Positions 1 to 64,000 of a DNA stretch of 64,000 bases are shown in pieces. The notes under the pieces are model-generated. The model ran no database searches, had not been told where the DNA came from, and saw only the letters and a program-made list of their open reading frames with translations. The position numbers and the translations under genes were made by a program. Source of the DNA: an uncultured Dehalococcoidia bacterium (GTDB lineage Bacteria > Chloroflexota > Dehalococcoidia > UBA6926); the NCBI GenBank assembly GCA_964405845.1, contig CAYOPL010000013.1, positions 305-64,304 of the forward strand. Reading direction: 5' to 3'. How positions within the stretch are numbered: position 1 is the first letter of the stretch; the number at the start of each line of letters is the position of its first letter.

Positions 1-912
1 ATTGGCGAAGAGACCGAAAAGCTCGCCGCCGCGCTTGGTCCCGGCGATGTCCTCTTCCTTGAAAACACGAGGTTCCACCCCGAAGAGGAGAAAAATGACC
101 CTGACAACGCCGCCGCCCTCGCCCGTCTCGCGGACATCTATGTGAATGACGCCTTTGGCTCCGCCCACCGCGCCCACGCCTCAACGGAGGGCGTCGCCCA
201 TCTCTTGCCCGCCGTCGCGGGATTCCTCCTTGATAAGGAGATACGGATGTTGGGCGGCATCCTCGAATCCCCCCGCCGTCCGCTGGCGACGCTCATGGGA
301 GGCGCAAAGGTCGGCGACAAGATGGCCGTCATGGAGCGACTCATCGAGAACTCGGACATGCTCATCGTCGGGGGCGGCATGGCCGCCGCGTTCCTCGAGG
401 CCCGCGGGATGCGAACCGGCAAGAGCCTGCTCGAAGACGACGGCCCTCAGATGGCCGGACGGATCGAAAGCGCCGCAAGAGCCCGCGGCATCCAACTACT
501 GATCCCGACCGACGTGATTGTGGCGACCGAACTCTCAGCCGATGCGGAGGCATCCGCCGTAAGCAGCGACGCCATCCCTGACGATGCGATGCTGCTGGAT
601 ATCGGCCCCGAAACGCGGGACATCTACACCCGCGCCCTGCGCCTCTGCCAGACCGTGCTCTGGAACGGCCCGATGGGCGTCTTTGAGTACGACCAATTCG
701 CCGGAGGAACCCAAGCCGTTGGGGAAAACCTTGCGCAATATGCGCGCGGGGGCACAACCGTTATTGTTGGCGGCGGCTCGACTGCCGAGGCCGTCGATGC
801 CCTGGGCTACGCAGACGCCATGACCCACGTCTCAACCGGCGGCGGCGCAGCCCTCGAATTCCTCGAAGGCCGAACCCTCCCCGGCATCGCCGCCCTCCAG
901 GACACTGACTGA
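1..912 (+). CDS. pgk: Phosphoglycerate kinase, C-terminal portion (5' end outside the window; reading frame is continuous from base 1)
   Basis: Translation from base 1 reads IGEETEKLAAALGPGDVLFLENTRFHPEEE...YVNDAFGSAHRAH...GGGMAAAFL...STGGGAALEFLEG, which carries the canonical PGK C-domain motifs. Stop at 910-912. Confidence 0.9.
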   Translation: MGEETEKLAAALGPGDVLFLENTRFHPEEEKNDPDNAAALARLADIYVNDAFGSAHRAHASTEGVAHLLPAVAGFLLDKEIRMLGGILESPRRPLATLMGGAKVGDKMAVMERLIENSDMLIVGGGMAAAFLEARGMRTGKSLLEDDGPQMAGRIESAARARGIQLLIPTDVIVATELSADAEASAVSSDAIPDDAMLLDIGPETRDIYTRALRLCQTVLWNGPMGVFEYDQFAGGTQAVGENLAQYARGGTTVIVGGGSTAEAVDALGYADAMTHVSTGGGAALEFLEGRTLPGIAALQDTD

Positions 913-923
913 ACCCCTTCGTC

Positions 924-1056
924 GTTCCCGCTTTCGCGGGAATCCAGTGCGGCGCGCAGCGCCGCCTCCCCCGTTCACCCTGAGCCTGTCGAAGGGTGAA
1001 CCCTCATCCATTCCGACCGCCTCTCAACATGTCATTCCGAGCGCAGCCGAGGAATC
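924..1056. repeat. Composite of three palindromic hairpin repeats: ttcccgc-tttc-gcgggaa at 924-944, gttcaccct-N11-agggtgaac at 973-1001, gtcattccgagcgcagccgaggaatc at 1031-1056. Related copies at 3425-3445 and 39985-40029.
   Basis: Perfect inverted repeats read directly in the sequence. The 975-996 segment (tcaccctgagcctgtcgaaggg) recurs at 3425-3445 (tcaccctgaccctgtgaaggg), and the cccgc-tttN-gcgggaat hairpin recurs at 40007-40026. Confidence 0.6.
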
Positions 1057-1085
1057 TAAAGCCTCATTGAATCCAGCAACTTGCC

Positions 1086-1091
1086 TATACT
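1086..1091 (+). promoter_or_regulatory. TATACT -10-like box upstream of the nuclease-cassette gene A (start 1137)
   Basis: The same ctatact motif recurs upstream of several other starts (3456, 5536, 7628, 20934 and 16283 on the minus strand). Confidence 0.3.
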
Positions 1092-1136
1092 GAACCATCC
1101 CCGCCTAACCTCCCCGCCTTTAACTGGGGCAGAACA

Positions 1137-2651
1137 ATGACTAACCAACCCCCTTACCAACTCTCCAAGACCAGATACATGGCCGGTCTTCAATGCCTCA
1201 AGCGGCTGTACCTGGAGGTTCATCATCGCGACCTTGCCGATCCCGTCGCTCCGAGCCAGCAAGCAATCTTTGATACCGGAAACCTGGTGGGGGAGTTGGC
1301 AAGGGACAGATTCCCTGGCGGCACTCTCATCGAAGAGCAGTACTACGAGCAGGACGGGGCAGACATTTCAACACGAGCGCTAATGTCGGATGCTTCCATT
1401 CCTGCCCTGTATGAGGCGGCGTTCTCGTTCGAGGGGATTAGGACAAGAGTAGACATCCTGACCAGAGCCGATGATGGGCAGGGATTCGATCTCATTGAAG
1501 TCAAATCGACGAGCCGCTTTAAGGAACGAGAGCACCTTCCGGATGTTGCGATTCAGTTGCACGTAGTGGAGGGGAACGGTGTGCCAATCCGCCGCGCGTA
1601 CCTGATGCATATCGACAATACCTACGTGTATGAGGGTGGGGAACACGACCTCACACGCCTCTTTGCCTTGGAGGATGTTACCGATACGGCGAGGGAATAC
1701 CTTGCTGATGTTGAGCCCGGCAAGCTGGCGGAGATGTGGGAGTCATTGGGTCAAGCCGCGACCCTTGACATAGAGACGGGCCGACATTGCACGTCCCCTT
1801 ACCGGTGCCTGTTCTATAGCCACTGCCATGCAGATGAGCCTGAACATCCGATTGCAGAACTCCCTCGACTATCGCAACGCGTAGAAGAACGACTCAAGAG
1901 GCTAGGGATTCGGGATATTGAGAGCATTCCGAGCGACGCGAGGGGCTTATCGAATGTACAGCGTCGGGTACGCGATAGCGTTATCACCGGCAAGCAATAT
2001 GTAGGCTCAGACCTCAGCGAGCGACTATCCGGAATTGAGTTTCCGGCGTCATTCCTGGACTTCGAGACGATTCTTACTGCTGTTCCTATATTCGTTGGGA
2101 CAAGGCCATACCAGCAGATTCCGTTCCAGTGGTCTCTCCATCTGCAGGAATCTGACGGCTCATTGTCGCACCGTGACTACCTGCACGATGGGGATGATGA
2201 CCCACGACAAGAGTTCGTCACCAGCCTACTCGAGGCCATCCCGGCCAGTGGCTCAATCGTCGTTTACTCCGGCTACGAAGAGCGAATTCTGCGACAGCTT
2301 GCCAGTGAGTTCCCTCAATACAAGGCTCAGTTGATTGCGCTTACCGCGCGGCTCGTCGATCTGCTGCAGATTGTGAGTGACTGCTATTACCACCCTAAGT
2401 TCCATGGGAGCTTCTCGATCAAATCGGTGACGCCCGTCCTCGCCCCTGAGCTTTCCTATGAGGAACTCGACATACCCGACGGCCTCGCCGCATCAGCCGC
2501 ATACCAACGCCTGCTCACCAATGATGTCCCGCCGTCGGAGGCCACAAAAGTCAGACAATCCCTGCTCACCTACTGCGCGCAGGACACCGAAGCAATGGTC
2601 CGTGTCTACCAGGCACTGCTAAGAGAGATTGCCAATACTGCCGATTCTTAG
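1137..2651 (+). CDS. Fused nuclease. N-terminal Cas4/RecB-like PD-(D/E)XK domain with a 4-Cys cluster, plus a C-terminal DEDD 3'-5' exonuclease-like (DUF2779-like) region.
   Basis: 504-aa ORF. The N-terminus SKTRYMAGLQCLKRLYL contains an early Cys. RVDILTR...GFDLIEVKST is a RecB-like motif II/III (D...EVK). CTSPYRCLFYSHC supplies three more Cys. The C-terminal LDFETI is Exo I-like D-x-E, and YCAQD is an Exo III-like Y-x3-D. Confidence 0.6.
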   Translation: MTNQPPYQLSKTRYMAGLQCLKRLYLEVHHRDLADPVAPSQQAIFDTGNLVGELARDRFPGGTLIEEQYYEQDGADISTRALMSDASIPALYEAAFSFEGIRTRVDILTRADDGQGFDLIEVKSTSRFKEREHLPDVAIQLHVVEGNGVPIRRAYLMHIDNTYVYEGGEHDLTRLFALEDVTDTAREYLADVEPGKLAEMWESLGQAATLDIETGRHCTSPYRCLFYSHCHADEPEHPIAELPRLSQRVEERLKRLGIRDIESIPSDARGLSNVQRRVRDSVITGKQYVGSDLSERLSGIEFPASFLDFETILTAVPIFVGTRPYQQIPFQWSLHLQESDGSLSHRDYLHDGDDDPRQEFVTSLLEAIPASGSIVVYSGYEERILRQLASEFPQYKAQLIALTARLVDLLQIVSDCYYHPKFHGSFSIKSVTPVLAPELSYEELDIPDGLAASAAYQRLLTNDVPPSEATKVRQSLLTYCAQDTEAMVRVYQALLREIANTADS

Positions 2652-2697
2652 CTGGCGATGGGCCTGAATCCGACCACCGAACACAAAAGGAGTCGCC

Positions 2698-3405
2698 ATG
2701 GGAATCCTTGGAATCAAAAACAGGACAGAAAACTGGAAGACGGCTCGAACATTCGCGCCGTTCTATGGTGCCAACAGTGTGCGTCTCGCACGCCGTCTGC
2801 TTGGCCCAGATGCAACTCTTGAGCCGGGTGATGTCCGGCTTGAATTGTTTTGGAAGGGCGTGCGCGACTTAATCGATGGTAGAAACAGAGGCCGGCCGAA
2901 GGCGGAGAAGAAGAAGTTCACTGACTATGAGGATGAGTTTGGTGCATCGTTTGAGAGACATTTTGGAGGCCTGCGCGCTGCGATCAAAAGATTTATTAAG
3001 GAACAACCCCGTGTATTAAATTCTCTCCGGGGGCGTAACTATACAACTAATGGCAACCTCGAAGATGGCACGAGCACCAAGACTAAGCTGGCGAGCAACC
3101 TAAACGGTATCGAAATCGATATCGTGCTTGAAACCCCGGAGCACCTCCTTATCGGCGAGGCGAAGGACGAATCAAATTTCGGCACGGACGGGAGTCAAGT
3201 TCTCGTTCACCAGCTAATGGGCCAGTACGTGCAAGCGACGGTTCTACTTGATGTTCTGAAGATCGAAAAACAGGTGATGCCCTTCATCGTCTGTGATGAT
3301 AAAGCCGCCGTCATGAGAAGCGGTCAGATACAGTTCATGCTACGGAAAGGCTGGCTGAAGGAAGACCGCATCCTCACGTGGGATGACATAGAGGCGTTGC
3401 GCTAG
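2698..3405 (+). CDS. Hypothetical protein with a PD-(D/E)XK-like motif (restriction-endonuclease-like fold). Lower GC than its surroundings.
   Basis: 235-aa ORF. The motif IEIDIVLETPEHLLIGEAKDE fits hhhD-x10-hGEAK. Codon usage is AT-richer than in the neighbouring genes. Confidence 0.55.
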   Translation: MGILGIKNRTENWKTARTFAPFYGANSVRLARRLLGPDATLEPGDVRLELFWKGVRDLIDGRNRGRPKAEKKKFTDYEDEFGASFERHFGGLRAAIKRFIKEQPRVLNSLRGRNYTTNGNLEDGTSTKTKLASNLNGIEIDIVLETPEHLLIGEAKDESNFGTDGSQVLVHQLMGQYVQATVLLDVLKIEKQVMPFIVCDDKAAVMRSGQIQFMLRKGWLKEDRILTWDDIEALR

Positions 3406-3424
3406 CGCCCACAGCCTCCCTCGC

Positions 3425-3445
3425 TCACCCTGACCCTGTGAAGGG
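3425..3445. repeat. Direct-repeat copy of the 975-996 element (tcaccctga[g/c]cctgt[c]gaaggg). Marks the right boundary of the nuclease cassette.
   Basis: About 20 of 22 nt are identical to 975-996, in the same orientation. Confidence 0.5.
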
Positions 3446-3473
3446 CCGCCCCCGCTATACTATCCACACTGAT

Positions 3474-4691
3474 ATGACCGACTTTGAACTGATCAAGAGC
3501 CTCGCCCGCAAGACCGACACCAAAATCGTCCTGCTTGTCATGGACGGACTGGGCGGCATCCCCCACCCGAAGACCCTCCGCACCGAGCTTGAGGCCGCGC
3601 AGACGGACAACCTGGATCGCCTCGCGCGCTCCTCGCAGACCGGCCTGTCCATCCCCGTTGCGCACGGCATTACGCCCGGCAGCGGCCCCGGCCACCTTGC
3701 CCTCTTCGGCTACGACCCGATCAAGTACCTCATCGGACGCGGCATCCTTGAAGCGCTTGGACTGGACATGGACGTCCGCGAGGGTGACATCGCCGCCCGA
3801 GGAAACTTCTGCACCATTGGCGAGGACGGCACGATAACCGACCGCCGCGCCGGCCGCATCTCAACCGACATCAACCGCGAGCTGACGGAGCGGCTGAATG
3901 ACATCACGCTTGACAAGGCGCAGGCCATCGCCGCCTCCGGCCGCGAGCATCGACTTGCCATAATATTCCGCCCAGAGGACGGCGGACCGCAGCTCAGCGA
4001 CGCCGTGACGGATAGTGACCCTCAAAGAGAGGGTTTAGCCCCCTTAAACGTCACTTCAAGCGCGGTTTTGGGCCAAAATACCGCCGACATTGTGAATTCC
4101 TTCCTCAAGGTTGCGATGTCCGTTATTGCTGATGCCCACCCCGCAAACGGCCTTGTTTTACGCGGATTTTCCACGACTCCCGATCTCCCCCAAATGTCGG
4201 ACATTTACGGCCTGGATCCTGCCGCGATCGCCTCATATCCAATGTACCGAGGCCTCGCCAAACTGGTCGGTATGAACGTCCTTCAGACTGGCGAAACTAT
4301 TGACCAACAGATTGAAACGGCGCGCGAAAATTGGGATACGCACGACTTCTTTTTCCTACATTACAAATACACCGACAGCGCAGGCGAAGACGGCGACTAC
4401 GATGCAAAAGTGGCCGCCATCGAGCGGCTGGATAGCGCCCTGCCCGCCCTGCTGGATCTCGATCCTGATGTTCTAATCGTGGCGGGAGACCATTCAACAC
4501 CAACCGCGATGGCCGCCCACAGCTGGCATCCGGTTCCCGTGATGATCCGGTCGCGGCACATCACCGCCGGCTTTGCAGAGGCGTTCACGGAGCGCGAATG
4601 CGCAAAAGGAATGCTGGGAACCATGGCGGCGACGGACATCATGCCGTTGGCGCTCGCCAATGCCGGTAAGCTGGACAAGTTCGGCGCGTAG
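3474..4691 (+). CDS. apgM: 2,3-bisphosphoglycerate-independent phosphoglycerate mutase, archaeal type (apgM family)
   Basis: MTDFELIKSLARKTDTKIVLLVMDGLGG...GHLALFGYDP...LHYKYTDSAGEDGD...VAGDHSTP matches the aPGM family. ATG at 3474 is preferred over GTG at 3438 because a TATACT box lies at 3456-3461. Confidence 0.8.
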   Translation: MTDFELIKSLARKTDTKIVLLVMDGLGGIPHPKTLRTELEAAQTDNLDRLARSSQTGLSIPVAHGITPGSGPGHLALFGYDPIKYLIGRGILEALGLDMDVREGDIAARGNFCTIGEDGTITDRRAGRISTDINRELTERLNDITLDKAQAIAASGREHRLAIIFRPEDGGPQLSDAVTDSDPQREGLAPLNVTSSAVLGQNTADIVNSFLKVAMSVIADAHPANGLVLRGFSTTPDLPQMSDIYGLDPAAIASYPMYRGLAKLVGMNVLQTGETIDQQIETARENWDTHDFFFLHYKYTDSAGEDGDYDAKVAAIERLDSALPALLDLDPDVLIVAGDHSTPTAMAAHSWHPVPVMIRSRHITAGFAEAFTERECAKGMLGTMAATDIMPLALANAGKLDKFGA

Positions 4692-4718
4692 CGCCATCCC
4701 AACAGAGAGGTAATACCC

Positions 4719-5489
4719 ATGCCATCCACCCGAACGCCGCTGATTGCCGGCAACTGGAAGATGAACACCACGCTCGCCGAGGCGCGAATCCTTGCCTACA
4801 ACGTTGTTCACATGGTCGGCGTTCCCAAGGGCGTTGACGTGGCCGTGTGCCCGCCGTTCGTCTCGCTGCCCATCGTTGCCGAGGCACTGCGCGGATCACC
4901 CGTCGCGCTCGGCGCGCAGAACCTGTATCCGGCAGAGTCAGGCGCGTACACGGGAGAGGTTGCGCCGAACATGCTGCAGGGCCTGTGCCGTTACGTGATT
5001 GTCGGCCACTCAGAGCGCCGCGCCTATTTCGCGGAGGCTGACGAGTTCGTGAATGCAAAGGTCCACACCGCCCTCAAATACGGCCTCACCCCGATCATGT
5101 GCGTCGGCGAAACGCTCCAGCAACGAGAGGCAGGCGAAACGGAAGACATCCTCAAGACGCAAACATCCGGCGGGCTAGCTGATGTGGATGACGTTTCAGC
5201 GGTTGTCGTTGCCTACGAACCCGTTTGGGCTATCGGCACGGGCGTGGCGGCAACACCGGACGACGCGCGTGAGGGAATCGCCGTCATCCGCAGCACAATC
5301 GCAGAGGCCCATGGGCAGGACACAGCCGACTCCGTCCGCATTCTTTACGGGGGCTCCATGAACCCGGAGAACGTTGCGTCGCTGCTTGAGCAGCCGGGCA
5401 TTGACGGAGGTTTGATTGGCGGCGCGTCACTCAACGCAGAGCAGTTCGTTGCACTGGTTCGAGCGGCGGAAGAACGCGAGCGCGAATAA
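4719..5489 (+). CDS. tpiA: Triosephosphate isomerase
   Basis: PLIAGNWKMNTTLAEA...IVGHSERR...AYEPVWAIGTG...GGASL are the canonical TIM motifs. Confidence 0.92.
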   Translation: MPSTRTPLIAGNWKMNTTLAEARILAYNVVHMVGVPKGVDVAVCPPFVSLPIVAEALRGSPVALGAQNLYPAESGAYTGEVAPNMLQGLCRYVIVGHSERRAYFAEADEFVNAKVHTALKYGLTPIMCVGETLQQREAGETEDILKTQTSGGLADVDDVSAVVVAYEPVWAIGTGVAATPDDAREGIAVIRSTIAEAHGQDTADSVRILYGGSMNPENVASLLEQPGIDGGLIGGASLNAEQFVALVRAAEERERE

Positions 5490-5648
5490 CCCCTGCTCCA
5501 TCCCAATTGCAATTCGAACAACCCATTCCGTTGTCTATACTGAATATAGGCAAAAGCGCATGGTCATAACGATATCCGAATCAGCCTGACTCGCTACCAC
5601 TGCCACATCGTTCTCTAAGGACAAAGAATTCAGGAGGAAAGCAGCAGC

Positions 5649-6650
5649 ATGTCCACAGGTTCCACCCTTCGCATCGGTCTCGTCGGCGCAGGCCGATTCT
5701 CTCAGCGGCGTGTCGTGCCGGAACTCGCAAAGGTTCCCGGTGTCGAGTTCGTTGCCGTCGCGAATAACAGCGCCGAGTCAACTGCCCGCGTCGCCGAGCA
5801 ATTCAACGTTGCTACACAAGCATCCTCCTGGCAGGACGTTGTTTCCTCGCCGGACGTTGACCTTGTCTTCAACGGGACCCAGGCCCCGCAGCATCGCGAC
5901 ATCTTGCTTGGCGCGCTGGAGAACGACAAACATCTTCTCACTATGAATCCCCTGGCCATGACCGGTGCGGAGGGGCGTGAGATCGTAGCGGCACTTGAGG
6001 CGCGGCCCCAGCTCAAGGCGCGGCAATATCCCGCATTCCCCGGCGGCCCGTACGACCGTGAAGACGCTCTTGTCCTACGACTGTTAGCTGCGGGGCGTAT
6101 CGGGCGTGTACTAAGCGCGGAGATGTACTGGCATACGCCCTTCCTCGCCTTTGGCAGTTACTTTGACATCCTCAATCGATGGTTGGGGGCGCATCAGCGT
6201 TTGTTGGTCGTTCGCAAACAGCACGAGGTGGACAACCGACGCGTTGGCTTCTCAGCCATCCTCGCGGACCTCGGGGATGACGTCGCCGTCCGCTACGTGC
6301 ATGACAATCTCGCGCCGAAGACCACGCAAAACGCTCACATCGCTCTCCACGGGGAAGAGGGCAGCATCATCATTGAGGGCTATCCTCCCGATCCGTTGTC
6401 GTCCGTGCGTATCGCGTCAGGTGATGGCGAAGCGGAGGTCGTGCCTGTTCCGGGCGATCTGCGACAAGCTTATGAGGACGAGCGGCGCGTCAATATCGAG
6501 GAGCAGTTCCTCGGATGGGTAATGGGTGGCGCGGAACCGACTCCACTCCTTCTGACCTTGCAGCAGGGCTTGCAGTCCATTGGTGCGGCGGAGGCGTTCG
6601 TGGCCTCAATGCGACAGGGCGGTGCCTGGGTGGAGTTGCCGCAAGACTAG
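5649..6650 (+). CDS. Gfo/Idh/MocA family NAD(P)-dependent oxidoreductase
   Basis: N-terminal Rossmann-type LRIGLVGAGRFSQRRVVPEL; 333 aa. Confidence 0.75.
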   Translation: MSTGSTLRIGLVGAGRFSQRRVVPELAKVPGVEFVAVANNSAESTARVAEQFNVATQASSWQDVVSSPDVDLVFNGTQAPQHRDILLGALENDKHLLTMNPLAMTGAEGREIVAALEARPQLKARQYPAFPGGPYDREDALVLRLLAAGRIGRVLSAEMYWHTPFLAFGSYFDILNRWLGAHQRLLVVRKQHEVDNRRVGFSAILADLGDDVAVRYVHDNLAPKTTQNAHIALHGEEGSIIIEGYPPDPLSSVRIASGDGEAEVVPVPGDLRQAYEDERRVNIEEQFLGWVMGGAEPTPLLLTLQQGLQSIGAAEAFVASMRQGGAWVELPQD

Positions 6651-6696
6651 GCTCCACACTAACGCGCGCTATTTCGAACAAGGCCAAATTGCACCC

Positions 6697-7614
6697 ATGG
6701 GCACACCGGTCATTGCGCTCGTCGGGGCAACGGCCGTTGGCAAGTCGGTCGTCGCAGTAGAACTCGCTAGACGCATTGAGGGCGAAATCATCAACGCGGA
6801 CAGCCGACAGGTCTATCGCGGCATGGCAATTGGCACGGGCATACCCTCTGATGAAGAACGCGGCGGTGTCCCACACCATCTCTATGGCATATCTGAACCG
6901 GATGACGACTTCTCTCTGGGACGGTTTCTCACAGCCGCCACGTGCGCCATAGAGGACATCCATGAGCGGGGAAAAACGCCAATCATTGTAGGTGGCACCG
7001 GCCAATACGTGTGGGCCTTGCTTGAGGGATGGAACGTTCCTGAGGTGGCGCCGAATCCTGAGCTGCGAGAAGAACTGATGGAGCGTGCTGAAGTCGAGGG
7101 GCGCGACGCCCTGCACGAGGAACTCCGCCGCCTTGACCCCGCCGCCGCAGAACTCATCCACCCCAACAACCTGATTCGTACTGTGCGCGCCCTTGAAGTT
7201 GTCAGGACAACGGGCCGCCCCTTCTCAGAGCAGCGCACCCAAACTGCCCCGCCCTGGGACATACGACTCTGCGGCATCAGCATGGAACGCGAGGCACTGG
7301 ACGCGCGTATCGAACAGCGCGTTGACCGCCAATTGGAGACCGGCTGGATCGACGAGGTCAAAAATCTCCTGGAGCAGGGCTACTCACCATCGCTGTCGTC
7401 ATTCCGCAGCATCGGCTACAGAGAGATAGCGGCGCACATTGAGGGTGGCATACCTTTTGATGAGATGCGGCAAGCCATCATTCACAAGACGCGCCGATTC
7501 GCCCGAACGCAATTCGCGTGGTTCCGCGCCGATGACGAGCGCATCACATGGATGGATGCGAGCCAGAGTACGGAGCAGTTAGCTGAACAGATACAAGCTA
7601 CGTTGGGACTCTGA
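6697..7614 (+). CDS. miaA: tRNA dimethylallyltransferase
   Basis: MGTPVIALVGATAVGKSVVAVELARRIEGEIINADSRQVYRGMAIGTG contains the P-loop and the DSRQVY motif. Start taken at the internal ATG at 6697. Confidence 0.85.
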   Translation: MGTPVIALVGATAVGKSVVAVELARRIEGEIINADSRQVYRGMAIGTGIPSDEERGGVPHHLYGISEPDDDFSLGRFLTAATCAIEDIHERGKTPIIVGGTGQYVWALLEGWNVPEVAPNPELREELMERAEVEGRDALHEELRRLDPAAAELIHPNNLIRTVRALEVVRTTGRPFSEQRTQTAPPWDIRLCGISMEREALDARIEQRVDRQLETGWIDEVKNLLEQGYSPSLSSFRSIGYREIAAHIEGGIPFDEMRQAIIHKTRRFARTQFAWFRADDERITWMDASQSTEQLAEQIQATLGL

Positions 7615-7639
7615 CAGCGGACGGCGGTATACTTTGGCT

Positions 7640-8515
7640 ATGAATTTCACGAAGATGCACGGCACGGGCAACGACTTCATCGTCGTTGAGGGCGGTCCTG
7701 CCGAGGCCGATTCCACGAATTGGCCGGAGGTGGCACGCGAGGCGTGCAGCCGCCGGTTCGGCGTGGGCGCAGACGGCATTCTTGTCATTCGCCCCTCAGA
7801 TGATGCCGCCTTGCAGATGCAGATCTTCAACCCGGATGGCTCCGAGGCAGAGATGTGCGGCAACGGCATCCGCTGCGTCACCAAGTACGCCATCGAGCGC
7901 GGTATCGTCGATAGCTCAGCGCTCCGCAACGAGGCCGGTCTTCCCATTGAGACGCTCGGGGGGCTTATGACCGTGTGGCCGCAGAACGGCAGCTCATCGG
8001 GCGCGATTGAGGCTGTGCGTGTTGGCATGGGCGCGCCGATACTTGAACCCAGCGAAATCCCTGTGGCCGTGAATGGCCCGGCGCCTGTGCAGGGTCACAC
8101 GCTTGAGGTAGGTGGCTACGCCCTGAGTCTTTCCTTTATTTCCATGGGAAATCCCCACGCCATCGCATTCATCGACACACCGGTCGCGGACTTCCCGCTT
8201 GAGACTATCGGGCCGATGGTTGAAAACCATCCCCTGTTCCCGGAGCGGGTCAACTTTGAAATCGTCAATATCCGGTCTCGCGAAGAGATAACCATGCGCG
8301 TGTGGGAACGAGGCGCAGGCCTCACCATGGCGTGCGGCACCGGCGCTTGCGCGGTTGTTGTCGCAGCACGCATTGCCGGGATGGTGGATGATTGCGTGTC
8401 AGTTGAGTTGCCGGGCGGGTCGCTCACCATCGAGTGGGACGGCAACCCGGACAGCCAGGTCTACATGACCGGCCCTGCCACAACGGTTTACGCCGGACAA
8501 CTGCTCACGAACTAG
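7640..8515 (+). CDS. dapF: Diaminopimelate epimerase
   Basis: MNFTKMHGTGNDFIVV...EAEMCGNGIRC...ACGTGACAVV carries both catalytic Cys motifs. A TATACT box at 7628-7633 sits 6 nt before the ATG at 7640. An alternative TTG start lies at 7634. Confidence 0.85.
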   Translation: MNFTKMHGTGNDFIVVEGGPAEADSTNWPEVAREACSRRFGVGADGILVIRPSDDAALQMQIFNPDGSEAEMCGNGIRCVTKYAIERGIVDSSALRNEAGLPIETLGGLMTVWPQNGSSSGAIEAVRVGMGAPILEPSEIPVAVNGPAPVQGHTLEVGGYALSLSFISMGNPHAIAFIDTPVADFPLETIGPMVENHPLFPERVNFEIVNIRSREEITMRVWERGAGLTMACGTGACAVVVAARIAGMVDDCVSVELPGGSLTIEWDGNPDSQVYMTGPATTVYAGQLLTN

Positions 8516-9788
8516 GCCGCTCAGCGGTTCCTGATTCAGCAGCAGTCTCCGATTCGATGTACGTTCGCGCGAGGCGCGCGGGCAGTTGCGGCCGCTTCAT
8601 TGTTAGGTACATATACAAGGAAATTACCGCCATCAGGCCAAGCGAGAAGAATGCCCACCGGTATCCGTCCGCGCCGTATTGATCAAACATGTACCCGGCG
8701 AAAATCGGCGCGAAGACCCCTCCCATTGCTGTAAACGTGAACTGCAGGCCCAAAAGCCGGCCATAGATCTGTCTGCCAAAGAGTTCTCCAAGCAGAGCCG
8801 ATCGAGGCGGGTTGCCAAGACCAAACCCGAACCCGAAGAACACGGCGAAAATGACGGCCGTAATCGGGTCCCGCGCAAAGAAGAATAGCACCGCGCCTAT
8901 GATCTGCATCGCGAACGAGATTGAGACGATTTTGCGTTTGTCATACATGTCAGCAAGAATGCCGCCGAGGATCCGCGCCGGGAAACTGGCAAGCGGCAGG
9001 AGCGTGATCAGTGCGGTGGCCCATTCATCACTGAATCCGAACTCGTTCCACACCTTGAACTGGTGAATGATGAACGAGCCAAAGAAAATGAACCCGAAAA
9101 TGTTCGCCACAACGTACTTCCAGTACGTCGATGTTCTGATCGCCTCCTTCACTGTGAACGTCGTATCGGCATAGCGGTCATCCTGATCCATCTCAGCGAA
9201 TCGCGCTGCCTCAGCCTCGCTCATGCCATCTGGATGCAGCCCGTACTTCTCAGGTGCGTCCCGCATCATCAGTCCGAGCGGCAGACCGACAATAAACGTC
9301 GTGATTCCCAGGTAGAAAAGCGCATCCCTCCATTCAAAGAGGGCGATCAAGCCAACGACGAGCGGAACAAGCAGGGCGCTAACACCCGCTCCGTAGGACA
9401 CGATAGCCATGGCCGTGCCACGCCGACGGATGAACCAGGCGTTGACGGCGGTGTTGACCGTAAGGAAAGAGCCGAACGCGAGACCAAACGCCATTACTGC
9501 GAACGCGGCGAAGAAATGCCACAACTCCTGCACCAAACTCAGCCCGATGAACCCGCAGCCGAGAATGAACATGCCGCCAAGCACGGATTTGCGTGGCCCA
9601 AAGCGGTCAACGACATATCCAACGATTGGGCCAAAAATGCCCTGCTCGGTCCGCTGAAAGGCGAATGCGATGGAGGCCACGGCGGCCGGCCACTTAAACT
9701 CGTCAATGATTTCATCGAAGAACGGCGCGAAGCCGTAGAAGAACACACCGGCTGTGTAGAACAAGACGCCGAAACTGGCAATCGCCAA
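8505..9788 (-). CDS. MFS transporter (paralog 1 of 4)
   Basis: 427 aa with about 12 predicted TM helices. The G-x3-D-R/K-x-G-R-R/K-like loop is read as VGYVVDRFGPRK. Confidence 0.8.
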   Translation of the reverse strand: MAIASFGVLFYTAGVFFYGFAPFFDEIIDEFKWPAAVASIAFAFQRTEQGIFGPIVGYVVDRFGPRKSVLGGMFILGCGFIGLSLVQELWHFFAAFAVMAFGLAFGSFLTVNTAVNAWFIRRRGTAMAIVSYGAGVSALLVPLVVGLIALFEWRDALFYLGITTFIVGLPLGLMMRDAPEKYGLHPDGMSEAEAARFAEMDQDDRYADTTFTVKEAIRTSTYWKYVVANIFGFIFFGSFIIHQFKVWNEFGFSDEWATALITLLPLASFPARILGGILADMYDKRKIVSISFAMQIIGAVLFFFARDPITAVIFAVFFGFGFGLGNPPRSALLGELFGRQIYGRLLGLQFTFTAMGGVFAPIFAGYMFDQYGADGYRWAFFSLGLMAVISLYMYLTMKRPQLPARLARTYIESETAAESGTAERPSS

Positions 9789-9946
9789 CCACCAGCCGTA
9801 GAAGATGCGGTTGGGGTGAATCAGAACCGATAATGCAGCGTTTACGGCGACCTCCCAACAAAAACCAAAGCCCGCGAACGGGCGGACTGAATAAGTATAG
9901 CCCCGCTACGCCACCGGGCGGCACAGTCCTGCCGAACGCAGTCAGA

Positions 9947-11245
9947 TTATGCAGATGCCGGAGGTGGTACGGTGGCCGGTCGTGGGCGCGTTACCGTGAG
10001 TGTCAGCGGTACAGATAGGCTCAGGATCGCGGCGACGATCACGAATCCGATCACGTAGCTGTCCGTCTGATCGTAGAGCCAGCCTATAGCAACCGGCGAC
10101 ATGATAGCCGGCAATGAGGCCAGCCCCTGCTGAATACCAGCTACCCGCCCAAATATCGACAGTCCCCAGTACTCTGCCTGCAGCGCCAGCCGCACCGATG
10201 ATTGTGAGCCGATGGCGCTTCCCAGGAGAAATCCGGCGAGTATCGTCAGCCACGGAACAGTTGACATGGGTATCAGTACAATCGCGATCCCCTGCACGGT
10301 GATTCCTATGGCAAGCACCACCCGCTTGTCCACGTAGTCGGCTATCGTCCCGGCAATAACGCGAATGGGAATGCTCGAGGATGTCTGCCACGCGAACATG
10401 AAGGCAATGAACTCTTTGGAGAATCCATTCTTCTGCAGGATGAGCGCCTCGTACGTGATGATGGACCAGGACGCGCCCAGCAGTGCGCTCGCTAGGACAT
10501 ACTGCCAATAGCCCCGGCTACGCAGTACGTCTCGCAGCGTGAAATTGGCCTCCGGCAAGATGTTCGCGCGAGATGACGGCGCAGTCTGGTCCTCGGGTGG
10601 ATCGCCGCCGTCGGGCACCATGCCGTAGTCCTGCGGCCTGTTGCGGATGAGGGGAATCAGGAGCATCCCGACAACCCAGAACCCCACACCCGCGCCGAAC
10701 AGGACGGATCGCCAACCAAACTCCGGGATGATCCACGCCCACACTCCTGCCAGCAGGCCGGACATGCCCGGCCCAACAATCATGATTCCGTTAGCACGAC
10801 CCCGAAATCGCCGAAACCACGCGTTGATCGCCGCGGCCGTCACGATGAATGACCCGGCGCTGAGGCCGAAGGCAAAGACGATGAAGACTCCGTAGTACTG
10901 CCAGATGTTGTTAACCTGGCTCATCAGCATGCAGCCGCCGCCGGAAACGAAGTAGCCGACTATCAGGATCTTACGAGCGCCATATCGATCAACGAGGTAA
11001 CCGGTCAAGGGAGCGGTGATGCCGGATTCCAGTCGCTGTAGAGAAGGACCGATGCCAGCCAGCGCCTGCGACCATCCAAAGTGCGTCACCATCGCAGCGA
11101 AGAAGTTGGAGAAGCCCCAGAAGCCGATGCCGTCCGTGTAGGCGGCAAGCCCCGTGCCCGACAGCGTCACCCACCAGCCATAGAAGACCTGCCGCGGATG
11201 CCGGGCGAACATCCACGCCGTCATAACGGTTTTCTGGGTCCTCAT
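9947..11245 (-). CDS. MFS transporter (paralog 2 of 4)
   Basis: 432 aa. LTGYLVDRYGARK motif. N-terminal FYGWWVTLSG is shared with paralog 3. Confidence 0.8.
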   Translation of the reverse strand: MRTQKTVMTAWMFARHPRQVFYGWWVTLSGTGLAAYTDGIGFWGFSNFFAAMVTHFGWSQALAGIGPSLQRLESGITAPLTGYLVDRYGARKILIVGYFVSGGGCMLMSQVNNIWQYYGVFIVFAFGLSAGSFIVTAAAINAWFRRFRGRANGIMIVGPGMSGLLAGVWAWIIPEFGWRSVLFGAGVGFWVVGMLLIPLIRNRPQDYGMVPDGGDPPEDQTAPSSRANILPEANFTLRDVLRSRGYWQYVLASALLGASWSIITYEALILQKNGFSKEFIAFMFAWQTSSSIPIRVIAGTIADYVDKRVVLAIGITVQGIAIVLIPMSTVPWLTILAGFLLGSAIGSQSSVRLALQAEYWGLSIFGRVAGIQQGLASLPAIMSPVAIGWLYDQTDSYVIGFVIVAAILSLSVPLTLTVTRPRPATVPPPASA

Positions 11246-12537
11246 GTCGTGGCAAGCCTCACTTCATCGGCGGCGCCACTCCTCGGACGCGTCATCATAA
11301 GCACCATGATCACGGCCAGAGCAAGAGGAACAACGACTGTCATAAACGCGATACGGTAATCGTACGTGTCCGCGAGCCAACCCACCACCACAGGCGAAAT
11401 CAAGCCGCCAATCGCCCCTGCCCCAACCTGCAGGCCCATCAGTGAGCCGAAGATTCCGCGGCCCCAGTAATCGCCCTGCAATGACAGCCGCGCCGCGTTG
11501 CTGCCACCCCACCCCGTGCCATAGATGACCTCAAAGATGATGGCCACCCAGATGTTGGCGACGAAGACGAACAGGATCCCTCCCGCCAGTTGAAAGCTCA
11601 GCATCGTCGCCACGACAAGCCGCTTGTCGAATCGATCTGCGAGCGCGCCGGAGAAGAATCGCATTGGGATGCTCGCAACAGTGAAAACAACCACCATCGC
11701 GCCCGCCGTCTCCATGGAGAAGCCGTAGCTGACAAGCGCGGGGATGTGGTGGACAACCATCGCCGTGATGGCCACCTGCTGCATGGAAAGCGCGCCGACA
11801 TAGAGCAAGTATGAACGACTCAACAGGATGGATCGCACCGTTCCCGGCGACGGCTCAGGCTCAGCCGCATCTCCTGCTTGCCCTGATTCCGAGTCGTTTG
11901 TCTCCGGCGGATCGCCGTCCATGCGCAGGCCGTAATGCTCCGGCCGCCTCCGCAGAACCATGGCGAGCGGGATGCACGTTATCCACGTTCCGATGCCCGT
12001 GAACAGGGCAGCGTCGCGCCAACCGTACTCCCCTATCAGCACGACGAGCAGCGCCGTCATGATGCCCCCGAAGCCCGGCCCCATGAAGGTCAGGCCCAGC
12101 GCCTTGCCACGGTTGCGCAGGAACCAGTTGCTGACGGCGGTCGCCACCATCACGTAGGATGTTGCGCCCATGCCGCTGCCGATGAGGATGAACGCGACGT
12201 AGTATTGCCACGCGTGCTCAACTTGGCTCAGGACGATGAATCCCGCCCCGCCGCTGAACATCGCCACCGCCGTGACGAGACGAGGCCCAAACCGGTCCGT
12301 GAGCGCACCGATAGTCGGACTCAAAATCGCCGTGAACACCGCCATCATGGCGGGCCCGCGTGAAACCTGCTCCCGCGTCCAGTTCAGATCCAGTCGGATA
12401 CTGTCAAAGAACGCGCTGAACCCAAAGAAACTGACGCCCGTCGTGTAGAACATCAGGTACATGCCGGACAGCGCCATCCACCAGCCATAGAAAAGGCGCG
12501 GGCGGCGGCGGCGTGGTGCTGAAACGTCAGCAGTCAT
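11242..12537 (-). CDS. MFS transporter (paralog 3 of 4)
   Basis: 431 aa. LFYGWWMALSG...GALTDRFGPR. 4-bp start/stop overlap with paralog 2. Confidence 0.8.
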   Translation of the reverse strand: MTADVSAPRRRRPRLFYGWWMALSGMYLMFYTTGVSFFGFSAFFDSIRLDLNWTREQVSRGPAMMAVFTAILSPTIGALTDRFGPRLVTAVAMFSGGAGFIVLSQVEHAWQYYVAFILIGSGMGATSYVMVATAVSNWFLRNRGKALGLTFMGPGFGGIMTALLVVLIGEYGWRDAALFTGIGTWITCIPLAMVLRRRPEHYGLRMDGDPPETNDSESGQAGDAAEPEPSPGTVRSILLSRSYLLYVGALSMQQVAITAMVVHHIPALVSYGFSMETAGAMVVVFTVASIPMRFFSGALADRFDKRLVVATMLSFQLAGGILFVFVANIWVAIIFEVIYGTGWGGSNAARLSLQGDYWGRGIFGSLMGLQVGAGAIGGLISPVVVGWLADTYDYRIAFMTVVVPLALAVIMVLMMTRPRSGAADEVRLATT

Positions 12538-13892
12538 ACCGCCACCTGCGCCTCACTCTCAGCCGAAGGGGTTACGTACTGCGGCCGTTTCATCAGCAAG
12601 ATGAGGACAGGGGCGATGGCAAGGGGGAGGATACTCCACACAAGGAACACCGCAGTGCCCAGGCCGAAAACGTCGACGACGAAGCCGGTGAGTGCATGCC
12701 AAATGGCGGCGACAAGGACAGATGCAGATGCCTGAATACCATAGAGCAGCCCGAAATGTCTCTTGCCAAAATAGTCCCATTGCAAGGCCAGGATGGCCGG
12801 AATTCTTGCATGGAAACCGGCAATCAAGAGCCCGACTGCTGCACTGTTGACCACTCTGCCAAGGTCAAGAACTGACGGAATCGTAATAGTCATCAGGATG
12901 ACGAGCACAGCGAGCACCACGAGCTTTCGATTGAAGCGATCGGAAAGAGCCCCCACAGCCACCAGTGCGGGTAAGGATAGCAGTGTGGCCAGAAAAGTCG
13001 CAGAGACGCCCACCACCACGTCCAACGAGAACAGGAAAGGCGTCGCGGCTGTGCCGGAGAGCGCGGCGGCGCCGATGTACAGGTAAATCGACCTCGCTGA
13101 AGAGATCGTTCCGAGTTTCAGAGACACGGCTTGTCGTCTGCGTTGGTTGTCAGGCTCTGCGTCGATGGAGGCTGCGGGAGAGTCCATCACCATGGCATCC
13201 GAACCCCATCCCTCTTCCCCCCAGGGCCGCCATCGCCGCATCCCCAAGGCAATGGCTAGTCCAAGAGCAACCAGCACCCCTCCAACTAACAGCACAATTG
13301 CCAAGTGAACTATGCCGAATCCATCAAACCTTGTAGACAGAGGCAACAATAAGAGACCGCCGAAAACAACTGGCCAAAATGTTGCGGCAGAAACGCCTGC
13401 AAGCGCGATGGCAAAAGCCAAACCCACGTGGCGGACAAACAGATTGGCTACTGTCGTCAAGAGAGCAATTTGGGCGACCGCTACCATGACACCGCCAACC
13501 ACGATTGCAGCACCATAGGACTGCCAATTCGGACCGATAATGGCCAGCACGACATAAGCCATACCACCAATTAGCAGCGCGGTCGCGACTACCCCAATTG
13601 GCCCTCGTCGATCAACCATATGGCCGATAAGTGGGCGTAGCGGCAACAGGACCAACAGCAGGATAGGCGCACCAATACTTAGCAAGTATCTGGGCGCGTC
13701 GCCCCTCGGCGGCTCAAACAGGAACTCCGCGAGGTTACTATCGGCAATCGTCATCAGCGCCAATATCCCCGCCCCCGCCAGCACAATCCACCACCCACGG
13801 TGGATATTGCGCGGCAGCAGAGGCGCAGAAGGCAGCGGCGCTCCATCGTTCTCAGCGACAGGTTCCTCGCCCCGTTCGTTTTCTCTATCCAT
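12534..13892 (-). CDS. MFS-type membrane transporter (paralog 4 of 4). Start uncertain: alternative at 13931.
   Basis: Polytopic hydrophobic protein. GHMVDRRGPIG loop. 4-bp overlap with paralog 3. Confidence 0.65.
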   Translation of the reverse strand: MDRENERGEEPVAENDGAPLPSAPLLPRNIHRGWWIVLAGAGILALMTIADSNLAEFLFEPPRGDAPRYLLSIGAPILLLVLLPLRPLIGHMVDRRGPIGVVATALLIGGMAYVVLAIIGPNWQSYGAAIVVGGVMVAVAQIALLTTVANLFVRHVGLAFAIALAGVSAATFWPVVFGGLLLLPLSTRFDGFGIVHLAIVLLVGGVLVALGLAIALGMRRWRPWGEEGWGSDAMVMDSPAASIDAEPDNQRRRQAVSLKLGTISSARSIYLYIGAAALSGTAATPFLFSLDVVVGVSATFLATLLSLPALVAVGALSDRFNRKLVVLAVLVILMTITIPSVLDLGRVVNSAAVGLLIAGFHARIPAILALQWDYFGKRHFGLLYGIQASASVLVAAIWHALTGFVVDVFGLGTAVFLVWSILPLAIAPVLILLMKRPQYVTPSAESEAQVAV

Positions 13893-13951
13893 GCGCCACT
13901 GTAGGCGTGGGCGTGAGCCAAACACAAACATAAATGACAGTCGCCTCAGAT

Positions 13952-13960
13952 TGCTACAAT
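13952..13960 (+). promoter_or_regulatory. Extended -10-like element TGcTACAAT upstream of dapL
   Basis: tgctacaat read in the 13893-14014 intergenic region, 55 nt before the ATG at 14015. Confidence 0.3.
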
Positions 13961-14014
13961 AGGTTTCAGCGCGCAGTCCACTAGTGAGTCAGATAGCGGA
14001 GGAGAGCCAGCCGA

Positions 14015-15196
14015 ATGCCACTACCAGAGCAAGCGCGGCGCGTCGCGCAGTTGCCCCCGTACCTCTTTGTGGAGGTCACGCGCAAGATCAACGAGAAGCG
14101 CGCCCGCGGCGAGGACGTGATCTCCCTCGCCATCGGTGATCCTGATCTTCCCTCCCCTCCGCACATCATCAGCGCGCTTGTCACATCGCTGGAGGACGTT
14201 GCCAATCACCGCTACCCGGAATCCGACGGCCTGCCGGCGTTTCGCCGTTCTGTAGCCGACTGGTACAAGAAGCGCTTCGGCGTGGAGTTCGACCCGGATA
14301 CGGAAGTGCTCCCCACTATCGGTTCGAAAGAGGGCATCGCCCACATCGCGTGGTGCTATCTGGACCAGGGTGACATTGCGCTGGTTCCTGATCCCGGCTA
14401 CCCCGTCTACAGCGTCGGCACGATGTTGGCCGGCGGCGAGTCATATTACATGCCGCTGCATCGTGAGACCGGCTTCCTGCCGGATCTGGACGCCATCCCG
14501 GAGGATGTTGCCCGAAAGGCCAAGCTGCTCTGGATCAACTATCCCAACAATCCCACAGCGGCTGTCGCAGAGCTCGATTTCTATGAGCGCGTCGTAGAGT
14601 TCGCAAAGAAGTACGACATCGTCGTCTGTCACGACGGCCCCTACACAGAAGTTGCGTTCGACGGCTATAAGCCCGTGAGCTTCATGCAGGTGGACGGTGC
14701 GAAGGATGTGGGCATCGAGTTCCACTCCCTGTCCAAGTCGTACAACATGACTGGCTGGCGCATCGGCATGACCGTTGGAAACGCCGAGGTCACAAACGCG
14801 CTGATGCGGATTAAGTCGAATGTGGATTCAGGCGTGTTCCAGGCCGTGCAATTGGCGGGCATCGCCGCGCTGGAGGGTCCGCAGGACACCATCGACCACC
14901 ACAACGCTGTCTACCAGGCAAGGCGTGACAAGCTCATCCCTGCCCTGCGCAAGATGGGGCTTGAGGTCGATCCCCCCAAGGCAAGCCTGTACGTCTGGGC
15001 CAAGCTGCCGGACGGGGCGCTATCCGGTGAGTTTGCATCCCGCCTCATCGAGGAGGCGAATGTCGTAGTGACGCCGGGCCGCGGCTACGGAGAGGCGGGT
15101 GAGGGGTATATCCGCTGCTCGCTGACCGTTGGGGACGATGCCCTTGACCGCGCGCTGGAGCGGTTGAGCAACGTCAACGTCTCTAATCTCCTCTAG
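14015..15196 (+). CDS. dapL: LL-diaminopimelate aminotransferase-like PLP-dependent aminotransferase (class I/II)
   Basis: The N-terminus [36 protein letters not shown] resembles the DapL family. An [13 protein letters not shown]-lysine motif is present. dapF lies nearby. Confidence 0.7.
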
Positions 15197-15210
15197 GCGG
15201 ACAAATTCGA

Positions 15211-15558
15211 ATGGCGCAGACTAACAAAACACAACGCGAGAAGAACACCGTCAGCGCATTTCACGCTGATGAGGAACGGGTGATGCTCGCCCTGGCATGG
15301 GCGGAGCACTCCATGACGTTGTCGGAGTTGTCGGCCAGCCTTGAGACCTCAGCGGCAGATTTGCGGGAGGCAATGCGTTCGCTCTATCGACATCATTTCC
15401 TGCTGATTTCGCGGGGTATTAGGCAAATTGAGGATACCTCCTGCTTTCACAGCCCGCCCGCGCGTATGTCCGCCGCTACCTGCTCCCTGAGACACCACGC
15501 AAGCTGCCGATCGAGGCACTCAAAATCACGACCAGGCGGCGCTAAAGGTCCGCGTTGA
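15211..15558 (+). CDS. Possible small hypothetical protein with a helix-turn-helix-like N-terminus. Weak call.
   Basis: The ORF fills a 345-bp intergenic gap. The N-terminal 70 aa look protein-like. The C-terminus is Arg/Ser-rich and overlaps the ccdA stop. Confidence 0.25.
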   Translation: MAQTNKTQREKNTVSAFHADEERVMLALAWAEHSMTLSELSASLETSAADLREAMRSLYRHHFLLISRGIRQIEDTSCFHSPPARMSAATCSLRHHASCRSRHSKSRPGGAKGPR

Positions 15559-16261
15559 ACGCGAACCAGTTGACCCACCAGTAGTAGGTGATATACGCGC
15601 CCGCGCCGATGAGCATGATCGGGCTCAGCCACTCCACAATCGGCATCGCCTGGCGAATCACCACGCGGATAAGGTCCTTGAAGACCGCAGCTCCCAGCGT
15701 CAGGCCAATCAAGCCTACGCCCATCCCCGCGCCGTAGATCAGGAACATGATGAATGCCGCATAGCCACCGATGACCTGGCCCTGCGCGAGAATGGCCAGA
15801 AAAATCGGGAACGTGCAGCTCAATGTGGCAAGCGCATACGCCAGCCCGAACAGGAAAACGGATGTCAGCCCCCGGCTCCCGGTGCCCCAATTGACTCCAA
15901 TGGTCGGAATGAGCGCGATGGAGCGCTTGTTCACCAGCATGAACGCGATCATGTACCCGCCCAATAGAATGAGTGCACCGCCGACGAAAATCGCGATATA
16001 GGGAATGATGTCGCGCAGGATAGTTCCCACCGCGCTCCACACGACGCCAAACGTGCCGAACAAGAACAGGAACGCGAGCGCCGCCGTGCCTCCGACAAGC
16101 ATCGCCTGACCAAGGCGGAGCGCAATGGGTCGCTCCTCGTAGCCTTCCTCGCGGGAACCGATGTAGTAGCCGATGTATGCGGGCAGCATCGCAACGCCGC
16201 ATGGGCTTGCCAGCGCGACAAAACCGGCGCTGAATGCAAAGGCAAAGGGAAGATTGAACAT
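15542..16261 (-). CDS. ccdA: Cytochrome c-type biogenesis protein CcdA (DsbD-like thiol-disulfide transporter)
   Basis: ASPCGVAMLPAYIGYY and a second Cys in LSCTFPIFL. 6 TM helices. Confidence 0.8.
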   Translation of the reverse strand: MFNLPFAFAFSAGFVALASPCGVAMLPAYIGYYIGSREEGYEERPIALRLGQAMLVGGTAALAFLFLFGTFGVVWSAVGTILRDIIPYIAIFVGGALILLGGYMIAFMLVNKRSIALIPTIGVNWGTGSRGLTSVFLFGLAYALATLSCTFPIFLAILAQGQVIGGYAAFIMFLIYGAGMGVGLIGLTLGAAVFKDLIRVVIRQAMPIVEWLSPIMLIGAGAYITYYWWVNWFAFNADL

Positions 16262-16282
16262 TATCCGGCCCTCATACTAAAA

Positions 16283-16288
16283 AGTATA
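16283..16288 (-). promoter_or_regulatory. TATACT -10-like box (minus strand) 22 nt upstream of the ccdA start
   Basis: The minus-strand sequence reads cccgTATACTttttagtatgagggccggataATG. Confidence 0.3.
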
Positions 16289-16351
16289 CGGGCGCGGCGT
16301 TATCGTTGTCGGCTTGCGCCGACAGTGCTCATTGGGATTGACGCCGCTTTC

Positions 16352-16759
16352 CTAGACGTTTACGGCTTCCTGGTCAATAACGGAGCAGGACATCAGGCGC
16401 TCTGTGGTCTCCATGAGCATGGCGTCGCCAAGAGCCAGGATGTCCCTGACGCGCTGATCTGTTACCGAGTAAAAGACGTTGCGGCCACGCCGATCCGCGT
16501 CAACGAAACCGCACCAGCGGAGGCAGGAAAGGTGGCTGGAAACGCGGCCTTGCGGCGCGCCCAGCATCTCCACCAGCTCCGAAACACTGCGCTCTGACTC
16601 CAATAGGATGTGAAGAATTCGCAGTCGCGTTGGGTCTCCAAGCCCGCGGAAGAATCGAGCTGCCGCCTCTGCGCCGGAGGGCGCGCTGACCATTGGGCCC
16701 GTTGGCGTAAGTGTCAGTACGTGCATTGCGCTCATTGCGTGAGTCCGTCCAATCCCCAT
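16352..16759 (-). CDS. ArsR/SmtB family metalloregulator-like transcriptional regulator
   Basis: The wHTH segment LGDPTRLRILHILLESERSVSELVEMLGAPQGRVSSHLSCLRWCGFV. Lies directly upstream of ccdA on the same strand. Confidence 0.8.
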   Translation of the reverse strand: MGIGRTHAMSAMHVLTLTPTGPMVSAPSGAEAAARFFRGLGDPTRLRILHILLESERSVSELVEMLGAPQGRVSSHLSCLRWCGFVDADRRGRNVFYSVTDQRVRDILALGDAMLMETTERLMSCSVIDQEAVNV

Positions 16760-16864
16760 TCTTCCGCTCGTCCTACCCTGTCCATTCCACGGGGCGCGCA
16801 GGTGCGCTCCTCACATGTCATGGACTCCTTAACTATATCGTATGTCGCAGGGGGAGTCCGTCCG

Positions 16865-16870
16865 TACAAT
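16865..16870 (+). promoter_or_regulatory. TACAAT -10-like box 9 nt upstream of the ATG at 16880 (leaderless-type arrangement)
   Basis: Read directly: cgTACAATtgagagcacATG. Confidence 0.3.
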
Positions 16871-16879
16871 TGAGAGCAC

Positions 16880-18046
16880 ATGCACGCGCCCATTTTCTCT
16901 CAGACTTTCGATCGACGCTTGTTGACCACATTGCAACACGCGGCCCTTCTCGCTGCGGTCATTGTTGCCGTGCTGGCAGCGGCCTGCGTTAGCGAGCCAA
17001 CTCCAACTCCTACGCCTCAACCCACTGCCACAAGCTCACCGACCGCGACACCCCTTCCAACCCCAATCCCCAGCCCAACGGCCGCTCACACGCCTCGCCC
17101 AATCAGCCTGCCCGCAGATGAAGCACCCCACACGGATCCCGTGGAGTGGTGGTATTACAGCGGCATCATGGAGGACGAAAACGACAACGACTATGGATTC
17201 CATTTCGTCATATTCCAAGTGACGAACCCGGAGACCGGCGATGCGGGCTACATGTCCCACACATCCGTGTTTGATGTCACAGCAGAACACCGGGAACAGT
17301 CAGTGCGCTTCGGCGTGGGCGCGCAGGCTCAGCCGGCGACGGGATTTGAATTCTCTGTAGGAGATTGGACACTCAGCGGGGACGACGGAACGCACTCATT
17401 CGCCGCGACAACAGACACCTTTGGATTCGACCTCACCGTGGAGACCACCAAGCCTGCCGTTCTTCATAACGAAACCGGTTACCTGGAGGCGCTTAACGGC
17501 TGGACCTACTACTACAGCTGGACCAACATGGACCTCACTGGAACGCTCACCGTCGATGGGCAGGAGCTGGACGTTACCGGTGAAGCGTGGATGGATCACC
17601 AATGGGGCGACTTTGTCGTCAGCGGATACCCGAGCGGCTGGCAGTGGTTCGCCGTCTCCATGGACAACAACTATGAGTTGATGGTGGCCGAAGCCCGGGA
17701 ATCCGATGGTCAAGTCATTATTTACGGCACTTTAGTTGACCCATCCGGCGCGACAACGCACATCGACGGCGAGGACGTCACAATCGAAGTTCTTGGCATG
17801 TGGGCAAGTCCTCACACAGGCGGTGAATATCCTGCGGGATGGCGCATCACGATCCCGGCGCAGGAACTCTCCATGACGCTCACACCTCTGCTGGATGACC
17901 AGGAATTCACACTTGCCTTCCCACCGAACACCATTTACTGGGAGGGCCTGACGGAAACGGACATCACATTTGGCGGGGACCCCGTAAATGGTTCTGCTTA
18001 CGTGGAACTTGTAGGGTACGCCCCGCCACCAACGCCAACTCCGTAA
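16880..18046 (+). CDS. Secreted lipoprotein of the CrtC/AttH lipocalin-like family, with a PT-rich linker
   Basis: Lipobox LAAAC, then a TPTPTPQPTA linker. WWYYSG...HQWGDF motifs are typical of hydroxyneurosporene-synthase-like/AttH domains. Confidence 0.6.
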   Translation: MHAPIFSQTFDRRLLTTLQHAALLAAVIVAVLAAACVSEPTPTPTPQPTATSSPTATPLPTPIPSPTAAHTPRPISLPADEAPHTDPVEWWYYSGIMEDENDNDYGFHFVIFQVTNPETGDAGYMSHTSVFDVTAEHREQSVRFGVGAQAQPATGFEFSVGDWTLSGDDGTHSFAATTDTFGFDLTVETTKPAVLHNETGYLEALNGWTYYYSWTNMDLTGTLTVDGQELDVTGEAWMDHQWGDFVVSGYPSGWQWFAVSMDNNYELMVAEARESDGQVIIYGTLVDPSGATTHIDGEDVTIEVLGMWASPHTGGEYPAGWRITIPAQELSMTLTPLLDDQEFTLAFPPNTIYWEGLTETDITFGGDPVNGSAYVELVGYAPPPTPTP

Positions 18047-18063
18047 ATCGCCGCCAGACGCTC

Positions 18064-18798
18064 CTAGAATCGGAGCTGGTCGTCGTCCTCGTCATCCATC
18101 CCGTACGTGCGGAATGTTGCGCCCCAACGGTCTGAATGCTTGTACGTCAGGTCTTCGAATAGACCGGAGAACTGCGGCGTGTCGATTGGATCGGTCGTCA
18201 TGATGTAGGCGTCCTCGCCGTTGTCTGAGTAATAGCGCTTGCGGCGCCCAACAATCTTGAAGCCGTACTTCTTGTAGAGATTCTGGGCGACTTCATTGGA
18301 CACCCGAACCTCCAGCGTCACAGCGCGGCAATTGAGCAGTTTGCTCGCCTCCACCGCGCCGATGATGAGCAGTTCGCCGATCCCCTGCCCTCGATGCGAC
18401 TTACGCACGCCCACGCTCGTCACATGACCTTCATCAATGACTGCCCAAAGACCGAGGTAGCCGGCAATCAACTCTTCGGTTGGGGGTGGCGCGTCCGTGC
18501 CGACCCCGAGGAGCCGCTTGACAGCGTTCGTGATGCCTCCGCCGCGTCTCCGCCCGTTTCCTCCCGGTCTATCCGTGGGTGGAAGATCATTGTTGCGGGC
18601 ATAATCGTTATAGGGCGTGTCATGGGCAACCGCAACCAGATAATGTGCATACTTCCGTTCACGGAGATCGCGGCGGAACGGCGGCGCGTATCTGTTCTCC
18701 GGAAACGCGTCACGGTCGATCTGGACGGCCTGAGTGATATCGCCCTCATGCATGGGGCGCAGCAGCCATGGCATTGCGTCGAACGAGTTGTTGTCCAC
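18064..18798 (-). CDS. GNAT family N-acetyltransferase (RimI-like) with an internal Gly/Arg-rich insertion
   Basis: The acetyl-CoA-binding motif is read as VRKSHRGQGIGELLI...NLYKKYGF. Confidence 0.75.
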   Translation of the reverse strand: MDNNSFDAMPWLLRPMHEGDITQAVQIDRDAFPENRYAPPFRRDLRERKYAHYLVAVAHDTPYNDYARNNDLPPTDRPGGNGRRRGGGITNAVKRLLGVGTDAPPPTEELIAGYLGLWAVIDEGHVTSVGVRKSHRGQGIGELLIIGAVEASKLLNCRAVTLEVRVSNEVAQNLYKKYGFKIVGRRKRYYSDNGEDAYIMTTDPIDTPQFSGLFEDLTYKHSDRWGATFRTYGMDDEDDDQLRF

Positions 18799-18895
18799 TA
18801 TTGACCTCTCGTCGTCTGCAAAGAGGATAAAGTGAAATAGTCACCAGCGGACAGCTAACCCGACGAGGAACCCAAACGTTATCTGGATGTAGTGA

Positions 18896-19510
18896 ATGAA
18901 TCAGGAGCCAGGACGCATTCACTCCGGGGCGGAAACATCACTGACTGATGATGACATCGCAGCCATTGTTCAGCAGGCGCAGAACGGGGAGGCAGCCGCG
19001 TTTGGGCAACTCTATGAAATCTATTCCGACAGGGTCTTTCGATACGTCGCTTATCGCGTAGACAGTGACGCGGACGCGGAAGACATCACGGAGGATGTGT
19101 TCATTCGCATGTTAGAGGCAATCGGATCATTCAAATGGAGAAACGTGCCGTTCTCGGCATGGCTCATGCGCATCGCGCACAACCGCGTCATTGACCACTA
19201 CCGTCGCAGCCGCCTCCGCACGGCAACACCGCTTGATGATGCGCCGCCTCTGCCCTCTCGCGATCGAGACCCACAGGATAGGGTGGACACATTCTCAGAC
19301 CTCCAGGATTTGCGGGTGGCGATGGCCGGTCTCACAGACCTGCAGCGGCAGGTCATATCCCTGAGGTTTGGCTCGGATCTGTCCATCGCCGAGACAGCCC
19401 ACGTGATTAATCGCAATGAAGGCGCGGTGAAGGCGCTGCAGCACAGCGCGATCCGAGCACTGCGTCGGCTCATGCTGCCGAGAAACGCGGAAGGTGGTGC
19501 AACGCTATGA
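18896..19510 (+). CDS. ECF-type RNA polymerase sigma-70 factor
   Basis: Region 2 is read as FGQLYEIYSDRVFRYVAYRV...EDITEDVFIRMLE, and the region-4 HTH as LQRQVISLRFGSDLSIAETAHVINRNEGAVKALQHSAIRALR. Confidence 0.85.
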   Translation: MNQEPGRIHSGAETSLTDDDIAAIVQQAQNGEAAAFGQLYEIYSDRVFRYVAYRVDSDADAEDITEDVFIRMLEAIGSFKWRNVPFSAWLMRIAHNRVIDHYRRSRLRTATPLDDAPPLPSRDRDPQDRVDTFSDLQDLRVAMAGLTDLQRQVISLRFGSDLSIAETAHVINRNEGAVKALQHSAIRALRRLMLPRNAEGGATL

Positions 19511-20886
19511 CCACACTGCCGCCCGACGACTCTGCCCTTTCAGAAGTTATAGATGAGTGCCTGGAGGCGCTCCGACGCGGCGAGTCCATTGATGACTGCC
19601 TGAGCCGTCATCCGGACATCGCGGATGAACTGCGTCCTCTCCTGATCGCCGCCGTGGCGATGGCCAACGTTGCTCCAACCCGTGATGAGTCTGCGCGGCG
19701 CATAGCGCACACGCGCTTCGAGGGCGCGGTTCGGCATCACCTCGCCACGAATCCGCGTGCAACATCCGGCCGATTCTCAATTCGCGACTGGTGGAACATC
19801 CGCGCCTCCCGATGGACACGCGTTTGGGCCGTTGGATTCGCCACCATGGCGATGTTTGTAGTGCTTAGCACGGGGGCAGCGTATGCCTCCAACGATGCTC
19901 TGCCTGACAGCCCGCTCTACCCCGTGAAGCGCGCCACGGAGCACGCGCGTCTCGCAATCACGTTCTCTGACGATAGCCGGGCTATCTACCATCTTGAACT
20001 CATAGAACGGCGCACGCTGGAACTGGCCGCCGTTGCCGAATCCGGTGATCAGACGCGGGCGGAAGAACTCAGCCGTGACGTGCTCAAGAACATCGAATTC
20101 GCGCGCGTGGAGGCCGGGTACACGGGGGCCGATGTTGCACAACAAGAGGAAGCTCTGGACACTGCAGCCCAGAGTCAATTGACAGGCGAGGCAATTGAAC
20201 CATCGATAACCCTTGCTCCTGACGATAGTACCGCGAGTTCCGATGCGGTCAGCGAGATTGTGCAGGTTCGTGTGGATCCGCGTCTTCGCGCGTACATCGA
20301 AGCCGAGCGGGAATCCGCTGCCCGCGCGTACGCCGCGCTCCAGATTGCGCACCAGGTCGCTCCGCCGCATATGCGGCCGCATGTCCTGAACGCGCTGACT
20401 CTCGCGGAGCAACGCTATAGAACAACCCGGTACCCCGGCGAACCGGCGCCCATCTCCCGCACCCTCTTTGCTCAGGGGATTGCCCGCATCACTGACCAAG
20501 GCATGACGATCAGCGGCAGACTTCCCTTTGAAATTTCCCACAACGCTCTTGGCAACCGCCCACCGCGAGACGGGGACATCGTGACGGTCGGCGGATACGT
20601 TCGTGACGACGGCGTGCTTCTTGTACTTCGTCTCTATGTGTTCGAAGCGGAAGGAATTGCCGAGGATCAAATCTGGCTGCAATCTGAAGCGATTGGCCGG
20701 AACGAAGGTGTCCTCTTTATCCCCGGGTTCAACGTCTCAGTGGACGACTGGTCACAGGTGGGGAACCCGGCAGCTAATCAAGGCAGTTGGGTCTATGTAG
20801 AAGGAACGGTGAGGGACTACGGTGAAGTTGATGGGGAGGATATTCATCTGCTTGGAGCAGGGCCGATTCTCTTCCCCCAACCATAG
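19507..20886 (+). CDS. Putative membrane anti-sigma factor (DUF5667-like), translationally coupled to the ECF sigma
   Basis: ATGA overlap with the sigma gene. One TM helix (FATMAMFVVLSTGAAYA). The following SPLYPVKRATEHARLA segment is typical of DUF5667 anti-sigma proteins. Confidence 0.55.
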   Translation: MTTLPPDDSALSEVIDECLEALRRGESIDDCLSRHPDIADELRPLLIAAVAMANVAPTRDESARRIAHTRFEGAVRHHLATNPRATSGRFSIRDWWNIRASRWTRVWAVGFATMAMFVVLSTGAAYASNDALPDSPLYPVKRATEHARLAITFSDDSRAIYHLELIERRTLELAAVAESGDQTRAEELSRDVLKNIEFARVEAGYTGADVAQQEEALDTAAQSQLTGEAIEPSITLAPDDSTASSDAVSEIVQVRVDPRLRAYIEAERESAARAYAALQIAHQVAPPHMRPHVLNALTLAEQRYRTTRYPGEPAPISRTLFAQGIARITDQGMTISGRLPFEISHNALGNRPPRDGDIVTVGGYVRDDGVLLVLRLYVFEAEGIAEDQIWLQSEAIGRNEGVLFIPGFNVSVDDWSQVGNPAANQGSWVYVEGTVRDYGEVDGEDIHLLGAGPILFPQP

Positions 20887-20933
20887 GGGCAGCCCGGGTC
20901 ACTGAAGGCGGGCAAACCTAACGTAACTCGCGC

Positions 20934-20939
20934 TATACT
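20934..20939 (+). promoter_or_regulatory. TATACT -10-like box 8 nt upstream of the ATG at 20948
   Basis: Read directly: gcgcTATACTtggatgttATG. Confidence 0.3.
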
Positions 20940-20947
20940 TGGATGTT

Positions 20948-22765
20948 ATGAACCGTCCCGCCCAAAAGTCGGGCGTTTGGTATAACGTTCGGATCTTTCT
21001 GCGACTGCAGACCTTTCTTCTGCCGTATTGGCGTCGGGCGACGCTGACGTACGTCCTGCTGTTTATCTCCAGCGCCAGTGCCCTGGTGATTCCGTGGCTC
21101 TTTGGACGAGCAGTAGATCGACTTGTCGAGCAAGCAGCCATAGGCACCATACTCGCCGTCGCCGGGTGGATCCTTGTTGCGGCCATCATTCGCGGAGCCA
21201 CGTCCTACGGCCAAAGCTACTTCAGCCAGGCTGTCTCACAACTCGTTGCCTACGACTTGCGCAACGCGATGTACGACCGATTCCAGCGGCAGAGTTTCTC
21301 ATTCTTCGACACGTCACGGACAGCTGAACTGATGTCGCGGGCGACGGCGGACGTAGAGTCCGTACGCATGCTAATCAGTTTCGCGCTGGTTCGAATCGTG
21401 CAAGTCGCGGTAATGCTCCTGATGGTGACCGTTGTGCTGCTCCAATCAAACTGGCAGTTGGCATTGGTGACCTTGGCCGTCCTGCCGTTTATTGCCTACC
21501 GCACAACGCGAACAAGCCGCCGCCTCCGCCCTGTCTGGCTCTCCGTGCAGCAGGAAATGGCGGCTTTGAGCACCGTCCTCCAGGAAAGCCTTTCCGGAAT
21601 GCGCGTTGTCAAGGCGTTCGGACGTGAAAAAGAGGAGACGGAGCGATTCAACAAGCAGGCGCACGTACTTTATGAGCGCAACATCACGGCCAACGACGAG
21701 CAGGCCCTCAACACCTCTTTAATGACGTTCTCCGTCTACTTTGCCGCGGGCATCCAGCTGCTCTACGGCGGCTACATGGTCATGCAGGGCGACCTCACGC
21801 CCGGACAGCTCACCGCTTTCCTCTTCTATCTGCTGACAATCACGGTTTATATCCGCATGATCGGCTGGCTCGGCAACCAGCTTTCCCGCGCCGTCGCGTC
21901 CGGTGAACGCATCTTTGAAATCCTGGACGCCCGTCCGGAGGTGCGCGAGAAGCCTGACGCTAGGGACAACGCCGTCGTTGCCGGCCGGATCGCATTCAAC
22001 AACGTATCGTTCGGCTACGGCGGGCGGGATGACGTGCTGCAGGACGTGACGTTTGTGGCGGAGCCAGGACAGGTCATCGCCGTGGTTGGGGCGACGGGCA
22101 GCGGCAAGACAACCCTCGTCAGCCTTATTCCGAGGTTCTATGACCCGACACGTGGCGCAGTCGTCATTGACGGCGAGGACGTGCGGAACATGACGCTGGA
22201 TCATCTGCGCGGTTCAATCGGCCTCGTACAGCAGGACGTCTTCCTGTTCTCAGCGACGATCCGTGACAACATCGCCTATGGAGTGCCTGATGCCCCGGAG
22301 GAGGAGATCATCGCCGCGGCCAGCGCCGCCCGCCTTGACAGCTTCATCCGCAGCTTGCCCGACCAATACGACACGTGGGTGGGAGAGCGTGGCATCAATC
22401 TCTCCGGGGGGCAGCGACAGCGGCTCGCCATCGCCCGAACCCTGCTGCTCGACCCGCGCATCCTCATCCTGGATGACTCCCTCTCCAGCGTGGATGCGGA
22501 AACGGAGAGATCAATCCAGCAGGCGCTCGATCGCGTGATGGAGAACCGCACGACAATCGTCGTCGCCCAGCGGTTGGCCAGCGTTCTGCGAGCCGACCAG
22601 ATACTCGTGTTGGATGAGGGCCGTATTGTGCAGCAAGGGACCCACGCAGAGCTTATTGCGTACCCGGGTCCGTACCGCCAGATCTACGAACTGCAACTGC
22701 GCCACCAGGAAGAGGCGTTTGAGACCGCTCCGGATGGGATGACCGTCGGGGGGACGCGGCCATGA
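20948..22765 (+). CDS. ABC exporter, fused permease-ATPase (type I exporter, MsbA/MdlB-like), subunit 1
   Basis: 6 TM helices, then Walker A GATGSGKTT, signature LSGGQRQRLAIAR, Walker B ILILDD. Confidence 0.85.
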   Translation: MNRPAQKSGVWYNVRIFLRLQTFLLPYWRRATLTYVLLFISSASALVIPWLFGRAVDRLVEQAAIGTILAVAGWILVAAIIRGATSYGQSYFSQAVSQLVAYDLRNAMYDRFQRQSFSFFDTSRTAELMSRATADVESVRMLISFALVRIVQVAVMLLMVTVVLLQSNWQLALVTLAVLPFIAYRTTRTSRRLRPVWLSVQQEMAALSTVLQESLSGMRVVKAFGREKEETERFNKQAHVLYERNITANDEQALNTSLMTFSVYFAAGIQLLYGGYMVMQGDLTPGQLTAFLFYLLTITVYIRMIGWLGNQLSRAVASGERIFEILDARPEVREKPDARDNAVVAGRIAFNNVSFGYGGRDDVLQDVTFVAEPGQVIAVVGATGSGKTTLVSLIPRFYDPTRGAVVIDGEDVRNMTLDHLRGSIGLVQQDVFLFSATIRDNIAYGVPDAPEEEIIAAASAARLDSFIRSLPDQYDTWVGERGINLSGGQRQRLAIARTLLLDPRILILDDSLSSVDAETERSIQQALDRVMENRTTIVVAQRLASVLRADQILVLDEGRIVQQGTHAELIAYPGPYRQIYELQLRHQEEAFETAPDGMTVGGTRP

Positions 22766-24642
22766 TGGGCGGCGGTGGCGGAGGAGGCTACGGCAACTAT
22801 GACGGTTGGGACGAGGAGACTCTTGGAGCAGTCTATGACCGGCGCATCCTCGTCCGGCTGATTCCCTACATCGCCCAATTCAAGGTGTGGGCAACCATTG
22901 CCGTCATCGGTATGTTGGCCGCGACATTCAGCAGCGTCGCCATGCCCCTGTTTATCGGCCTCACCGTCGATACTGCCATCGCCACCGGCAACACAGCACG
23001 CCTGGCGTGGATGGCGGGCCTGTTCTTCGGACTCGTCGTAATCAACGCCATCGGTCTCTGGCTCCAATCGCGCTACATGGCCAAGGTCGCGCACGCGATG
23101 CTCGTCAACATCCGCACCCAACTCTTTGGCCACCTCCAGAAGCAATCGCTGAGCTTCTACGACAAGCAGCAGGTGGGACGCCTCATGTCCCGCGTCGTGA
23201 GTGACGTTGAGCAGATTCAGCAGGTCATGACGGGCGGGATCATCGGAACGCTCAGCGACGTACTGACCCTGGTCGGCATCGTCGTCATCATGTTCGTCAT
23301 GGATTGGTCGCTTGCCTCTGTTACGCTCAGCGTCGTCCCTGCCCTGATTGTCATTTCAATCTTCTGGCAGAGGCGGGCGCGAGTGGCATTCCTCCGCGTG
23401 CGCCGCGCTATCTCCGTAGTGAACGGAAGCCTGCAGGAGAACGTTTCCGGCGTGCGCGTCGTCCAGAGCATGAACCGCGAGGACGAGAACATGCGCCGCT
23501 TTGACCAGATCAACTACGACCACCTTGACGCCAACCTGCGCGCCTCCCGCCTGACCGCCGGTATGTTCCCGGCGGTGGAGATCATGGTCGGTATCTCGAT
23601 GGCCGTGGTAATCATCTACGGCGGATGGCAGGTTCTGCAGGGCGCTTTGACGGTTGGCTTCCTGGTGGCGTTCACGTTGTGGGTACAGCGGTTCTTCGAT
23701 CCCATCCGCAATATCACCATGCAGTACACGGAACTCCAACGCGCTATGGCGTCCGGCCAGCGCATCTTTGAGTTGCTGGACACACAGCCGCAGGTCGCGG
23801 ACAAGGAAGGCGCGCAGCCCATACCGCCTATCAAAGGGCGCGTCACATTCGAGAACGTTTCATTCTCGTATGAAGACGACATCCCAGTGCTGCGGAACGT
23901 CTCGCTTGATGCGGAACCGGGCGAGACCATCGCGCTTGTTGGTGAGACGGGCGCGGGTAAGACGACGTTCGTCAGTCTTATCGCCCGCTTCTACGACGTG
24001 ACAAGCGGGCGCATCACCATCGATGGCCATGACGTGCGGGACGTGCAGCACCAGAGCCTTGCCCATCAGATGGGCATCGTCCCCCAGGAACCGTTCCTGT
24101 TCTCCGACACCATCGAGGCGAATATACGCTTCGGGAAACCTGACGCGACGCGCGCGGAAGTGGAGGCGGCGGCACGGGGGGCCGGACTGCACGAAATTAT
24201 CATGCACATGGATAACGGCTACGACACGGAGCTGCAGGAGCGCGGCGCGAACCTCAGCGTGGGCCATCGGCAGCTCGTCAGCTTCGCCCGCGCCATTCTC
24301 GCCGACCCCCGCATTCTGATCCTCGATGAGGCGACGGCCAACATCGACACGCGTACGGAGGCGCGTATCCAGGACGCGCTGCGACGGCTCCTGCCGGGCC
24401 GCACGTCATTCGTCATTGCCCACAGACTCTCCACCATCCGTGAGGCATCGCGAATCGTTGTGATGGACAACGGCTCAATCGTCGAGATCGGCACGCACAA
24501 TCAACTGCTGGCGAATGGCGGCATATACGCGCGCCTCAACGCCATCTCCTACGGCGCGGATCAATCGATGAACGGCCACGCCGCCCCAGCCACTGCTCTC
24601 CCAGCCCCCGCAGGCGGCGCAGAAGATGCAGCAGAACGGTGA
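22762..24642 (+). CDS. ABC exporter, fused permease-ATPase, subunit 2, with a Gly-rich N-terminus
   Basis: GETGAGKTT, LSVGHRQLVSFARA, ILILDEAT. 4-bp overlap with subunit 1 suggests a heterodimeric exporter. Confidence 0.85.
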   Translation: MMGGGGGGGYGNYDGWDEETLGAVYDRRILVRLIPYIAQFKVWATIAVIGMLAATFSSVAMPLFIGLTVDTAIATGNTARLAWMAGLFFGLVVINAIGLWLQSRYMAKVAHAMLVNIRTQLFGHLQKQSLSFYDKQQVGRLMSRVVSDVEQIQQVMTGGIIGTLSDVLTLVGIVVIMFVMDWSLASVTLSVVPALIVISIFWQRRARVAFLRVRRAISVVNGSLQENVSGVRVVQSMNREDENMRRFDQINYDHLDANLRASRLTAGMFPAVEIMVGISMAVVIIYGGWQVLQGALTVGFLVAFTLWVQRFFDPIRNITMQYTELQRAMASGQRIFELLDTQPQVADKEGAQPIPPIKGRVTFENVSFSYEDDIPVLRNVSLDAEPGETIALVGETGAGKTTFVSLIARFYDVTSGRITIDGHDVRDVQHQSLAHQMGIVPQEPFLFSDTIEANIRFGKPDATRAEVEAAARGAGLHEIIMHMDNGYDTELQERGANLSVGHRQLVSFARAILADPRILILDEATANIDTRTEARIQDALRRLLPGRTSFVIAHRLSTIREASRIVVMDNGSIVEIGTHNQLLANGGIYARLNAISYGADQSMNGHAAPATALPAPAGGAEDAAER

Positions 24643-24706
24643 GCCAACACGCGCAAGACACTTATACTGTCAGCAGCGCAATCTGAGTGGGAGAATCGAT
24701 TTGGGA

Positions 24707-25090
24707 ATGACCAGAGTCGACATGACAGTGGCGCAGGTCGACGGATCACGCCCTGTTAGTCTGCATGCGATGGTGGACACCGGCGCCACCTTTTGTATGG
24801 CGCCGCGTTCAACGCTTGAGGGGATTGGGCTTGCGCCAACGGATACGATGCGCTTCAGGATTGCGACTAGGGAGTTTATCGAACGCGCCATTTGCGATGC
24901 TCAGGTCACAATTGAAGGGCGCGTCGGACTGGCGCCCATTATCTTTGGCGAGGAGAACGAGCCGGTTCTGATTGGCGTAATCGCGCTCGAGAGGCTCTCA
25001 TTGGCCGTTGATCCAACTCGCGAGATACTTGTTCCTGCCGACGCGATACTCTACAAGGCAACTCCGCCCACCAGCAGTCAGCTTGAGTAG
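24707..25090 (+). CDS. Single-domain retropepsin-like (clan AA) aspartic protease
   Basis: About 127 aa. The catalytic-type motif AMVDTGATFCMAP (D-T-G-A). Size and motif fit bacterial retroviral-type aspartyl protease domains. Confidence 0.55.
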   Translation: MTRVDMTVAQVDGSRPVSLHAMVDTGATFCMAPRSTLEGIGLAPTDTMRFRIATREFIERAICDAQVTIEGRVGLAPIIFGEENEPVLIGVIALERLSLAVDPTREILVPADAILYKATPPTSSQLE

Positions 25091-25094
25091 CCTG

Positions 25095-25658
25095 CTAACC
25101 CTTCAAGTACTCTGCCAGCCGTTCCAGCGCCGCTTTCCAGTAAGCCCGCCGAGCCTCCACGTCATCCGTACTGACCAGCTTTGACTGCATCACCGTGATG
25201 CGACTCTTGCTGTCACCATTCGCGTAGTAGCTGATATCGAGGCTTGTTTCAGTGCCGTCACCGTCCGTCCATGTCGCGCGGGTTGTTTTCTCGGGCGTGT
25301 CCTTGCGAACCGTGATCGGCGCCTCCGGCAGCCACTGCCCGCGGTGTGAGAGATCGGCGAACGCGCCATAGAGTTCCGCCAGCGGCAAGGGGAGTGTCTT
25401 GCTCACACTGACCTGGTAGCCGCGCGTAGTCTGATACCGCTCCCGCATCCCGCGCGCCCGCTCATAGTCGACGGTCACATGCTGGCTCCACCACGGAGAG
25501 ACGGCATGCTCCTCCCGGAGCATCGCGGCGATCTCCTTGTGCGTCAGGTCCCGCGCCCCCGCCGCATCCAGGATGGAGTTCCATTCCTCCGGCGTCTTGC
25601 CGGTGGCCCTAACCACAGCCTCCGGCGATGCTTCAGAACGACTCTTGCGTGTTGTCAT
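25095..25658 (-). CDS. Hypothetical protein (DUF4287-like N-terminal region plus C-terminal domain)
   Basis: 187-aa ORF. ATGKTPEEWNSILDAAGARDLTHKEIAAMLREEHAVSPWWSQ resembles DUF4287 family proteins. Confidence 0.5.
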   Translation of the reverse strand: MTTRKSRSEASPEAVVRATGKTPEEWNSILDAAGARDLTHKEIAAMLREEHAVSPWWSQHVTVDYERARGMRERYQTTRGYQVSVSKTLPLPLAELYGAFADLSHRGQWLPEAPITVRKDTPEKTTRATWTDGDGTETSLDISYYANGDSKSRITVMQSKLVSTDDVEARRAYWKAALERLAEYLKG

Positions 25659-25742
25659 CCAATAGGCCTCCGCTATCTGCTAACCATTTACAGTTTAACG
25701 GCTACTGATATCGAGATAGAGGCGATTGCGACAACTTTCACA

Positions 25743-26438
25743 TTGACGCCCACGAAAGGCAATCGTACTCTTGAAATTGATCCGACCGACTGGTCAGTCG
25801 GTTTTGTATGGAGGACGAACATCTCAACGGTTTCAGACGGCGGCAAGGCTGCCACTCGCGAGCGCATTCTCGAAGCTGCCGCACAGGTCTTTGCCGACTC
25901 CGGTTACCACGGCGCAAGCGTCGATGACATCGCCACCGCCTCCGGCGGCTCCAAGGGCGGAATCTATTTCCATTTCCCCGGCAAGCGCGAGATCTTCTTC
26001 GCACTCGTCAATCGATTCGCCGATCGGCTGCTGTCCGATGCGCATCAATCAATCGAAAGCCAAACCAGCGGTGTTGAGCAGGCCGGCGCGGTTATTGAAG
26101 CGACGCTTCAGACCTTTGCGAACCATGCCCGGCTCGCCAAGGTGCTGATGGCCGTCGGCCTTGGCCCATCCTTTGATGAGCCGCTGCTGACTCTCCATGA
26201 CCGGTTCGCGGGCTTGATTCGTGAGCGACTAGACGCCGCCGTCGCTGATGGCTCAATCCCGCCGCTTGATACAACCCTCGCCTCCTACGCGTGGATGGGG
26301 GCCCTCAATGAAATCATCCTTCGATGGCTCTACACAGGAGAGCCATCCCCGCTCACATCCGCAGCGCCGCAGTTGAAGTCAATCCTGCTTTCAAGCGTGG
26401 GCGTGAGCAAGGCATCCACTGGCACGGAGGCTGACTGA
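25743..26438 (+). CDS. TetR/AcrR family transcriptional regulator. Start uncertain: no in-frame ATG or GTG near the conserved HTH; TTG at 25743 is proposed.
   Basis: TRERILEAAAQVFADSGYHGASVDDIATASGGSKGGIYFHFPGKREIF is a canonical TetR N-terminal HTH. Confidence 0.7.
   Translation: MTPTKGNRTLEIDPTDWSVGFVWRTNISTVSDGGKAATRERILEAAAQVFADSGYHGASVDDIATASGGSKGGIYFHFPGKREIFFALVNRFADRLLSDAHQSIESQTSGVEQAGAVIEATLQTFANHARLAKVLMAVGLGPSFDEPLLTLHDRFAGLIRERLDAAVADGSIPPLDTTLASYAWMGALNEIILRWLYTGEPSPLTSAAPQLKSILLSSVGVSKASTGTEAD
25786..25803. promoter_or_regulatory. Candidate TetR operator: 8-bp inverted repeat ACCGACTG-gt-CAGTCGGT
   Basis: Perfect palindromic arms read directly. The site lies about 35 nt upstream of the TetR HTH-coding region. 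Confidence 0.45.
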
Positions 26439-26440
26439 CC

Positions 26441-27916
26441 ATGGCAGAGGCGTATCGAGACCTCAGTGAGTTCATCAAATTCCTTGAGGGACGGGGTGAA
26501 CTCAAGCGCATCATTGCGCCCGTCACATGGGATTTGGAAATCACAGAGATTACCCAACGCGTCCTGCGTGAGGGCGGCCCTGCCCTCCTCTTTGAAAACG
26601 TCGAGGGTTACGCGGACACGCCGGTGCTTATCAACATGTATGGCACTGAACAGCGCGCGGCGTGGGCGCTGGGCGTGGAGAAACTGGACGAGTTGCCCGC
26701 GCAGATCGAGAAGATGATGGCGATGGCGCAAGGCGGCCCGCCCGAAGGATTGATGGGCAAGCTGCGTATGCTGGGCGACCTGGTCAAGCTTGGACGCATC
26801 GGGCCGCGCACTGTGGAGCGTGAGGACGCGCCCGCGCAGGAAGTCATCATGCAGGGCGATGACGTCGATCTCCTCTCCCTGCCCATTCTCAAGACGTGGC
26901 CGCAGGACGCAGGTCGATACATTACGTTGCCCCTCGTCATCACGAAAGGCCCTGACACCGGCACCCACAACCTCGGCATGTACCGCATGCAGGTCTATGA
27001 CAAGAACACCACGGGAATGCACTGGCAGACCCACAAGGTCGGCACGCAGCATGAACGCGCGTCGGCAGAGCGCGGTGCGGGACGCATGGAGGTCGCGGTA
27101 GCGCTGGGCGGCGATCCGGCTCTCATTTGGGCCGGGTCCGCCCCGTTGCCCGCGGATGTCAGCGAGTACGTGCTTGCGGGTTTCCTGCGCGGCCAACCCG
27201 TTCCCGTCGCTAAAGGCATCACCGTCGATCTGGATGTGCCGGCGCAGGCCGAATACATCATTGAGGGCTACGTCGATCCATCAGAACGGCGTCTGGAGGG
27301 CCCGTTCGGAGATCACACCGGCTACTACTCCATCCAGGACTCGTATCCCGTCTTTCACGTCACCGCCATCACCCATCGCCGCAAGCCCATATACCCAACC
27401 ATTGTCGTGGGCCGCCCACCCCAAGAGGACTATTGGATGGGGGTTGCCACGGAACGGCTCTTCCTGCCCTTAATGCGATTGATGCTGCCTGAAATCGTGG
27501 ATGTTCACATGCCCGCGGAGGGTGTCTTCCACAACCTCGTCCTCGTCTCCATCAAGAAGGAGTACCCCGGCCACGTGCAGAAGACTGTGAGCGGCATGTG
27601 GGGTCTCGGCCTCATGTCTCTCGCCCGCGCAATCGCCGTCTTTGACGACGACGTGGATATCCATGACCCCTCAGAGGTGGTGTGGCGGCTGTCCAACAAC
27701 GTCGATCCACGACGGGACATCTTCTTCGCCGACGGGCCGATTGACGATCTTGATGTTGCGTCTCCAACTGCGCGCGTCGGCAGCAAGATTGGAATTGACG
27801 CCACGCGCAAGTCCGGTGAGGGCGAGATGGGTGAGCGGCAGTGGATGCCGGACATCACCATGGACCCGGAGATGGTTGAGCAGGTGACGCGGCGCTGGAA
27901 GGAATACGGAATCTGA
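26441..27916 (+). CDS. UbiD family decarboxylase (prFMN-dependent)
   Basis: 491 aa. The UbiD family N-terminus YRDLSEFIKFLEGRGELKRI is conserved, and the family is conserved over the whole length. Confidence 0.85.
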   Translation: MAEAYRDLSEFIKFLEGRGELKRIIAPVTWDLEITEITQRVLREGGPALLFENVEGYADTPVLINMYGTEQRAAWALGVEKLDELPAQIEKMMAMAQGGPPEGLMGKLRMLGDLVKLGRIGPRTVEREDAPAQEVIMQGDDVDLLSLPILKTWPQDAGRYITLPLVITKGPDTGTHNLGMYRMQVYDKNTTGMHWQTHKVGTQHERASAERGAGRMEVAVALGGDPALIWAGSAPLPADVSEYVLAGFLRGQPVPVAKGITVDLDVPAQAEYIIEGYVDPSERRLEGPFGDHTGYYSIQDSYPVFHVTAITHRRKPIYPTIVVGRPPQEDYWMGVATERLFLPLMRLMLPEIVDVHMPAEGVFHNLVLVSIKKEYPGHVQKTVSGMWGLGLMSLARAIAVFDDDVDIHDPSEVVWRLSNNVDPRRDIFFADGPIDDLDVASPTARVGSKIGIDATRKSGEGEMGERQWMPDITMDPEMVEQVTRRWKEYGI

Positions 27917-28812
27917 TGGATTCCGTCGGACGCCCCCCGCTCCCACGCCCCTGGTCCTTTATGGGCCGTCTTGGCATCATGCTCGATTCCATCCGGTTCG
28001 AGCACTCCATCTTCGCCCTGCCGTTTGCTTACCTCGGCATGATTCTCGCCGCTGGCGGCTGGCCGACGCTCTCACAATTCATCTGGATCACCGTGGCAAT
28101 GGTTGCCGCGCGCACCGTTGCCATGAGCGCAAACCGCCTCATTGACCGCGAGATGGACGCGGAGAATCCCCGCACGGCCATGCGCGCCCTGCCCTCCAAG
28201 CTCCTCCGCCCTTCCGACATGCTCGGCATGCTGCTGGTCAGCCTTGTAATCTTCTTCTTTGCCGCATACATGCTGAACACGCTTGCGCTCATACTCGCGC
28301 CCGTCGCGGCCATCATCGTCATTACGTATTCCTACGCCAAGCGGTTCACGTGGACGGGGCACTATTGGCTTGGTTTCGCTGACGGCATCGCGCCCGCGGG
28401 CGGCTGGATCGGTGTCGCCGGGGAACTGCCGCTGGAGGCTGTCATTCTCGCCATGGCCGTCACAACGTGGGTGGCCGGATTCGATCTCATCTACCAGTGC
28501 ATGGATTACGACTTCGACATTCCACGCAAGATTCACACAATCCCCGTCAAATGGGGCATTGCCGCAGCGTTGCGGTGGGCGCGCGTAACCCACTTCCTGA
28601 CAATCGCGTTCCTGGTCGCGCTTGGAGTGATGATGAGCCTTGCGTGGCCGTACTACATCGGCGTTGCCATCGCCGCCGCTCTGCTCGCATGGGAGCATTC
28701 GCTCGTCAAGGCGGACGATTTCTCCCGCGTCACCATCGCGTTCTTCAATATCAACGGCGTCATCGCAATCATCGTCTTTATCTTTACCGCAGTCGCCGTC
28801 CTGATGGGGTAG
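27916..28812 (+). CDS. UbiA family aromatic prenyltransferase
   Basis: Polytopic. NRLIDREMDAENPRT (Asp-rich motif I) and a second Asp-rich motif near YQCMDYDFD. Confidence 0.85.
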   Translation: MDSVGRPPLPRPWSFMGRLGIMLDSIRFEHSIFALPFAYLGMILAAGGWPTLSQFIWITVAMVAARTVAMSANRLIDREMDAENPRTAMRALPSKLLRPSDMLGMLLVSLVIFFFAAYMLNTLALILAPVAAIIVITYSYAKRFTWTGHYWLGFADGIAPAGGWIGVAGELPLEAVILAMAVTTWVAGFDLIYQCMDYDFDIPRKIHTIPVKWGIAAALRWARVTHFLTIAFLVALGVMMSLAWPYYIGVAIAAALLAWEHSLVKADDFSRVTIAFFNINGVIAIIVFIFTAVAVLMG

Positions 28813-28815
28813 CGC

Positions 28816-29493
28816 ATGATGCAGACGCAGCGAGAGTCGAATCAAGCCCCCGTGATCGTCGGTATCTCCGGCGGCAGCGGGGCGGCCATCGCCAAACGCA
28901 TCATCGACTCTCTGCTGGAGGCTGACACACCTGTGGTCTGCACCATCACGTCCGGAGGACGACAGGTGTGGGCGCAGGAGATGGATGAGCCGTTCTCATG
29001 GGCTCTCGACGAGTGGTCGGCCAGTGACTGCTTCTCTTTCTACACCTCCAAACAGCTTGGCGCGCCGATAGCCAGCGGCGGAATCCCGACGCGAGGAATG
29101 ATTGTTGCCGCGTGCAGCATGGCGACAGTGGCGGCCATTTCTGTTGGCCTCGGTGACAATCTCCTTCGCCGAGCGGCGGACGTCACCATCAAGGAACGTC
29201 GCCCCCTGGTGCTCATCCCTCGTGAATCGCCCTTGTCCGCCATCCATCTGGACAACATGAAGCGACTGGCGGAACTGGGCACTACGATTCTCATGCCCGC
29301 CCCCGCCTTCTATCTGAAACCGCGCACAGTCGATGAAATCATCGATTATTTCGCGGCACGGGCGCTCAACGCCATTGATTCCACAACATTCCCGCTGCCC
29401 GCCTCTCTGCAATATGAGGGAATGGGCGGCAATGAGGCGCTCAATCAATTTGCGGACAAAGAAGCTGAAGACATGGATTTTGAGGAGGAGTAG
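28816..29493 (+). CDS. ubiX: UbiX-type flavin prenyltransferase (prFMN synthase)
   Basis: VIVGISGGSGAAIAKRIIDSLL...PLVLIPRESPLSAIHLDNM is typical of UbiX/Pad1. Confidence 0.85.
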   Translation: MMQTQRESNQAPVIVGISGGSGAAIAKRIIDSLLEADTPVVCTITSGGRQVWAQEMDEPFSWALDEWSASDCFSFYTSKQLGAPIASGGIPTRGMIVAACSMATVAAISVGLGDNLLRRAADVTIKERRPLVLIPRESPLSAIHLDNMKRLAELGTTILMPAPAFYLKPRTVDEIIDYFAARALNAIDSTTFPLPASLQYEGMGGNEALNQFADKEAEDMDFEEE

Positions 29494-29495
29494 TC

Positions 29496-30497
29496 GTGAA
29501 ACTACGTCGTTTAGGTTGGGTTTTTGCCGTTCTTGCGGTGGCGGCCATCACCGTTCTTGGGATGGCGTGCGATGCCTTTGCGGAAGACACGCCAACCCCC
29601 GTGCCCCCCACACCCACGCCTGAAGTTGACGACACGCCGATTCGCGTCGGGCTGCTGCCCATCATTGATAGCGTGCCGTTCTACCTTGCGGAGGAAGAGG
29701 GCCTCTTTGAGGCCGCAGGGCTAAACGTTACCTTTGAAACATTTACCAGTGCCCTGGAACGCAACGTGGCGCTCGAAACCGGCGCCATCGACGGCCAACT
29801 CGCAGACCTGATCGCCACGGGATTGATCAACGGTGAGAGCCACAAGGTTTCGATCGTCAAGACGACATATCGCGCCACTGGCGACGTGGCAATGATCGCC
29901 CTGGTGGCCGGGGCGGACAGCGGTATCGAGTCGCCTGCAGATCTGGAGGGCAGGAGCGTTGGCATCTCCACCAACTCCCTGATCGAATATCATCTTGATC
30001 TGTACCTGGACGACGCAGGACTTGCCCGCGATTCCGTTGAGAAGACGGAGGTCGCTGCGATCCCGGTCCGCATGGAGCTGCTGTCGCAGGGACAGTTGGA
30101 CGCTGCAGTGCTGCCAGAGCCGCTCATCACGCTTGCCGTGAACGCGGGAGGAACAGTCATCCTTGATGATCGCCAGAGTCGTCTCGGCATGAGCGTGCTT
30201 GAGTTCAACGTTGATTACCTCGTGAACCACGAAGAAAACGTGAAGAAATTCCTCGCAGTCCATGAGGAGGCGGTGCAGCGAATCAACGCGAATCCGGATC
30301 AGTACGCGTACCTCCTACCGGAGAAGGCCCGCCTTCCGGAATTCCTTGTTGGGATCTTCAACGTTCCGCCATTCCCCAGCAATGATGTTCCGACTGCTGC
30401 TGAGACACAGCAGGCCTCAGATTGGCTCCTTGAAAAGGGGTTGATAGACCAGGGCAAGGGCTACCGCGAGTGGGTTGACCAGAGGTTCATTTCTTAA
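29496..30497 (+). CDS. ABC transporter substrate-binding lipoprotein, NMT1/THI5-like (NitT/TauT family)
   Basis: Signal peptide with lipobox LGMAC, PT linker, then the SsuA/ThiY-like fold IRVGLLPIIDSVPFYLAEEEGLFE. Starts 3 nt after the ubiX stop. Confidence 0.7.
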   Translation: MKLRRLGWVFAVLAVAAITVLGMACDAFAEDTPTPVPPTPTPEVDDTPIRVGLLPIIDSVPFYLAEEEGLFEAAGLNVTFETFTSALERNVALETGAIDGQLADLIATGLINGESHKVSIVKTTYRATGDVAMIALVAGADSGIESPADLEGRSVGISTNSLIEYHLDLYLDDAGLARDSVEKTEVAAIPVRMELLSQGQLDAAVLPEPLITLAVNAGGTVILDDRQSRLGMSVLEFNVDYLVNHEENVKKFLAVHEEAVQRINANPDQYAYLLPEKARLPEFLVGIFNVPPFPSNDVPTAAETQQASDWLLEKGLIDQGKGYREWVDQRFIS

Positions 30498-30529
30498 AGA
30501 CCTTCCCGCAAACGAACCGGCCGGCCGAG

Positions 30530-31303
30530 ATGTCTGAACAGAAGCCGATCGTAGCCCTCGGGGACGTGACGTTCGCGTACCCCGGGGGCACAGCGGTTCT
30601 TCGAGAGTTCTCCTGGGAGATGTCCGCCGGTGAATCGTGGGCAATCATCGGCCCGTCCGGGTGCGGCAAGACCACCCTGCTCTACATCCTTGCCGGCTTG
30701 CGCCTCCCTGATCAAGGCGATGTAATCGTCGCCGGAGAGCCCATCAGCGGCCCCCGCCGTGACATCGGCCTCATACTCCAGGATCACGGACTCTTGCCCT
30801 GGGAGACCGCCCTCAATAACGTCGGTATGGGCCTGCGCCTGCGAGGCGCCCCCGGGCGTGAATGGCGCTCAGAAGCGCAGTCATGGCTTGACCGTCTGCG
30901 GTTGGGTGAGTTTGCAAGGCGCTTTCCCAGCCAACTGTCCGGTGGGCAGAAGCAGCGCGTCGCCATCGCACGCACACTCGCAGTATCACCAACACTTTTG
31001 CTCATGGATGAACCGTTTAGCGCGCTTGACGCCCTGACCCGTGAGTCGCTGCAGCTCCTGGCCCTTGATCTTGGGATTGCGCGTGGCCGCAGCGCCGTTC
31101 TTATCACCCATGACATCAACGAGGCCGTCATGCTCGGCAACAAAATCCTGATTATGGGCGCGGGGCCGGATGCCCCGACAACAATTATCGAAAACCCGGG
31201 TGCAGGACGAGAGGGTTTCATCGGCTCTGACGACTTCAGGGAACTTGCCGCCAACGTGAGATCCAGGCTCAACACCAGCCCGGAAGCAGCCGCCGACAGA
31301 TGA
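30530..31303 (+). CDS. ABC transporter ATP-binding protein (NitT/TauT family)
   Basis: GPSGCGKTT, LSGGQKQRVAIAR, LLMDEPFSALD. Confidence 0.85.
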   Translation: MSEQKPIVALGDVTFAYPGGTAVLREFSWEMSAGESWAIIGPSGCGKTTLLYILAGLRLPDQGDVIVAGEPISGPRRDIGLILQDHGLLPWETALNNVGMGLRLRGAPGREWRSEAQSWLDRLRLGEFARRFPSQLSGGQKQRVAIARTLAVSPTLLLMDEPFSALDALTRESLQLLALDLGIARGRSAVLITHDINEAVMLGNKILIMGAGPDAPTTIIENPGAGREGFIGSDDFRELAANVRSRLNTSPEAAADR

Positions 31304-32082
31304 AAGAATCGGTGCTTGGCCGGGTGTGGCATCGCGCAGCATCACTCAGTGGCGGCGTCATCGCCGTACTGGCAGCGCTATTTGTGTGGCAGATTGTGTC
31401 ATGGATTGTAAACTCCAACATCCTGCCCGGCCCCGTGCCCGTCAGTCTGACGTTTATTGATCAACTCGATGAAGGCCTGCTGGGGCATGCGACGGTCAGC
31501 GCTTATCGCGTCGTGCTTGCCATCGCAATTTCGATTGCGATCGCGGCACCCCTAGGCCTCATACTCGGCACGAACGCCAGGCTCTATACGCTGTCCGCGC
31601 CCATCATCTATCTCAGCTACCCAATCCCCAAAATCGTCGCGCTCCCGGTGATTCTGCTCTTGCTCGGACTGGGCGACGCGAGCAAAGTGACGATGATCGC
31701 GCTCATCCTGTTCTTCCAGATTCTGATTCTCGTGCGCGACGAGGTCCGCACTGTGCGCCCGGAACTGGTCCTCTCGGTGCGTTCGCTCGGCGCGAATCGT
31801 CTCCAGCTCTTGCGCTTTGTCTTCATGCCTGCTTCGCTGCCCGGGCTCTTCACTGCCCTTCGTGTCAGCACTGGCGTTTCCATTGCCGTTCTGTTCTTCG
31901 TTGAGAGCTTCGGCACGCGGCAGGGACTTGGATACTACATCCTTGTTGAATCATGGGGGCGGCTGGCCTACGAGGAAATGTACGCAGGTGTGATAGCGAT
32001 GGCCCTGCTTGGATTGGGCGTCTACTACGCAGTTGACGGTATTGAACGCCGTCTGACCCGTTGGAATCGGGACGATCGATAG
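31300..32082 (+). CDS. ABC transporter permease (NitT/TauT family)
   Basis: 6 TM helices. 4-bp overlap with the ATPase gene. Confidence 0.8.
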   Translation: MKESVLGRVWHRAASLSGGVIAVLAALFVWQIVSWIVNSNILPGPVPVSLTFIDQLDEGLLGHATVSAYRVVLAIAISIAIAAPLGLILGTNARLYTLSAPIIYLSYPIPKIVALPVILLLLGLGDASKVTMIALILFFQILILVRDEVRTVRPELVLSVRSLGANRLQLLRFVFMPASLPGLFTALRVSTGVSIAVLFFVESFGTRQGLGYYILVESWGRLAYEEMYAGVIAMALLGLGVYYAVDGIERRLTRWNRDDR

Positions 32083-32096
32083 CTTATAGCAGCGTG

Positions 32097-33086
32097 CTAG
32101 GCGGCATCCGGATCAATGTTGAGCCAGCTGGGGTTCGAGTCATTGGCAGGATTGTTGGTGAGGCGAACCGCCTCCGCCCCTTCGCTGAGGCTCCACAAGT
32201 AAATCTCATTGTTGCCGTCACGATCGCTCACAAAGGCGATGGTCTGGCCGTCCAGCACAGTGGACCATGACGGCTGCATGCTGTTGTAGGGAGCATCCGG
32301 TGTCCGGTCCGCGCTTCTACGCCCTTGGGACGAAACATACCAGAGGTGAATGGCGCTGCTGGGATTCGTCAGAGCAGAGGCATTGGATTGCAGGATGACA
32401 TCCCGGCCATTTGGGGCATAGTCCGGGTAATCCTCAATAGCGGTCGTCGCCCTGAATTCTCCTGTCGGCCTCAGGAAGGTCTCTTGCGGGACAACACGAA
32501 GGAACTGTCCCCCGCTATCGAGGATGTGAACATCAATACTTTCAGACGAAAGGCTGGCAGACACTGCTATCTCTTCGCCGTCCGCATTCATTCGGGGATT
32601 CCAGTAGGAATAGGCCGTGTCCTGCCCAAGCAAGTTCATGCCTGTATCATCGTCAGCCATTCCTTGTTCACCCATCCAATAGAGCTGAGGGCGACCGGAC
32701 GCGAGGCCCATAGTCCAAAGCGTGACAAGCAGCCGATCTCCTTCCGGATACCAGGTTATTGACTCGATTGTTCCGCCTGCCCGGCCATTCGTGAGGTTGA
32801 TTTCATTGCCCTCTTCAGTGTCCACCATGATAACGTCAGTCAAATTTCCCGAACGCCTTACAAACGCCACCTTGGTTCCATCAGGGTTGACGGCAGGATA
32901 AACGTCATCAGAGGGATGATCAGTGACCTGTGTCTCCATGGTGCCGTCGTGTTGAATTGAGTAAATGTCCCAATTCCCATTCCGGTCAGACTGGAAATAG
33001 ATTGTATAACTGGGTTCTCCGTCGCAACCGACCAAGGCGATGCTGCCCACAATGAACGCCGCCACGATAGCCAACCACCGTCTCAT
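32097..33086 (-). CDS. TolB-like beta-propeller (PD40 repeat) lipoprotein
   Basis: Lipobox LVGCDG. Repeated units YFQSDRNGNWDIY, AFVSDRDGNNEIY and AVNPDGTKVAF are PD40-like. Start taken at ATG 33086. Confidence 0.6.
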   Translation of the reverse strand: MRRWLAIVAAFIVGSIALVGCDGEPSYTIYFQSDRNGNWDIYSIQHDGTMETQVTDHPSDDVYPAVNPDGTKVAFVRRSGNLTDVIMVDTEEGNEINLTNGRAGGTIESITWYPEGDRLLVTLWTMGLASGRPQLYWMGEQGMADDDTGMNLLGQDTAYSYWNPRMNADGEEIAVSASLSSESIDVHILDSGGQFLRVVPQETFLRPTGEFRATTAIEDYPDYAPNGRDVILQSNASALTNPSSAIHLWYVSSQGRRSADRTPDAPYNSMQPSWSTVLDGQTIAFVSDRDGNNEIYLWSLSEGAEAVRLTNNPANDSNPSWLNIDPDAA

Positions 33087-33233
33087 GGATTGAAGCGCCT
33101 CCCCGCACTGGCTAATGATATAGGCACTTTCCCTCAGCGATAAACTTAGCACCAAATGACCCCGGCTGTAGAGCCGGGGTCATTTTCAGTTGCAGTGATG
33201 GACGCTCGATTGGAACCGACACGTCCCCGAGAG

Positions 33234-34169
33234 TTAGCGTCCTCGCAACCGCGGATCCAGCACGTCCCGCAGAGCGTCTCCAAACACATTGAATCCGAAC
33301 ACCGCCATGCTGAGAGCAAGGCCGGGGAACACAATGATATGCGGAGCAAGCTCGGCAAAGTCGAGCGCGCTGGCGTTGAGCATGCCACCCCAGGACGGGT
33401 GCGGTTCAGGCACTCCCAGACCGAGGAAGCTCAGCGATGCCTCTGTTGTGATTGCAGAGCCCAAGCGGCCGGTCACAACGATGATCCACGGCGCCATCGA
33501 GTTAGGCATGATGTATCGGAAAATGAGCCGGAGGTGGCTGGCTCCGATGGTCCGCCCGGCCAGTACATAATCCGTCTTCGTTACGGATAGTGCCTGACCG
33601 CGCACAACGCGAATCATAGCGGGCAACGCCGGAATTGAAATCGCGATGATCGTGACCTCAATGCTGAAGGTCTGAAGGATGGCGACAATGGCCATCGCAA
33701 GAATCAGGCCCGGGAACGCCTGCAGAACGTCAACGAGGCGCTGACCCAGCAGATCAACCCAGCCGCCGAAGTACGCGCTCGTGATTCCAAGGATGCCGGC
33801 AATGGTTCCCGCTCCCATCGCTACTGCGAAGCCGACATACAGGGAGATCTGGGCTCCGTACACAATCCTCGTAAACAGATCACGCCCGTATCGGTCTCCA
33901 CCCAGCCAGTGTTCAGCGCTCGGCCCAACCAACTGCGCCGATATCTGCGAGGCGTAGCGGTAATCAATAAATCCGTCATAGTTTGAGGCGTTGGCCGTCA
34001 GAAACTGCCAGATCGGGGCAGTCGCCGCCATAAGGATCAGGAGGGCCACCAACCCCAATCCCACTAATCCGAGCGGTCGCCTCCGCCACAGCAGCCAGTT
34101 GCGCTGCAGGATGTTTCGCCGTCGCCGTTGACCGATAATCTCTGCGACCGCTTCAGTCTGTGCCGCCAT
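33234..34169 (-). CDS. Peptide/nickel-type ABC permease, DppC/OppC-like
   Basis: An EAA-like loop is present (ALSVTKTDYVLAGRTIGASHLRLIFRYIMPN). Confidence 0.8.
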   Translation of the reverse strand: MAAQTEAVAEIIGQRRRRNILQRNWLLWRRRPLGLVGLGLVALLILMAATAPIWQFLTANASNYDGFIDYRYASQISAQLVGPSAEHWLGGDRYGRDLFTRIVYGAQISLYVGFAVAMGAGTIAGILGITSAYFGGWVDLLGQRLVDVLQAFPGLILAMAIVAILQTFSIEVTIIAISIPALPAMIRVVRGQALSVTKTDYVLAGRTIGASHLRLIFRYIMPNSMAPWIIVVTGRLGSAITTEASLSFLGLGVPEPHPSWGGMLNASALDFAELAPHIIVFPGLALSMAVFGFNVFGDALRDVLDPRLRGR

Positions 34170-34251
34170 CTCTCTGCTCCCTCTGAGTGCCGTCTACTCG
34201 TTTTTCAGCCTGAACGTGGCTGGCTCTCTTCTCACACGCCTGCCAGACGGT

Positions 34252-35211
34252 TTAGTACCGAATCCTTGGGTCAAGCCAACCGTACAGTAGGTCCACGCCC
34301 AGATTCGCAGCAACAACGGCAAAGCCGGTAAGCGTCACAACGAGCTGAACGACTGGGAAATCTCGCTGGTTGATGGAGTCCACCATCATGCGGCCAATGC
34401 CCGGAAGACCGAAGACCTGTTCCGTGACGACGAGGCCGGTCACGGTAATCGGCAGGAAGATGCCGATTAGGGTGAGCACCGGAATCAGGGCGTTCCGCAT
34501 GGCGTGGCGCACGATAATCACGCGCTCCTTGAGACCCTTGGCGCGCGCCGTGCGGATATAGTCCTCCCGCATGACCTCGAGCATTGTCGCTCGCATCATG
34601 CGTAGCGGAACACCCATCAGGAATCCAAGCCCGATAATCAGCGCGGGCCAAATCAACTGCGCCAAGTTGGCAATCGGGTCTTCCCAGATGGGGATATATC
34701 CCTGCCGGGGAATCCAGTCAAACATCCGCACAAAGATGAGAATCAGCATCATTCCGCTCCAGAACGTCGGGACGGAGATGCCGAGGATCGCGATGCCGCG
34801 AATGAGGTAATCGAAGAATGTGTCCTGCTTGAGGGCTGCGACGACCCCGCCGGCAATCCCCAGGATGCTCCCGATGATGAGACCCATCAAACCGACCTGG
34901 AGACTAAGGGGAGCCTTCCGTGCAATCAGCCGGTCCATGTCGGCGTTGTAGAAGAAGGACTTGCCAAAGTCGAGCGTGAACAGCCCATAGATCCAGCCCA
35001 GGTACTGTTCATAGAGCGGTTTGTTTAAGCCTAGCTCTGTGCGAATTCGCTCAAGCGCCTCGGGGTCAATGCCTCCGCCGCCTTCGCCGCCGCCAAGCAT
35101 CATGATGGCCACGTCTCCCGGCGCGATGCGCATGATCAGAAAGACCACGATTGTCACGCCAAGGATTGTCGGCACCGCCAACAAAATACGGCGTATTACA
35201 TATGCCCACAT
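34252..35211 (-). CDS. Peptide/nickel-type ABC permease, DppB/OppB-like
   Basis: MWAYVIRRILLAVPTILGVTIVVFLIMRIAPGD is a canonical DppB N-terminus. Confidence 0.8.
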   Translation of the reverse strand: MWAYVIRRILLAVPTILGVTIVVFLIMRIAPGDVAIMMLGGGEGGGGIDPEALERIRTELGLNKPLYEQYLGWIYGLFTLDFGKSFFYNADMDRLIARKAPLSLQVGLMGLIIGSILGIAGGVVAALKQDTFFDYLIRGIAILGISVPTFWSGMMLILIFVRMFDWIPRQGYIPIWEDPIANLAQLIWPALIIGLGFLMGVPLRMMRATMLEVMREDYIRTARAKGLKERVIIVRHAMRNALIPVLTLIGIFLPITVTGLVVTEQVFGLPGIGRMMVDSINQRDFPVVQLVVTLTGFAVVAANLGVDLLYGWLDPRIRY

Positions 35212-35439
35212 CTGCTTTCGCCCCTCCCCGTAGGCTACAAGCCAGCCTGCGTCACTAGTAAACGTGCCATCGCTTGCGCCACGGCTCGTTGCCTGTGTTT
35301 CGCACCATGCTATGGATGCCCCCTACCCATGTCAAGCATTTCACCGCCCGCCCTGGGGGATTTGCGGCACGTCGTCCCAAAGTAAGTTACCTTCGGGACG
35401 ACCTTTATTTGGCTCGGATGCTTGCAACATCCCCATGGT

Positions 35440-36399
35440 CTAGTAGCGGATGCGCGGATCGAGCCACCCGTAAAGCATGTCCACACCGAGATTCGCCATG
35501 ACGACGGCAAAGCCGGCTAGCGTCACAACGAGTTGAACAACCGGGTAATCCCGCTGGCTAATCGCATCCACCATCATGCGGCCGACACCAGGCAGACCAA
35601 AGACCTGCTCTGTCACTACGAGTCCCGTCACTGTGATCGGCAAGAATATGCCAATCAGCGTCAGCACAGGGATGAGAGCGTTGCGCATCGCGTGACGGAC
35701 GATGATGACCCTTTCCTTAAGGCCCTTGGACCTCGCGGTACGCACATAGTCTTCACGCATAACCTCCAGCATGGTGGCCCGCATCATGCGGAGCGGCACC
35801 CCCATGAGGAAGCCGAGGCCGATTATCAACGCAGGCCACACCAGCTGCGCCAGGTTGGCGATTGGGTCTTCCCAGAGGGGGATGTAGCCCTGCCGCGGAA
35901 TCCAGTCAAACATCCGCACAAAGATCAGGATGAGCATCATCCCGCTCCAGAATGTCGGAACGGAGATGCCGAGGATTGCAGTGCCGCGAATGATGTAGTC
36001 AGTAAGCGTGTCCTGCTTGAGAGCCGCGATAACGCCACCCACAATGCCCAGAAAGCTGCCGAATGCTAGCCCCATCAGCCCAACTTGCAGGCTCAACGGA
36101 CCCTTTCGAGCAAGCAGCGTTGACATCTCCGCGTTGTAGAAGAACGACCGGCCGAAGTCCAGTGTCAGGATGCCAAAGAGCCAATCAAAGTACTGTACGT
36201 AGAGTGGCCTGTTCAGTCCGAGTTCCTCACGAACACGGTCGAGGGCGGCCTGATCGAAAGAACAGTCACCACCTGGCCCGCAGATTATCATCAGCGCCAG
36301 GTCGCCCGGCGCGACCCGCATGATCAGAAAGACAACGACTGTAACGCCCAACAGTGTCGGTATTGCCAGCAACAGCCGGCGCACAATGTATGCCCACAT
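35440..36399 (-). CDS. Peptide/nickel-type ABC permease, DppB/OppB-like paralog
   Basis: MWAYIVRRLLLAIPTLLGVTVVVFLIMRVAPGD. The C-terminal half is nearly identical in protein sequence to the 34252-35211 gene but differs at many synonymous sites. Confidence 0.8.
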   Translation of the reverse strand: MWAYIVRRLLLAIPTLLGVTVVVFLIMRVAPGDLALMIICGPGGDCSFDQAALDRVREELGLNRPLYVQYFDWLFGILTLDFGRSFFYNAEMSTLLARKGPLSLQVGLMGLAFGSFLGIVGGVIAALKQDTLTDYIIRGTAILGISVPTFWSGMMLILIFVRMFDWIPRQGYIPLWEDPIANLAQLVWPALIIGLGFLMGVPLRMMRATMLEVMREDYVRTARSKGLKERVIIVRHAMRNALIPVLTLIGIFLPITVTGLVVTEQVFGLPGVGRMMVDAISQRDYPVVQLVVTLAGFAVVMANLGVDMLYGWLDPRIRY

Positions 36400-36621
36400 C
36401 GGTTTCGCCCTCCCCGTGCGATTTACTCTCAGTGCTCGCCTATCACGGAGCAGCGTCGTCCTTCACCGCGCCGGATATTCAGGCTAGTCTAACCATCGGA
36501 TTACAAGGGTCAAGACGAACGTTGTGAAATAGGCCGTTTTGTACGAATCGACGCAGTAAAATAGCATCCGAAGCTGTCAAGTGGCGGGGCTATTTGAGGC
36601 AGAAATTGGCGATGTTTCGAT

Positions 36622-36656
36622 CAAAACGAGAGAGCGGGCGGCTCGTGAGCCGCCCG
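36622..36656 (-). terminator. Intrinsic-terminator-like hairpin gagcgggcggctc-gtg-gagccgcccgctc with flanking T/A runs, downstream of the hydrolase gene
   Basis: 13-bp perfect stem, followed on the plus strand by attttct and preceded by caaaacgag, so it could act bidirectionally. Confidence 0.5.
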
Positions 36657-36678
36657 CTCATTTTCTGGTTGCGTTTCG

Positions 36679-37518
36679 CTAGTTCGTCGGTCTGTTCTCG
36701 TTTAGGAAGGTCAGGAGCGTTCGGTTGTATTCCTCGTGACGCTCGAACGGCGTGCCATGCCGCGTGGGAAACACCTCAACTCCGGCTTGCGTGCCTGTCA
36801 TCGCAGCCGCAAGGTCATGCGCGGCCTCCGGCCCGGTGTATTGGTCCCCTGCCCCAACGACAATCAACGTGGGCGACGTGATGTTCGCCACGTCGACGCC
36901 AGACGGGCCGCCCATGCCCGCCATCACACGAAGGTACTTTTCATGATCATTGGCCGTTGTGATTGCGTGGTGGTCTTGCACAATCTGTGGACGCGCCTCA
37001 CGGAACTCCGGCGTATAGACCTGCTCCAGCCAGCCCTGCCAAACAAACTCCATTCCGCCGCTGCGAATACCGGCGATTCGTTCGTCACGCATCTTCTGCG
37101 CCGCCGCAGCTTCCTCCTCGTTCGCGGGAGGAGGCGGATCGAGCCTGCCACCGTTGGATATCACAGCGCCCCACACACGGTTCGGATGCGTCGCGGCAAA
37201 GTTCCTCACGATGCCGCCGCCCATCGAGTAGCCGATAAGGGCCGTCCGCTCGATGCCCAAACCGTCCAGCAGCGCGGCAAGATCATCGATGAATGTCTTC
37301 TGGCTTAATGAATCGTCCTCAGGAGTCTCAGTGTCCCCGTGTCCGCGCACGTCATAAGTGAGAACTTTAAAAAACTCTGCCAGCGCCGGAACCTGCAGCC
37401 ACCATGCGTTGTGGTTGTCTCCGGAGCCGTGGATAAGCGTCACCCACGGCGCGCCCTCTACTCCGGAGGTCTCATAGCACTGTTCAATACCGTTCGCCGT
37501 GATCATCTGCGCCGCCAT
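36679..37518 (-). CDS. Alpha/beta hydrolase fold protein
   Basis: HGSGDNHNAWW...GYSMGGGI (the GxSxG nucleophile elbow). Start at ATG 37518, preceded by a G-rich SD. Confidence 0.8.
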   Translation of the reverse strand: MAAQMITANGIEQCYETSGVEGAPWVTLIHGSGDNHNAWWLQVPALAEFFKVLTYDVRGHGDTETPEDDSLSQKTFIDDLAALLDGLGIERTALIGYSMGGGIVRNFAATHPNRVWGAVISNGGRLDPPPPANEEEAAAAQKMRDERIAGIRSGGMEFVWQGWLEQVYTPEFREARPQIVQDHHAITTANDHEKYLRVMAGMGGPSGVDVANITSPTLIVVGAGDQYTGPEAAHDLAAAMTGTQAGVEVFPTRHGTPFERHEEYNRTLLTFLNENRPTN

Positions 37519-37641
37519 ACTGCCCCCCAACTCTTTTCTTCTTTCGGATGCCGCTCCCGGGCCACGCTCGGATTGTAGCGCGAGCGGCGCGTGACATGCC
37601 GCACTACAATGATGGGCGAGCACAGACAATGGTGGGCCTGA

Positions 37642-38130
37642 ATGACTGGGGGTGGCGGCATGACAATCGAATTCAACGTGGAGGTTCATTTCGAAGCGCC
37701 CCCGCAGAGAGTTTTTGAGGCCCTGACGAACGTCAATTCATTCAGCGAATGGATGCCGAATCTCAAGGAAATCAAGGTCCTGTCAGAGGGCGATGTTGGT
37801 GTTGGAACGGTCTTCGAGGAGACCCGCCGCATGTTCTTCCGCGACGCCACAGAGCGTTTTCGCGTGACGATGTACGAGCCGCCGGAGATGTTTGAGCTAA
37901 CCGTCGACGGATCGGAAGGAACCAGCGGCAGCGGTCAGTACACGTTCTTCTACCACCTGGAGGAGGACGAGGACAACGGCGGCACAAGCATGTCCATGCA
38001 CGGCGACATCACCGGGCTGAACAGGTTCATGGAGTTCCTGGGACGCCTGACCGTCGGTTTCATGGCGCGCGGCATCCGCAAGGACTACCGCGCCCTCGCC
38101 AAGCACCTGGCCGCGCAGGCCGCCGAATGA
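37642..38130 (+). CDS. SRPBCC (polyketide cyclase/dehydrase / CoxG-like) family protein
   Basis: IEFNVEVHFEAPPQRVFEALTNVNSFSEWMP is typical of SRPBCC ligand-binding domains. Confidence 0.65.
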   Translation: MTGGGGMTIEFNVEVHFEAPPQRVFEALTNVNSFSEWMPNLKEIKVLSEGDVGVGTVFEETRRMFFRDATERFRVTMYEPPEMFELTVDGSEGTSGSGQYTFFYHLEEDEDNGGTSMSMHGDITGLNRFMEFLGRLTVGFMARGIRKDYRALAKHLAAQAAE

Positions 38131-38882
38131 CTCACCATCTCGGCAGCGAGGGGCGTAACCGCCTCTACGGCGACCTGGCCAAGTATTGGCCGCTGATGAG
38201 CCCGCCGGAGGAGTACGCGGATGAGTCCCCTCATTGGCGCAACCAGATCCTGACACGCTTTGATAAGCGCCCCGTACGCGCTTTGGAACTCGGCACCGGC
38301 GGCGGGCATTTTCTGTCTCACCTGACAGACATTGTTGATGCGACGGCGGTCGATCTATCAGAGTCGATGCTGGAGAACGCGCGGCAATTGAACCCTGACG
38401 TTGAGCATATCGTCGGAGATATGCGGTCAATCCGCCTCGAACGCACCTTTGATGTTGTCCTGATCCACGACGCCATCGCTTACATCACGTCGGAGGATGA
38501 TCTCGCCGCGACGTTCGCCACGGCCCGCGCTCACCTGGAGCCGGGCGGCCTGTTCATGACCATGCCCGATCATTACATCGACCGACCCGTCTGGCCGTAC
38601 ATCAACCACCGGACGCATACCCAAGGCGATCGTGAGCTCACCTATATCGAATACTCATCGCCGGACGTGAACAACCCGTCCCTGCTGCAATCGTCGTTCC
38701 TGTTCGTCATCACGGAGAACGGCGAGCGCCGCATGGAACTCGACCACCACACCACGGGACTGTTCCCCGTTGACACGTGGCGGCGTCTAATCGAGGAAGC
38801 CGGTTTCAGCGTGGAACGCCTAAACTACCCCGTCGCAGACGGCCCCATCAGCCAATACCTCTGGGTAGCAACAGCCGTCTAG
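38127..38882 (+). CDS. Class I SAM-dependent methyltransferase
   Basis: Motif I ALELGTGGGHFL and motif II-like DVVLIHDAIAY. Confidence 0.8.
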   Translation: MTHHLGSEGRNRLYGDLAKYWPLMSPPEEYADESPHWRNQILTRFDKRPVRALELGTGGGHFLSHLTDIVDATAVDLSESMLENARQLNPDVEHIVGDMRSIRLERTFDVVLIHDAIAYITSEDDLAATFATARAHLEPGGLFMTMPDHYIDRPVWPYINHRTHTQGDRELTYIEYSSPDVNNPSLLQSSFLFVITENGERRMELDHHTTGLFPVDTWRRLIEEAGFSVERLNYPVADGPISQYLWVATAV

Positions 38883-39919
38883 GGAAACAGCGCGAACTCT
38901 TCCAGTCCCTCGGTCTCCGGCGCGCCAAACATCAGGTTCATGTTCTGGATCGCCTGTCCCGCCGCTCCCTTAACAAGGTTGTCCAGCGCCGTCACGATGA
39001 TAATCCGCCCTGTCCGCTGATCAATCACGGGATAGACCTGCGTCATGTTGCTGCCGGACGTCTGCTTGGTCTGCGGCGGCGTCTTTGTGACCCGTACGAA
39101 CGGCTCACTCGCGTAGTAGTCCTCATACAGGTCGCGCAGACGCTGCGCCCCTTCAGGGCTCGCAGGCAACCGACCGTCCACAGGTGTCACGTAGATCGTG
39201 CTCAGGATGCCGCGCGTCATCGGAATCAAGTGCGGCGTGAATGTCACCGCCCACTTCTGTGACGGGTCGATCTCATGCAGCTCCTGCGTGATCTCCGGCA
39301 GGTGGCGATGGCCCGACAACCCGTAGGCGGACACGTTCTCGTTCACCTCGGAAAAATGAACCGTCTGGCTAAGCGAGCGACCCGCGCCGGACACGCCCGA
39401 CTTCGAGTCGACAATCACGCTCGGCTCAATCAGCTTTTCTTTAACAAGGGGGGCAAGTCCGAGCAGCGCTCCCGTCGGATAGCACCCGGGGTTGGCAATC
39501 AGCCGCGCCTCCTTGATCTGCTCCCGATGAAGCTCCGGCAGGCCGTAGACCGCCTCTTCAAGGAAGGACGGCGCGGGGTGCGGTTGGTACCACGCCTCGT
39601 ACTCCTCCACGTTGTGGAGCCGGAAATCCGCGGCAATGTCCACCACGCGGGCATTCTTGCCGAGCATGGCCACACACGCCTCCGCCGACGCCTTGTGCGG
39701 CAGCGCGGAGAATGCAACGTCAACATCGTCAAGCTCATCCTGCTCAACGATGGGCAGTCCCATCTTGTCCAAGTGCGGCAGGTACTCGTCCAGTTGCTCA
39801 CCGGCGGCGGATCGCCCCGTGACGGCGGTCAACTCAACCTCGGAGTGGCTGCGCAGAATCCGCGCGAGCTCCATCCCCGCATACCCCGTCACATTGATGA
39901 TCCCCGCCTTGATGCTCAT
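38879..39919 (-). CDS. argC: N-acetyl-gamma-glutamyl-phosphate reductase
   Basis: MSIKAGIINVTGYAGMELARIL...IANPGCYPT (active-site Cys)...GAAGQAIQNMNLMFG. Start at ATG 39919. Confidence 0.88.
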   Translation of the reverse strand: MSIKAGIINVTGYAGMELARILRSHSEVELTAVTGRSAAGEQLDEYLPHLDKMGLPIVEQDELDDVDVAFSALPHKASAEACVAMLGKNARVVDIAADFRLHNVEEYEAWYQPHPAPSFLEEAVYGLPELHREQIKEARLIANPGCYPTGALLGLAPLVKEKLIEPSVIVDSKSGVSGAGRSLSQTVHFSEVNENVSAYGLSGHRHLPEITQELHEIDPSQKWAVTFTPHLIPMTRGILSTIYVTPVDGRLPASPEGAQRLRDLYEDYYASEPFVRVTKTPPQTKQTSGSNMTQVYPVIDQRTGRIIIVTALDNLVKGAAGQAIQNMNLMFGAPETEGLEEFALFP

Positions 39920-39984
39920 GATACGTATCCCTTGCCCTAGTGTGCTGCTATCTGGCGATATAGGTGAACAACCATTGTAGCAAG

Positions 39985-40029
39985 GAGTGAAGGGAGTGGA
40001 TTCCGGATTCCCGCTTTTGCGGGAATGAC
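39985..40029. repeat. Copy of the palindromic repeat family: gtgaaggg followed by the hairpin attcccgc-tttt-gcgggaat
   Basis: 8-bp perfect stem at 40007-40026. Shares cccgc-tttN-gcgggaat with 925-942 and gtgaaggg with 3437-3445. Confidence 0.55.
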
Positions 40030-40035
40030 GGAGGC

Positions 40036-40722
40036 CTACCCTTTCACCGTGCTGCTCGGACAGAGTTCCGAGAGCACGCATTCCGCACAGTTGGGACGGC
40101 GGGCATGGCACACGCGCCGGCCATGCTCAATCAGGTCTACGTGGAACTGGTAGACCTGTGAATCATCGAGATACGACTCCAGCTGATAGTGGGCCTTGTC
40201 CGCGTTCATCTTCTTCGGGATCAGGCCGAGCCGACCGGACACGCGATGCACGTGCGTATCCACGGGTAGCGCGGGACGGCCGAGGCTGAACAGGAGCACG
40301 CACGCCGCCGTCTTTTCCCCCACCCCCGGCAAGCTCAGCAGCCACTTGCGAGCCTCATCGAACGGCATGTCTGCCAGAAAATCGATGCTGAACTCCCCGC
40401 GCTGCCGATAAATCTCGTTCAAGATGGCCTGAACGCGGGGAGCCTTGATCTTTGACAGCCCGCCGTGCTTGATGGTCTCCTGCACGGCCTCTGTCGGTGC
40501 ATCGACGACCTCCTGCCACGTCGGAAACGTGGCACGCAGGTCAGCGAATGTGCGGTCGGTATTCAGGTCGGACGTGTGCTGCGAAAGCACGGTGTAGATC
40601 AACTCGCCCATCGGCTCTGCGCGCTTGAACCACGGGCGCTCGCCGTTTTGCTCAAGCAGCAGCCGGGACACCTCCTGCGCGCGTTGGGCGCGGACACTCG
40701 GGCGGCGGCGTTTCGTGGTCAT
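40036..40722 (-). CDS. nth: Endonuclease III (DNA glycosylase/AP lyase)
   Basis: HhH-GPD motif LPGVGEKTAACVLLF and a 4Fe-4S cluster loop C-x6-C-x2-C-x5-C read as CHARRPNCAECVLSELC. Confidence 0.9.
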   Translation of the reverse strand: MTTKRRRPSVRAQRAQEVSRLLLEQNGERPWFKRAEPMGELIYTVLSQHTSDLNTDRTFADLRATFPTWQEVVDAPTEAVQETIKHGGLSKIKAPRVQAILNEIYRQRGEFSIDFLADMPFDEARKWLLSLPGVGEKTAACVLLFSLGRPALPVDTHVHRVSGRLGLIPKKMNADKAHYQLESYLDDSQVYQFHVDLIEHGRRVCHARRPNCAECVLSELCPSSTVKG

Positions 40723-40826
40723 CGCGTGCTAGACTCTCTCCATGAGTTTCCCGTTCATTCTAGGCATGGACACCGTTTATTCGCCCTCAACCTGCCTTTC
40801 GCAGTCGCTCAACTCGGTCACTGCCC

Positions 40827-42185
40827 ATGCGTGACGAGATGACGCAGGCCCTCAGCGGCCACAACGCCGACTACATTGAGCTGCGACTGGAAGAACTGGA
40901 CACGAATCATATCTCCATGCGCGGGCATGAGATCGATGACATCGGCGGTTCGTCGAGCAGGGGCGGCGCGGCGCGGGCATACGTGAACGGCGCATGGGGT
41001 TTCGTGACGTTCACCCAATCAGATAACCTCCGCGAACGGGTTGCAACGGCCGTCCGCCAAGCCCATCTTGCCTCCGGCGAGGGCGGCGAGCTTGTGCGCG
41101 GCGAGCCGGTTATCGCAGAGCCGCCGCCTGTCCTGGACAACGACCCGTTCCTTGTTCCACTCGACAAGAAGGTTGGCCTCCTTCAGGAATACGTTGAGGC
41201 GATGTGGGCCGTGCCCAACATCCAGAGCACGTCGATCGGCTCCGGCGACCGCCGCCGCGTGACCCATTTCGCCAACTCCGAAGGCTCATACATCCGGCAG
41301 GAGCGCGTGGACGTCACGTTCCGCGCCCGCGCCATGGCCCGCAGGGACAACGATGTCCAGCAATACGGCGTCAGCGTCGGCAGCCTCGGCGACTACGCCA
41401 TCCTTGAGGGCCGCCACGACGAGATGCGCGAGATCGCGGAAAAGGCCGTCGCTTTGCTCGACGCGCCACAGGTTGAGGGACGCGAGTACACCGTCATCTG
41501 TGACCCCATCCTCGGCGGTGTGTTCGCCCACGAAGCCTTCGGACACTTGTCAGAGTCGGACTTTGTCTATGAGAACGACCGTATGAAGGAAATCATGGTG
41601 CTTGGCCGACGTTTCGGCGGCCAACATCTGAACATCGTCGATGGCGCGTCTGTCCCCGGCCTGCGTGGCTCCTATGACTACGATGATGAGGGCATCGCAG
41701 CGCGCAAGTCGGACCTCATCCGCGAGGGTGTGCTGGTAGGACGGCTCCACTCGCGTGAGACGGCGGGCAAGATGGGCGAGGGCGTCACGGGCAACGCCCG
41801 CGCCATGGACTACCGGTTCGCCCCCATTGTCCGTATGACCAACACATTCATCGAACCGGGCACGGCCACGGCGGAGGAGCTGATCTCTGAGGTCAAGGAC
41901 GGCGTGTATTGCAAGAACTGGTACGGCGGCATGACGTCCATGGAGATGTTCACGTTCTCCGCCGGCGAGGCGTACCGCATCCGCAACGGCCGCATAGAAG
42001 AACTCCTGCGCCCCGTCGTGCTGTCCGGCAACGTCTTCACCACGCTTGAGAACCTTGATGCCGTTGCCAATGACCTCGACATGAACGAGGGCGGCGGGTG
42101 CGGCAAGGGTGGTCAATCCCCCCTGCCTGTCTCCAACGGCAGCCCGCACATCCGTATTCAGAACTGCCTCGTCGGGGGCGCATAG
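40827..42185 (+). CDS. tldD: TldD family metalloprotease
   Basis: 452 aa, TldD/PmbA fold. HEAFGH zinc-binding motif. Confidence 0.85.
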   Translation: MRDEMTQALSGHNADYIELRLEELDTNHISMRGHEIDDIGGSSSRGGAARAYVNGAWGFVTFTQSDNLRERVATAVRQAHLASGEGGELVRGEPVIAEPPPVLDNDPFLVPLDKKVGLLQEYVEAMWAVPNIQSTSIGSGDRRRVTHFANSEGSYIRQERVDVTFRARAMARRDNDVQQYGVSVGSLGDYAILEGRHDEMREIAEKAVALLDAPQVEGREYTVICDPILGGVFAHEAFGHLSESDFVYENDRMKEIMVLGRRFGGQHLNIVDGASVPGLRGSYDYDDEGIAARKSDLIREGVLVGRLHSRETAGKMGEGVTGNARAMDYRFAPIVRMTNTFIEPGTATAEELISEVKDGVYCKNWYGGMTSMEMFTFSAGEAYRIRNGRIEELLRPVVLSGNVFTTLENLDAVANDLDMNEGGGCGKGGQSPLPVSNGSPHIRIQNCLVGGA

Positions 42186-42188
42186 GAC

Positions 42189-43541
42189 ATGACTCAACAG
42201 CCAACCGACGCGGACCTCGCGCTGCTTGAGCGGACTCTCGCCTACGCGCGGGGCAAGACGACCGCCGCCGAGGTTTTTGTCGGCGAGGGCGAATCTACGC
42301 CTGTCAGTTTCGAGGCAGAGAAACTCAAGGAAATCTCAACCCGCCAGACGTGGGGGCTTGGGATCCGCGTCTTCGTGGACGGGCGCATGGGCGTCTCATC
42401 CACGAACGACCCTGACAAGACCGAGGAGCTAGTTGACCGCGCTATTGAACTTGCCCGCTATGGCCCCGAATCGAACCTGACCCTTCCTGACCCGTCGCCG
42501 GGCACTCCTTCCATCGAAACGTATGACCCCGCCATAGAAGAGGTCACAACCGAAGCGATGGTAGACGCCGGGCGGCGCTTGCTGGATGAGGCCAAGCCGC
42601 TGGAGCCGGAGGCGCTCTACGGCGCGAACCTTACCCACAGCACAAGCAGCTTCGCGTTCCTTAATTCCAACGGCGTCAGTTTCGGCCACCGCAAGAGCGG
42701 CTTTGGGCTGTTCGTTTCCGGAACACTGATCCGCGGCACAGATATGTTCTTTATCGGTGAGGGAGACCGCGGCTGCAGCCCGGATTGGGACATGCAGCGG
42801 CACATTGACGGAATGCGGCAGCAGATCGAGTGGGGCAAGGAGATCGCGCCTACCCCAGCCGGACACATGCCGGTTCTCTTTATGCCGCGCGCCGTCTCGT
42901 CCGTCTTGCTCGGCCCGTTCCTCTCCGGCATCAACGGCAAGACGGTTCTGCAAGGCTCGTCGCCGTTGGGAGGCCGCATCGGCGAGCAGGTCTTTGATAA
43001 GCGACTATCCATCGTGGATGACCCCACTGTCCCCCTCAAACCACCGTCCCGCTCCTACGACGACGAGGGCGTGCCGAGCCGCCGACAATTCCTCGTCGAA
43101 GACGGCGTGCTCCGGACAATCCTGTACGAGCTTCAATCGGCATCCAAAGCGGGTGTTGAGCCGACAGGCAGCGCCTCGCGCGGGCTCGGCGCGATGCCCG
43201 GCGCGGGCACAACCTACCTCACTATCAAACCCGGCGACGCTTCGTTCGACGACATGCTCCGCACGATGGGTGACGGCGTGATTGTCGAACGCCTCATCGG
43301 CATGGGACAGGGCAACGTCCTGGGCGGCGACACAGGAGGCAACATCCTGCTCGGCTATCGCGTCCAGGGCGGAGAGGTCATTGGCCGCGTCAAGGACACC
43401 ATGCTTCACTGCAACATCTACGACATCCTCAAGGACATCATGGCCATCGGCGCTGAGACGAAGGAGTTGGGCGGATCACTGTCCACACCCGCGATCCTCT
43501 GCGACGGCGTCTCTATCGCTCCCAAGACGGACTCGGACTAA
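42189..43541 (+). CDS. pmbA: TldE/PmbA family protein (partner of TldD)
   Basis: 450 aa, TldD/PmbA superfamily, without the HExxxH motif. Immediately follows tldD. Confidence 0.8.
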   Translation: MTQQPTDADLALLERTLAYARGKTTAAEVFVGEGESTPVSFEAEKLKEISTRQTWGLGIRVFVDGRMGVSSTNDPDKTEELVDRAIELARYGPESNLTLPDPSPGTPSIETYDPAIEEVTTEAMVDAGRRLLDEAKPLEPEALYGANLTHSTSSFAFLNSNGVSFGHRKSGFGLFVSGTLIRGTDMFFIGEGDRGCSPDWDMQRHIDGMRQQIEWGKEIAPTPAGHMPVLFMPRAVSSVLLGPFLSGINGKTVLQGSSPLGGRIGEQVFDKRLSIVDDPTVPLKPPSRSYDDEGVPSRRQFLVEDGVLRTILYELQSASKAGVEPTGSASRGLGAMPGAGTTYLTIKPGDASFDDMLRTMGDGVIVERLIGMGQGNVLGGDTGGNILLGYRVQGGEVIGRVKDTMLHCNIYDILKDIMAIGAETKELGGSLSTPAILCDGVSIAPKTDSD

Positions 43542-43561
43542 CAGCGCGGGGAACGGAATTC

Positions 43562-44623
43562 ATGCAGTCGGACGGTGTTGATAGCGTCATCAGCGCAATA
43601 CGACAGGACCCCGGCAATGTAACGGCCGCCGCCCTCGCTGAGCTATCCGACCCCGATCGAGACGAATTGGACCTCGTCATCGGTACGTTGCGTGACATTG
43701 ATTTCGAATACCGGCGCTCCATCATTGGCCAGCTGGTGGAACTCGCAGAGGAAAACGTCGACTACAGCTTTGACCGCATCTTCAAGGCCCTCATGGAGGA
43801 CGAAGACGAAGAGGTCAGGGAAGCTGCAATCCTCGGGTTGTGGGAAAGCGAGGATCGCTCGCTGATTGAGCCGCTCTTCGAGCGGCTCCTGTTTGACAAC
43901 GAAGAGCGTGTGCGGGCCGTCGCCGCCCAATCGCTTGGCCGCTTTGCCGTCCTCGCGGAACTCGGTAACCTTCTCGAACGGGATACCACCCGTGTCCGTG
44001 AGGGCCTGCTTGATGTGATCCGCAATGAGCAGGAGCCGTCGTTCGAGGTGCGCCGCCGCGTCATTGAGGCCGTCTCAGCCTTTACCTCCGAAGAGGTGCG
44101 CCAACTCATCTTGGAGACCTATGACAGCGCCAGTGAAACCCTCCGCGCCTCCGCCCTCTACGCCATGGGACAGAACGCGGATACGTCCTGGCTGACGTAC
44201 ATTCGCGAGGAAATGGAAAGCGAGTCTGATGAGGTCCGCTTTGAGGCCGCAGGCGCAGCCGGGCGAATCGGCGACGAGCGCCTGATCCCCGCCCTCGCCC
44301 GTATGGGCATGGAAGACAATACGGAGATCCAGGGCGCCGTCGTGACCGCTCTGAGCGCCATCGGCGGTCCCACCGCTCAGCGAGTTCTGCGCCGCTTCCT
44401 CCAGCACTCCGATGAGAACTTTAGGGAACTCGCGCTGGACGCGCTGGAAAGCATGCAGAGTTTCGACACCAACGCAGAAATCTTGAGAAAATCCGCAGGC
44501 GGCGCGGCGGATGCCGTCTCCCCGCTCTACGACGACTCGGAGGATGACGTCTTCGAGAATTTCGATGATGACCTCGGCATCAATGAGGAGCTTGACGACG
44601 ACGAGTTTGAGGACGAGTGGTAG
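43562..44623 (+). CDS. HEAT-repeat (PBS-lyase-like) protein with an acidic C-terminal tail
   Basis: Repeated E/D-x-VR-x-AA-x-xLG units and a DEDD-rich C-terminus. Confidence 0.55.
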   Translation: MQSDGVDSVISAIRQDPGNVTAAALAELSDPDRDELDLVIGTLRDIDFEYRRSIIGQLVELAEENVDYSFDRIFKALMEDEDEEVREAAILGLWESEDRSLIEPLFERLLFDNEERVRAVAAQSLGRFAVLAELGNLLERDTTRVREGLLDVIRNEQEPSFEVRRRVIEAVSAFTSEEVRQLILETYDSASETLRASALYAMGQNADTSWLTYIREEMESESDEVRFEAAGAAGRIGDERLIPALARMGMEDNTEIQGAVVTALSAIGGPTAQRVLRRFLQHSDENFRELALDALESMQSFDTNAEILRKSAGGAADAVSPLYDDSEDDVFENFDDDLGINEELDDDEFEDEW

Positions 44624-45111
44624 CAAACATGACTGCGGAGCATTCAGAGGACAAGGGCGGCATCCAATACGATGTCTCTGCGGGCGGCGTGGTCGTCCGA
44701 TGTACACCCGACGCGCAACTTGAGGTTGTCATCTGCCGCCGCGCCGCCACCGGCCTCTGGGCGCTGCCAAAGGGTACGCCCGAACAGGGTGAGACACGGG
44801 AAGAAACGGCCTTACGTGAAGTGCGTGAGGAGACCGGGCTGAGCGTCGCCATCATCGGAGACCTCGGCAGCGTTCGCTACACCTTCATGGCAGAGGGAGT
44901 GCTGCACGATAAACGGGTCTACCATTACCTGATGGAGCCAACCGGCGGTAGCGTTGACGATCACGACGGCGAGTTTGACAGCGTGGAGTGGCTGCCCCTT
45001 GAACCCGCCACGCTGGTCAGGATGACGTACGATACGGATGTGGAAATCCTTAACAGGGCCATTCTTGCGATGGCTAACAACCCGGACGCAGACGATGCCC
45101 GCAAGGACTAA
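44617..45111 (+). CDS. NUDIX hydrolase
   Basis: Nudix box GTPEQGETREETALREVREETGL (G-x5-E-x7-REVxEExG). Confidence 0.78.
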   Translation: MVANMTAEHSEDKGGIQYDVSAGGVVVRCTPDAQLEVVICRRAATGLWALPKGTPEQGETREETALREVREETGLSVAIIGDLGSVRYTFMAEGVLHDKRVYHYLMEPTGGSVDDHDGEFDSVEWLPLEPATLVRMTYDTDVEILNRAILAMANNPDADDARKD

Positions 45112-45661
45112 GCCGCTCATCGTCATCGGAGAGCGCGTCGGCCTGAGAGACAAGGCCGAGATGGACGCGTGGAACGATTACCTCTGGCGCTCGGACGACG
45201 AGCTCGCCGAGCTGGACGCCACTTACCCCCTCCAGATGACCTATGAGCAGTACGCCCCCATCCACAAGGACGATCTCAACTACATCTCCAAACGCAGTCA
45301 CCGTTTTGCCATCGTCGAACTCTCAGAGGGCAAGCACATCGGCAACTGCATGTATTACGACCTTGACCGGCGCGCCAAGGAGGCCGAACTCGGCATCATG
45401 ATAGGCGACCGCGCCTACTGGAACGGCGGATACGGCACAGACGCCGTCAAACTCCTTACAAGCTGGATGTTCAACCAGTTGGAGCTAAACCGCGTCTACC
45501 TCAAGACGCTGGACTGGAACGTCCGCGCCCAGCGCGCGTTCGGCAAAGCGGGTTTCATCCAAACCGGCTTCCGCGAACAGGGCCGCTACCGCTTCATGCT
45601 CATGGACATCAAGCGCGATGTTTGGGAGCAGATGCAGCCGGACACAACCGAAACAGCCTAA
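45095..45661 (+). CDS. GNAT family N-acetyltransferase (RimJ/RimL-like)
   Basis: IGDRAYWNGGYGTDAVKLL...NVRAQRAFGKAGF. Confidence 0.7.
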   Translation: MPARTKPLIVIGERVGLRDKAEMDAWNDYLWRSDDELAELDATYPLQMTYEQYAPIHKDDLNYISKRSHRFAIVELSEGKHIGNCMYYDLDRRAKEAELGIMIGDRAYWNGGYGTDAVKLLTSWMFNQLELNRVYLKTLDWNVRAQRAFGKAGFIQTGFREQGRYRFMLMDIKRDVWEQMQPDTTETA

Positions 45662-46041
45662 TCCAACACCGCCGTCGCTTCCACCTCTATCAAATAGTCC
45701 GGGTGGGCCAGGCCGCTGATGAACAGCAGCGTGCTCGCTGGCGGATCGTTCGGAATGTGACGCTGCCGTGCCGCTCGATATCCTTCGATGTCCTCGCGCC
45801 GTGTCAGGAATGTCGTAACCTTGACGACGTTTGCCCACGTCGCGCCGACCGACCCGAGCGCGACCTCAAGATTGCTGAACACCTGCTCCGCCTGCTCCTC
45901 AATACTGCCGACACCGACGATTTCTCCGGCTGCATTCTGGGATGTCTGACCGGCAATGTGGATAAAATTGCCAACCTTCACTACTTGCGTGTACGCCGCC
46001 GGCTTGCTCAGCCCGTCCGGTTGTATTCGCTCGATCGCCAT
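45658..46041 (-). CDS. ridA: RidA/YjgF family reactive-intermediate deaminase
   Basis: 127 aa. PAAYTQVVKVGNFIHIAGQ...TTFL...PASTLLFISGLAHPDYLIEVEA are the canonical RidA motifs. Confidence 0.85.
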   Translation of the reverse strand: MAIERIQPDGLSKPAAYTQVVKVGNFIHIAGQTSQNAAGEIVGVGSIEEQAEQVFSNLEVALGSVGATWANVVKVTTFLTRREDIEGYRAARQRHIPNDPPASTLLFISGLAHPDYLIEVEATAVLD

Positions 46042-46063
46042 GATTCTGCCCCCTATCCCTTGT

Positions 46064-47212
46064 TCAATTCTGATTCATCCTGAGCGCAGCAGCGAGTGAT
46101 TCCCCAAACTCGCGCGCTTGCCATTCTCGCACGACGGATGCCCCCTCCCCTGTCTCATCATCCAGCAGCGACGGATCACGCGCCAAGCGTTCCAGGCTCT
46201 GCATCGGCCAGAGAAGAGCGGGGTCGAGACCCAAAGCCTCGCCCTCTCCACTCCGCCATGCCTTGAGGTCGCGCAGCCGGTCAGTCTGCTCTCGGGTGGG
46301 CCGCCCTTCCAGGCCGTTGGGGCTTGAATTGCCGTTTCGCGGTCGCGTGACAGGCGGCGACGCAAGGCCGCGTTCACGCGCCCGTTGCAGCCGTTTGCCA
46401 TACCGTCGCAGTGGGTTCGCCGGTATGCCCTCAATCTCGGTCAAATCATCGCTCCCCGCCGCTGCAATGGTGGTCAGAACCGCATCGCTCAGAATCTTGA
46501 ACGGCGGCATGTCGCGCCGCACGCCTTCGTTGTGACGAAATACGTACAGCTCGCGGAGCACAGCCAGTTCCTGCGGTCCCAATGCCCGGCTGCCCTTGGC
46601 GTTCAAGAATGCAATCTCCGGTGGATCAGGCGGGCGATACCGAACGCTCTCCAGTCGCCGAAACTCTTCCTTAACCCATTCAACACGCCCCAGCTCCTCG
46701 AGCCGCCGCCCCAGTTCGTCACGCAGGCCCTGTAGGTGCAGAACGTCGTCAACGGCATATTGGAGCGCCTCATCGGGCAGCGGCCGCACGGTCCAATCCG
46801 CCCGTTGAAGATTCTTGGATTTCACAATCGCCACGCCAAGCGCATCCTTCAGGACCGAGTCCAGCCCAACACGTCGCATCCCGCAGAACTGTGCCGCAAT
46901 GCTCGTGTCAAACACGTTAGCAACCCGGAACGACCATTCTTTGTCCAGTACGCGGACATCATTGGAAGCGGCGTGGATGACCTTTTCAACGTCCGGATTC
47001 GTCATCAGCTTTCCCAGTGGCGCGACATCATCCTGCGTCAACCCGAGCGGGTCGATGACCCATGCTCTGCCACCTACCGCTACCTGCACAAGGCAGACCC
47101 GATCAGGAAAGCGATGGAAACTGTTGGATTCGGTATCAATGACGATGCACTGTTCGCGGGACAGCCGCTCAACCAGCCCGGCAAGGCCGTCGGCGTCATC
47201 GATGATTTCCAC
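46064..47212 (-). CDS. rnd: Ribonuclease D (DEDDy 3'-5' exonuclease plus HRDC domain)
   Basis: IVIDTESNSF (Exo I), HAASNDVRVL (Exo II), YAVDDVLHL (Exo III). Confidence 0.8.
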   Translation of the reverse strand: MEIIDDADGLAGLVERLSREQCIVIDTESNSFHRFPDRVCLVQVAVGGRAWVIDPLGLTQDDVAPLGKLMTNPDVEKVIHAASNDVRVLDKEWSFRVANVFDTSIAAQFCGMRRVGLDSVLKDALGVAIVKSKNLQRADWTVRPLPDEALQYAVDDVLHLQGLRDELGRRLEELGRVEWVKEEFRRLESVRYRPPDPPEIAFLNAKGSRALGPQELAVLRELYVFRHNEGVRRDMPPFKILSDAVLTTIAAAGSDDLTEIEGIPANPLRRYGKRLQRARERGLASPPVTRPRNGNSSPNGLEGRPTREQTDRLRDLKAWRSGEGEALGLDPALLWPMQSLERLARDPSLLDDETGEGASVVREWQAREFGESLAAALRMNQN

Positions 47213-47235
47213 CCGTGCGGGGCGGTTGCTCCAGG

Positions 47236-49461
47236 TCAGTTCAGTTTCTCCAATCCGGCAAGTCCGGCCAGGAGGCGCTTGACGCCCTGACCTTTGAAAG
47301 CGACTGTTACCTCAAAATCGTCGCGTGTCGGCGTCTCTAAACACGCCACAACAACGCCCTGTCCAAACCGCGCGTGGCCCACGTGGTCTCCGGGCCTGAA
47401 TGGCGCAGGCGCCTTTGGCACGTCCAACTCCGGCTCCGGCATCGGCTCCCGCGGCCCAAAGAATCCGGAGAGCGACGGCATCCGCCGCTTAACCAGGTTG
47501 TCCGGCAGACTCTGGAGAAAACGCGACGCCTTGCGCGGCCCGTATTGCCCCCGCATGTTGCGCCGTAGCGCATACGTCATATAGAGCCGCTCCATCGCTC
47601 GCGTCATACCCACGTAGCACAGGCGGCGCTCCTCCTCCATCTCTGCCGGATCACCCGACTCAACGGATCGGATATGCGGCAACAGCTCTTCTTCACAACC
47701 CACGATGAACGCGACGGGAAACTCCAGCCCCTTGGCCTGGTGCAGTGTAATGAGGGTTACAGCGTCCTGCCGCTCCGAGCCTTCCTCACGGATCGCAGCA
47801 TCAAGGTCCGTCGACAGCGCCACCTGGTCAAGGAATGCCGCGAAAGCCTCTTCCGGGGGCAGCGCCTGGTATTGGGCTGCGACGTTTCGCAGCTCCTCGA
47901 CGTTGTCGAGCCGATCCTCCGCGTTCTCGTCCTCCTCAAGAAAGTCCCTATAGCTTGTCTTGCTCAACACCTGGTCGAAAAACTCGAGAACGTCCTCGCC
48001 CTGCAATGCCTCAATCAGTTCCGTCATCATCTGGACGAAAGCCCTCACGGGACCAATCGACTGTGCTGGCAGGCTCGGCCTTCTCGGTTCCTGCTCGTCC
48101 GCCGCAACCTGCATTGCCGCGTACAGCGGGATGTTGTTGGCCTCCGCCCATTGCTGCAATAGGTCCAGCGACCGCCGGCCGATGCCGCGCGTCGGAGTGT
48201 TCACGATACGAAGCAGGCTGATGTCGTCGAACGGATTACGCAAAACGCGCAGGTAAGCGACAACATCCCTGATCTCACGCCGCTCCCAGAAACGCAGCCC
48301 ACCGATGATGCGGTACCGGATTCCTGCTCGGTTGAACGCATCCTCAAACGCACGAGACTGCGCGTTCGTGCGGTACATAATCGCGCAATCGCCGTACCTC
48401 ACCTTGTCCTCTGCAACGAGCCGTTCAATCTCCTCCGCGACGTACAGCGCCTCGTATTCCTCATCTTCCGTGGGCTCAATAGTTACCGGTCGTCCGCTGC
48501 CCTTCTCTGCCGTCAGCTCGATCTCTTTCCGGCCCTCATTAACCTTCACGAGCGCGTGGGCTGCCTCAACAATCGTGGACGTGGAGCGGTAATTCCGGCC
48601 GAGCGGGATTGTTTGGGTTTCCGGGAAATCACGCTCGAAACGCAAGATGTTCTCGATGTCCGCATGTCTCCACGCATAGATGGACTGATCAGGGTCACCA
48701 ACGACGCATAAGCTCTGGTGCTTTCCGGCCACAAGGGCCGTCAGTTCATACTGCGCTCGATTCGTGTCCTGCCATTCATCAACCATCACATGGTCATAGC
48801 GGTTCTGAAGCTTGTCTCTCACTTCGGGATTCGACCGTAGCAATAGCACCGGCTTCATCAGCAGATCATCAAAGTCAACCGCATGCGCGGCTTGCAGATA
48901 CTGCTCATACCGGTCATAGCACGAGGCTACGATTCTCTCATAACGGTTTCCGGCCTGCGCTGTGTAGTCGCCAACAGTCTGCATCCTGTTCTTGGCGCCG
49001 CTAACAGCATCCAATAGAGAGGCGGGGCGATAGGTGCGGGGATCAAGGCCTTCAGCTTCAGCGACACGTCGCATCAGGTTGGTTTGATCATCCTGGTCGT
49101 AGATGACGAAGTCGTTGGGAACATGAATCTCGTCGCCGTATTCGCGCAGAATACGCGCTCCAAACGCATGAAACGTCCCCATCGTCAACTGATTGGCACG
49201 GTCTCCGATAAGTCCCTCAACGCGGGAGCGCATCTCACGCGCCGCCCTGTTCGTAAAGGTGACCGCCAAAATGCGACGCGGATTCACGCCGAGTGTCCGC
49301 ACAAGGTACGCAATGCGGTGCGTAATAACCCGCGTCTTGCCGGATCCCGGCCCGGCAATGATCAAAACGGGGCCGTCGACAGCCTCAACTGCTCGGCGTT
49401 GATCCTCATTCAGGTTGTGGAGAATATCACGCGCTGCTGCGGTAGTCATAGGAGAAACCAA
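47236..49461 (-). CDS. pcrA: ATP-dependent DNA helicase, UvrD/PcrA family
   Basis: LNEDQRRAVEAVDGPVLIIAGPGSGKTRVITHRIAYL (motif I) plus the other SF1 motifs. Carries a C-terminal extension domain. Confidence 0.88.
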   Translation of the reverse strand: MVSPMTTAAARDILHNLNEDQRRAVEAVDGPVLIIAGPGSGKTRVITHRIAYLVRTLGVNPRRILAVTFTNRAAREMRSRVEGLIGDRANQLTMGTFHAFGARILREYGDEIHVPNDFVIYDQDDQTNLMRRVAEAEGLDPRTYRPASLLDAVSGAKNRMQTVGDYTAQAGNRYERIVASCYDRYEQYLQAAHAVDFDDLLMKPVLLLRSNPEVRDKLQNRYDHVMVDEWQDTNRAQYELTALVAGKHQSLCVVGDPDQSIYAWRHADIENILRFERDFPETQTIPLGRNYRSTSTIVEAAHALVKVNEGRKEIELTAEKGSGRPVTIEPTEDEEYEALYVAEEIERLVAEDKVRYGDCAIMYRTNAQSRAFEDAFNRAGIRYRIIGGLRFWERREIRDVVAYLRVLRNPFDDISLLRIVNTPTRGIGRRSLDLLQQWAEANNIPLYAAMQVAADEQEPRRPSLPAQSIGPVRAFVQMMTELIEALQGEDVLEFFDQVLSKTSYRDFLEEDENAEDRLDNVEELRNVAAQYQALPPEEAFAAFLDQVALSTDLDAAIREEGSERQDAVTLITLHQAKGLEFPVAFIVGCEEELLPHIRSVESGDPAEMEEERRLCYVGMTRAMERLYMTYALRRNMRGQYGPRKASRFLQSLPDNLVKRRMPSLSGFFGPREPMPEPELDVPKAPAPFRPGDHVGHARFGQGVVVACLETPTRDDFEVTVAFKGQGVKRLLAGLAGLEKLN

Positions 49462-49512
49462 TCTCCGTCAATCATACCAGTGACTCGTCTTTTTCAAAGC
49501 GCAAAATAGTTT

Positions 49513-49536
49513 AGGGGCGGCTCGTAAGCCGCCCCT
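49513..49536 (-). terminator. Hairpin aggggcggctc-gta-agccgcccct. Near-identical stem to the 36622-36656 hairpin; candidate terminator for the TPP-enzyme gene.
   Basis: 10-bp perfect stem. Shares the GGGCGGCTCGTRAGCCGCCC core with the other site. Confidence 0.45.
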
Positions 49537-49563
49537 GACATCTGCCTCATGGTGCGAGTCGAA

Positions 49564-51225
49564 CTAGGACTGCTTGGCCAGAGCCAGCGCCCGCTCCATC
49601 ATGTCCGGCGGGGGAGAGAACATCTGGAACGGGTTCGGCATCACGCCCAGCGGCACCTCGATTAGTGCCGGCGCCTCCGCCTTGAGCGCCTCCTCTACCT
49701 GTGTCGTCAGCTGCTCCGGCGTCTCCGCTCGCCTGCCCTGCGCGCCGAACGACTCCGCGAACTTCACGAAGTCCGGGTTATGCAGGTCGGATGCGATGAT
49801 GCGGTGATTGAAGGCGGTGTCCTGTGTGCGGCGCACGTTGCCGTACGCGCTGTCATTGAACACCACTGTCACCAGGTTGATGCCGTAGTTGACAGCCGTC
49901 GAAAGCTCCTGCGCGCCGTACAGGAAACCGCCGTCGCCAGAAATCGCGACAACCGGTCGATCCGGATTCCCAACCTTCACGCCGAGCGCCGTGTTAAAGC
50001 CGTAACCGAGTGTGCCCTGGTACCCCGCCCCAATGTAACTGCGCGGGGAATACACCGGGAAACCCTGGTTGGAGAAGTAGCCAACCTGTGTGACTTCCGT
50101 GACGAAGATGCCTTCCTCCGGCAACGCCTTGCGAATCGCGCCTGCGAACTCGGAAACGGGCGACATGGCCGCCAGCTTCTCCTGAACAGTGGCTCGAACG
50201 GCGGCCATCTCCTCGTCACGTGAATCACGCGACTTGTTGTGGCGCGGCACCCGCCGACCGAGGTCGGCGAGCGCGGCTCTCGCATCCGCCACGATGCCGA
50301 TGTCCGGTGCGACGTTCCTGTCCAGCTCGGAATCATCAATATCGACATGTATAACAGTCTGATCCTCATCCGTCGGATAAGGATTGGGGCCGGGCATCAC
50401 GAATCGCGTTCCAACCGCGAGAATCACATCTGCATTAGGTAGCAAGTCATATGCGGCGATGGACGGCAACGCGAGCGGGTGACGATCTGAGAGCGCTCCG
50501 CGCCCGTTCTGGGAAACAACCACCGGCGCGCCAAGCATCTCCGCCAGTTCCTGCAATTCCGCAGTTGCCTCGCTGGTGATGATGCCGCCACCCACAAAGA
50601 TCAGCGGCCTCTTCGAGTTGCCAAGGGCTTGCGCGGCCTTTTCGAGCAGGTCCGGGTCACCTTCACTCTGTCGTGGCATCCCGGGCTCATAGAACTCAAC
50701 CTCCGCCTCGGCCATCAGGACATCGACGGGAATCTCAATCTCTACCGGGCGGGGCCTGCCGGACTTGAGTTGATAAAAGGCTTCATCGACCAGTCCGGGC
50801 ACTTCCGCCGCATCCATAGCGCGACCTGCCCACTTAGTGACGGCGTCAATGGTCTCAAGCTGGTTCTTGATCTCATGCAGCGCGCCCCTGCCCTTACCGA
50901 GATGATGCGTGGGAATCTGTCCGGCAATGCAGAGCACCTGGGAGTTGGTGGCATACGCAGTCGACAGACCCGCCGCCGCGTTCAACAGCCCCGGCCCCGG
51001 CACGACAATGCACACGCCAATCTTGCCGGTTGAGCGCGCGTAGCCGTCCGCCATGTATGACGTGCCCTGCTCATGCCGGGTGTGAATCACACGGATGGAA
51101 TCCTTTTCGTCATACAGCGCGTCGAACGCCCAGTCGAGCTGCACGCCGGGCAGTCCGAAGACCACCTCCACGCCCTCACGCTTCAGGGCCTGTACGAGGG
51201 CCTGTCCTCCCGTTAGACGCGGCAT
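49564..51225 (-). CDS. Thiamine-pyrophosphate-dependent enzyme of the acetolactate-synthase large-subunit family
   Basis: N-terminal TPP Pyr domain (GVEVVFGLPG) and C-terminal TPP-binding GDGGF...N motif. Start at ATG 51225 with a GGAGGT SD. Confidence 0.75.
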   Translation of the reverse strand: MPRLTGGQALVQALKREGVEVVFGLPGVQLDWAFDALYDEKDSIRVIHTRHEQGTSYMADGYARSTGKIGVCIVVPGPGLLNAAAGLSTAYATNSQVLCIAGQIPTHHLGKGRGALHEIKNQLETIDAVTKWAGRAMDAAEVPGLVDEAFYQLKSGRPRPVEIEIPVDVLMAEAEVEFYEPGMPRQSEGDPDLLEKAAQALGNSKRPLIFVGGGIITSEATAELQELAEMLGAPVVVSQNGRGALSDRHPLALPSIAAYDLLPNADVILAVGTRFVMPGPNPYPTDEDQTVIHVDIDDSELDRNVAPDIGIVADARAALADLGRRVPRHNKSRDSRDEEMAAVRATVQEKLAAMSPVSEFAGAIRKALPEEGIFVTEVTQVGYFSNQGFPVYSPRSYIGAGYQGTLGYGFNTALGVKVGNPDRPVVAISGDGGFLYGAQELSTAVNYGINLVTVVFNDSAYGNVRRTQDTAFNHRIIASDLHNPDFVKFAESFGAQGRRAETPEQLTTQVEEALKAEAPALIEVPLGVMPNPFQMFSPPPDMMERALALAKQS

Positions 51226-51313
51226 GATCCACCTACCTCCCCTGCGCCTTGTCGACGCCTGCATTAGTTATGTCTGCCATTATGACGCACTTGGCGAGAT
51301 GCCGCGCATCCTT

Positions 51314-52345
51314 TTAAGGAACGAGCAGCGGATGCTCCTCGGTAACAATCCACGTCTCCGCCGCCAGCGCGTCTCGCAGGGGCTTTGGCAGCGAAAAGAT
51401 GTGACGGTGCGTAATCCCGTCGTAGTAACCGAGGCTAACGTCGATTCGATCCGCGATGAGTGCATCAACCTGCTCCGGCGCAAGTCCGGCAGGGTCTTCA
51501 CTGCCCTTCGACGCCAGAACAAAGCTCCAGGCACCTCCAAAGTCCATGATCACCGGGCTGTATCCGGTGACGACCGGGAAGACGGAGTCCAATGTGTGAT
51601 AGAGCGCCGTGAATCCGCGGACGAGATCAGTCAATGCCTCCGGTTCGTGGCTGTTCGAATCCGTCGCAGGCCCTGCCGTCATGCCCGCGATGGCCGGGCC
51701 GGACTGCACAACGAGCGCCCCGCTCTCCGTTAGTCGATCGCTCGCCATGCGATAGAACTCTTGCGTATAGAGGCGGAAGGCAGGCCCGGCTTCCATCGGG
51801 TCCACGAGGTCGAGAATCATCACGTCAAACGGCTCAGCGGTGTTCTCTAGGTACGCAAGCGCGTCCTCATGACGCACCTCAACCCGTGGATCGTCAAAAG
51901 CGCCCTGGTGCCACGTGGGAAGATGCTCCTTGCAGAGGCTTACAACTTCCTCATCAAGGTCAACCATCACGACGCTCTCAACGGAGCGATGCCGCAGCGC
52001 TTCCCTTAATGTCGCCCCCTCGCCGCCACCGCCAATGAACACCCGGCGCGGCGTGGGATGATGGAGCATTACCGGATGAACGAGCGCCTCGTGATAGACG
52101 TACTCATCCGACTGGCTGGATTGCGTCTTGCCATCCAGGCGCAGGACACGCCCAAACGGCTCCGTGTCAAAGATCTCGACTTTCTGGTACTTCGTCTGGC
52201 CTGAGTAGACGACACTGCTGATGCGGGTTAGTTGGTGGAGAGATGGCGTGACGGCTTCTGTCGTCCATTCTCTGCTGGAATAAGGAAGCGCGTCCTGGCT
52301 GCTGGGGTCGTTGCCCGCAGCCGGTTGATCAGGCGCCCGGGACAC
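51314..52345 (-). CDS. speE: Polyamine aminopropyltransferase (spermidine synthase) with an N-terminal extension
   Basis: VFIGGGGEGATLRE...MILDLVDP are SpeE motifs. Confidence 0.8.
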   Translation of the reverse strand: MSRAPDQPAAGNDPSSQDALPYSSREWTTEAVTPSLHQLTRISSVVYSGQTKYQKVEIFDTEPFGRVLRLDGKTQSSQSDEYVYHEALVHPVMLHHPTPRRVFIGGGGEGATLREALRHRSVESVVMVDLDEEVVSLCKEHLPTWHQGAFDDPRVEVRHEDALAYLENTAEPFDVMILDLVDPMEAGPAFRLYTQEFYRMASDRLTESGALVVQSGPAIAGMTAGPATDSNSHEPEALTDLVRGFTALYHTLDSVFPVVTGYSPVIMDFGGAWSFVLASKGSEDPAGLAPEQVDALIADRIDVSLGYYDGITHRHIFSLPKPLRDALAAETWIVTEEHPLLVP

Positions 52346-52778
52346 CGGCTAAGTCGTGCTCCGAGCGGGCCACGGTACTCACGGGCGGCTCTATCTGCCC
52401 GCGCTGCAATGTGACAACCGACCGATCCTGCGACCCGAAAGCATCGGCGATGTGCTGGGTCGCCTCTTCAAGGCGTGAGGTATCACCGCACGTGAAGATA
52501 TCAACGGCAGCGTAGCCGTGCTCCGGCCACGTATGAATACAGATGTGAGATTCGGCAATGATGACGACGCCGGTAACACCCTGGGGGCTGAACTGGTGAA
52601 ATGCGTGTCCGATAATCGTCGCGCCAATACGTCTCGCTGTGTCTATGAGCGTGGATTCAACGTTCTGCAGATCATCAAGCGCATTGGCATCACAATCGCG
52701 GAGTTCCACCAGCACATGCGTCCCTAGAGCATTCAATCTCACCTTCCCCCACATCAAGATTTTTGGCGCAAGCGCCAT
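52329..52778 (-). CDS. speH: S-adenosylmethionine decarboxylase proenzyme (small bacterial/archaeal SpeH type)
   Basis: GVVIIAESHICIHTWPEHGYAAVDIFTCG contains the self-processing E-S motif. Confidence 0.8.
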   Translation of the reverse strand: MALAPKILMWGKVRLNALGTHVLVELRDCDANALDDLQNVESTLIDTARRIGATIIGHAFHQFSPQGVTGVVIIAESHICIHTWPEHGYAAVDIFTCGDTSRLEEATQHIADAFGSQDRSVVTLQRGQIEPPVSTVARSEHDLAGVPGA

Positions 52779-52982
52779 TATACGGGCGGCGTTCGCGCCG
52801 AATCAATAGGATATCCACGCGCCTCGCGGCGAGTTCCCTCTAACAAGACGGCGGCGCGCTGCTGGTGCAGCGCGCCGCATCTCTTTGGCACTTTCCCCTA
52901 CCCTTGGGAAGCGCCGTTCCCCCATCCATCCTTTTTGCGCGAGGAGATGGCTATGGGAGAAGGAGGAGTGAAATCACTTTAC

Positions 52983-52996
52983 CGAACGTGCGTTCG
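52983..52996. promoter_or_regulatory. Palindrome CGAACG-tg-CGTTCG in the divergent speH / acyl-CoA dehydrogenase intergenic region
   Basis: Perfect 6-bp inverted repeat with a 2-bp spacer, read directly. Confidence 0.35.
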
Positions 52997-53133
52997 CTTG
53001 TCAACCCCTTTTTGGATGATTTGTTCGAAATCTCTCCAAATGGGTATTGCCCACAAGACATGGTCGGGGCATAGTAGCGGCGCGGACGGCGACTGACGCT
53101 CTGTGAACAGACGAGGAGAAGGGACGCGACGCC

Positions 53134-54324
53134 ATGGATTTCAGTTACTCCGAACAGGACGAGGCCCTGCGTAAAGAGGTGCGCGAGTTCGTGGAGGCCA
53201 ACTGGCACTCGCCCTACGAATCCCACATCAATTCCGTCTATTCCTACGACGTCGACACGCCGGAAGATGAGGTTCTCTTCCAGGAATTCACCCGCAAGCT
53301 CGCCGACAAGGGCTGGTACACCATGCACTGGCCCCGTGAGTACGGCGGGCAGGCCGTCCCCTTCACTACTCAGATCGCCTACCGCGAGGAGATGGCCTAT
53401 CGCGGCGCACCCATCGCGCAGCCCGGCTTTGAAGCGCCCATGCTCATGTTCCACGGCCAGCCCTGGCAGAGGGACTTCTTCCTGCCAAAGATTGCCAGCG
53501 GCGAGCTCATCTCATGGTCGCAGGGCTTCAGCGAGCCAAACGCGGGCGCGGACCTTGCAAACCTCCAGACTCGCGCCGTGCGCGACGGCGACGACTGGGT
53601 CGTGACCGGCCAGAAAATCTGGAACAGCCAAGGACATCATCCGTGGGTCGATTGGGGTCACTACCTTGTACGGACGGACCCGGACGCGCCGAAACACCGT
53701 GGCATCTCCTATCTCATCATTGATATGAACACTCCGGGCGTCGTCAAGCGGCCGCTGATGGACGCGCTTGGCCGCCGTCGCTGGAGCGAGATCTTCCTGG
53801 ACAATGTCCGCGTCCCCTCCCGTAACGTCATCGGCGAGGAGAATCGCGGCTGGTACGCTGCCATGACGACGCTTTCCTTTGAACGCTCGCAGATTGAAGC
53901 TCCGGCGCGGCGGCTGCGCGATCTTGAACGGTTCATCGACTACGCTCGTGAGGCTCGCATCAACGGTGGCCGGCTGATCGACCCCAAGCAGACGCGGCAT
54001 CTTCTTGCGGACGCCCGCATCCTCATTGAAACGGGCCGAATGCTCGCCCTTCAGGTGGCATCCATCCAGAGCAAGGGCGAGGTCCCGATGATGGAGGCGG
54101 CGTTCTCCAAGCTGTTCCATGACGAGATGACGCCCCGGGTGTATGAAACGATCGCGCGGATTTTAGGATCAGACTCGGCCATGACGGTCGGCGAGCCGCG
54201 AGCGCCTTTGGGCGGCTACCCCGCCGTCAACTCCTACCTGAGTTGGATGAACCGATTCGCCGGAGGCGGCCGTGAAATCCAGTTGAACATCATCGCCCAG
54301 CGCGGCCTCGGCCTTCCCCGCTAG
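53134..54324 (+). CDS. Acyl-CoA dehydrogenase (paralog 1)
   Basis: 396 aa. WSQGFSEPNAGADL...DDWVVTGQKIW ACAD motifs. C-terminal ...GGGREIQLNIIAQRGLGLPR. Confidence 0.85.
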   Translation: MDFSYSEQDEALRKEVREFVEANWHSPYESHINSVYSYDVDTPEDEVLFQEFTRKLADKGWYTMHWPREYGGQAVPFTTQIAYREEMAYRGAPIAQPGFEAPMLMFHGQPWQRDFFLPKIASGELISWSQGFSEPNAGADLANLQTRAVRDGDDWVVTGQKIWNSQGHHPWVDWGHYLVRTDPDAPKHRGISYLIIDMNTPGVVKRPLMDALGRRRWSEIFLDNVRVPSRNVIGEENRGWYAAMTTLSFERSQIEAPARRLRDLERFIDYAREARINGGRLIDPKQTRHLLADARILIETGRMLALQVASIQSKGEVPMMEAAFSKLFHDEMTPRVYETIARILGSDSAMTVGEPRAPLGGYPAVNSYLSWMNRFAGGGREIQLNIIAQRGLGLPR

Positions 54325-54384
54325 TCAGCACTTGCCCGCAACACATAGACGGGCGCATAGTAGCGGCGATTGGGGGGAGTGGCT

Positions 54385-56796
54385 ATGGCTACGGATACTG
54401 CGCCGTTGAGTGGACTTCGCGTGCTGGAAATCGCGGGAGAACTCATTGAGCCTGTCGGACGGCATCTCGTTGATCTCGGCGCAGACGTAACACTTATCGA
54501 GCCGCCGGGCGGCAGCCCGTCACGCCACATCGCTCCACAACCAACTCGCCCAACGACCGAACCCCGCAGCCTCTATTTCCTGCGGTTCAACCTCGGCAAA
54601 CGCAGCGTTGTTCTCGACCTCGAAACGGACGAGGGATTAAGCGTCCTGCGAGATTCACTGTTGCCGAACACGGACATCCTCATGACATCGTTCAACCAGC
54701 AGGAACTGGAGTCGCGCGGCATCGACTTCGCATCCCTTACGGCCATCAACCCTAACCTCATCCTGACCACCGTCACGCCGTACGGGCGCACGGGAATCCA
54801 CGCCGGGTTCGCGGGCAACGACTTCACCGCCGGGGCGGCGGGCGGCATGACGTTTATGGAGGGGGAGCGCGACGGCCTCCCGGCCGCGCAGCCCCACTAC
54901 CAGGGAGTGCAGATGACGGCGCTCCATGCGGCGTATGGAACACTTCTGGCGTGGTGGCACGTGCGGAACGGCGGACGCGGGCAGGAGGTGGATGTCTCCC
55001 TGCAGGATGTCGTGGCGCATGAGTACTTCAACCTGGTCTATTACGCTTCGTATGGCGAGATTGTTCAGCGCGTCGGCGGATTGAGCGGCGGACGCCCCAC
55101 CAACTACTTCCCCTGCTCCGACGGCTGGATTCTGATGTCCCTCATCCTGCCGCACCAGTGGAAGGCGTTTGCGGATTGGACTGAGGACCCGCTAATCATG
55201 GACGAGATGTTCCTTGACGCTGCGGTTCGCGCGGACGCTGTGGAGTTTCTCGATGAGCGCATGTCCGAGTTCACGCGGTCGATGACCGTGCAGGAATTCC
55301 TGGAAGGCTCCATCCCGCGGCGCATACCCGCCGGACCAGTCAACGACATTGTCGGATTCATCAACCATCCGCACACTATCGCCCGCAATGTCATGACAGA
55401 GGTGGATGACCCTATTATCGGCACGTATGCCACACAGGGCGCGCCGTTCAGGCTGAGCCGCACCCCATGGGAGATCAAGGGGCCTGCCCCAACCATCGGC
55501 CAGCACAACAATGATTTGGCGGCCATTTCAGCTCGCCCGCATGAGAACGGCCGGGTACAACCAGCAGACTCCACCGCCGCTGAACGTGCGCTGCCGCTTG
55601 AGGGTATTCGCATCGTCGATTTGACGAAATCGTGGGCGGGGCCGTACGGCGCTCGATACCTGGCTGATTTCGGCGCGGAGGTCATCCGAATCGAGTCCAC
55701 CAAGTTCCCTGAGGGTCGCGTGATCACCCAGAACGACCATGACGCATGGCTCCGCTCCAACACGATGTACGCGGAAATCAACCGCAACAAGTACTCAATC
55801 GCGCTTGACCTCCACTCTGAAGAGGGCAAGAACATCTTCAAGCGGTTGGTCGCCGAGAGCGACATCGTGCTGGAGAATTTCCATTACGCCACCCTGCCCC
55901 GCTGGGGGATGGCGTACGACGACCTCAGGAAGGTCAACCCACGCATCATCGTCCTCAGCGCCCCCGGCTACGGCTATGAGGGACCAATCCGCGACTACTT
56001 TGCCTATGGCGGATGCATCGGCGCGTTCGCAGGCATCTCAACGCTGTGGGGGCATGCCGACTCTGCGGTGAACGAGCGTCCCAAGCAGGCCTACACGGAC
56101 TTCGTGACGGCGGGCCATCTCGCCCTGTCCGTCATGGCGGCGCTGCACGAGCGCGAGGATTCCGGCGAGGGACAGCACGTCGAACTCACGCAGATCGACT
56201 CCGCCGTGGCGATGATGGGCACGGCCATCCTTGAACACACCATTAATGAAGAGACACCGCAGCCCATCGGCAACCGCAGCCCGCACGCCGCGCCGCAGGG
56301 GGTGTATGCGTGCATCGGCGTCGACAAATGGGGCGCCATTTCCATCGAATCTGACGAGGAATGGCAGGCGCTCGCCGGTCTCATGGGCAGCGCGCTGCCT
56401 GCCGATCTCCGCGAAAGATGCACGACTGCGGATGCACGCCGTGCCCTGCACGGTGAAATCGACGACGCCATCGGCGAGTGGGCGTCCACGCGCACACCCG
56501 GCCAAGTCATGCAGGCCTGTCAGAAAGTCGGCGTCAAGGCGGCCATCGTCGCGTCCGGCGAGGACCTGTACCACGATCCGCACCTGCGCTCGCGGGGCTA
56601 CGTCGTTGAAATCGACCATCCCTGGCCGGGCAAGCTCCAACACCCGGGCATGACCGTGCGGCTCACGGAGACACCGGGGCAGGTGCGCCTGCCCGCACCA
56701 CTCACCGGCCAACACACGGCAGAAATCGTGGAGCGCGTGCTTGGTATCAAGAATGACGAGGCAGAGGAACTAACAAAGGCCGGCGTGCTGGTCTAG
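54385..56796 (+). CDS. Tandem fusion of two family III (CaiB/BaiF) CoA-transferase domains
   Basis: Two LxGxRVL/IxDL N-terminal motifs: LSGLRVLEIAG near residue 15 and LEGIRIVDLTKSWAGP about residue 410. ATG at 54385 is preferred, with TTG at 54370 as an alternative, because a GGGGGGAG SD lies 7 nt upstream. Confidence 0.8.
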   Translation: MATDTAPLSGLRVLEIAGELIEPVGRHLVDLGADVTLIEPPGGSPSRHIAPQPTRPTTEPRSLYFLRFNLGKRSVVLDLETDEGLSVLRDSLLPNTDILMTSFNQQELESRGIDFASLTAINPNLILTTVTPYGRTGIHAGFAGNDFTAGAAGGMTFMEGERDGLPAAQPHYQGVQMTALHAAYGTLLAWWHVRNGGRGQEVDVSLQDVVAHEYFNLVYYASYGEIVQRVGGLSGGRPTNYFPCSDGWILMSLILPHQWKAFADWTEDPLIMDEMFLDAAVRADAVEFLDERMSEFTRSMTVQEFLEGSIPRRIPAGPVNDIVGFINHPHTIARNVMTEVDDPIIGTYATQGAPFRLSRTPWEIKGPAPTIGQHNNDLAAISARPHENGRVQPADSTAAERALPLEGIRIVDLTKSWAGPYGARYLADFGAEVIRIESTKFPEGRVITQNDHDAWLRSNTMYAEINRNKYSIALDLHSEEGKNIFKRLVAESDIVLENFHYATLPRWGMAYDDLRKVNPRIIVLSAPGYGYEGPIRDYFAYGGCIGAFAGISTLWGHADSAVNERPKQAYTDFVTAGHLALSVMAALHEREDSGEGQHVELTQIDSAVAMMGTAILEHTINEETPQPIGNRSPHAAPQGVYACIGVDKWGAISIESDEEWQALAGLMGSALPADLRERCTTADARRALHGEIDDAIGEWASTRTPGQVMQACQKVGVKAAIVASGEDLYHDPHLRSRGYVVEIDHPWPGKLQHPGMTVRLTETPGQVRLPAPLTGQHTAEIVERVLGIKNDEAEELTKAGVLV

Positions 56797-56813
56797 GAAA
56801 ACTTGGGGGAACC

Positions 56814-58004
56814 ATGGACTTCAGATTCACTGCCGAAGATCAGCAGTTGCGAGACGAGGTAAAGAACTTCGTCGAGAGCGAGTGGGACGCGCAAGGCATC
56901 GACTCGTTCAGCAACTCCGTCTATTCCTATGACGTCCATCACGTCGAAGACGACCGGCGCATCCACGAGTACACGAAGAAACTGGCAGACCGTGGCTGGT
57001 ACACCATGCACTGGCCGGAGGAGTTCGGCGGAGCGGGCGCTCCTCTGAGCAGGCAGTTGGCCTACCGCGAGGAGGCCGCCTATCGCGGCTCCCCCGTCAC
57101 CACGCCCACCTTCTTCGCCCACACCCTCATGTACTACGGGCAGGACTGGCAGAAGGAAGAAATACTCGGCAAGATCGCCAGGGGCGAGTTGATTAACTTC
57201 TCACAGGGGTTCAGCGAGCCGAACGCCGGCGCGGATCTCGGCAGCCTCCAGACCCGCGCCGTGCAGGACGGCGACGATTGGGTCATCACCGGCCAGAAAA
57301 TCTGGAACACCGGCGGCCACATGGCGGATATCGGCCACTATCTTGTCCGCACGGACCCGGACGCCCCCAAACACCGCGGCATCTCCTATTTCATCGTTGA
57401 TATGCACGACCCCGGAATCACCCTCAGGCCGCTATTTGACGCGCTCGGCCGCCAGCGATGGGTCGAGGTGTTCCTGGACGGCGCGCGTGTGCCCTCACGC
57501 AACCTGGTCGGTGAACTCAACCGCGGCTGGTACGCCGCCATGACGAACATGTCCTTCGAGCGTTCCAACGTTGAGGCGCCGTCATACCGCCTCCGCGACC
57601 TGGAGAATTTCCTGGACTTTGCCCGCGAAGCTCGCTTTTCGGACGGCACTACCATCCTTGACGATCCCATCGCCCGGCACGTGCTGGCGGATGCGCGCGT
57701 GCTCATCGAGATCGGGCGGATGATCTCCTATCAGGTGGCATGGATCCAGAGCAAGGGCGAGGTCCCCGCTATGGAGTCGGCCTTCTCCAAGCTGTTCCAC
57801 GATGAGATGACGCCGAACGTGTTCGGTGCCCTGAACCGGCTGCTGAGGGAGTCGGGCATCTTCAACGTTGGCGACCCGCGCGCCCCGATGAACGGCTACC
57901 CGCAGGTGAACTCCTACCTGAGCTGGATGAACCGCTTCGCCGGCGGCGGCCGTGAGATTGAGTTGAATATCATTGCGCAACGTGGCCTGGGCCTACCCCG
58001 GTAG
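56814..58004 (+). CDS. Acyl-CoA dehydrogenase (paralog 2, about 65% identical to paralog 1)
   Basis: Same length and motifs. Identical C-terminal tail ...GGGREIELNIIAQRGLGLPR. Confidence 0.85.
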   Translation: MDFRFTAEDQQLRDEVKNFVESEWDAQGIDSFSNSVYSYDVHHVEDDRRIHEYTKKLADRGWYTMHWPEEFGGAGAPLSRQLAYREEAAYRGSPVTTPTFFAHTLMYYGQDWQKEEILGKIARGELINFSQGFSEPNAGADLGSLQTRAVQDGDDWVITGQKIWNTGGHMADIGHYLVRTDPDAPKHRGISYFIVDMHDPGITLRPLFDALGRQRWVEVFLDGARVPSRNLVGELNRGWYAAMTNMSFERSNVEAPSYRLRDLENFLDFAREARFSDGTTILDDPIARHVLADARVLIEIGRMISYQVAWIQSKGEVPAMESAFSKLFHDEMTPNVFGALNRLLRESGIFNVGDPRAPMNGYPQVNSYLSWMNRFAGGGREIELNIIAQRGLGLPR

Positions 58005-58067
58005 GAGGTATACGTCCTCCATACTTTCCTACCTGAATCTCTCACCAACCCCCACTCAAACTCCAAA

Positions 58068-60590
58068 ATGGCCCGCACCCCTTACATCACGTGTAGTTCA
58101 TGCAGAGTCAGCATGCACAACGACGCGTATGGGTATCACAAGCACAACCCACGGCGAAAGCCAATACCGCGAGACACAACCGAGTGTTTAGCATGTCGTG
58201 GCACAGGCCTGGTACAAGGGGCTGGTTCTCAGGCTAACACCCTTGGATGGCTATTGGAGCATGGTCGAAGAATAAGTTGTGTGCGTTGTTTCGGGCAGGG
58301 ACGAGTGGGCACGGCCCATTCGCCGCGCTCTTCTCCGCGTGGTGGCGTGTCGATTCTTAAGCCTCAGGCTCAGGCAAACCCACCGGGCTTAACGCCGTCC
58401 GAACGCGAACGGCTGATGGAGGCCGTGGAGCAAGTAGTTACGGACGCCGAAAAAGAGGCGGAGGAGCAAAGGCGTCAGGCAGAAGAAAGACAGGCGGCGC
58501 GCGAACAAGGACAAACAGGGGAGCAGAAACGCACACCCAGATCACCATCAGCTGAATGGCTTCCTCAAGGCTTTCAAACAAACGCACAATGCGCACACGT
58601 GTCAAGCCGAGGATTACGTTGCTGGCGCAGAGCACAAATCGACTCGGAAATGTGCGCGGAACATACCGTGACCAAAACCGAGAAAGAGGCGCAAGAGCAG
58701 GAACATAGAGCAGAAGAGGAACGTACAGCACGCGAACAAAAGCAAGCAGAGGAGCGGTTATGGAATGAAGTAACCAGGCGTGCTGAATCCAGCTCACAGT
58801 CAGGATCTGAAGCAGACCAAGCAAAACCCCAAGAACGATTATGGGCCGAACTGCGTTATCAGGCAGAAGAGCGCTTGTGGGACGAAGCAGTCAGAGATGC
58901 CAGACGTAAGGGACGAGTCGGGCGCCTCTTTCGCCGAATCTTCCTCGCTCTACTGCTGATTCTTATCAGCGCCACGGCCATCTTGTTCCTTACTCAGACC
59001 CCGGTGGAAGACATAGTCGATTCGGTAAGGGGTTTCTGGGGCGACTCAGGCATTACCATTCCCGACGGTGAGTCAGAACAGCCCGACACCAACGGCACGG
59101 ATTCTGTTGCCCCTCCGGTAGTTCCCTCACCCACGGCAACGGCAACCCTAACTCGGACGCCCACGCCCACTGTTGCTCCAACGCCGACACCTGTCGCGGT
59201 ATCCCCATGGGCGGGTTTCATTATCACGTCGGAGACTCTTGGCAAGGACATTACAGACAGGCTTTCGGAAGAAGAGATGGCTTGTCTACGGTCTTCTAAT
59301 TCCGATGGATACTATGAGTATTTCCAGTCCGAGCCTATTGGTGTGCGGGTGAGTATGAATCCGCCCGTCCGCGATGTCACCGACTTGCCAGCACTGGCTG
59401 AATGCCTATCACAGGAAAGCGCGCAGCATCTCAATCTTGCAATCGCCATATTCCATGATCCGAGTCTGGCCCCACCCACTCCGACCGCCATACCAACTCC
59501 TGCTCCAACTCCCGGGCCCACCTCCGCGCCTACAGCAACAGCGACGCCACGGCCGACGGCAACGCCAAGCCCTCATCTCCTCCACCTCAATGAGAAGAAA
59601 TATGTGTTGGAACTGATCAACAATGCGCGCAGAGCAAACGGGCTTACACCGGTAGAACTCGGAGAAAATATCGCCGCGCAGTTACATGTCGAAAGCGCTC
59701 TCAGGAATTGCGTTTCATCACATTGGGGCTTGGATGGCCTAAAGCCCGGCATGCGCTACAGCCTCGCGGGTGGATATCAGTCGAATGGGGAGGTTGCGTC
59801 CGGATTGGATTATTGCTACAGAGCAAGAGACCGGGTAACACCGATAGGAAGCGTGCGCCAAAGAATCCTGCAGGCTCATCAGGGATTGATGGGCAGCCCA
59901 GGACATCGAGCCAGTATCCTGAGAGAGACTCACCGTAAGGTGAATATCGGGCTGGCATGGGATCGCTACAACCTCTACGTGGTCCAACACTTTGAAGGCG
60001 GCCACGTGGAGTATGAGGAGTTGCCAGAGATTTCAGACGGGATTCTTCAGGTGAAGGGGAGCTTGACTTCAGGTTTTCGTTTTGCAGGCGATAATCCGCT
60101 TGGACTTCAAATCTACTATGACCCGCCCCCCCATAACCTCACACGCGGCCAGGTTTCAAGAACGTACTGCTACGACAGTGGCCGCCAAGTCGCTGCTCTG
60201 CGTCCACCTCTATCAGGGGGATACTACTATCCAACAGACTCATTCACGCAGAACCTGAAATTCTGCCCAAGCCCTTATGATGTTCCCTCCGCGACTCAAC
60301 CTGCGCGTTCAGGAGAAGAAGCTCACCGTATTTGGGCAACCGTCAAGGCCGAAAGTGAAAGACTGGGGTCAGTTCCTGTAACCGTGCCGTGGATTACTGC
60401 CAGCAGACTACAAACGCAGGGCAGGAATTTTGAGGCCCGGGCGTCAATACAAGATGTGTTGCGGCAGCGCGGATCAGGCGTTTATTCCATCATTGTTTGG
60501 GGTGATTTAGCTGGCCATGATGAATCAGTCGTCATCTCCCAATATTCAATTTTCCACCAAATCGACCCACCTACAACATATGACCCTTAA
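58068..60590 (+). CDS. Multidomain type II membrane protein: N-terminal DnaJ-type CxxCxGxG zinc finger, repetitive coiled coil, TM helix, PT-rich linkers, CAP/SCP (PR-1-like) domain and a C-terminal Cys-containing domain. Lies in a low-GC island.
   Basis: CLACRGTG and CVRCFGQG, plus CxxC at residues 9-12. AEERLW repeated three times. TM helix IFLALLLILISATAILFL. CAP motifs HQGLMGSPGHRASIL and VGLAWDRYNLYVVQHFEG. GC is about 10 points below the flanking genes. Confidence 0.6.
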   Translation: MARTPYITCSSCRVSMHNDAYGYHKHNPRRKPIPRDTTECLACRGTGLVQGAGSQANTLGWLLEHGRRISCVRCFGQGRVGTAHSPRSSPRGGVSILKPQAQANPPGLTPSERERLMEAVEQVVTDAEKEAEEQRRQAEERQAAREQGQTGEQKRTPRSPSAEWLPQGFQTNAQCAHVSSRGLRCWRRAQIDSEMCAEHTVTKTEKEAQEQEHRAEEERTAREQKQAEERLWNEVTRRAESSSQSGSEADQAKPQERLWAELRYQAEERLWDEAVRDARRKGRVGRLFRRIFLALLLILISATAILFLTQTPVEDIVDSVRGFWGDSGITIPDGESEQPDTNGTDSVAPPVVPSPTATATLTRTPTPTVAPTPTPVAVSPWAGFIITSETLGKDITDRLSEEEMACLRSSNSDGYYEYFQSEPIGVRVSMNPPVRDVTDLPALAECLSQESAQHLNLAIAIFHDPSLAPPTPTAIPTPAPTPGPTSAPTATATPRPTATPSPHLLHLNEKKYVLELINNARRANGLTPVELGENIAAQLHVESALRNCVSSHWGLDGLKPGMRYSLAGGYQSNGEVASGLDYCYRARDRVTPIGSVRQRILQAHQGLMGSPGHRASILRETHRKVNIGLAWDRYNLYVVQHFEGGHVEYEELPEISDGILQVKGSLTSGFRFAGDNPLGLQIYYDPPPHNLTRGQVSRTYCYDSGRQVAALRPPLSGGYYYPTDSFTQNLKFCPSPYDVPSATQPARSGEEAHRIWATVKAESERLGSVPVTVPWITASRLQTQGRNFEARASIQDVLRQRGSGVYSIIVWGDLAGHDESVVISQYSIFHQIDPPTTYDP

Positions 60591-60724
60591 GCAGTATCCT
60601 CGCTTGCACTAAAGCTAATCACCTCTTTTCCACACAACGCGGCAATCAGCGGGAACCAGCGCTTGTACGTTGTCCAGAACTTCTGTTAGTGCAAACACGA
60701 GAATGTTCGCGATGCTAGCACGGC

Positions 60725-60756
60725 GTGACAATCTATCTTGCTTGTGTCACTGTGTC
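60725..60756. promoter_or_regulatory. Conserved upstream motif GTGACAATCT..TTG..CTTGTG.CACTGTGTC (copy A), 28 nt upstream of the MaoC-N gene
   Basis: Shares about 26 of 33 positions with 61906-61938. Contains the inverted half-sites GTGACA...TGTCAC. Confidence 0.45.
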
Positions 60757-60783
60757 CGCAATATCGGGGGTTGGGGGTGAACC

Positions 60784-61317
60784 ATGACATCTGAGCCTGA
60801 AACCTATATCACGCCGGAGGTGGAGGCGTATATCGGGACGGAGAGTCCGCCGCTTGTCTCGCCGCCGGTGTCGGAGAGCGAGATACGCCGGTTCGCGATG
60901 GCAGCCTATTGGCCGGAGGTGCCGCCTCGTCGTTTCTGGGACGCCGACTACGCCAAGACCACCCGCTTCGGCGGCATTGTCGCGCCGGATGAGTTCAACC
61001 CGTTCGGCTGGATGGTCGGACGCGCCCACATCGGCCCGCAGCCCACGCACATCGACGAAGCGCAGGGCGAGCTTGAAGAGGCGCGCAACCTGCGACCGCC
61101 CGGCGCGCCGGAAAGATATCTCTACGCCGGCTCCTCGTCCGAGTACCACGCGCCGATCCGCCCCGGCGATGTCATCACGTCCATCCTGAAATTTACGGAG
61201 GTCTACGAACGGCGCGGCGGGCTGGGCCTCATGCTCTTCTACGCCGTCGAGGAGCGGATGACTAACCAGAACGGCGAGCTGGTCCGCGTATTCAAGACCA
61301 ACAACATCCTGTATTAG
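60784..61317 (+). CDS. MaoC-like dehydratase N-terminal (FAS1-like hotdog) domain protein, a split-hydratase subunit
   Basis: 177 aa. Hotdog-fold N-domain pattern, adjacent to a MaoC C-type hotdog gene. Confidence 0.6.
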   Translation: MTSEPETYITPEVEAYIGTESPPLVSPPVSESEIRRFAMAAYWPEVPPRRFWDADYAKTTRFGGIVAPDEFNPFGWMVGRAHIGPQPTHIDEAQGELEEARNLRPPGAPERYLYAGSSSEYHAPIRPGDVITSILKFTEVYERRGGLGLMLFYAVEERMTNQNGELVRVFKTNNILY

Positions 61318-61445
61318 GGAGTAAGCGCGGCGGTACACGGTGGAGGCGCAATGGGTTCTTTAGATTCCTCGGCTGCGCTCGGAGTGACAGATACGATGAG
61401 TTCCGGCTGTCACCGGAATGAGGGCATGAGGTTGGAGGCGAAACA

Positions 61446-61871
61446 ATGACTGTTTACTGGCAAGACGTTGAGGATGGATCGGAGATTCCGGAGTTCGCCC
61501 GCACCACAACGTTGATGAACTGGAATCGCTGGGCATCAGTGAACGATGAGTTCGTGCCCATGCACATGGACGATGACGAGGCGCGCGCCAACGGACAGCA
61601 GGCCGCGTTCGGCGAGGGTCCTCTGCGCTATTCGTACCTGCACAGCGCACTGCGCGAGTGGATCGGCGATGATGGCGACATCGTGTTCGTCAACGCCCAG
61701 TACCGCGGCATCAACTACAAGGGCGACACCCTGACCGTCTCGGGTCGCGTTACCGGCAAGCGTGAGGAAAACGGCCGCCATCTCGTAGACGTGGACCTCG
61801 CCATCAACAACCAGCGCGGCGAGACCGTCACGCCCGGCAACGCCACCGTCGCCCTGCCAAGCAGAGAATAG
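61446..61871 (+). CDS. MaoC-like (R)-specific enoyl-CoA hydratase domain protein
   Basis: 141 aa. Hotdog hydratase-type sequence NDEFVPMHMDDDEARANGQQAAFGEGPLRYSYLHSAL. Confidence 0.7.
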   Translation: MTVYWQDVEDGSEIPEFARTTTLMNWNRWASVNDEFVPMHMDDDEARANGQQAAFGEGPLRYSYLHSALREWIGDDGDIVFVNAQYRGINYKGDTLTVSGRVTGKREENGRHLVDVDLAINNQRGETVTPGNATVALPSRE

Positions 61872-61905
61872 ACACCACACACCTGCTCACGCGGCACAGG
61901 CCCGC

Positions 61906-61938
61906 GTGACAATCTTGCCCCGCTTGTGCCACTGTGTC
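61906..61938. promoter_or_regulatory. Conserved upstream motif (copy B) preceding the thiolase-like gene
   Basis: gtgacaatcttgccccgcttgtgccactgtgtc read directly. Preceded by the hairpin cacgcgg-cacaggc-ccgcgtg at 61888-61908. Confidence 0.45.
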
Positions 61939-61978
61939 GGCAGCGGGTGAGAGCGCCCGCATGGGGGAGGAATTGTCT

Positions 61979-63151
61979 ATGACTACCGCAAGTGACCTTT
62001 CGCGCGTAGCGGCAATCATCGGCGTCGATGAGTCCGATGAGATGGGCCACGTGCCGCACAAGTCGTCTATGCAGCACCACGCGGAGGCGGCGGACAACGC
62101 CCTTCGCGACGCCGGGCTCACGCTGGACGACGTCGATGCGTTGTTCTGCGCCGGCGTCGGTACGGTCTCCGTCGCCGAATACCTCGGCATCGTGCCCAAG
62201 TACACGGACACAACCTCCATCGGCGGCTCCTCGTTCCTCGCGCACGTCGAGCATGCTATGGCGGCCATCAACGCCGGCCTCATCGATGTCGCTCTGATCA
62301 CCCACGGCGAGGCGGGGCGTTCATCCCGCGCTCGAGCGGGCCGCGATCCAACGGCGGCAGGCTCCCAGTTTGAGGCGCCCTACGGCATGATCGGCGCGCC
62401 GGTGGCGTACGCCATGGCATGCAGCCGCTACATGCACATGTACGGCGCGGAGCGCGTGCGGCAGGGCATGGCGGACGTGTCCATCGCCACGCGCAAGTGG
62501 GCGCTCCAGAATCCCAAGTCGTTCGTCAATCACCCCACGTGGATCGGTCCAGCCGATGTCGGCTATGAGGACTACCATGAATCGCGCTGGATCGCGTGGC
62601 CGTTTCATATCATGGACTGCTGCCTGGTGACGGACGGCGGCGGCGCATGCGTCGTCGTCTCGGCGGACGTTGCCCGAAACGCCAAGAAGAAGCCTGCGTG
62701 GATCCTCGGCTCCGCGGAAGGCCACGACCACCAGATCATCAGCCAGATGCCTGACCTCACCCGCACCATCGCCCATGAGACCGGGCCGCGCGCGCTTGAG
62801 ATGGCGGGCGTCACACACGATGACATCGACCTCGCGATGATCTACGACTCTTTCACCTACACGGTGCTGACAACGCTGGAGAGCCTGGGATTCTGCGGGC
62901 CGGGTGAAGCGCCTGATTTCGTGGCTAACCTGCGGACAGGCCCCGGCGGCGACTTTCCCATGAACACGAGCGGCGGCGGTCTATCCTACGCCCACACTGG
63001 CATGTACGGCATGTTCCTGCTCATCGAGGCTACGCGGCAGCTGCGTGGCGAGAGCGGGGATCGGCAGGTTGAGGATTGCAACCTGTCGCTCGTGCACGGT
63101 ACCGGCGGCGAGCTCTCCTCCACTGCAACGCTGGTCCTCAGCAATTCATAG
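61979..63151 (+). CDS. Thiolase-like protein of the SCP-x/Ltp (nonspecific lipid-transfer protein) type. Start uncertain: in-frame ATGs at 61934, 61961 and 61979.
   Basis: Thiolase fold with an N-terminal Cys region (LFCAGVGTV) and C-terminal ...SGGGLSYAHTGMYG...VHGTGGELSS. 61979 is chosen for its GGGAGG SD and to avoid the upstream motif. Confidence 0.7.
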   Translation: MTTASDLSRVAAIIGVDESDEMGHVPHKSSMQHHAEAADNALRDAGLTLDDVDALFCAGVGTVSVAEYLGIVPKYTDTTSIGGSSFLAHVEHAMAAINAGLIDVALITHGEAGRSSRARAGRDPTAAGSQFEAPYGMIGAPVAYAMACSRYMHMYGAERVRQGMADVSIATRKWALQNPKSFVNHPTWIGPADVGYEDYHESRWIAWPFHIMDCCLVTDGGGACVVVSADVARNAKKKPAWILGSAEGHDHQIISQMPDLTRTIAHETGPRALEMAGVTHDDIDLAMIYDSFTYTVLTTLESLGFCGPGEAPDFVANLRTGPGGDFPMNTSGGGLSYAHTGMYGMFLLIEATRQLRGESGDRQVEDCNLSLVHGTGGELSSTATLVLSNS

Positions 63152-63162
63152 GAGAACACACA

Positions 63163-63591
63163 ATGACAACTCAACCACCGGCCGGCCCGCCAAGGATCCT
63201 GCCAACTCCGACCCAGGAAAACGACTTCTATTGGGAGAAGTGCAAGGAGCATGAGTTGTGGCTTCGGAGCTGCAACACTTGCGACGAAACGTACTTCTAT
63301 CCGCGCGATCTGTGCCCGACGTGCCACTCACGCGATACGACGTGGGTACAGGCGAGCGGGCGAGGCGAGGTTCATGCCTACGCCGTCGTCCATCGTCCTC
63401 CCGCGCCTGCATTCGCAGAAGAAGTTCCCTTCATCACAGCGCTTATCAAGCTGGAGGAGGGCCCAATCCTGCCGACACGCATCGTCGGCGTGGAGCCCGT
63501 GCCTGACGCCGTCAGCATCGGCATGACCGGCCAGATTGAATTCGAAGACGCCAGCGAGACCATCAGCCTGCCAGTGTTCAGACCGGGGTAG
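63163..63591 (+). CDS. DUF35-type OB-fold/zinc-ribbon protein (thiolase partner)
   Basis: Zn-ribbon CNTCDETYFYPRDLCPTCHS followed by an OB-fold region. Gene order thiolase-DUF35 is typical. Confidence 0.7.
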   Translation: MTTQPPAGPPRILPTPTQENDFYWEKCKEHELWLRSCNTCDETYFYPRDLCPTCHSRDTTWVQASGRGEVHAYAVVHRPPAPAFAEEVPFITALIKLEEGPILPTRIVGVEPVPDAVSIGMTGQIEFEDASETISLPVFRPG

Positions 63592-64000
63592 GCGGCGGGC
63601 AGCCAGACTTGTTTTGCTTTTTGAAGCCCTCCTGACTGTTCCAGATTTCGGTTTGGCGGGTCTTGGGGGGATGCATCGCTGTCGGTTCCTGTCTGTTCGA
63701 TAGATCGGTTTGGCGCATTCGGGAGATCGCGTTCCGGGGGGCGAATCACCATTCTGGTCCGTCCGAGCCGGTCTCCGGAGCCTGTGCGCGCAGGGGACGC
63801 CTGCCGCTGAGCGGAGCTGCCGCGCCGACAGGTGTCCGCTCGGGGTGGGCGCGGGCCGAGGTTGTGGCATCGGCCATGAGCCCTCCCCCGCCGAGCTCGT
63901 TAGAGGCAGCGAGGGTTCGTCCCTCGCCCGCGTCACGCTCTTCGGCATGAGGGGCGGTTTCCGTCCTCGTACAGCTGCGCTGCCACCTCGCAGCCGTACG

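What the first reader, a model, noticed from the sequence alone, without database searches (positions are those of the whole stretch)
53134..63591. beta-oxidation-like cluster resembling bulky/branched side-chain degradation modules
Gene content and order: acyl-CoA dehydrogenase (ACAD) 1; a fused double CaiB/BaiF family III CoA-transferase; ACAD 2 (about 65% identical to ACAD 1); then, after an inserted island, a MaoC N-type hotdog, a MaoC C-type hotdog (together a split R-hydratase like ChsH1/ChsH2 or HadAB), an SCP-x/Ltp2-like thiolase, and a DUF35 OB-fold/Zn-ribbon partner. This is the component set used for steroid or isoprenoid side-chain shortening (igr-type) and for anaerobic aromatic/alkyl-succinate beta-oxidation (Bbs-type). 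Family III CoA-transferases are typical of bile-acid, carnitine and benzylsuccinate pathways. Both ACADs have an atypical C-terminus, GGGREI(Q/E)LNIIAQ, where the canonical catalytic-base Glu of the YEGT motif appears to be replaced.
Basis: inference. Interest (0 to 1): 0.55.

Follow-up and report, generated by a model that had tools for sequence, protein, structure and literature searches.

The report
Acyl-CoA side-chain cleavage operon, aldolase-type
A sponge/coral-associated Dehalococcoidia bacterium carries a compact seven-gene operon that most likely shortens a bulky carboxylic acid by dehydrogenation, hydration and aldol-type cleavage, using a "thiolase" that lacks the thiolase cysteine and is probably mis-named in databases.

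Summary
The cluster is a seven-gene, same-strand unit. It holds two acyl-CoA dehydrogenases (ACADs), a fused family III CoA-transferase, a split MaoC hydratase, a thiolase-fold protein and a DUF35 partner. A 2.8-kb strain-variable insertion interrupts it, and housekeeping genes bound it.

Three refinements change the reading:
- The "thiolase" has Gly at the nucleophile position and Tyr-Asp-Ser-Phe where thiolases have His-Asp-Cys/Ala-Phe. Its closest characterised relatives, and those of its DUF35 partner, are the steroid side-chain retro-aldolases Sal and Ltp2. No 3-hydroxyacyl-CoA dehydrogenase is in the cluster. The best model is therefore ACAD, then hydratase, then retro-aldolase, not thiolytic beta-oxidation.
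- The odd ACAD C-terminus is the ChsE4/IVD/LCAD arrangement, with the catalytic Glu moved to helix G (E250, E249).
- The CoA-transferase is a BbsE-like inactive half fused to a BbsF-like active half.

Its active-site combination (Tyr304, Ser306, His354) matches neither Ltp2 nor Sal. No beta-type ACAD subunit was found. The substrate is unknown. I class it as a new variant of a known kind, of moderate interest.

The parts
53134..54324 (+). ACAD1, a 396-aa alpha-type acyl-CoA dehydrogenase. The predicted catalytic base is E250 (codon 53881-53883) in LSFER on helix G. The C-terminus FAGGGREIQ has Gly at the MCAD Glu376 position.
   Evidence: Pfam matches to three ACAD domains. Best solved relative is 4x28_A, ChsE4/FadE26 (E 4e-59), with LNHER aligned to LSFER and FGGGTNEVQ aligned to FAGGGREIQ. 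The 1ivh match offset puts E250 at IVD E254 (PMC11153573). Codons checked.
54385..56796 (+). Fused double family III CoA-transferase of 803 aa (the ORF opens at TTG 54370). The N-terminal half is BbsE-like and has no catalytic Asp (YQGVQM, 54898-54915). The C-terminal half is BbsF-like and has the catalytic Asp, D572 (codon 56098-56100).
   Evidence: Two CoA_transf_3 stretches. PDB matches: C-half to 9fn0_B at 1.8e-66 and N-half to 9fn0_A at 2.8e-42. The halves are 25% identical. D572 is invariant in 111 of 111 full-length sequences aligned (the window protein plus 110 homologues), with no Asp at the N-half position.
56814..58004 (+). ACAD2, a 396-aa paralogue 66% identical to ACAD1. The predicted catalytic base is E249 (codon 57558-57560).
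   Evidence: It is the only ACAD kept in the coral MAG locus L011.
58004..60781 (+). Strain-variable insertion, not part of the pathway. It carries an 840-aa ORF (58068-60590) for a membrane-anchored, Pro/Thr-rich protein with a CAP/YkwD domain.
   Evidence: Absent in L007 and L011; different content in L002, L005, L006 and L010; homologues in L003, L004 and L008 are only 40-60% identical. Lower GC content. CAP domain at E 2e-4 and YkwD at 1e-8. No flanking repeats.
60784..61317 (+). MaoCN, a 177-aa non-catalytic hot-dog subunit (PF13452) with a degenerate motif (PDEFNPFG, no His).
   Evidence: A MaoCN gene lies next to a MaoCC-family gene in 33 of 33 metagenome contigs of at least 5 kb.
61446..61871 (+). 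MaoCC, a 141-aa catalytic hot-dog subunit. Its hydratase-2 motif is altered to NDEFVPMH: E35 (61548-61550) sits at the catalytic Asp position and H40 (61563-61565) is the catalytic His.
   Evidence: Alignment with HadB. In the family alignment H40 is invariant and D34/E35 are at least 90% conserved, and the canonical SGDDNPIH of P0263 aligns in register. AlphaFold model with pLDDT 90.8. Foldseek TM-scores normalised to query length (TMq) of 0.76-0.88 to PhaJ, ChsH1 and HadB.
61979..63151 (+). Thiolase-fold protein of 390 aa, predicted to be a retro-aldolase. Residue numbers below use the 405-aa ORF that opens at GTG 61934. G98 (62225-62227) replaces the thiolase nucleophile Cys. The YDSF motif (62843-62854) contains Y304. 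H354 is at 62993-62995.
   Evidence: PDB matches: 4u4e 7e-134, CtSal 9myr 2.5e-49, TcLtp2 6ok1 5e-46, BbsB 1e-25, thiolase 7yvy 7e-24. G97, G98, Y304, D305, F307, Y352, H354 and Y358 are invariant in 73 relatives. The same motifs occur in 117-120 of the 120 best database hits.
63163..63591 (+). DUF35 partner of 142 aa, with a C-x2-C-x10-C-x2-C zinc ribbon and an OB fold.
   Evidence: Pfam zf-ChsH2 plus OB_ChsH2_C. Best solved relatives are TcChsH2-DUF35 6ok1_B (2.6e-25) and CtShy-DUF35 9myr_B (1.3e-22). Zinc-ribbon motif checked. Adjacent to the thiolase-fold gene in most of the 80 related genome loci.

Best explanation
This is a catabolic operon that removes a two- or three-carbon unit from a carboxylic acid whose beta-carbon is hindered or bulky. 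It has no 3-hydroxyacyl-CoA dehydrogenase step and no thiolysis.

Proposed steps (all inferred from sequence unless stated):
1. The fused CoA-transferase activates the free acid by CoA transfer from a donor thioester such as succinyl-CoA, or from the acetyl-/propionyl-CoA the pathway itself releases. It has one active site per chain: the Asp572 half is catalytic and the BbsE-like half is structural.
2. ACAD1 and/or ACAD2 make the 2-enoyl-CoA. Both have a ChsE4-like wide-pocket architecture with the catalytic Glu on helix G.
3. The MaoCN-MaoCC heterodimer adds water to give the 3-hydroxyacyl-CoA.
4. [quoted passage not shown] The products are an aldehyde or ketone plus acetyl- or propionyl-CoA. 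Tyr304 acts as the base on the beta-hydroxyl. His354 (with Ser306) stabilises the enolate. His354, Tyr352 or Tyr358 acts as the proton donor.

The substrate is unknown. Candidates are sterol- or hopanoid-type side chains, alicyclic acids with a ring beta-carbon, or branched lipids from the host. The organism is a small-genome Dehalococcoidia lineage found in sponge and coral metagenome-assembled genomes.
For: Shown by sequence and comparison:
- The gene set and order are conserved in 9-10 related genomes (thiolase-fold protein at least 86% identical). Intergenic gaps are at most about 110 nt where there is no insertion (L007). Unrelated genes bound the cluster: speD/speE upstream, and fpg/fur downstream in L007.
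- No SDR or other 3-hydroxyacyl-CoA dehydrogenase is in the cluster or among the ORFs scanned across most of the 64-kb window.
- The thiolase-fold protein has Gly98 at the nucleophile position and YDSF where true thiolases (7yvy, BbsB) have HDAF. The Tyr is the catalytic base shared by Ltp2 (YDHF) and Sal (YDCY) (PMC12329534). These residues are invariant in 73 relatives and in the 120 best hits.
- Both this protein and its DUF35 partner score far better against the Sal and Ltp2 aldolase complexes than against BbsAB or archaeal thiolase complexes.
- A 77%-identical homologue sits in crotonase-ACAD-thiolase-fold-DUF35 order, again with no dehydrogenase.
- MaoCN and MaoCC are adjacent in 33 of 33 contigs. 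In 3 of those 33 contigs the pair lies near a thiolase-fold gene that has Gly at the nucleophile position and a YDxF motif (two of the window's own family, one Sal-like YDCF); five others carry the Ser-for-Cys HDAF class.
- The ACADs align best to ChsE4, with the Glu in register and the ChsE4 Pro89 position kept (PMC11153573).
- The transferase Asp is invariant in the C-half only.
Against: - There is no biochemical evidence for any member of this thiolase-fold family.
- Its presumed acid/oxyanion residues match neither characterised aldolase. Ser306 occupies the position of Sal Cys304, and a C304S mutant of CtSal is inactive. His354 replaces Ltp2 Tyr344 (PMC12329534).
- In more distant relatives the thiolase-fold/DUF35 pair most often neighbours an SDR. 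In Thermomicrobiales it sits with two SDRs, an alpha/beta ACAD pair and a MaoC gene, which looks like a complete beta-oxidation set.
- Both ACADs are alpha-type and lack the QxxGGxG FAD-adenosine loop, yet no beta subunit gene is nearby.
- The MaoCC motif has Glu in place of the canonical Asp.
- The insertion may split the cluster into two transcripts. The promoter/terminator scan was uninformative.
Confidence: 0.55

Rival explanations
1. This is ordinary thiolytic beta-oxidation of a bulky acyl-CoA. The thiolase-fold protein is a working thiolase despite lacking the canonical Cys, and the 3-hydroxyacyl-CoA dehydrogenase is encoded elsewhere in the genome.
For: NCBIfam NF004811 'acetyl-CoA acetyltransferase' scores 428 bits, just above its 421-bit cut-off, and public names are 'thiolase' or 'acetyl-CoA acetyltransferase'. 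The thiolase GHP histidine is kept as H354. An SDR is the commonest neighbour in distant relatives, and the Thermomicrobiales clusters hold two SDRs plus alpha/beta ACADs and a MaoC gene.
Against: No Cys occurs at the nucleophile position in any of 73 relatives (Gly98 is invariant), and none at the acid/base position. The first residue of the HDxF motif is Tyr, as in the aldolases. To my knowledge every characterised thiolase uses a Cys nucleophile. CtSal, with Gly at this position, cannot perform thiolysis (PMC12329534). No dehydrogenase is in the cluster or among the ORFs scanned in the window.
Confidence: 0.13
2. This is a true orthologue of the steroid igr/Sal systems, dedicated to sterol or bile-acid side-chain removal and feeding on host sponge or coral sterols.
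For: The best solved relatives of four of the six enzyme components (both ACADs, the thiolase-fold protein and its DUF35 partner) are steroid side-chain enzymes: ChsE4, Sal/Ltp2 and ChsH2/Shy DUF35. The close clade includes sponge and coral MAGs.
Against: - Identity to the steroid enzymes is low, and the MaoC subunits do not match ChsH1/ChsH2 by sequence.
- There is no alpha/beta ACAD pair, DUF35 is not fused to the hydratase, and the active site differs from both Ltp2 and Sal.
- No P450, KstD, Ksh or Hsa-type genes are in the window.
- The genomes are only about 1.9 Mb.
- The family is very widespread in free-living marine Chloroflexota.
Confidence: 0.15
3. This is a Bbs-like pathway for aryl- or alkyl-succinates formed by anaerobic fumarate addition.
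For: Both transferase halves have BbsE and BbsF as their best solved relatives, in that order. A thiolase-fold plus DUF35 pair is present, as in BbsAB.
Against: There is no BbsH-type crotonase and no BbsCD SDR pair. BbsB and BbsA are much weaker matches than Sal/Ltp2 and their DUF35 partners. BbsB keeps HDAF whereas this protein has YDSF. No glycyl-radical synthase is in the window.
Confidence: 0.05
4. The module runs in the reverse, biosynthetic direction: aldol condensation of an acyl-CoA with an aldehyde, dehydration, then enoyl-CoA reduction by the ACADs, to build a branched lipid.
For: The aldolase, dehydratase and ACAD reactions are all reversible in principle. NCBIfam's second-best ACAD match is an acryloyl-CoA reductase.
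Against: A CoA-transferase fits activation of an imported acid. No reductant-coupling (ETF/bifurcating) or carrier-protein genes are adjacent. The closest characterised relatives are all catabolic.
Confidence: 0.04

Closest known systems
M. tuberculosis / T. curvata igr module (ChsE1-ChsE2, ChsH1-ChsH2, Ltp2)
   Same: It has the same logic: ACAD, heteromeric MaoC hydratase, Cys-less thiolase-fold aldolase bound to a DUF35 domain, and no dehydrogenase. The Tyr base of the YDxF motif and the Gly at the nucleophile position are conserved. The DUF35 has the same C4 zinc ribbon, and TcChsH2-DUF35 is its best solved match.
   Different: The two ACADs are both alpha-type, closest to ChsE4 rather than ChsE1/E2, with no beta subunit. 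DUF35 is a separate gene rather than fused to ChsH2. The motif is YDSF plus His354 instead of YDHF plus Tyr344. The hydratase subunits are not recognisably ChsH1/ChsH2 by sequence. A CoA-transferase is present, and there is no cyp125. The lineage is Dehalococcoidia.
Comamonas testosteroni Shy-Sal bile-acid C5 side-chain hydratase/aldolase (PDB 9MYR; PMC12329534)
   Same: CtSal is the closest functionally characterised relative of the thiolase-fold protein (E 2.5e-49), and CtShy-DUF35 matches the partner (1.3e-22). They share GG(A/S)S at the nucleophile site and the Tyr base.
   Different: Sal uses Cys304 (YDCY) as its acid, with Gln352. Here those positions are Ser306 and His354, and C304S kills Sal. 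Shy is a single MaoC fused to DUF35 with a C3H1 zinc site. Here the hydratase is split, DUF35 is free and the zinc site is C4.
PDB 4U4E, a structural-genomics 'thiolase' (from memory: Sphaerobacter thermophilus)
   Same: It belongs to the same family (E 7e-134) with identical GGSSF, YDSF and LSYxHxGMYGM motifs.
   Different: I found no function reported for it. In the Sphaerobacter-type locus the homologous gene sits with SDRs, an alpha/beta ACAD pair, a MaoC gene and an ADP-forming acyl-CoA synthetase.
Benzylsuccinate CoA-transferase BbsEF (PDB 9FN0)
   Same: It is the best solved match to each half, in E-then-F order. The E-like half lacks the catalytic Asp and the F-like half keeps it.
   Different: Here the two subunits are one 803-aa chain. 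The rest of the bbs operon (BbsG, H, C, D and a Cys thiolase BbsB) is not mirrored. Scores are far below the NCBIfam equivalog cut-offs.
ChsE4-ChsE5 (FadE26-FadE27) alpha2beta2 ACAD, and IVD/LCAD
   Same: The catalytic Glu is on helix G with Gly at the MCAD Glu376 position. The C-terminal GGG(T/R)xE(V/I)Q...LGLPR tail is the same as ChsE4, and the ChsE4 Pro89 position is kept (PMC11153573).
   Different: No beta subunit gene was found. There are two 66%-identical alpha paralogues, and one of them is dispensable in L011.
IpfD-IpfE of the ibuprofen pathway
   Same: It is a thiolase-like protein plus a partner that releases propionyl-CoA from a ring-attached side chain (PMC9195938). That the partner is a DUF35 protein is from memory.
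   Different: It was not compared by sequence here. It acts after ring dioxygenation, and no ACAD or hydratase is involved.

Membership tests
Thiolase (acetyl-CoA acetyltransferase; the public annotation) | Nucleophilic Cys in the N-terminal domain (CxSG) | tested here: not met
   Gly98 aligns with the Cys of thiolase 7yvy and is invariant in 73 relatives.
Thiolase (acetyl-CoA acetyltransferase; the public annotation) | Acid/base Cys (the C-terminal CxG motif, or the HDCF motif in SCP2-type thiolases) | tested here: not met
   The motif is YDSF and the C-terminal motif is GTGG. There is no Cys at either site.
Thiolase (acetyl-CoA acetyltransferase; the public annotation) | His of the GHP motif (oxyanion hole) | tested here: met
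   H354 aligns with the GHP His of 7yvy and BbsB and is invariant.
Thiolase-fold retro-aldolases (Ltp2 / Sal) | Thiolase fold with the nucleophile Cys replaced by Gly | tested here: met
   PF22691 match at E 6e-61. G97-G98 align with the GG of CtSal and TcLtp2.
Thiolase-fold retro-aldolases (Ltp2 / Sal) | Catalytic base Tyr as the first residue of the YDxF/Y motif | tested here: met
   Y304 aligns with TcLtp2 Y294 and CtSal Y302 and is invariant (PMC12329534).
Thiolase-fold retro-aldolases (Ltp2 / Sal) | Known general acid: Tyr344 (Ltp2) or Cys304 (Sal) | tested here: not met
   His354 sits at the Tyr344/Gln352 position and Ser306 at the His/Cys304 position. This is a third combination of residues.
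Thiolase-fold retro-aldolases (Ltp2 / Sal) | Complex with a DUF35 zinc-ribbon/OB domain | tested here: inconclusive
   The DUF35 gene starts 12 nt downstream and pairs with the thiolase-fold gene in most of 80 loci. Its best PDB hits are the aldolase-bound DUF35 domains. Physical binding was not testable.
Thiolase-fold retro-aldolases (Ltp2 / Sal) | Retro-aldol activity on a 3-hydroxyacyl-CoA | not testable with these tools
   This needs an enzyme assay.
igr-type steroid side-chain operon | Adjacent alpha and beta ACAD genes (alpha2beta2 enzyme) | tested here: not met
   Both ACADs are alpha-type. A beta-type query from L052 finds only weak N-terminal similarity to them and nothing else in the window or in L002-L011.
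igr-type steroid side-chain operon | Heteromeric MaoC hydratase: one catalytic and one non-catalytic hot-dog subunit | tested here: met
   A PF13452 gene plus a PF01575-type gene with E35/H40. They are adjacent in 33 of 33 contigs. Heteromer formation is inferred from this.
igr-type steroid side-chain operon | DUF35 fused to the hydratase subunit (ChsH2) | tested here: not met
   DUF35 is a separate 142-aa gene after the thiolase-fold gene.
igr-type steroid side-chain operon | Linkage to steroid uptake or ring-degradation genes | tested here: not met
   None were found among the ORFs scanned across most of the 64-kb window. The whole genome was not searchable.
bbs operon (benzylsuccinate beta-oxidation) | Heteromeric BbsEF family III CoA-transferase | tested here: inconclusive
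   BbsE and BbsF are the best solved matches to the two halves, with the same Asp pattern, but the halves are fused and score far below equivalog cut-offs.
bbs operon (benzylsuccinate beta-oxidation) | BbsH crotonase, BbsCD SDR pair and BbsB Cys thiolase | tested here: not met
   No ECH or SDR genes are in the cluster. The BbsB model scores 102 bits against a 750-bit cut-off. The motif is YDSF, not HDAF.
ACADs with the catalytic base on helix G (IVD / LCAD / ChsE4 type) | Glu on helix G, with Gly/Ala at the MCAD Glu376 position | tested here: met
   E250 of LSFER aligns with the Glu of ChsE4's LNHER, and by match offset with IVD E254. The C-terminus is FAGGGREIQ (PMC11153573). That the ChsE4 Glu is residue 247 and is the catalytic base is from memory.

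The most novel reading that the evidence does not exclude
The thiolase-fold/DUF35 pair represents a third catalytic class of thiolase-fold retro-aldolases, with a Tyr base, a His and a Ser in place of the Ltp2 Tyr/His or Sal Tyr/Cys sets. It would be a large family in marine Chloroflexota and Binatia that databases call acetyl-CoA acetyltransferase. Together with alpha-only ChsE4-like ACADs, a single-chain BbsEF-type CoA-transferase and a split hydratase, it would form a dehydrogenase-free, CoA-recycling module. Such a module would let SAR202-like and sponge-symbiotic Dehalococcoidia clip side chains from sterically hindered alicyclic or isoprenoid acids.
Probability: 0.35. Interest if true: 0.65.

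Novelty: new variant of a known kind. Interest (0 to 1): 0.5.

Why it matters
If the aldolase reading holds, a very large protein family would be re-annotated. The 120 best database hits all carry the signature, and about 7,900 scored hits have E at or below 1e-20. These proteins are currently labelled acetyl-CoA acetyltransferase or thiolase.

The family would also add a third active-site solution to the thiolase-fold aldolases, whose two known forms were described only in 2019 and 2025. A crystal structure (4U4E) already exists for mechanistic work.

Ecologically, it offers a concrete and testable route by which marine and sponge-associated Dehalococcoidia could attack carboxylic acids that normal beta-oxidation cannot process, because the beta-carbon is tertiary or part of a ring. 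From general knowledge, this relates to the proposed role of SAR202-type bacteria in degrading recalcitrant alicyclic organic matter.

It also flags two architectural variants for study: alpha-type ACADs without a beta partner, and single-chain BbsEF-like transferases.

Tried and rejected
- **tRNA and Rfam scans of the window:** nothing found.
- **Promoter/terminator scan of 52700-64000:** counts equalled the shuffled expectation, so it says nothing about operon structure.
- **Repeat search around the insertion:** no target-site duplication or inverted repeats, only Pro/Thr-codon repeats inside the ORF.
- **Single-sequence AlphaFold model of MaoCN:** unusable (pLDDT 36.8), so its fold could not be compared with ChsH2 or HadA. 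MaoCN also has no PDB sequence match.
- **Foldseek of the MaoCC model:** it cannot separate ChsH1, HadB, PhaJ and NodN-like hydratases; TM-scores normalised to query length (TMq) are all 0.76-0.88.
- **Neighbour census of distant thiolase-fold/DUF35 pairs:** contexts are heterogeneous. SDR accounted for 10, MFS 7, SurE 6 and Fe-ADH 5 of 128 proteins, with no ACAD, ECH or MaoC enrichment. Guilt by association outside the close clade is therefore weak, and it partly favours the rival thiolase reading.
- **Pimeloyl-CoA dehydrogenase (PimC):** rejected as the ACAD identity. It is the best NCBIfam hit but scores 175 bits against a 624-bit cut-off.
- **Alpha-methylacyl-CoA racemase:** rejected as the identity of the transferase. 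These are far weaker PDB matches (about 1e-18) than the transferases.
- **Literature:** searches for BbsEF structure papers and for the ChsE4 Glu247 statement found no usable open text. A SAR202/sponge search gave nothing specific.

Full report
**1. Observation**

Pfam and NCBIfam confirm the following:
- two three-domain acyl-CoA dehydrogenases (ACAD1 and ACAD2);
- one chain with two CoA_transf_3 domains (E 2e-179);
- a PF13452 hot-dog protein (MaoCN);
- a weak PF01575 hot-dog protein (MaoCC);
- a Thiolase_C_1 protein (E 6e-61);
- a protein with zf-ChsH2 plus OB_ChsH2_C domains (DUF35).

ACAD1 and ACAD2 are 66% identical. Homologue lengths indicate the real starts: ATG 54385 for the transferase, ATG 61979 for the thiolase-fold protein and ATG 63163 for DUF35. 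Residue numbers for the thiolase-fold protein below use the 405-aa ORF from 61934; subtract 15 for the 390-aa protein.

**2. Boundaries, organism and the insertion**

- Upstream lie divergently oriented speD and speE, a TPP enzyme and uvrD.
- In the related locus L007 the genes after DUF35 are fpg, fur and a metal ABC transporter. The unit therefore has seven genes.
- A genome scan found the thiolase-fold gene at 86-98% identity in ten Dehalococcoidia MAGs. These include a sponge MAG (SB0661_bin_39), a coral MAG (Plut_88869) and several complete chromosomes of about 1.9 Mb.
- In those genomes the order ACAD1, transferase, ACAD2, MaoCN, MaoCC, thiolase-fold, DUF35 is kept.
- Window 58004-60781 corresponds to about 47 nt in L007, and L011 also has no insert there. 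Other strains carry unrelated or fast-diverging content at this spot: homologues of the 840-aa CAP-domain ORF are only 40-60% identical, against 86-97% for the flanking enzymes. The 'island' is thus a strain-variable insertion. It has no flanking repeats.
- L011 lacks ACAD1 altogether.

**3. The 'thiolase'**

By sequence, the best solved relatives are as follows:

| PDB entry | Protein | E-value |
|---|---|---|
| 4U4E | uncharacterised structural-genomics 'thiolase' | 7e-134 |
| 9MYR | CtSal, steroid side-chain aldolase | 2.5e-49 |
| 6OK1 | TcLtp2, steroid side-chain aldolase | 5e-46 |
| 7PXP | BbsB | 1e-25 |
| 7YVY | a true thiolase | 7e-24 |

The alignments show three things:
- Gly98 sits where thiolases have the nucleophilic Cys.
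- The motif is Tyr304-Asp-Ser306-Phe where BbsB and 7YVY have His-Asp-Ala-Phe, Ltp2 has YDHF and Sal has YDCY.
- His354 sits where thiolases have the GHP His, Ltp2 has Tyr344 and Sal has Gln352.

The published work on Sal and Ltp2 identifies that Tyr as the catalytic base. It identifies Tyr344 (Ltp2) or Cys304 (Sal) as the acid, and states that a Gly at the nucleophile position precludes thiolysis (PMC12329534).

G97, G98, Y304, D305, F307, Y352, H354 and Y358 are invariant in 73 relatives of at least 50% identity. The same motifs occur in 117-120 of the 120 best hits of a 5.8-billion-protein search. Those hits are named 'acetyl-CoA acetyltransferase' or 'thiolase' by their sources.

The DUF35 partner has a C-x2-C-x10-C-x2-C ribbon. 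Its best solved relatives are the DUF35 domains bound to Ltp2 (2.6e-25) and Sal (1.3e-22).

**4. The other enzymes**

*ACADs.* The ACADs match ChsE4/FadE26 best (4X28_A, E 4e-59). LSFER aligns with ChsE4's LNHER, and FAGGGREIQ...LGLPR aligns with FGGGTNEVQ...LGLPR. The match offset to IVD puts E250 at IVD Glu254. IVD and LCAD are the classical ACADs with the base on helix G (PMC11153573). The missing YEGT glutamate is therefore a relocation, not a loss. Both proteins lack the QxxGGxG loop and so look like alpha subunits of alpha2beta2 ACADs. However, a beta-type query finds no partner in the window or in neighbouring loci.

*CoA-transferase.* The halves are 25% identical. The N-half matches BbsE best (2.8e-42) and the C-half matches BbsF best (1.8e-66). 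The catalytic Asp (D572) is invariant in 111 of 111 full-length sequences aligned (the window protein plus 110 homologues), while the equivalent N-half position never holds Asp. This fused architecture is common in Chloroflexota, Binatia and Tectomicrobia.

*Hydratase.* MaoCC carries NDEFVPMH, with Glu35 at the canonical Asp position and an invariant His40. Its AlphaFold model (pLDDT 90.8) matches R-hydratase hot-dog structures generically. A MaoCN gene flanks a MaoCC-family gene in 33 of 33 metagenome contigs of at least 5 kb, which argues for an obligate heteromer.

**5. Mechanism**

The cluster encodes CoA activation, alpha,beta-dehydrogenation, hydration and a Cys-less thiolase-fold enzyme, but no 3-hydroxyacyl-CoA dehydrogenase. 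None was found among the ORFs scanned across most of the 64-kb window either. The igr and Shy-Sal systems have the same gap, because there the hydroxyacyl-CoA is cleaved directly by retro-aldol chemistry.

Supporting context:
- A 77%-identical homologue lies in crotonase-ACAD-thiolase-fold-DUF35 order, also without a dehydrogenase.
- A 60%-identical transferase lies next to a 396-aa ACAD and a MaoCN/MaoCC pair.
- In 3 of the 33 metagenome contigs, the MaoCN-MaoCC pair lies near a thiolase-fold gene with Gly at the nucleophile position and a YDxF motif; five others carry a Ser-for-Cys HDAF class.

I therefore favour an ACAD, hydratase, retro-aldolase module that releases acetyl- or propionyl-CoA and an aldehyde or ketone (confidence 0.55).

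**6. Evidence against, and open points**

- The presumed acid/oxyanion residues (Ser306, His354) match neither characterised aldolase, and Sal C304S is inactive.
- In more distant relatives the pair is usually isolated. Its commonest neighbour is an SDR.
- Thermomicrobiales clusters contain two SDRs, an alpha/beta ACAD pair, a MaoC gene and an ADP-forming acyl-CoA synthetase. That keeps an unconventional thiolase role alive.
- The alpha-only ACADs are unexplained.
- The substrate cannot be inferred. Nothing in the window points specifically to sterols.

**7. Comparison and verdict**

The module works like the igr and Shy-Sal systems. It fails membership of igr (no alpha/beta ACAD pair, free DUF35, different active site). 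It fails membership of bbs (no crotonase, no SDR pair, no Cys thiolase). It also fails the definition of a thiolase.

I class it as a new variant of a known kind: a Dehalococcoidia version of the aldolytic side-chain cleavage module, with a distinct Tyr/Ser/His active-site signature and a single-chain BbsEF-like transferase. Interest is moderate (0.5). The most novel reading not excluded by the evidence is a third catalytic class of thiolase-fold aldolases widespread in marine Chloroflexota. I give that reading a probability of about 0.35.

Noticed in passing
window 58004-60781 (ORF 58068-60590): A strain-variable insertion sits between ACAD2 and MaoCN. It encodes an 840-aa protein with N-terminal CxxC pairs, a charged coiled region, a TM helix, Pro/Thr-rich linkers and a CAP/YkwD domain. 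Its homologues in sister genomes are only 40-60% identical, while the flanking enzymes are 86-97% identical. Other strains carry unrelated genes at the same spot, and a second variable spot lies between MaoCC and the thiolase-fold gene.
   Followed up: partly
L011 (coral MAG), L009 and L073: L011 lacks ACAD1: speD is followed directly by the transferase. L009 and L073 have lost the upstream half of the cluster, and giant ORFs (1871 and 1282 aa) lie there instead. The cluster is therefore being remodelled within the clade.
   Followed up: partly
L050, L055-L057, L062, L068-L070, L078, L080, L081; also L093: A subclade of the thiolase-fold family has covarying changes: Ser99 to Cys and Ser306 to Ala (GGCSF plus YDAF). 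In most of the subclade loci where the partner gene was detected, DUF35 lies upstream of the thiolase-fold gene.
   Followed up: no
L113, L117, L125, L131 (metagenome contigs): Next to MaoCN-MaoCC pairs lies a different thiolase-like class with Ser at the nucleophile position (ENASATG) while keeping HDAF and GHP. L140 shares the HDAF and GHP motifs, but its nucleophile region did not align.
   Followed up: no
L052 (Sphaerobacter sp.), L066, L075: Thermomicrobiales relatives place the thiolase-fold/DUF35 pair in a larger set. The set comprises an alpha ACAD, a beta ACAD, a MaoC with the canonical GDHQYIH motif, an ADP-forming acyl-CoA synthetase, a metallophosphoesterase, two long SDRs, DinB and an MBL-fold protein.
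   Followed up: partly
window 52851-52878: A perfect 12-bp GC-rich hairpin lies in the divergent intergenic region between speD and ACAD1. Its function is unknown.
   Followed up: no
window 8505-13931 (- strand): Four tandem MFS transporter genes.
   Followed up: no
window 25479-32082: A cluster in the order TetR regulator, UbiD decarboxylase, UbiA prenyltransferase, UbiX-type flavoprotein, NMT1-type binding protein and ABC transporter.
   Followed up: no
window 16880-18046: A protein with CrtC N-terminal and lipocalin-like domains (carotenoid 1,2-hydratase-like). An ECF sigma factor and a DUF5667 protein follow at 18896-20886.
   Followed up: no

What the first reader, a model, noticed from the sequence alone, without database searches (positions are those of the whole stretch)
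58005..60783. Low-GC island encoding an 840-aa membrane protein joining a cytoplasmic DnaJ-type zinc finger and coiled coil to extracellular CAP/SCP (PR-1-like) and Cys-containing domains
GC drops about 10 points, and codon third positions lose their G/C bias exactly over 58005-60780, interrupting the catabolic cluster. The encoded protein has CxxC plus two CxxCxGxG repeats in its first 75 residues. It has a highly charged helical region with three AEERLW repeats and one TM helix. After that come a PT-rich linker, an about-90-aa domain, a second PT linker, a CAP domain (HQGLMGSPGHRASIL; GLAWDRYNLYVVQHFEG) and a 200-aa C-terminal domain with four Cys. A CAP domain tethered to the membrane and coupled through a single TM helix to a cytoplasmic zinc finger and coiled coil looks like a transmembrane signalling or anti-sigma-like architecture. 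It could also be a surface effector. I do not know this combination as a described family.
Basis: partly seen in the sequence, partly recalled or inferred. Interest (0 to 1): 0.65.

Follow-up and report, generated by a model that had tools for sequence, protein, structure and literature searches.

The report
Mosaic, swappable CAP surface-protein gene
This is a real gene for a membrane-anchored surface protein of an uncultured marine-type Dehalococcoidia bacterium. Related strains keep it at one fixed chromosomal position but swap both its outer CAP "head" and its inner DnaJ-like "tail" by recombination, so it is a strain-variable surface locus and not a recent foreign insertion or a sigma-factor switch.

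Summary
ORF 58068-60590 (+) encodes 840 aa, and 58005-60783 is the lowest-GC stretch of the window. Its GC3 is 0.52 against 0.77-0.83 in the six neighbouring genes.

The architecture is N-in/C-out:
- a C2H-type knuckle plus one CxxCxGxG zinc centre;
- a charged spacer and one TM helix;
- PT linker, a new small alpha domain, PT linker;
- a CAP domain (Pfam, just above cutoff);
- an Ig-like beta-sandwich, which is the usual partner of CAP in about 690 protein clusters.

The interpretation needs revising. Six other loci from related Dehalococcoidia, five of them distinct genomes, carry a gene in the same slot (ACAD-CaiB-ACAD-[X]-MaoC-MaoC-thiolase). Their flanks are 86-97% identical at the protein level. 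The slot gene itself is a mosaic:
- the cytoplasmic module is a zinc finger or a true J-domain;
- the head is CAP-A/beta, CAP-B/beta, a short CAP-C, or a non-CAP domain;
- breakpoints lie near the TM helix and at PT linker 2.

Low GC3 is shared by all alleles and by most of the 81 family genes surveyed.

No sigma factor, DnaK or other conserved partner lies next to family genes. No integrase, tRNA or flanking repeat marks the block. Best reading: a strain-variable, stalked surface-display protein whose cytoplasmic DnaJ-derived module probably engages Hsp70. The ligand and biochemical role are unknown.

The parts
58005..58067 (+). Upstream intergenic spacer; left edge of the variable block
   Evidence: All alleles are conserved up to the ACAD2 stop codon. 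The spacer is shared among Zn-finger alleles but replaced by a longer, different sequence in the J-domain alleles.
58068..60590 (+). ORF840: type-II single-pass surface protein (840 aa plus stop)
   Evidence: dN/dS is 0.11-0.27 in the homologous segments, so it is a protein-coding gene under purifying selection.
58092..58145 (+). C9-x2-C12-x4-H17-x6-H24-x-H26 knuckle (cytoplasmic; putative first zinc site)
   Evidence: Conserved in the Zn-finger alleles. Zinc binding is inferred, not tested.
58185..58301 (+). Two CxxCxGxG motifs (aa 40-47 and 71-78): a single DnaJ/Anti-TRAP-type zinc centre
   Evidence: C and G positions are invariant in alignment A2. A2 against PDB sequences gives marginal hits to UvrA (1.2e-3), antiterminator Q (2.6e-3), the DnaJ Cys-rich domain 1exk (4.7e-3) and Anti-TRAP. 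Pfam hits are sub-threshold only.
58389..58922 (+). Charged E/R/A/Q-rich spacer (aa 108-285), with two AEERLW motifs and one QERLW
   Evidence: Composition E 19%, R 14%, A 12%, Q 11%. Only the first about 27 aa are conserved between alleles; the rest is length-variable. Helical or coiled-coil structure was not modelled.
58590..58664 (+). CX9CX10CX2H cluster (aa 175-199), an allele-specific insert
   Evidence: Cys and His positions. WRC PF08879 E = 0.056. Absent from the orthologues.
58938..59006 (+). Transmembrane helix (aa 291-313), N-in/C-out
   Evidence: Hydropathy. Eight Arg/Lys on the N-side against one on the C-side.
59109..59195 (+). PT-rich linker 1
   Evidence: Disordered in the AF2 model.
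59196..59471 (+). Mid domain (aa about 377-468): small all-alpha domain with a Cys406/Cys446 pair
   Evidence: AF2 pLDDT 88-96. No PDB fold match, best E = 1.3. Up to 97% nt identity to the J-domain allele L090.
59472..59579 (+). PT-rich linker 2: recombination breakpoint between stem and head
   Evidence: Identity switches here in all six pairwise comparisons.
59580..60002 (+). CAP/SCP (PR-1-like) domain, bacterial type, with a Cys548/Cys583 pair
   Evidence: PF00188 at aa 514-642, 22.6 bits against a cutoff of 21.1. TIGR02909 YkwD partial match, 1.3e-8. H552, E575, R614, N616 and H622 are nearly invariant in the family.
60003..60587 (+). C-terminal Ig-like beta-sandwich with one long helix and a Cys701/Cys733 pair; usual partner of CAP
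   Evidence: AF2 pLDDT 90.4. Only generic Ig-like or transglutaminase-N matches, E >= 7e-3. 686 50%-identity clusters, and 61 of 70 sampled carry CAP. No Pfam model matches it.
60591..60760 (+). Downstream variable intergenic region; right edge of the block, ending in a 21-nt motif (60740-60760)
   Evidence: Not alignable between alleles: 0.14-0.41 identity. Conservation resumes about 20-45 nt before the MaoC1 ATG. Motif.

Best explanation
ORF840 is one allele of a strain-variable surface-display protein of Dehalococcoidia (SAR202-like) bacteria.

Shown:
- It is a type-II membrane protein. A cytoplasmic zinc module and charged spacer lead to one TM helix, a Pro/Thr-rich stalk interrupted by a small new alpha domain, and a terminal head. 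The head is a bacterial CAP domain plus an Ig-like beta-sandwich that accompanies CAP almost wherever it occurs.
- The gene sits in a fixed slot inside an acyl-CoA catabolic cluster in seven related sequences (six distinct genomes or contigs).
- The slot content is assembled combinatorially. The cytoplasmic module is the Zn finger or a J-domain. The head is one of at least four types.
- Recombination breakpoints lie near the TM helix and at PT linker 2.
- Low GC3 characterises every allele and most of the wider family.

Inferred:
- The head binds an external ligand through the conserved CAP His/Glu cavity.
- The PT stalks hold the head away from the membrane.
- Swapping reflects diversifying selection on an exposed surface structure, from phage, grazers or a host.
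- Both alternative tails are parts of DnaJ. The cytoplasmic module therefore most likely docks the anchor to the DnaK/Hsp70 system, for biogenesis, quality control or turnover of the protein. It is less likely to be a transcriptional signalling output.
For: Architecture and topology.

Family and taxon: 47 homologues. 427 confirmed stretches in Dehalococcoidia/SAR202 MAGs.

Same slot, with flanks 86-97% identical.

Allele types by Pfam: L090 is J-domain only, L091 is J plus CAP, L083 has a strong short CAP, L002 and L001 have CAP.

Mosaic history:
- Against L001, CAP and C-terminal dS is 0.33-0.72, like the flanks at 0.62-0.80. N-terminal, coiled-coil, TM and mid segments have dS of 1.4 up to saturation.
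- Against L002 the pattern is reversed.

Purifying selection: dN/dS 0.11-0.27.

Low GC3: all six slot alleles at 0.52-0.58 against 0.72-0.86 for the flanks. Family-wide median is 0.126 below the flanks over 81 genes.

DnaJ derivation of the tail: J plus CxxCxGxG in L040, P0038, P0048 and P0049. Marginal profile hits to the DnaJ Cys-rich domain and Anti-TRAP.

The beta-sandwich is the usual partner of CAP.

Surface-displayed CAP plus Ig-like domain has a precedent in C. difficile Cwp11/12 (PMC5842191).
Against: - No biochemical function is established for any prokaryotic CAP domain (PMC5842191), so ligand binding is an assumption.
- The zinc module of this allele does not reach any Pfam threshold. 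It has one, not two, CxxCxGxG centres. An Hsp70 link is direct only for the J-domain alleles.
- No DnaK gene is a conserved neighbour.
- Diversifying selection was not tested with site models. dN/dS in alignable segments is below 1.
- Low GC3 is unexplained and could still reflect repeated import from lower-GC donors.
- Expression, surface exposure and glycosylation are all untested.
Confidence: 0.62

Rival explanations
1. A recently acquired genomic island: foreign low-GC DNA inserted into the catabolic cluster of this genome by horizontal transfer.
For: Lowest GC and GC3 in the window, with sharp edges. It interrupts an otherwise coherent ACAD/CaiB/MaoC/thiolase cluster. The N-terminal, TM and mid segments are far more divergent than the flanks, which requires import of DNA from divergent alleles.
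Against: - The slot is occupied by a homologous gene in six other related loci.
- The CAP and C-terminal segments have flank-like dS against L001.
- There is no tRNA, no integrase or other ORF in the block, and only chance-level flanking repeats.
- Low GC3 is a property of most of the family in many genomes.
Confidence: 0.1
2. A transmembrane signalling protein of the anti-sigma or RsgI kind. The extracellular CAP head senses a ligand, and the cytoplasmic zinc-finger and coiled-coil part sequesters or releases a regulator.
For: Single-pass N-in/C-out topology with a cytoplasmic zinc-binding module and variable extracellular heads on PT-rich linkers. By my own knowledge this resembles clostridial RsgI anti-sigma factors. 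Membrane J-protein DjlA does feed into Rcs signalling (PMC11709261).
Against: - Neither sigma-70 family domains nor two-component domains are among the 25 commonest Pfam families of 141 immediate neighbours.
- The flanks here are catabolic enzymes.
- No HxxxCxxC ZAS motif is in the sequence. No anti-sigma Pfam or NCBIfam hit.
- The cytoplasmic module is freely replaced by a J-domain, by a 2xCxxC module, or by nothing (plain signal-anchor) in family members carrying the same head. That argues against a dedicated signalling output.
Confidence: 0.1
3. A functional component of the flanking catabolic cluster. The CAP head captures sterol- or lipid-like substrates outside the cell for the ACAD/MaoC/thiolase-like (steroid side-chain-type) enzymes.
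For: Eukaryotic CAP proteins bind sterols and fatty acids (PMC4921858, PMC5893428). The gene is co-oriented with the cluster, with short gaps and no predicted terminator. The position is conserved in this clade.
Against: - Only 2 of 141 immediate neighbours of family genes elsewhere are ACADs, one of them in the syntenic locus L002.
- One allele in the same slot has no CAP domain at all: L090.
- Codon usage differs sharply from the cluster.
- The head is swapped among unrelated types, which is unexpected for a dedicated substrate binder.
Confidence: 0.06
4. A host- or partner-directed surface effector or adhesin: a eukaryote-like CAP/PR-1 domain used in symbiosis or cell-cell interaction.
For: CAP proteins are virulence or host-interaction factors in fungi, in helminths and in Borrelia BB0689 (PMC11784157, PMC10189770). 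Family members are fused to LRR, RCC1, TPR and fn3 modules. Rapid head replacement fits an antagonistic or recognition interface.
Against: The habitat or host of these MAGs was not established here. The CAP domain is of the bacterial YkwD-like type, not a eukaryotic-type CAP. There is no experimental evidence. This reading overlaps with the best explanation and does not exclude it.
Confidence: 0.12

Closest known systems
Bacterial CAP/SCP (YkwD-like, COG2340) extracellular proteins, e.g. B. subtilis YkwD, Borrelia BB0689, B. anthracis 4IFA
   Same: CAP domain recognised by PF00188. Partial YkwD TIGR02909 match. Extracytoplasmic location. Conserved His/Glu motif positions. Function unknown, as for all prokaryotic CAPs (PMC5842191).
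   Different: Far below the YkwD family cutoff (34.8 bits against 171). Tethered by a type-II TM helix and a long PT stalk. Fused to a dedicated beta-sandwich and to a cytoplasmic DnaJ-type module. The known examples are small secreted proteins or lipoproteins.
C. difficile cell-wall proteins Cwp11/Cwp12 (cell-wall-binding repeats + Big_3 Ig-like domain + CAP)
   Same: Surface display of a CAP domain together with an Ig-like domain on a dedicated anchor (PMC5842191).
   Different: The anchor is CWB2 repeats on the wall, not a TM helix. The Ig-like domain comes before CAP, not after it. There is no cytoplasmic part. No sequence relationship was tested.
DnaJ cysteine-rich (CxxCxGxG) domain and Anti-TRAP
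   Same: Identical CxxCxGxG motif pair with invariant Cys and Gly. Marginal profile hits to 1exk and Anti-TRAP. The same module follows a real J-domain in relatives.
   Different: One zinc centre instead of DnaJ's two. No Pfam threshold is reached. An extra C2H-type knuckle lies upstream. The module is attached to a membrane anchor.
Membrane-anchored J-proteins: ZipN/Ftn2/ARC6 (J-domain, TM helix, extracytoplasmic domain) and DjlA
   Same: The sister alleles L090 and L091 have a cytoplasmic N-terminal J-domain, a single TM helix and a large extracytoplasmic C-terminus. That is the ZipN/ARC6 layout (PMC6391411). DjlA shows that a membrane J-protein can act through DnaK (PMC11709261).
   Different: No sequence homology outside the J-domain was shown. 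The window allele has no J-domain. The extracellular parts are unrelated. There is no link to FtsZ or Rcs.
Replacement-type flexible genomic islands and mosaic surface-protein loci (my own knowledge of marine population genomics)
   Same: Fixed position between conserved flanks. Highly divergent or non-homologous alleles in close relatives. Atypical composition. Encodes an exposed envelope component.
   Different: A single gene, not a multi-gene glycosylation or O-antigen cluster. Replacement acts on intragenic modules, with PT-linker and TM-proximal breakpoints. The cytoplasmic module is swapped as well.

Membership tests
CAP superfamily (Pfam PF00188) | Profile-HMM match at or above the gathering score | tested here: met
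   22.6 bits against a cutoff of 21.1, aa 514-642, full profile 1-117. Relatives reach E = 7.5e-16.
CAP superfamily (Pfam PF00188) | Conserved cavity residues (two His plus acidic residue) and alpha-beta-alpha sandwich fold | tested here: inconclusive
   H552, E575, R614, N616 and H622 are nearly invariant in the family, and SPGHR is present. The CAP domain itself was not modelled. Single-sequence and profile searches against PDB sequences gave no significant CAP hit (4ifa E = 0.021).
YkwD subfamily (NCBIfam TIGR02909) | Score at or above the curated cutoff | tested here: not met
   34.8 bits against a cutoff of 171; only profile positions 77-125 match.
DnaJ central cysteine-rich domain (PF00684) | Four CxxCxGxG repeats forming two zinc centres; HMM match | tested here: not met
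   Only two CxxCxGxG motifs. No PF00684 hit for this protein. Relatives reach only 2e-3 to 4.5e-3, below the cutoff.
Anti-TRAP (PF15777) | HMM match at or above the gathering score | tested here: not met
   E = 0.13, 12.8 bits against a cutoff of 32. Relatives reach at most 26.9 bits.
J-domain proteins (PF00226) | J-domain with HPD motif | tested here: not met
   Absent from ORF840. Present in alleles of the same slot, L090 (3e-22) and L091 (4.5e-22).
Zinc-binding anti-sigma factors (ZAS) / RsgI-like | HxxxCxxC motif or anti-sigma N-domain; adjacent cognate sigma-factor gene | tested here: not met
   No such motif in the sequence. No Pfam or NCBIfam anti-sigma hit. The neighbours here are catabolic enzymes. 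Sigma factors are not among the 25 commonest Pfam families of 141 neighbours.
Integrative genomic island (classical HGT island) | Integrase or recombinase, tRNA or att-type flanking direct repeats, absence from close relatives | tested here: not met
   No tRNA in the window. No further real ORF in the block. Only short chance-level repeats. The slot is occupied in six related loci.
Replacement-type flexible island / mosaic surface locus | Same position between conserved flanks, with divergent or non-homologous alleles and segment-wise discordant divergence | tested here: met
   Flanks 86-97% aa identity, against alleles with different heads and tails. dS is discordant between segments. Breakpoints are mapped.
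Anti-phage defence systems (PADLOC) / phage proteins (PHROGs) | Profile match | tested here: not met
   No PADLOC hit. Only weak CAP, PT-linker or J-domain matches in PHROGs.

The most novel reading that the evidence does not exclude
The family is a previously unrecognised class of chaperone-coupled surface receptors. A swappable extracellular head (CAP/beta-sandwich or other) is wired through one TM helix to a DnaJ-derived cytoplasmic module, either a J-domain or a CxxCxGxG zinc finger. Events at the cell surface would then directly recruit or activate DnaK/Hsp70 at the membrane. This would be an outside-in link between the environment and the proteostasis machinery, not a transcription-factor relay.
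Probability: 0.12. Interest if true: 0.8.

Novelty: new variant of a known kind. Interest (0 to 1): 0.5.

Why it matters
SAR202/Dehalococcoidia are abundant and uncultured, and their envelope is essentially unknown. This locus matters for four reasons:
- It defines a large lineage-specific family of stalked surface proteins. The beta-sandwich alone spans about 690 50%-identity clusters. Two of its domains lack Pfam models and have no PDB fold match.
- It is a clean natural example of intragenic module swapping at one orthologous slot, with Pro/Thr-linker DNA as a junction.
- It raises a concrete, testable question: why are the two halves of DnaJ, the J-domain and the zinc finger, used interchangeably as cytoplasmic tails of extracellular CAP proteins?
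- It is a caution. A sharp low-GC "island" here marks a long-lived hypervariable locus, not a recent insertion.

Tried and rejected
- **Recent HGT island:** rejected on synteny, flank-like dS in part of the gene, and the absence of mobility signatures.
- **Anti-sigma or two-component partner:** the neighbour census of 141 genes showed no conserved partner.
- **Link to the catabolic cluster:** not conserved outside this clade, and one slot allele lacks CAP.
- **Defence or phage origin:** no PADLOC hit and nothing meaningful in PHROGs.
- **Non-coding features:** no Rfam family, no tRNA, and no promoter or terminator signal above shuffles.
- **DalA lead:** NCBIfam E = 0.04, and the paper does not describe a CAP domain, so I kept it only as a lead.
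- **PDB sequence searches:** the CAP domain alone found nothing, and the whole-family profile found mostly PT-linker noise.
- **Zn-module profile search** of the 5.8-billion-protein set returned only three small proteins.
- **Empty slot:** the metagenome scan with MaoC1 gave one more occupied slot (L083). The other hits were distant clusters of different layout.
- **Encoding-contig look-ups** for P0001 and P0021 found no record.
- **L003 C-terminal dN/dS** is an artefact of an apparent frameshift and was discarded.
Full report

Yes. The + strand carries an 840-codon ORF at 58068-60590. An open frame of that length has a chance probability of about 2e-15 at this composition.

The interval 58005-60783 has GC 0.546 against 0.602 for the rest of the window. 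It is the lowest of all 2.8-kb windows.

The anomaly lies mainly in third codon positions. GC3 is 0.521, against 0.77-0.83 in the six flanking genes. That is z = -2.7 against 53 other long ORFs. The single ORF with lower GC3 (15447-16202, minus strand) is a spurious overlap of a real membrane-protein gene whose GC3 is 0.78.

The stated motifs are present:
- CxxC at aa 9.
- CxxCxGxG at aa 40 and 71.
- A hydrophobic helix at about aa 291-313. It is preceded by eight Arg/Lys (VRDARRKGRVGRLFRR) and followed by an acidic stretch, which gives N-in/C-out topology.
- PT-rich linkers at aa 348-370 and 463-504.

Pfam places a full-length CAP domain at aa 514-642, just above the gathering score (22.6 against 21.1 bits). 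NCBIfam gives a partial YkwD match.

- AEERLW occurs twice exactly, plus one QERLW.
- The C-terminal domain has two cysteines, not four. Each extracellular domain has exactly one Cys pair: 406/446, 548/583 and 701/733.
- No DnaJ_CXXCXGXG HMM hit is obtained for this protein; Anti-TRAP reaches E = 0.13.

**2. The parts of the protein**

*Zinc module.* Eleven related N-termini were aligned. C40, C43, G45, G47, C71, C74, G76 and G78 are invariant. In the orthologues an upstream C-x2-C-x4-H-x6-H-x-H knuckle is conserved as well.

A profile of this module against PDB sequences gives only marginal hits. All of them are CxxCxGxG-type zinc modules:
- UvrA, 1.2e-3;
- lambdoid antiterminator Q, 2.6e-3;
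- the DnaJ cysteine-rich domain 1exk, 4.7e-3;
- Anti-TRAP, 0.015-0.06.

The stronger argument for a DnaJ origin is the company the module keeps. In L040 a bona fide J-domain (3e-20) is followed by the same CxxCxGxG pair. The same holds in P0038, P0048 and P0049.

*Mid region.* AlphaFold2 on an 18-sequence alignment models aa 305-357 as disordered. It models aa about 374-468 as a confident small all-alpha domain (pLDDT 88-96). That domain has no PDB fold match (best Foldseek E = 1.3).

*C-terminal domain.* Residues 643-840 fold with pLDDT 90.4 into a beta-sandwich with one long helix. Foldseek finds only generic Ig-like matches: the transglutaminase N-domain, FlaF and V-set domains, all at E >= 7e-3.

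An exhaustive phmmer search finds this domain in 686 50%-identity clusters. Of 70 sampled representatives, 61 also carry CAP. Occasional extra modules are LRR, RCC1, TPR, PBP and J-domains. CAP plus beta-sandwich is therefore a fixed two-domain head. The beta-sandwich has no Pfam model of its own.

**3. Who has it and where**

The protein search returned 47 homologues, none of them named by their sources.

A scan of species-representative genomes found 427 confirmed stretches. Of the 80 loci returned, 78 are titled Dehalococcoidia or SAR202 MAGs. The other two are titled Chloroflexota and Pseudomonadales. Several genomes hold more than one copy, and some copies are in tandem.

The head is attached to many anchors:
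- a plain signal-anchor;
- a 2xCxxC module plus TM;
- the CxxC plus 2xCxxCxGxG module of this gene;
- a J-domain;
- a J-domain plus CxxCxGxG.

A Pfam census of 141 immediate neighbours of family genes shows no conserved partner. The commonest families are ABC permeases (9), methyltransferases (8) and HIBADH-type dehydrogenases (7). Only two neighbours are ACADs. Neither sigma factors nor DnaK are among the 25 commonest families.

**4. The slot**

Six further loci carry a gene in exactly the same place: L001 (the same genome as L049), L002, L003, L083, L090 and L091. The layout is SpeE/SpeD - ACAD - fused CaiB - ACAD - [X] - MaoC - MaoC - thiolase-like - DUF35.

In the three loci compared directly (L001, L002, L003), flanking proteins are 86-97% identical to those of the window.

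The occupant differs from genome to genome:

| Locus | Cytoplasmic module | Head |
|---|---|---|
| window, L001, L003 | Zn finger | CAP-A / beta-A |
| L002 | Zn finger | CAP-B / beta-B (CAP 40% identical; beta domain not detectable by tblastn) |
| L083 | Zn finger | short canonical CAP-C (PF00188 3.8e-14), no beta-sandwich |
| L091 | J-domain | CAP-B |
| L090 | J-domain | no Pfam match |

In L091 the public gene call uses an internal start.

Synonymous divergence is discordant along the gene:
- Flanks have dS 0.5-1.0 (the short DUF35 gene 1.2-1.7) and dN/dS 0.02-0.09.
- Against L001, the CAP and C-terminal segments have flank-like dS (0.33 and 0.72) with dN/dS 0.11-0.16. The N-terminal, coiled-coil, TM and mid segments have dS of 1.4 or more, up to saturation.
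- Against L002 the pattern is reversed.

Sliding identity locates the switches:
- One lies at PT linker 2 (about 59,470-59,580).
- One lies near the TM helix (about 59,000).
- The window's juxtamembrane, PT1 and mid-domain stretch is 77-97% identical to that of the J-domain allele L090. That is higher than the 84-89% upstream flank, although the two N-termini are unrelated.

The variable block starts right after the ACAD2 stop codon. It ends about 20-45 nt before the MaoC1 start codon. These are the composition-defined coordinates of the finding.

All six slot alleles have GC3 of 0.52-0.58, against 0.72-0.86 in their own flanks. Across 81 family genes the median GC3 deficit relative to local genes is 0.126.

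The block contains no tRNA, integrase, meaningful flanking repeat or Rfam family.

**5. What it most likely is and does**

*Shown.* This is a real gene under purifying selection. It encodes a type-II single-pass protein whose large C-terminal part is extracytoplasmic and whose N-terminal part is cytoplasmic and zinc-motif-rich. It is one allele of a mosaic locus in which both ends are exchanged by recombination.

*Inferred.*
- The protein is displayed on the cell surface on Pro/Thr-rich stalks, which may be glycosylated.
- The CAP/beta head binds an external ligand. The CAP His/Glu positions H552, E575 and H622 are nearly invariant, along with R614 and N616.
- Head replacement reflects diversifying pressure on an exposed structure.
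- The two alternative cytoplasmic modules are the two signature parts of DnaJ. One of them is a canonical J-domain with an HPD motif. The simplest common denominator is engagement of DnaK/Hsp70 or its clients at the membrane, for biogenesis, quality control or turnover of the anchor.

I give the architecture-plus-evolution reading a confidence of about 0.6. The biochemical role of the head is unknown. No prokaryotic CAP domain has an established function (PMC5842191).

**6. Rivals**

- *Recent HGT island.* Contradicted by synteny, by partly flank-like dS, and by the missing mobility signatures.
- *Anti-sigma-type signalling.* There is no cognate neighbour and no anti-sigma motif or HMM. The tail is dispensable or replaceable across the family.
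- *Substrate capture for the adjacent catabolic enzymes.* The association is clade-specific, and one slot allele has no CAP.
- *Host- or partner-directed effector or adhesin.* This is compatible with the data but untested. It overlaps with the best explanation.

**7. Comparison with what is known**

The head is a member of the CAP superfamily by HMM, but it fails the YkwD subfamily cutoff.

The zinc module works like a DnaJ/Anti-TRAP zinc centre but fails both Pfam thresholds. It also has one centre, not two, so I do not file it as a DnaJ cysteine-rich domain.

The nearest architectural analogues are:
- ZipN/Ftn2/ARC6: J-domain, TM helix, extracytoplasmic domain (PMC6391411);
- DjlA (PMC11709261);
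- for the head, C. difficile Cwp11/12: anchor plus Ig-like domain plus CAP (PMC5842191).

At locus level it behaves like a replacement-type flexible island, but one that acts on intragenic modules.

My literature searches found no description of a J-domain or Zn-finger, TM helix and CAP protein family in Chloroflexi.

**8. Verdict**

Novelty: a new variant of known kinds. Known domains appear in an undescribed combination, with two unmodelled domains and an unusually clear case of two-ended cassette swapping.

Interest is moderate (0.5). The most novel reading the evidence does not exclude is a chaperone-coupled surface receptor. I give it about 0.12 probability.

Still unexplained:
- the persistent low GC3 of the whole family;
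- the role of the cytoplasmic DnaJ-derived modules;
- when the gene first entered the catabolic cluster, since no empty slot was found.

Noticed in passing
window 60740-60760 and 61922-61942: A 21-nt direct repeat GCTTGTGYCACTGTGTCSGCA. One copy lies 24 nt upstream of the MaoC1 start. The other lies at or just upstream of the thiolase-like gene start. Chance expectation is 0.01 matches. It is present in L001 and L003, degenerate in L002, and absent in L083, L090 and L091. It could be a shared regulatory or translational element.
   Followed up: partly
window 58590-58664 (aa 175-199 of ORF840): An allele-specific insert with exact CX9CX10CX2H spacing (plant WRC-type zinc motif; PF08879 E = 0.056). 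Looser C...C...CxxH clusters occur at the N-termini of P0038, P0040 and L054.
   Followed up: partly
L091 6410-8908; L003 10001-12487; P0004, P0005, P0008 and others: Public gene calls for this family are often wrong at the 5' end. P0016 (L091) starts internally and loses its J-domain. Several orthologues start at Met16 and lose the conserved CxxC. The L003 copy (P0006) appears frameshifted near the C-terminus.
   Followed up: partly
window 16880-18046 (+): Another predicted signal-anchor plus PT-rich-linker protein (EPTPTPTPQPTATSSPTATPLPTPIPSPT...). PT stalks seem to be a general feature of this organism's exported proteins.
   Followed up: no
window 15447-16202 (-) and 15542-16261 (-): The ORF with the lowest GC3 in the window (0.468) is a spurious Arg/His-rich overlap. 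The real gene is a multi-TM protein at 15542-16261 (GC3 0.779). A small gene lies next to it at 16352-16759.
   Followed up: partly
L051 9179-12832; L068 9287-13993; P0046; P0051, P0052: Family members fuse the CAP/beta head to trypsin-like peptidase and PPC domains, to LRR or RCC1 repeats, or carry up to three beta-sandwich copies.
   Followed up: partly
L008, L011, L046, L065: Tandem pairs of family genes occur in some genomes. These are potential donors for cassette exchange.
   Followed up: no
L002 13376-13965: A DUF433/DUF5615 gene pair is inserted between MaoC2 and the thiolase-like gene in one syntenic genome only. It looks toxin-antitoxin-like by my own knowledge. The cluster tolerates other small insertions.
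   Followed up: no
window 1137-3405: The second-lowest-GC stretch of the window holds a DUF2779/RNase-H-like protein (GC3 0.62) and a 235-aa ORF with no Pfam match (GC3 0.59).
   Followed up: partly
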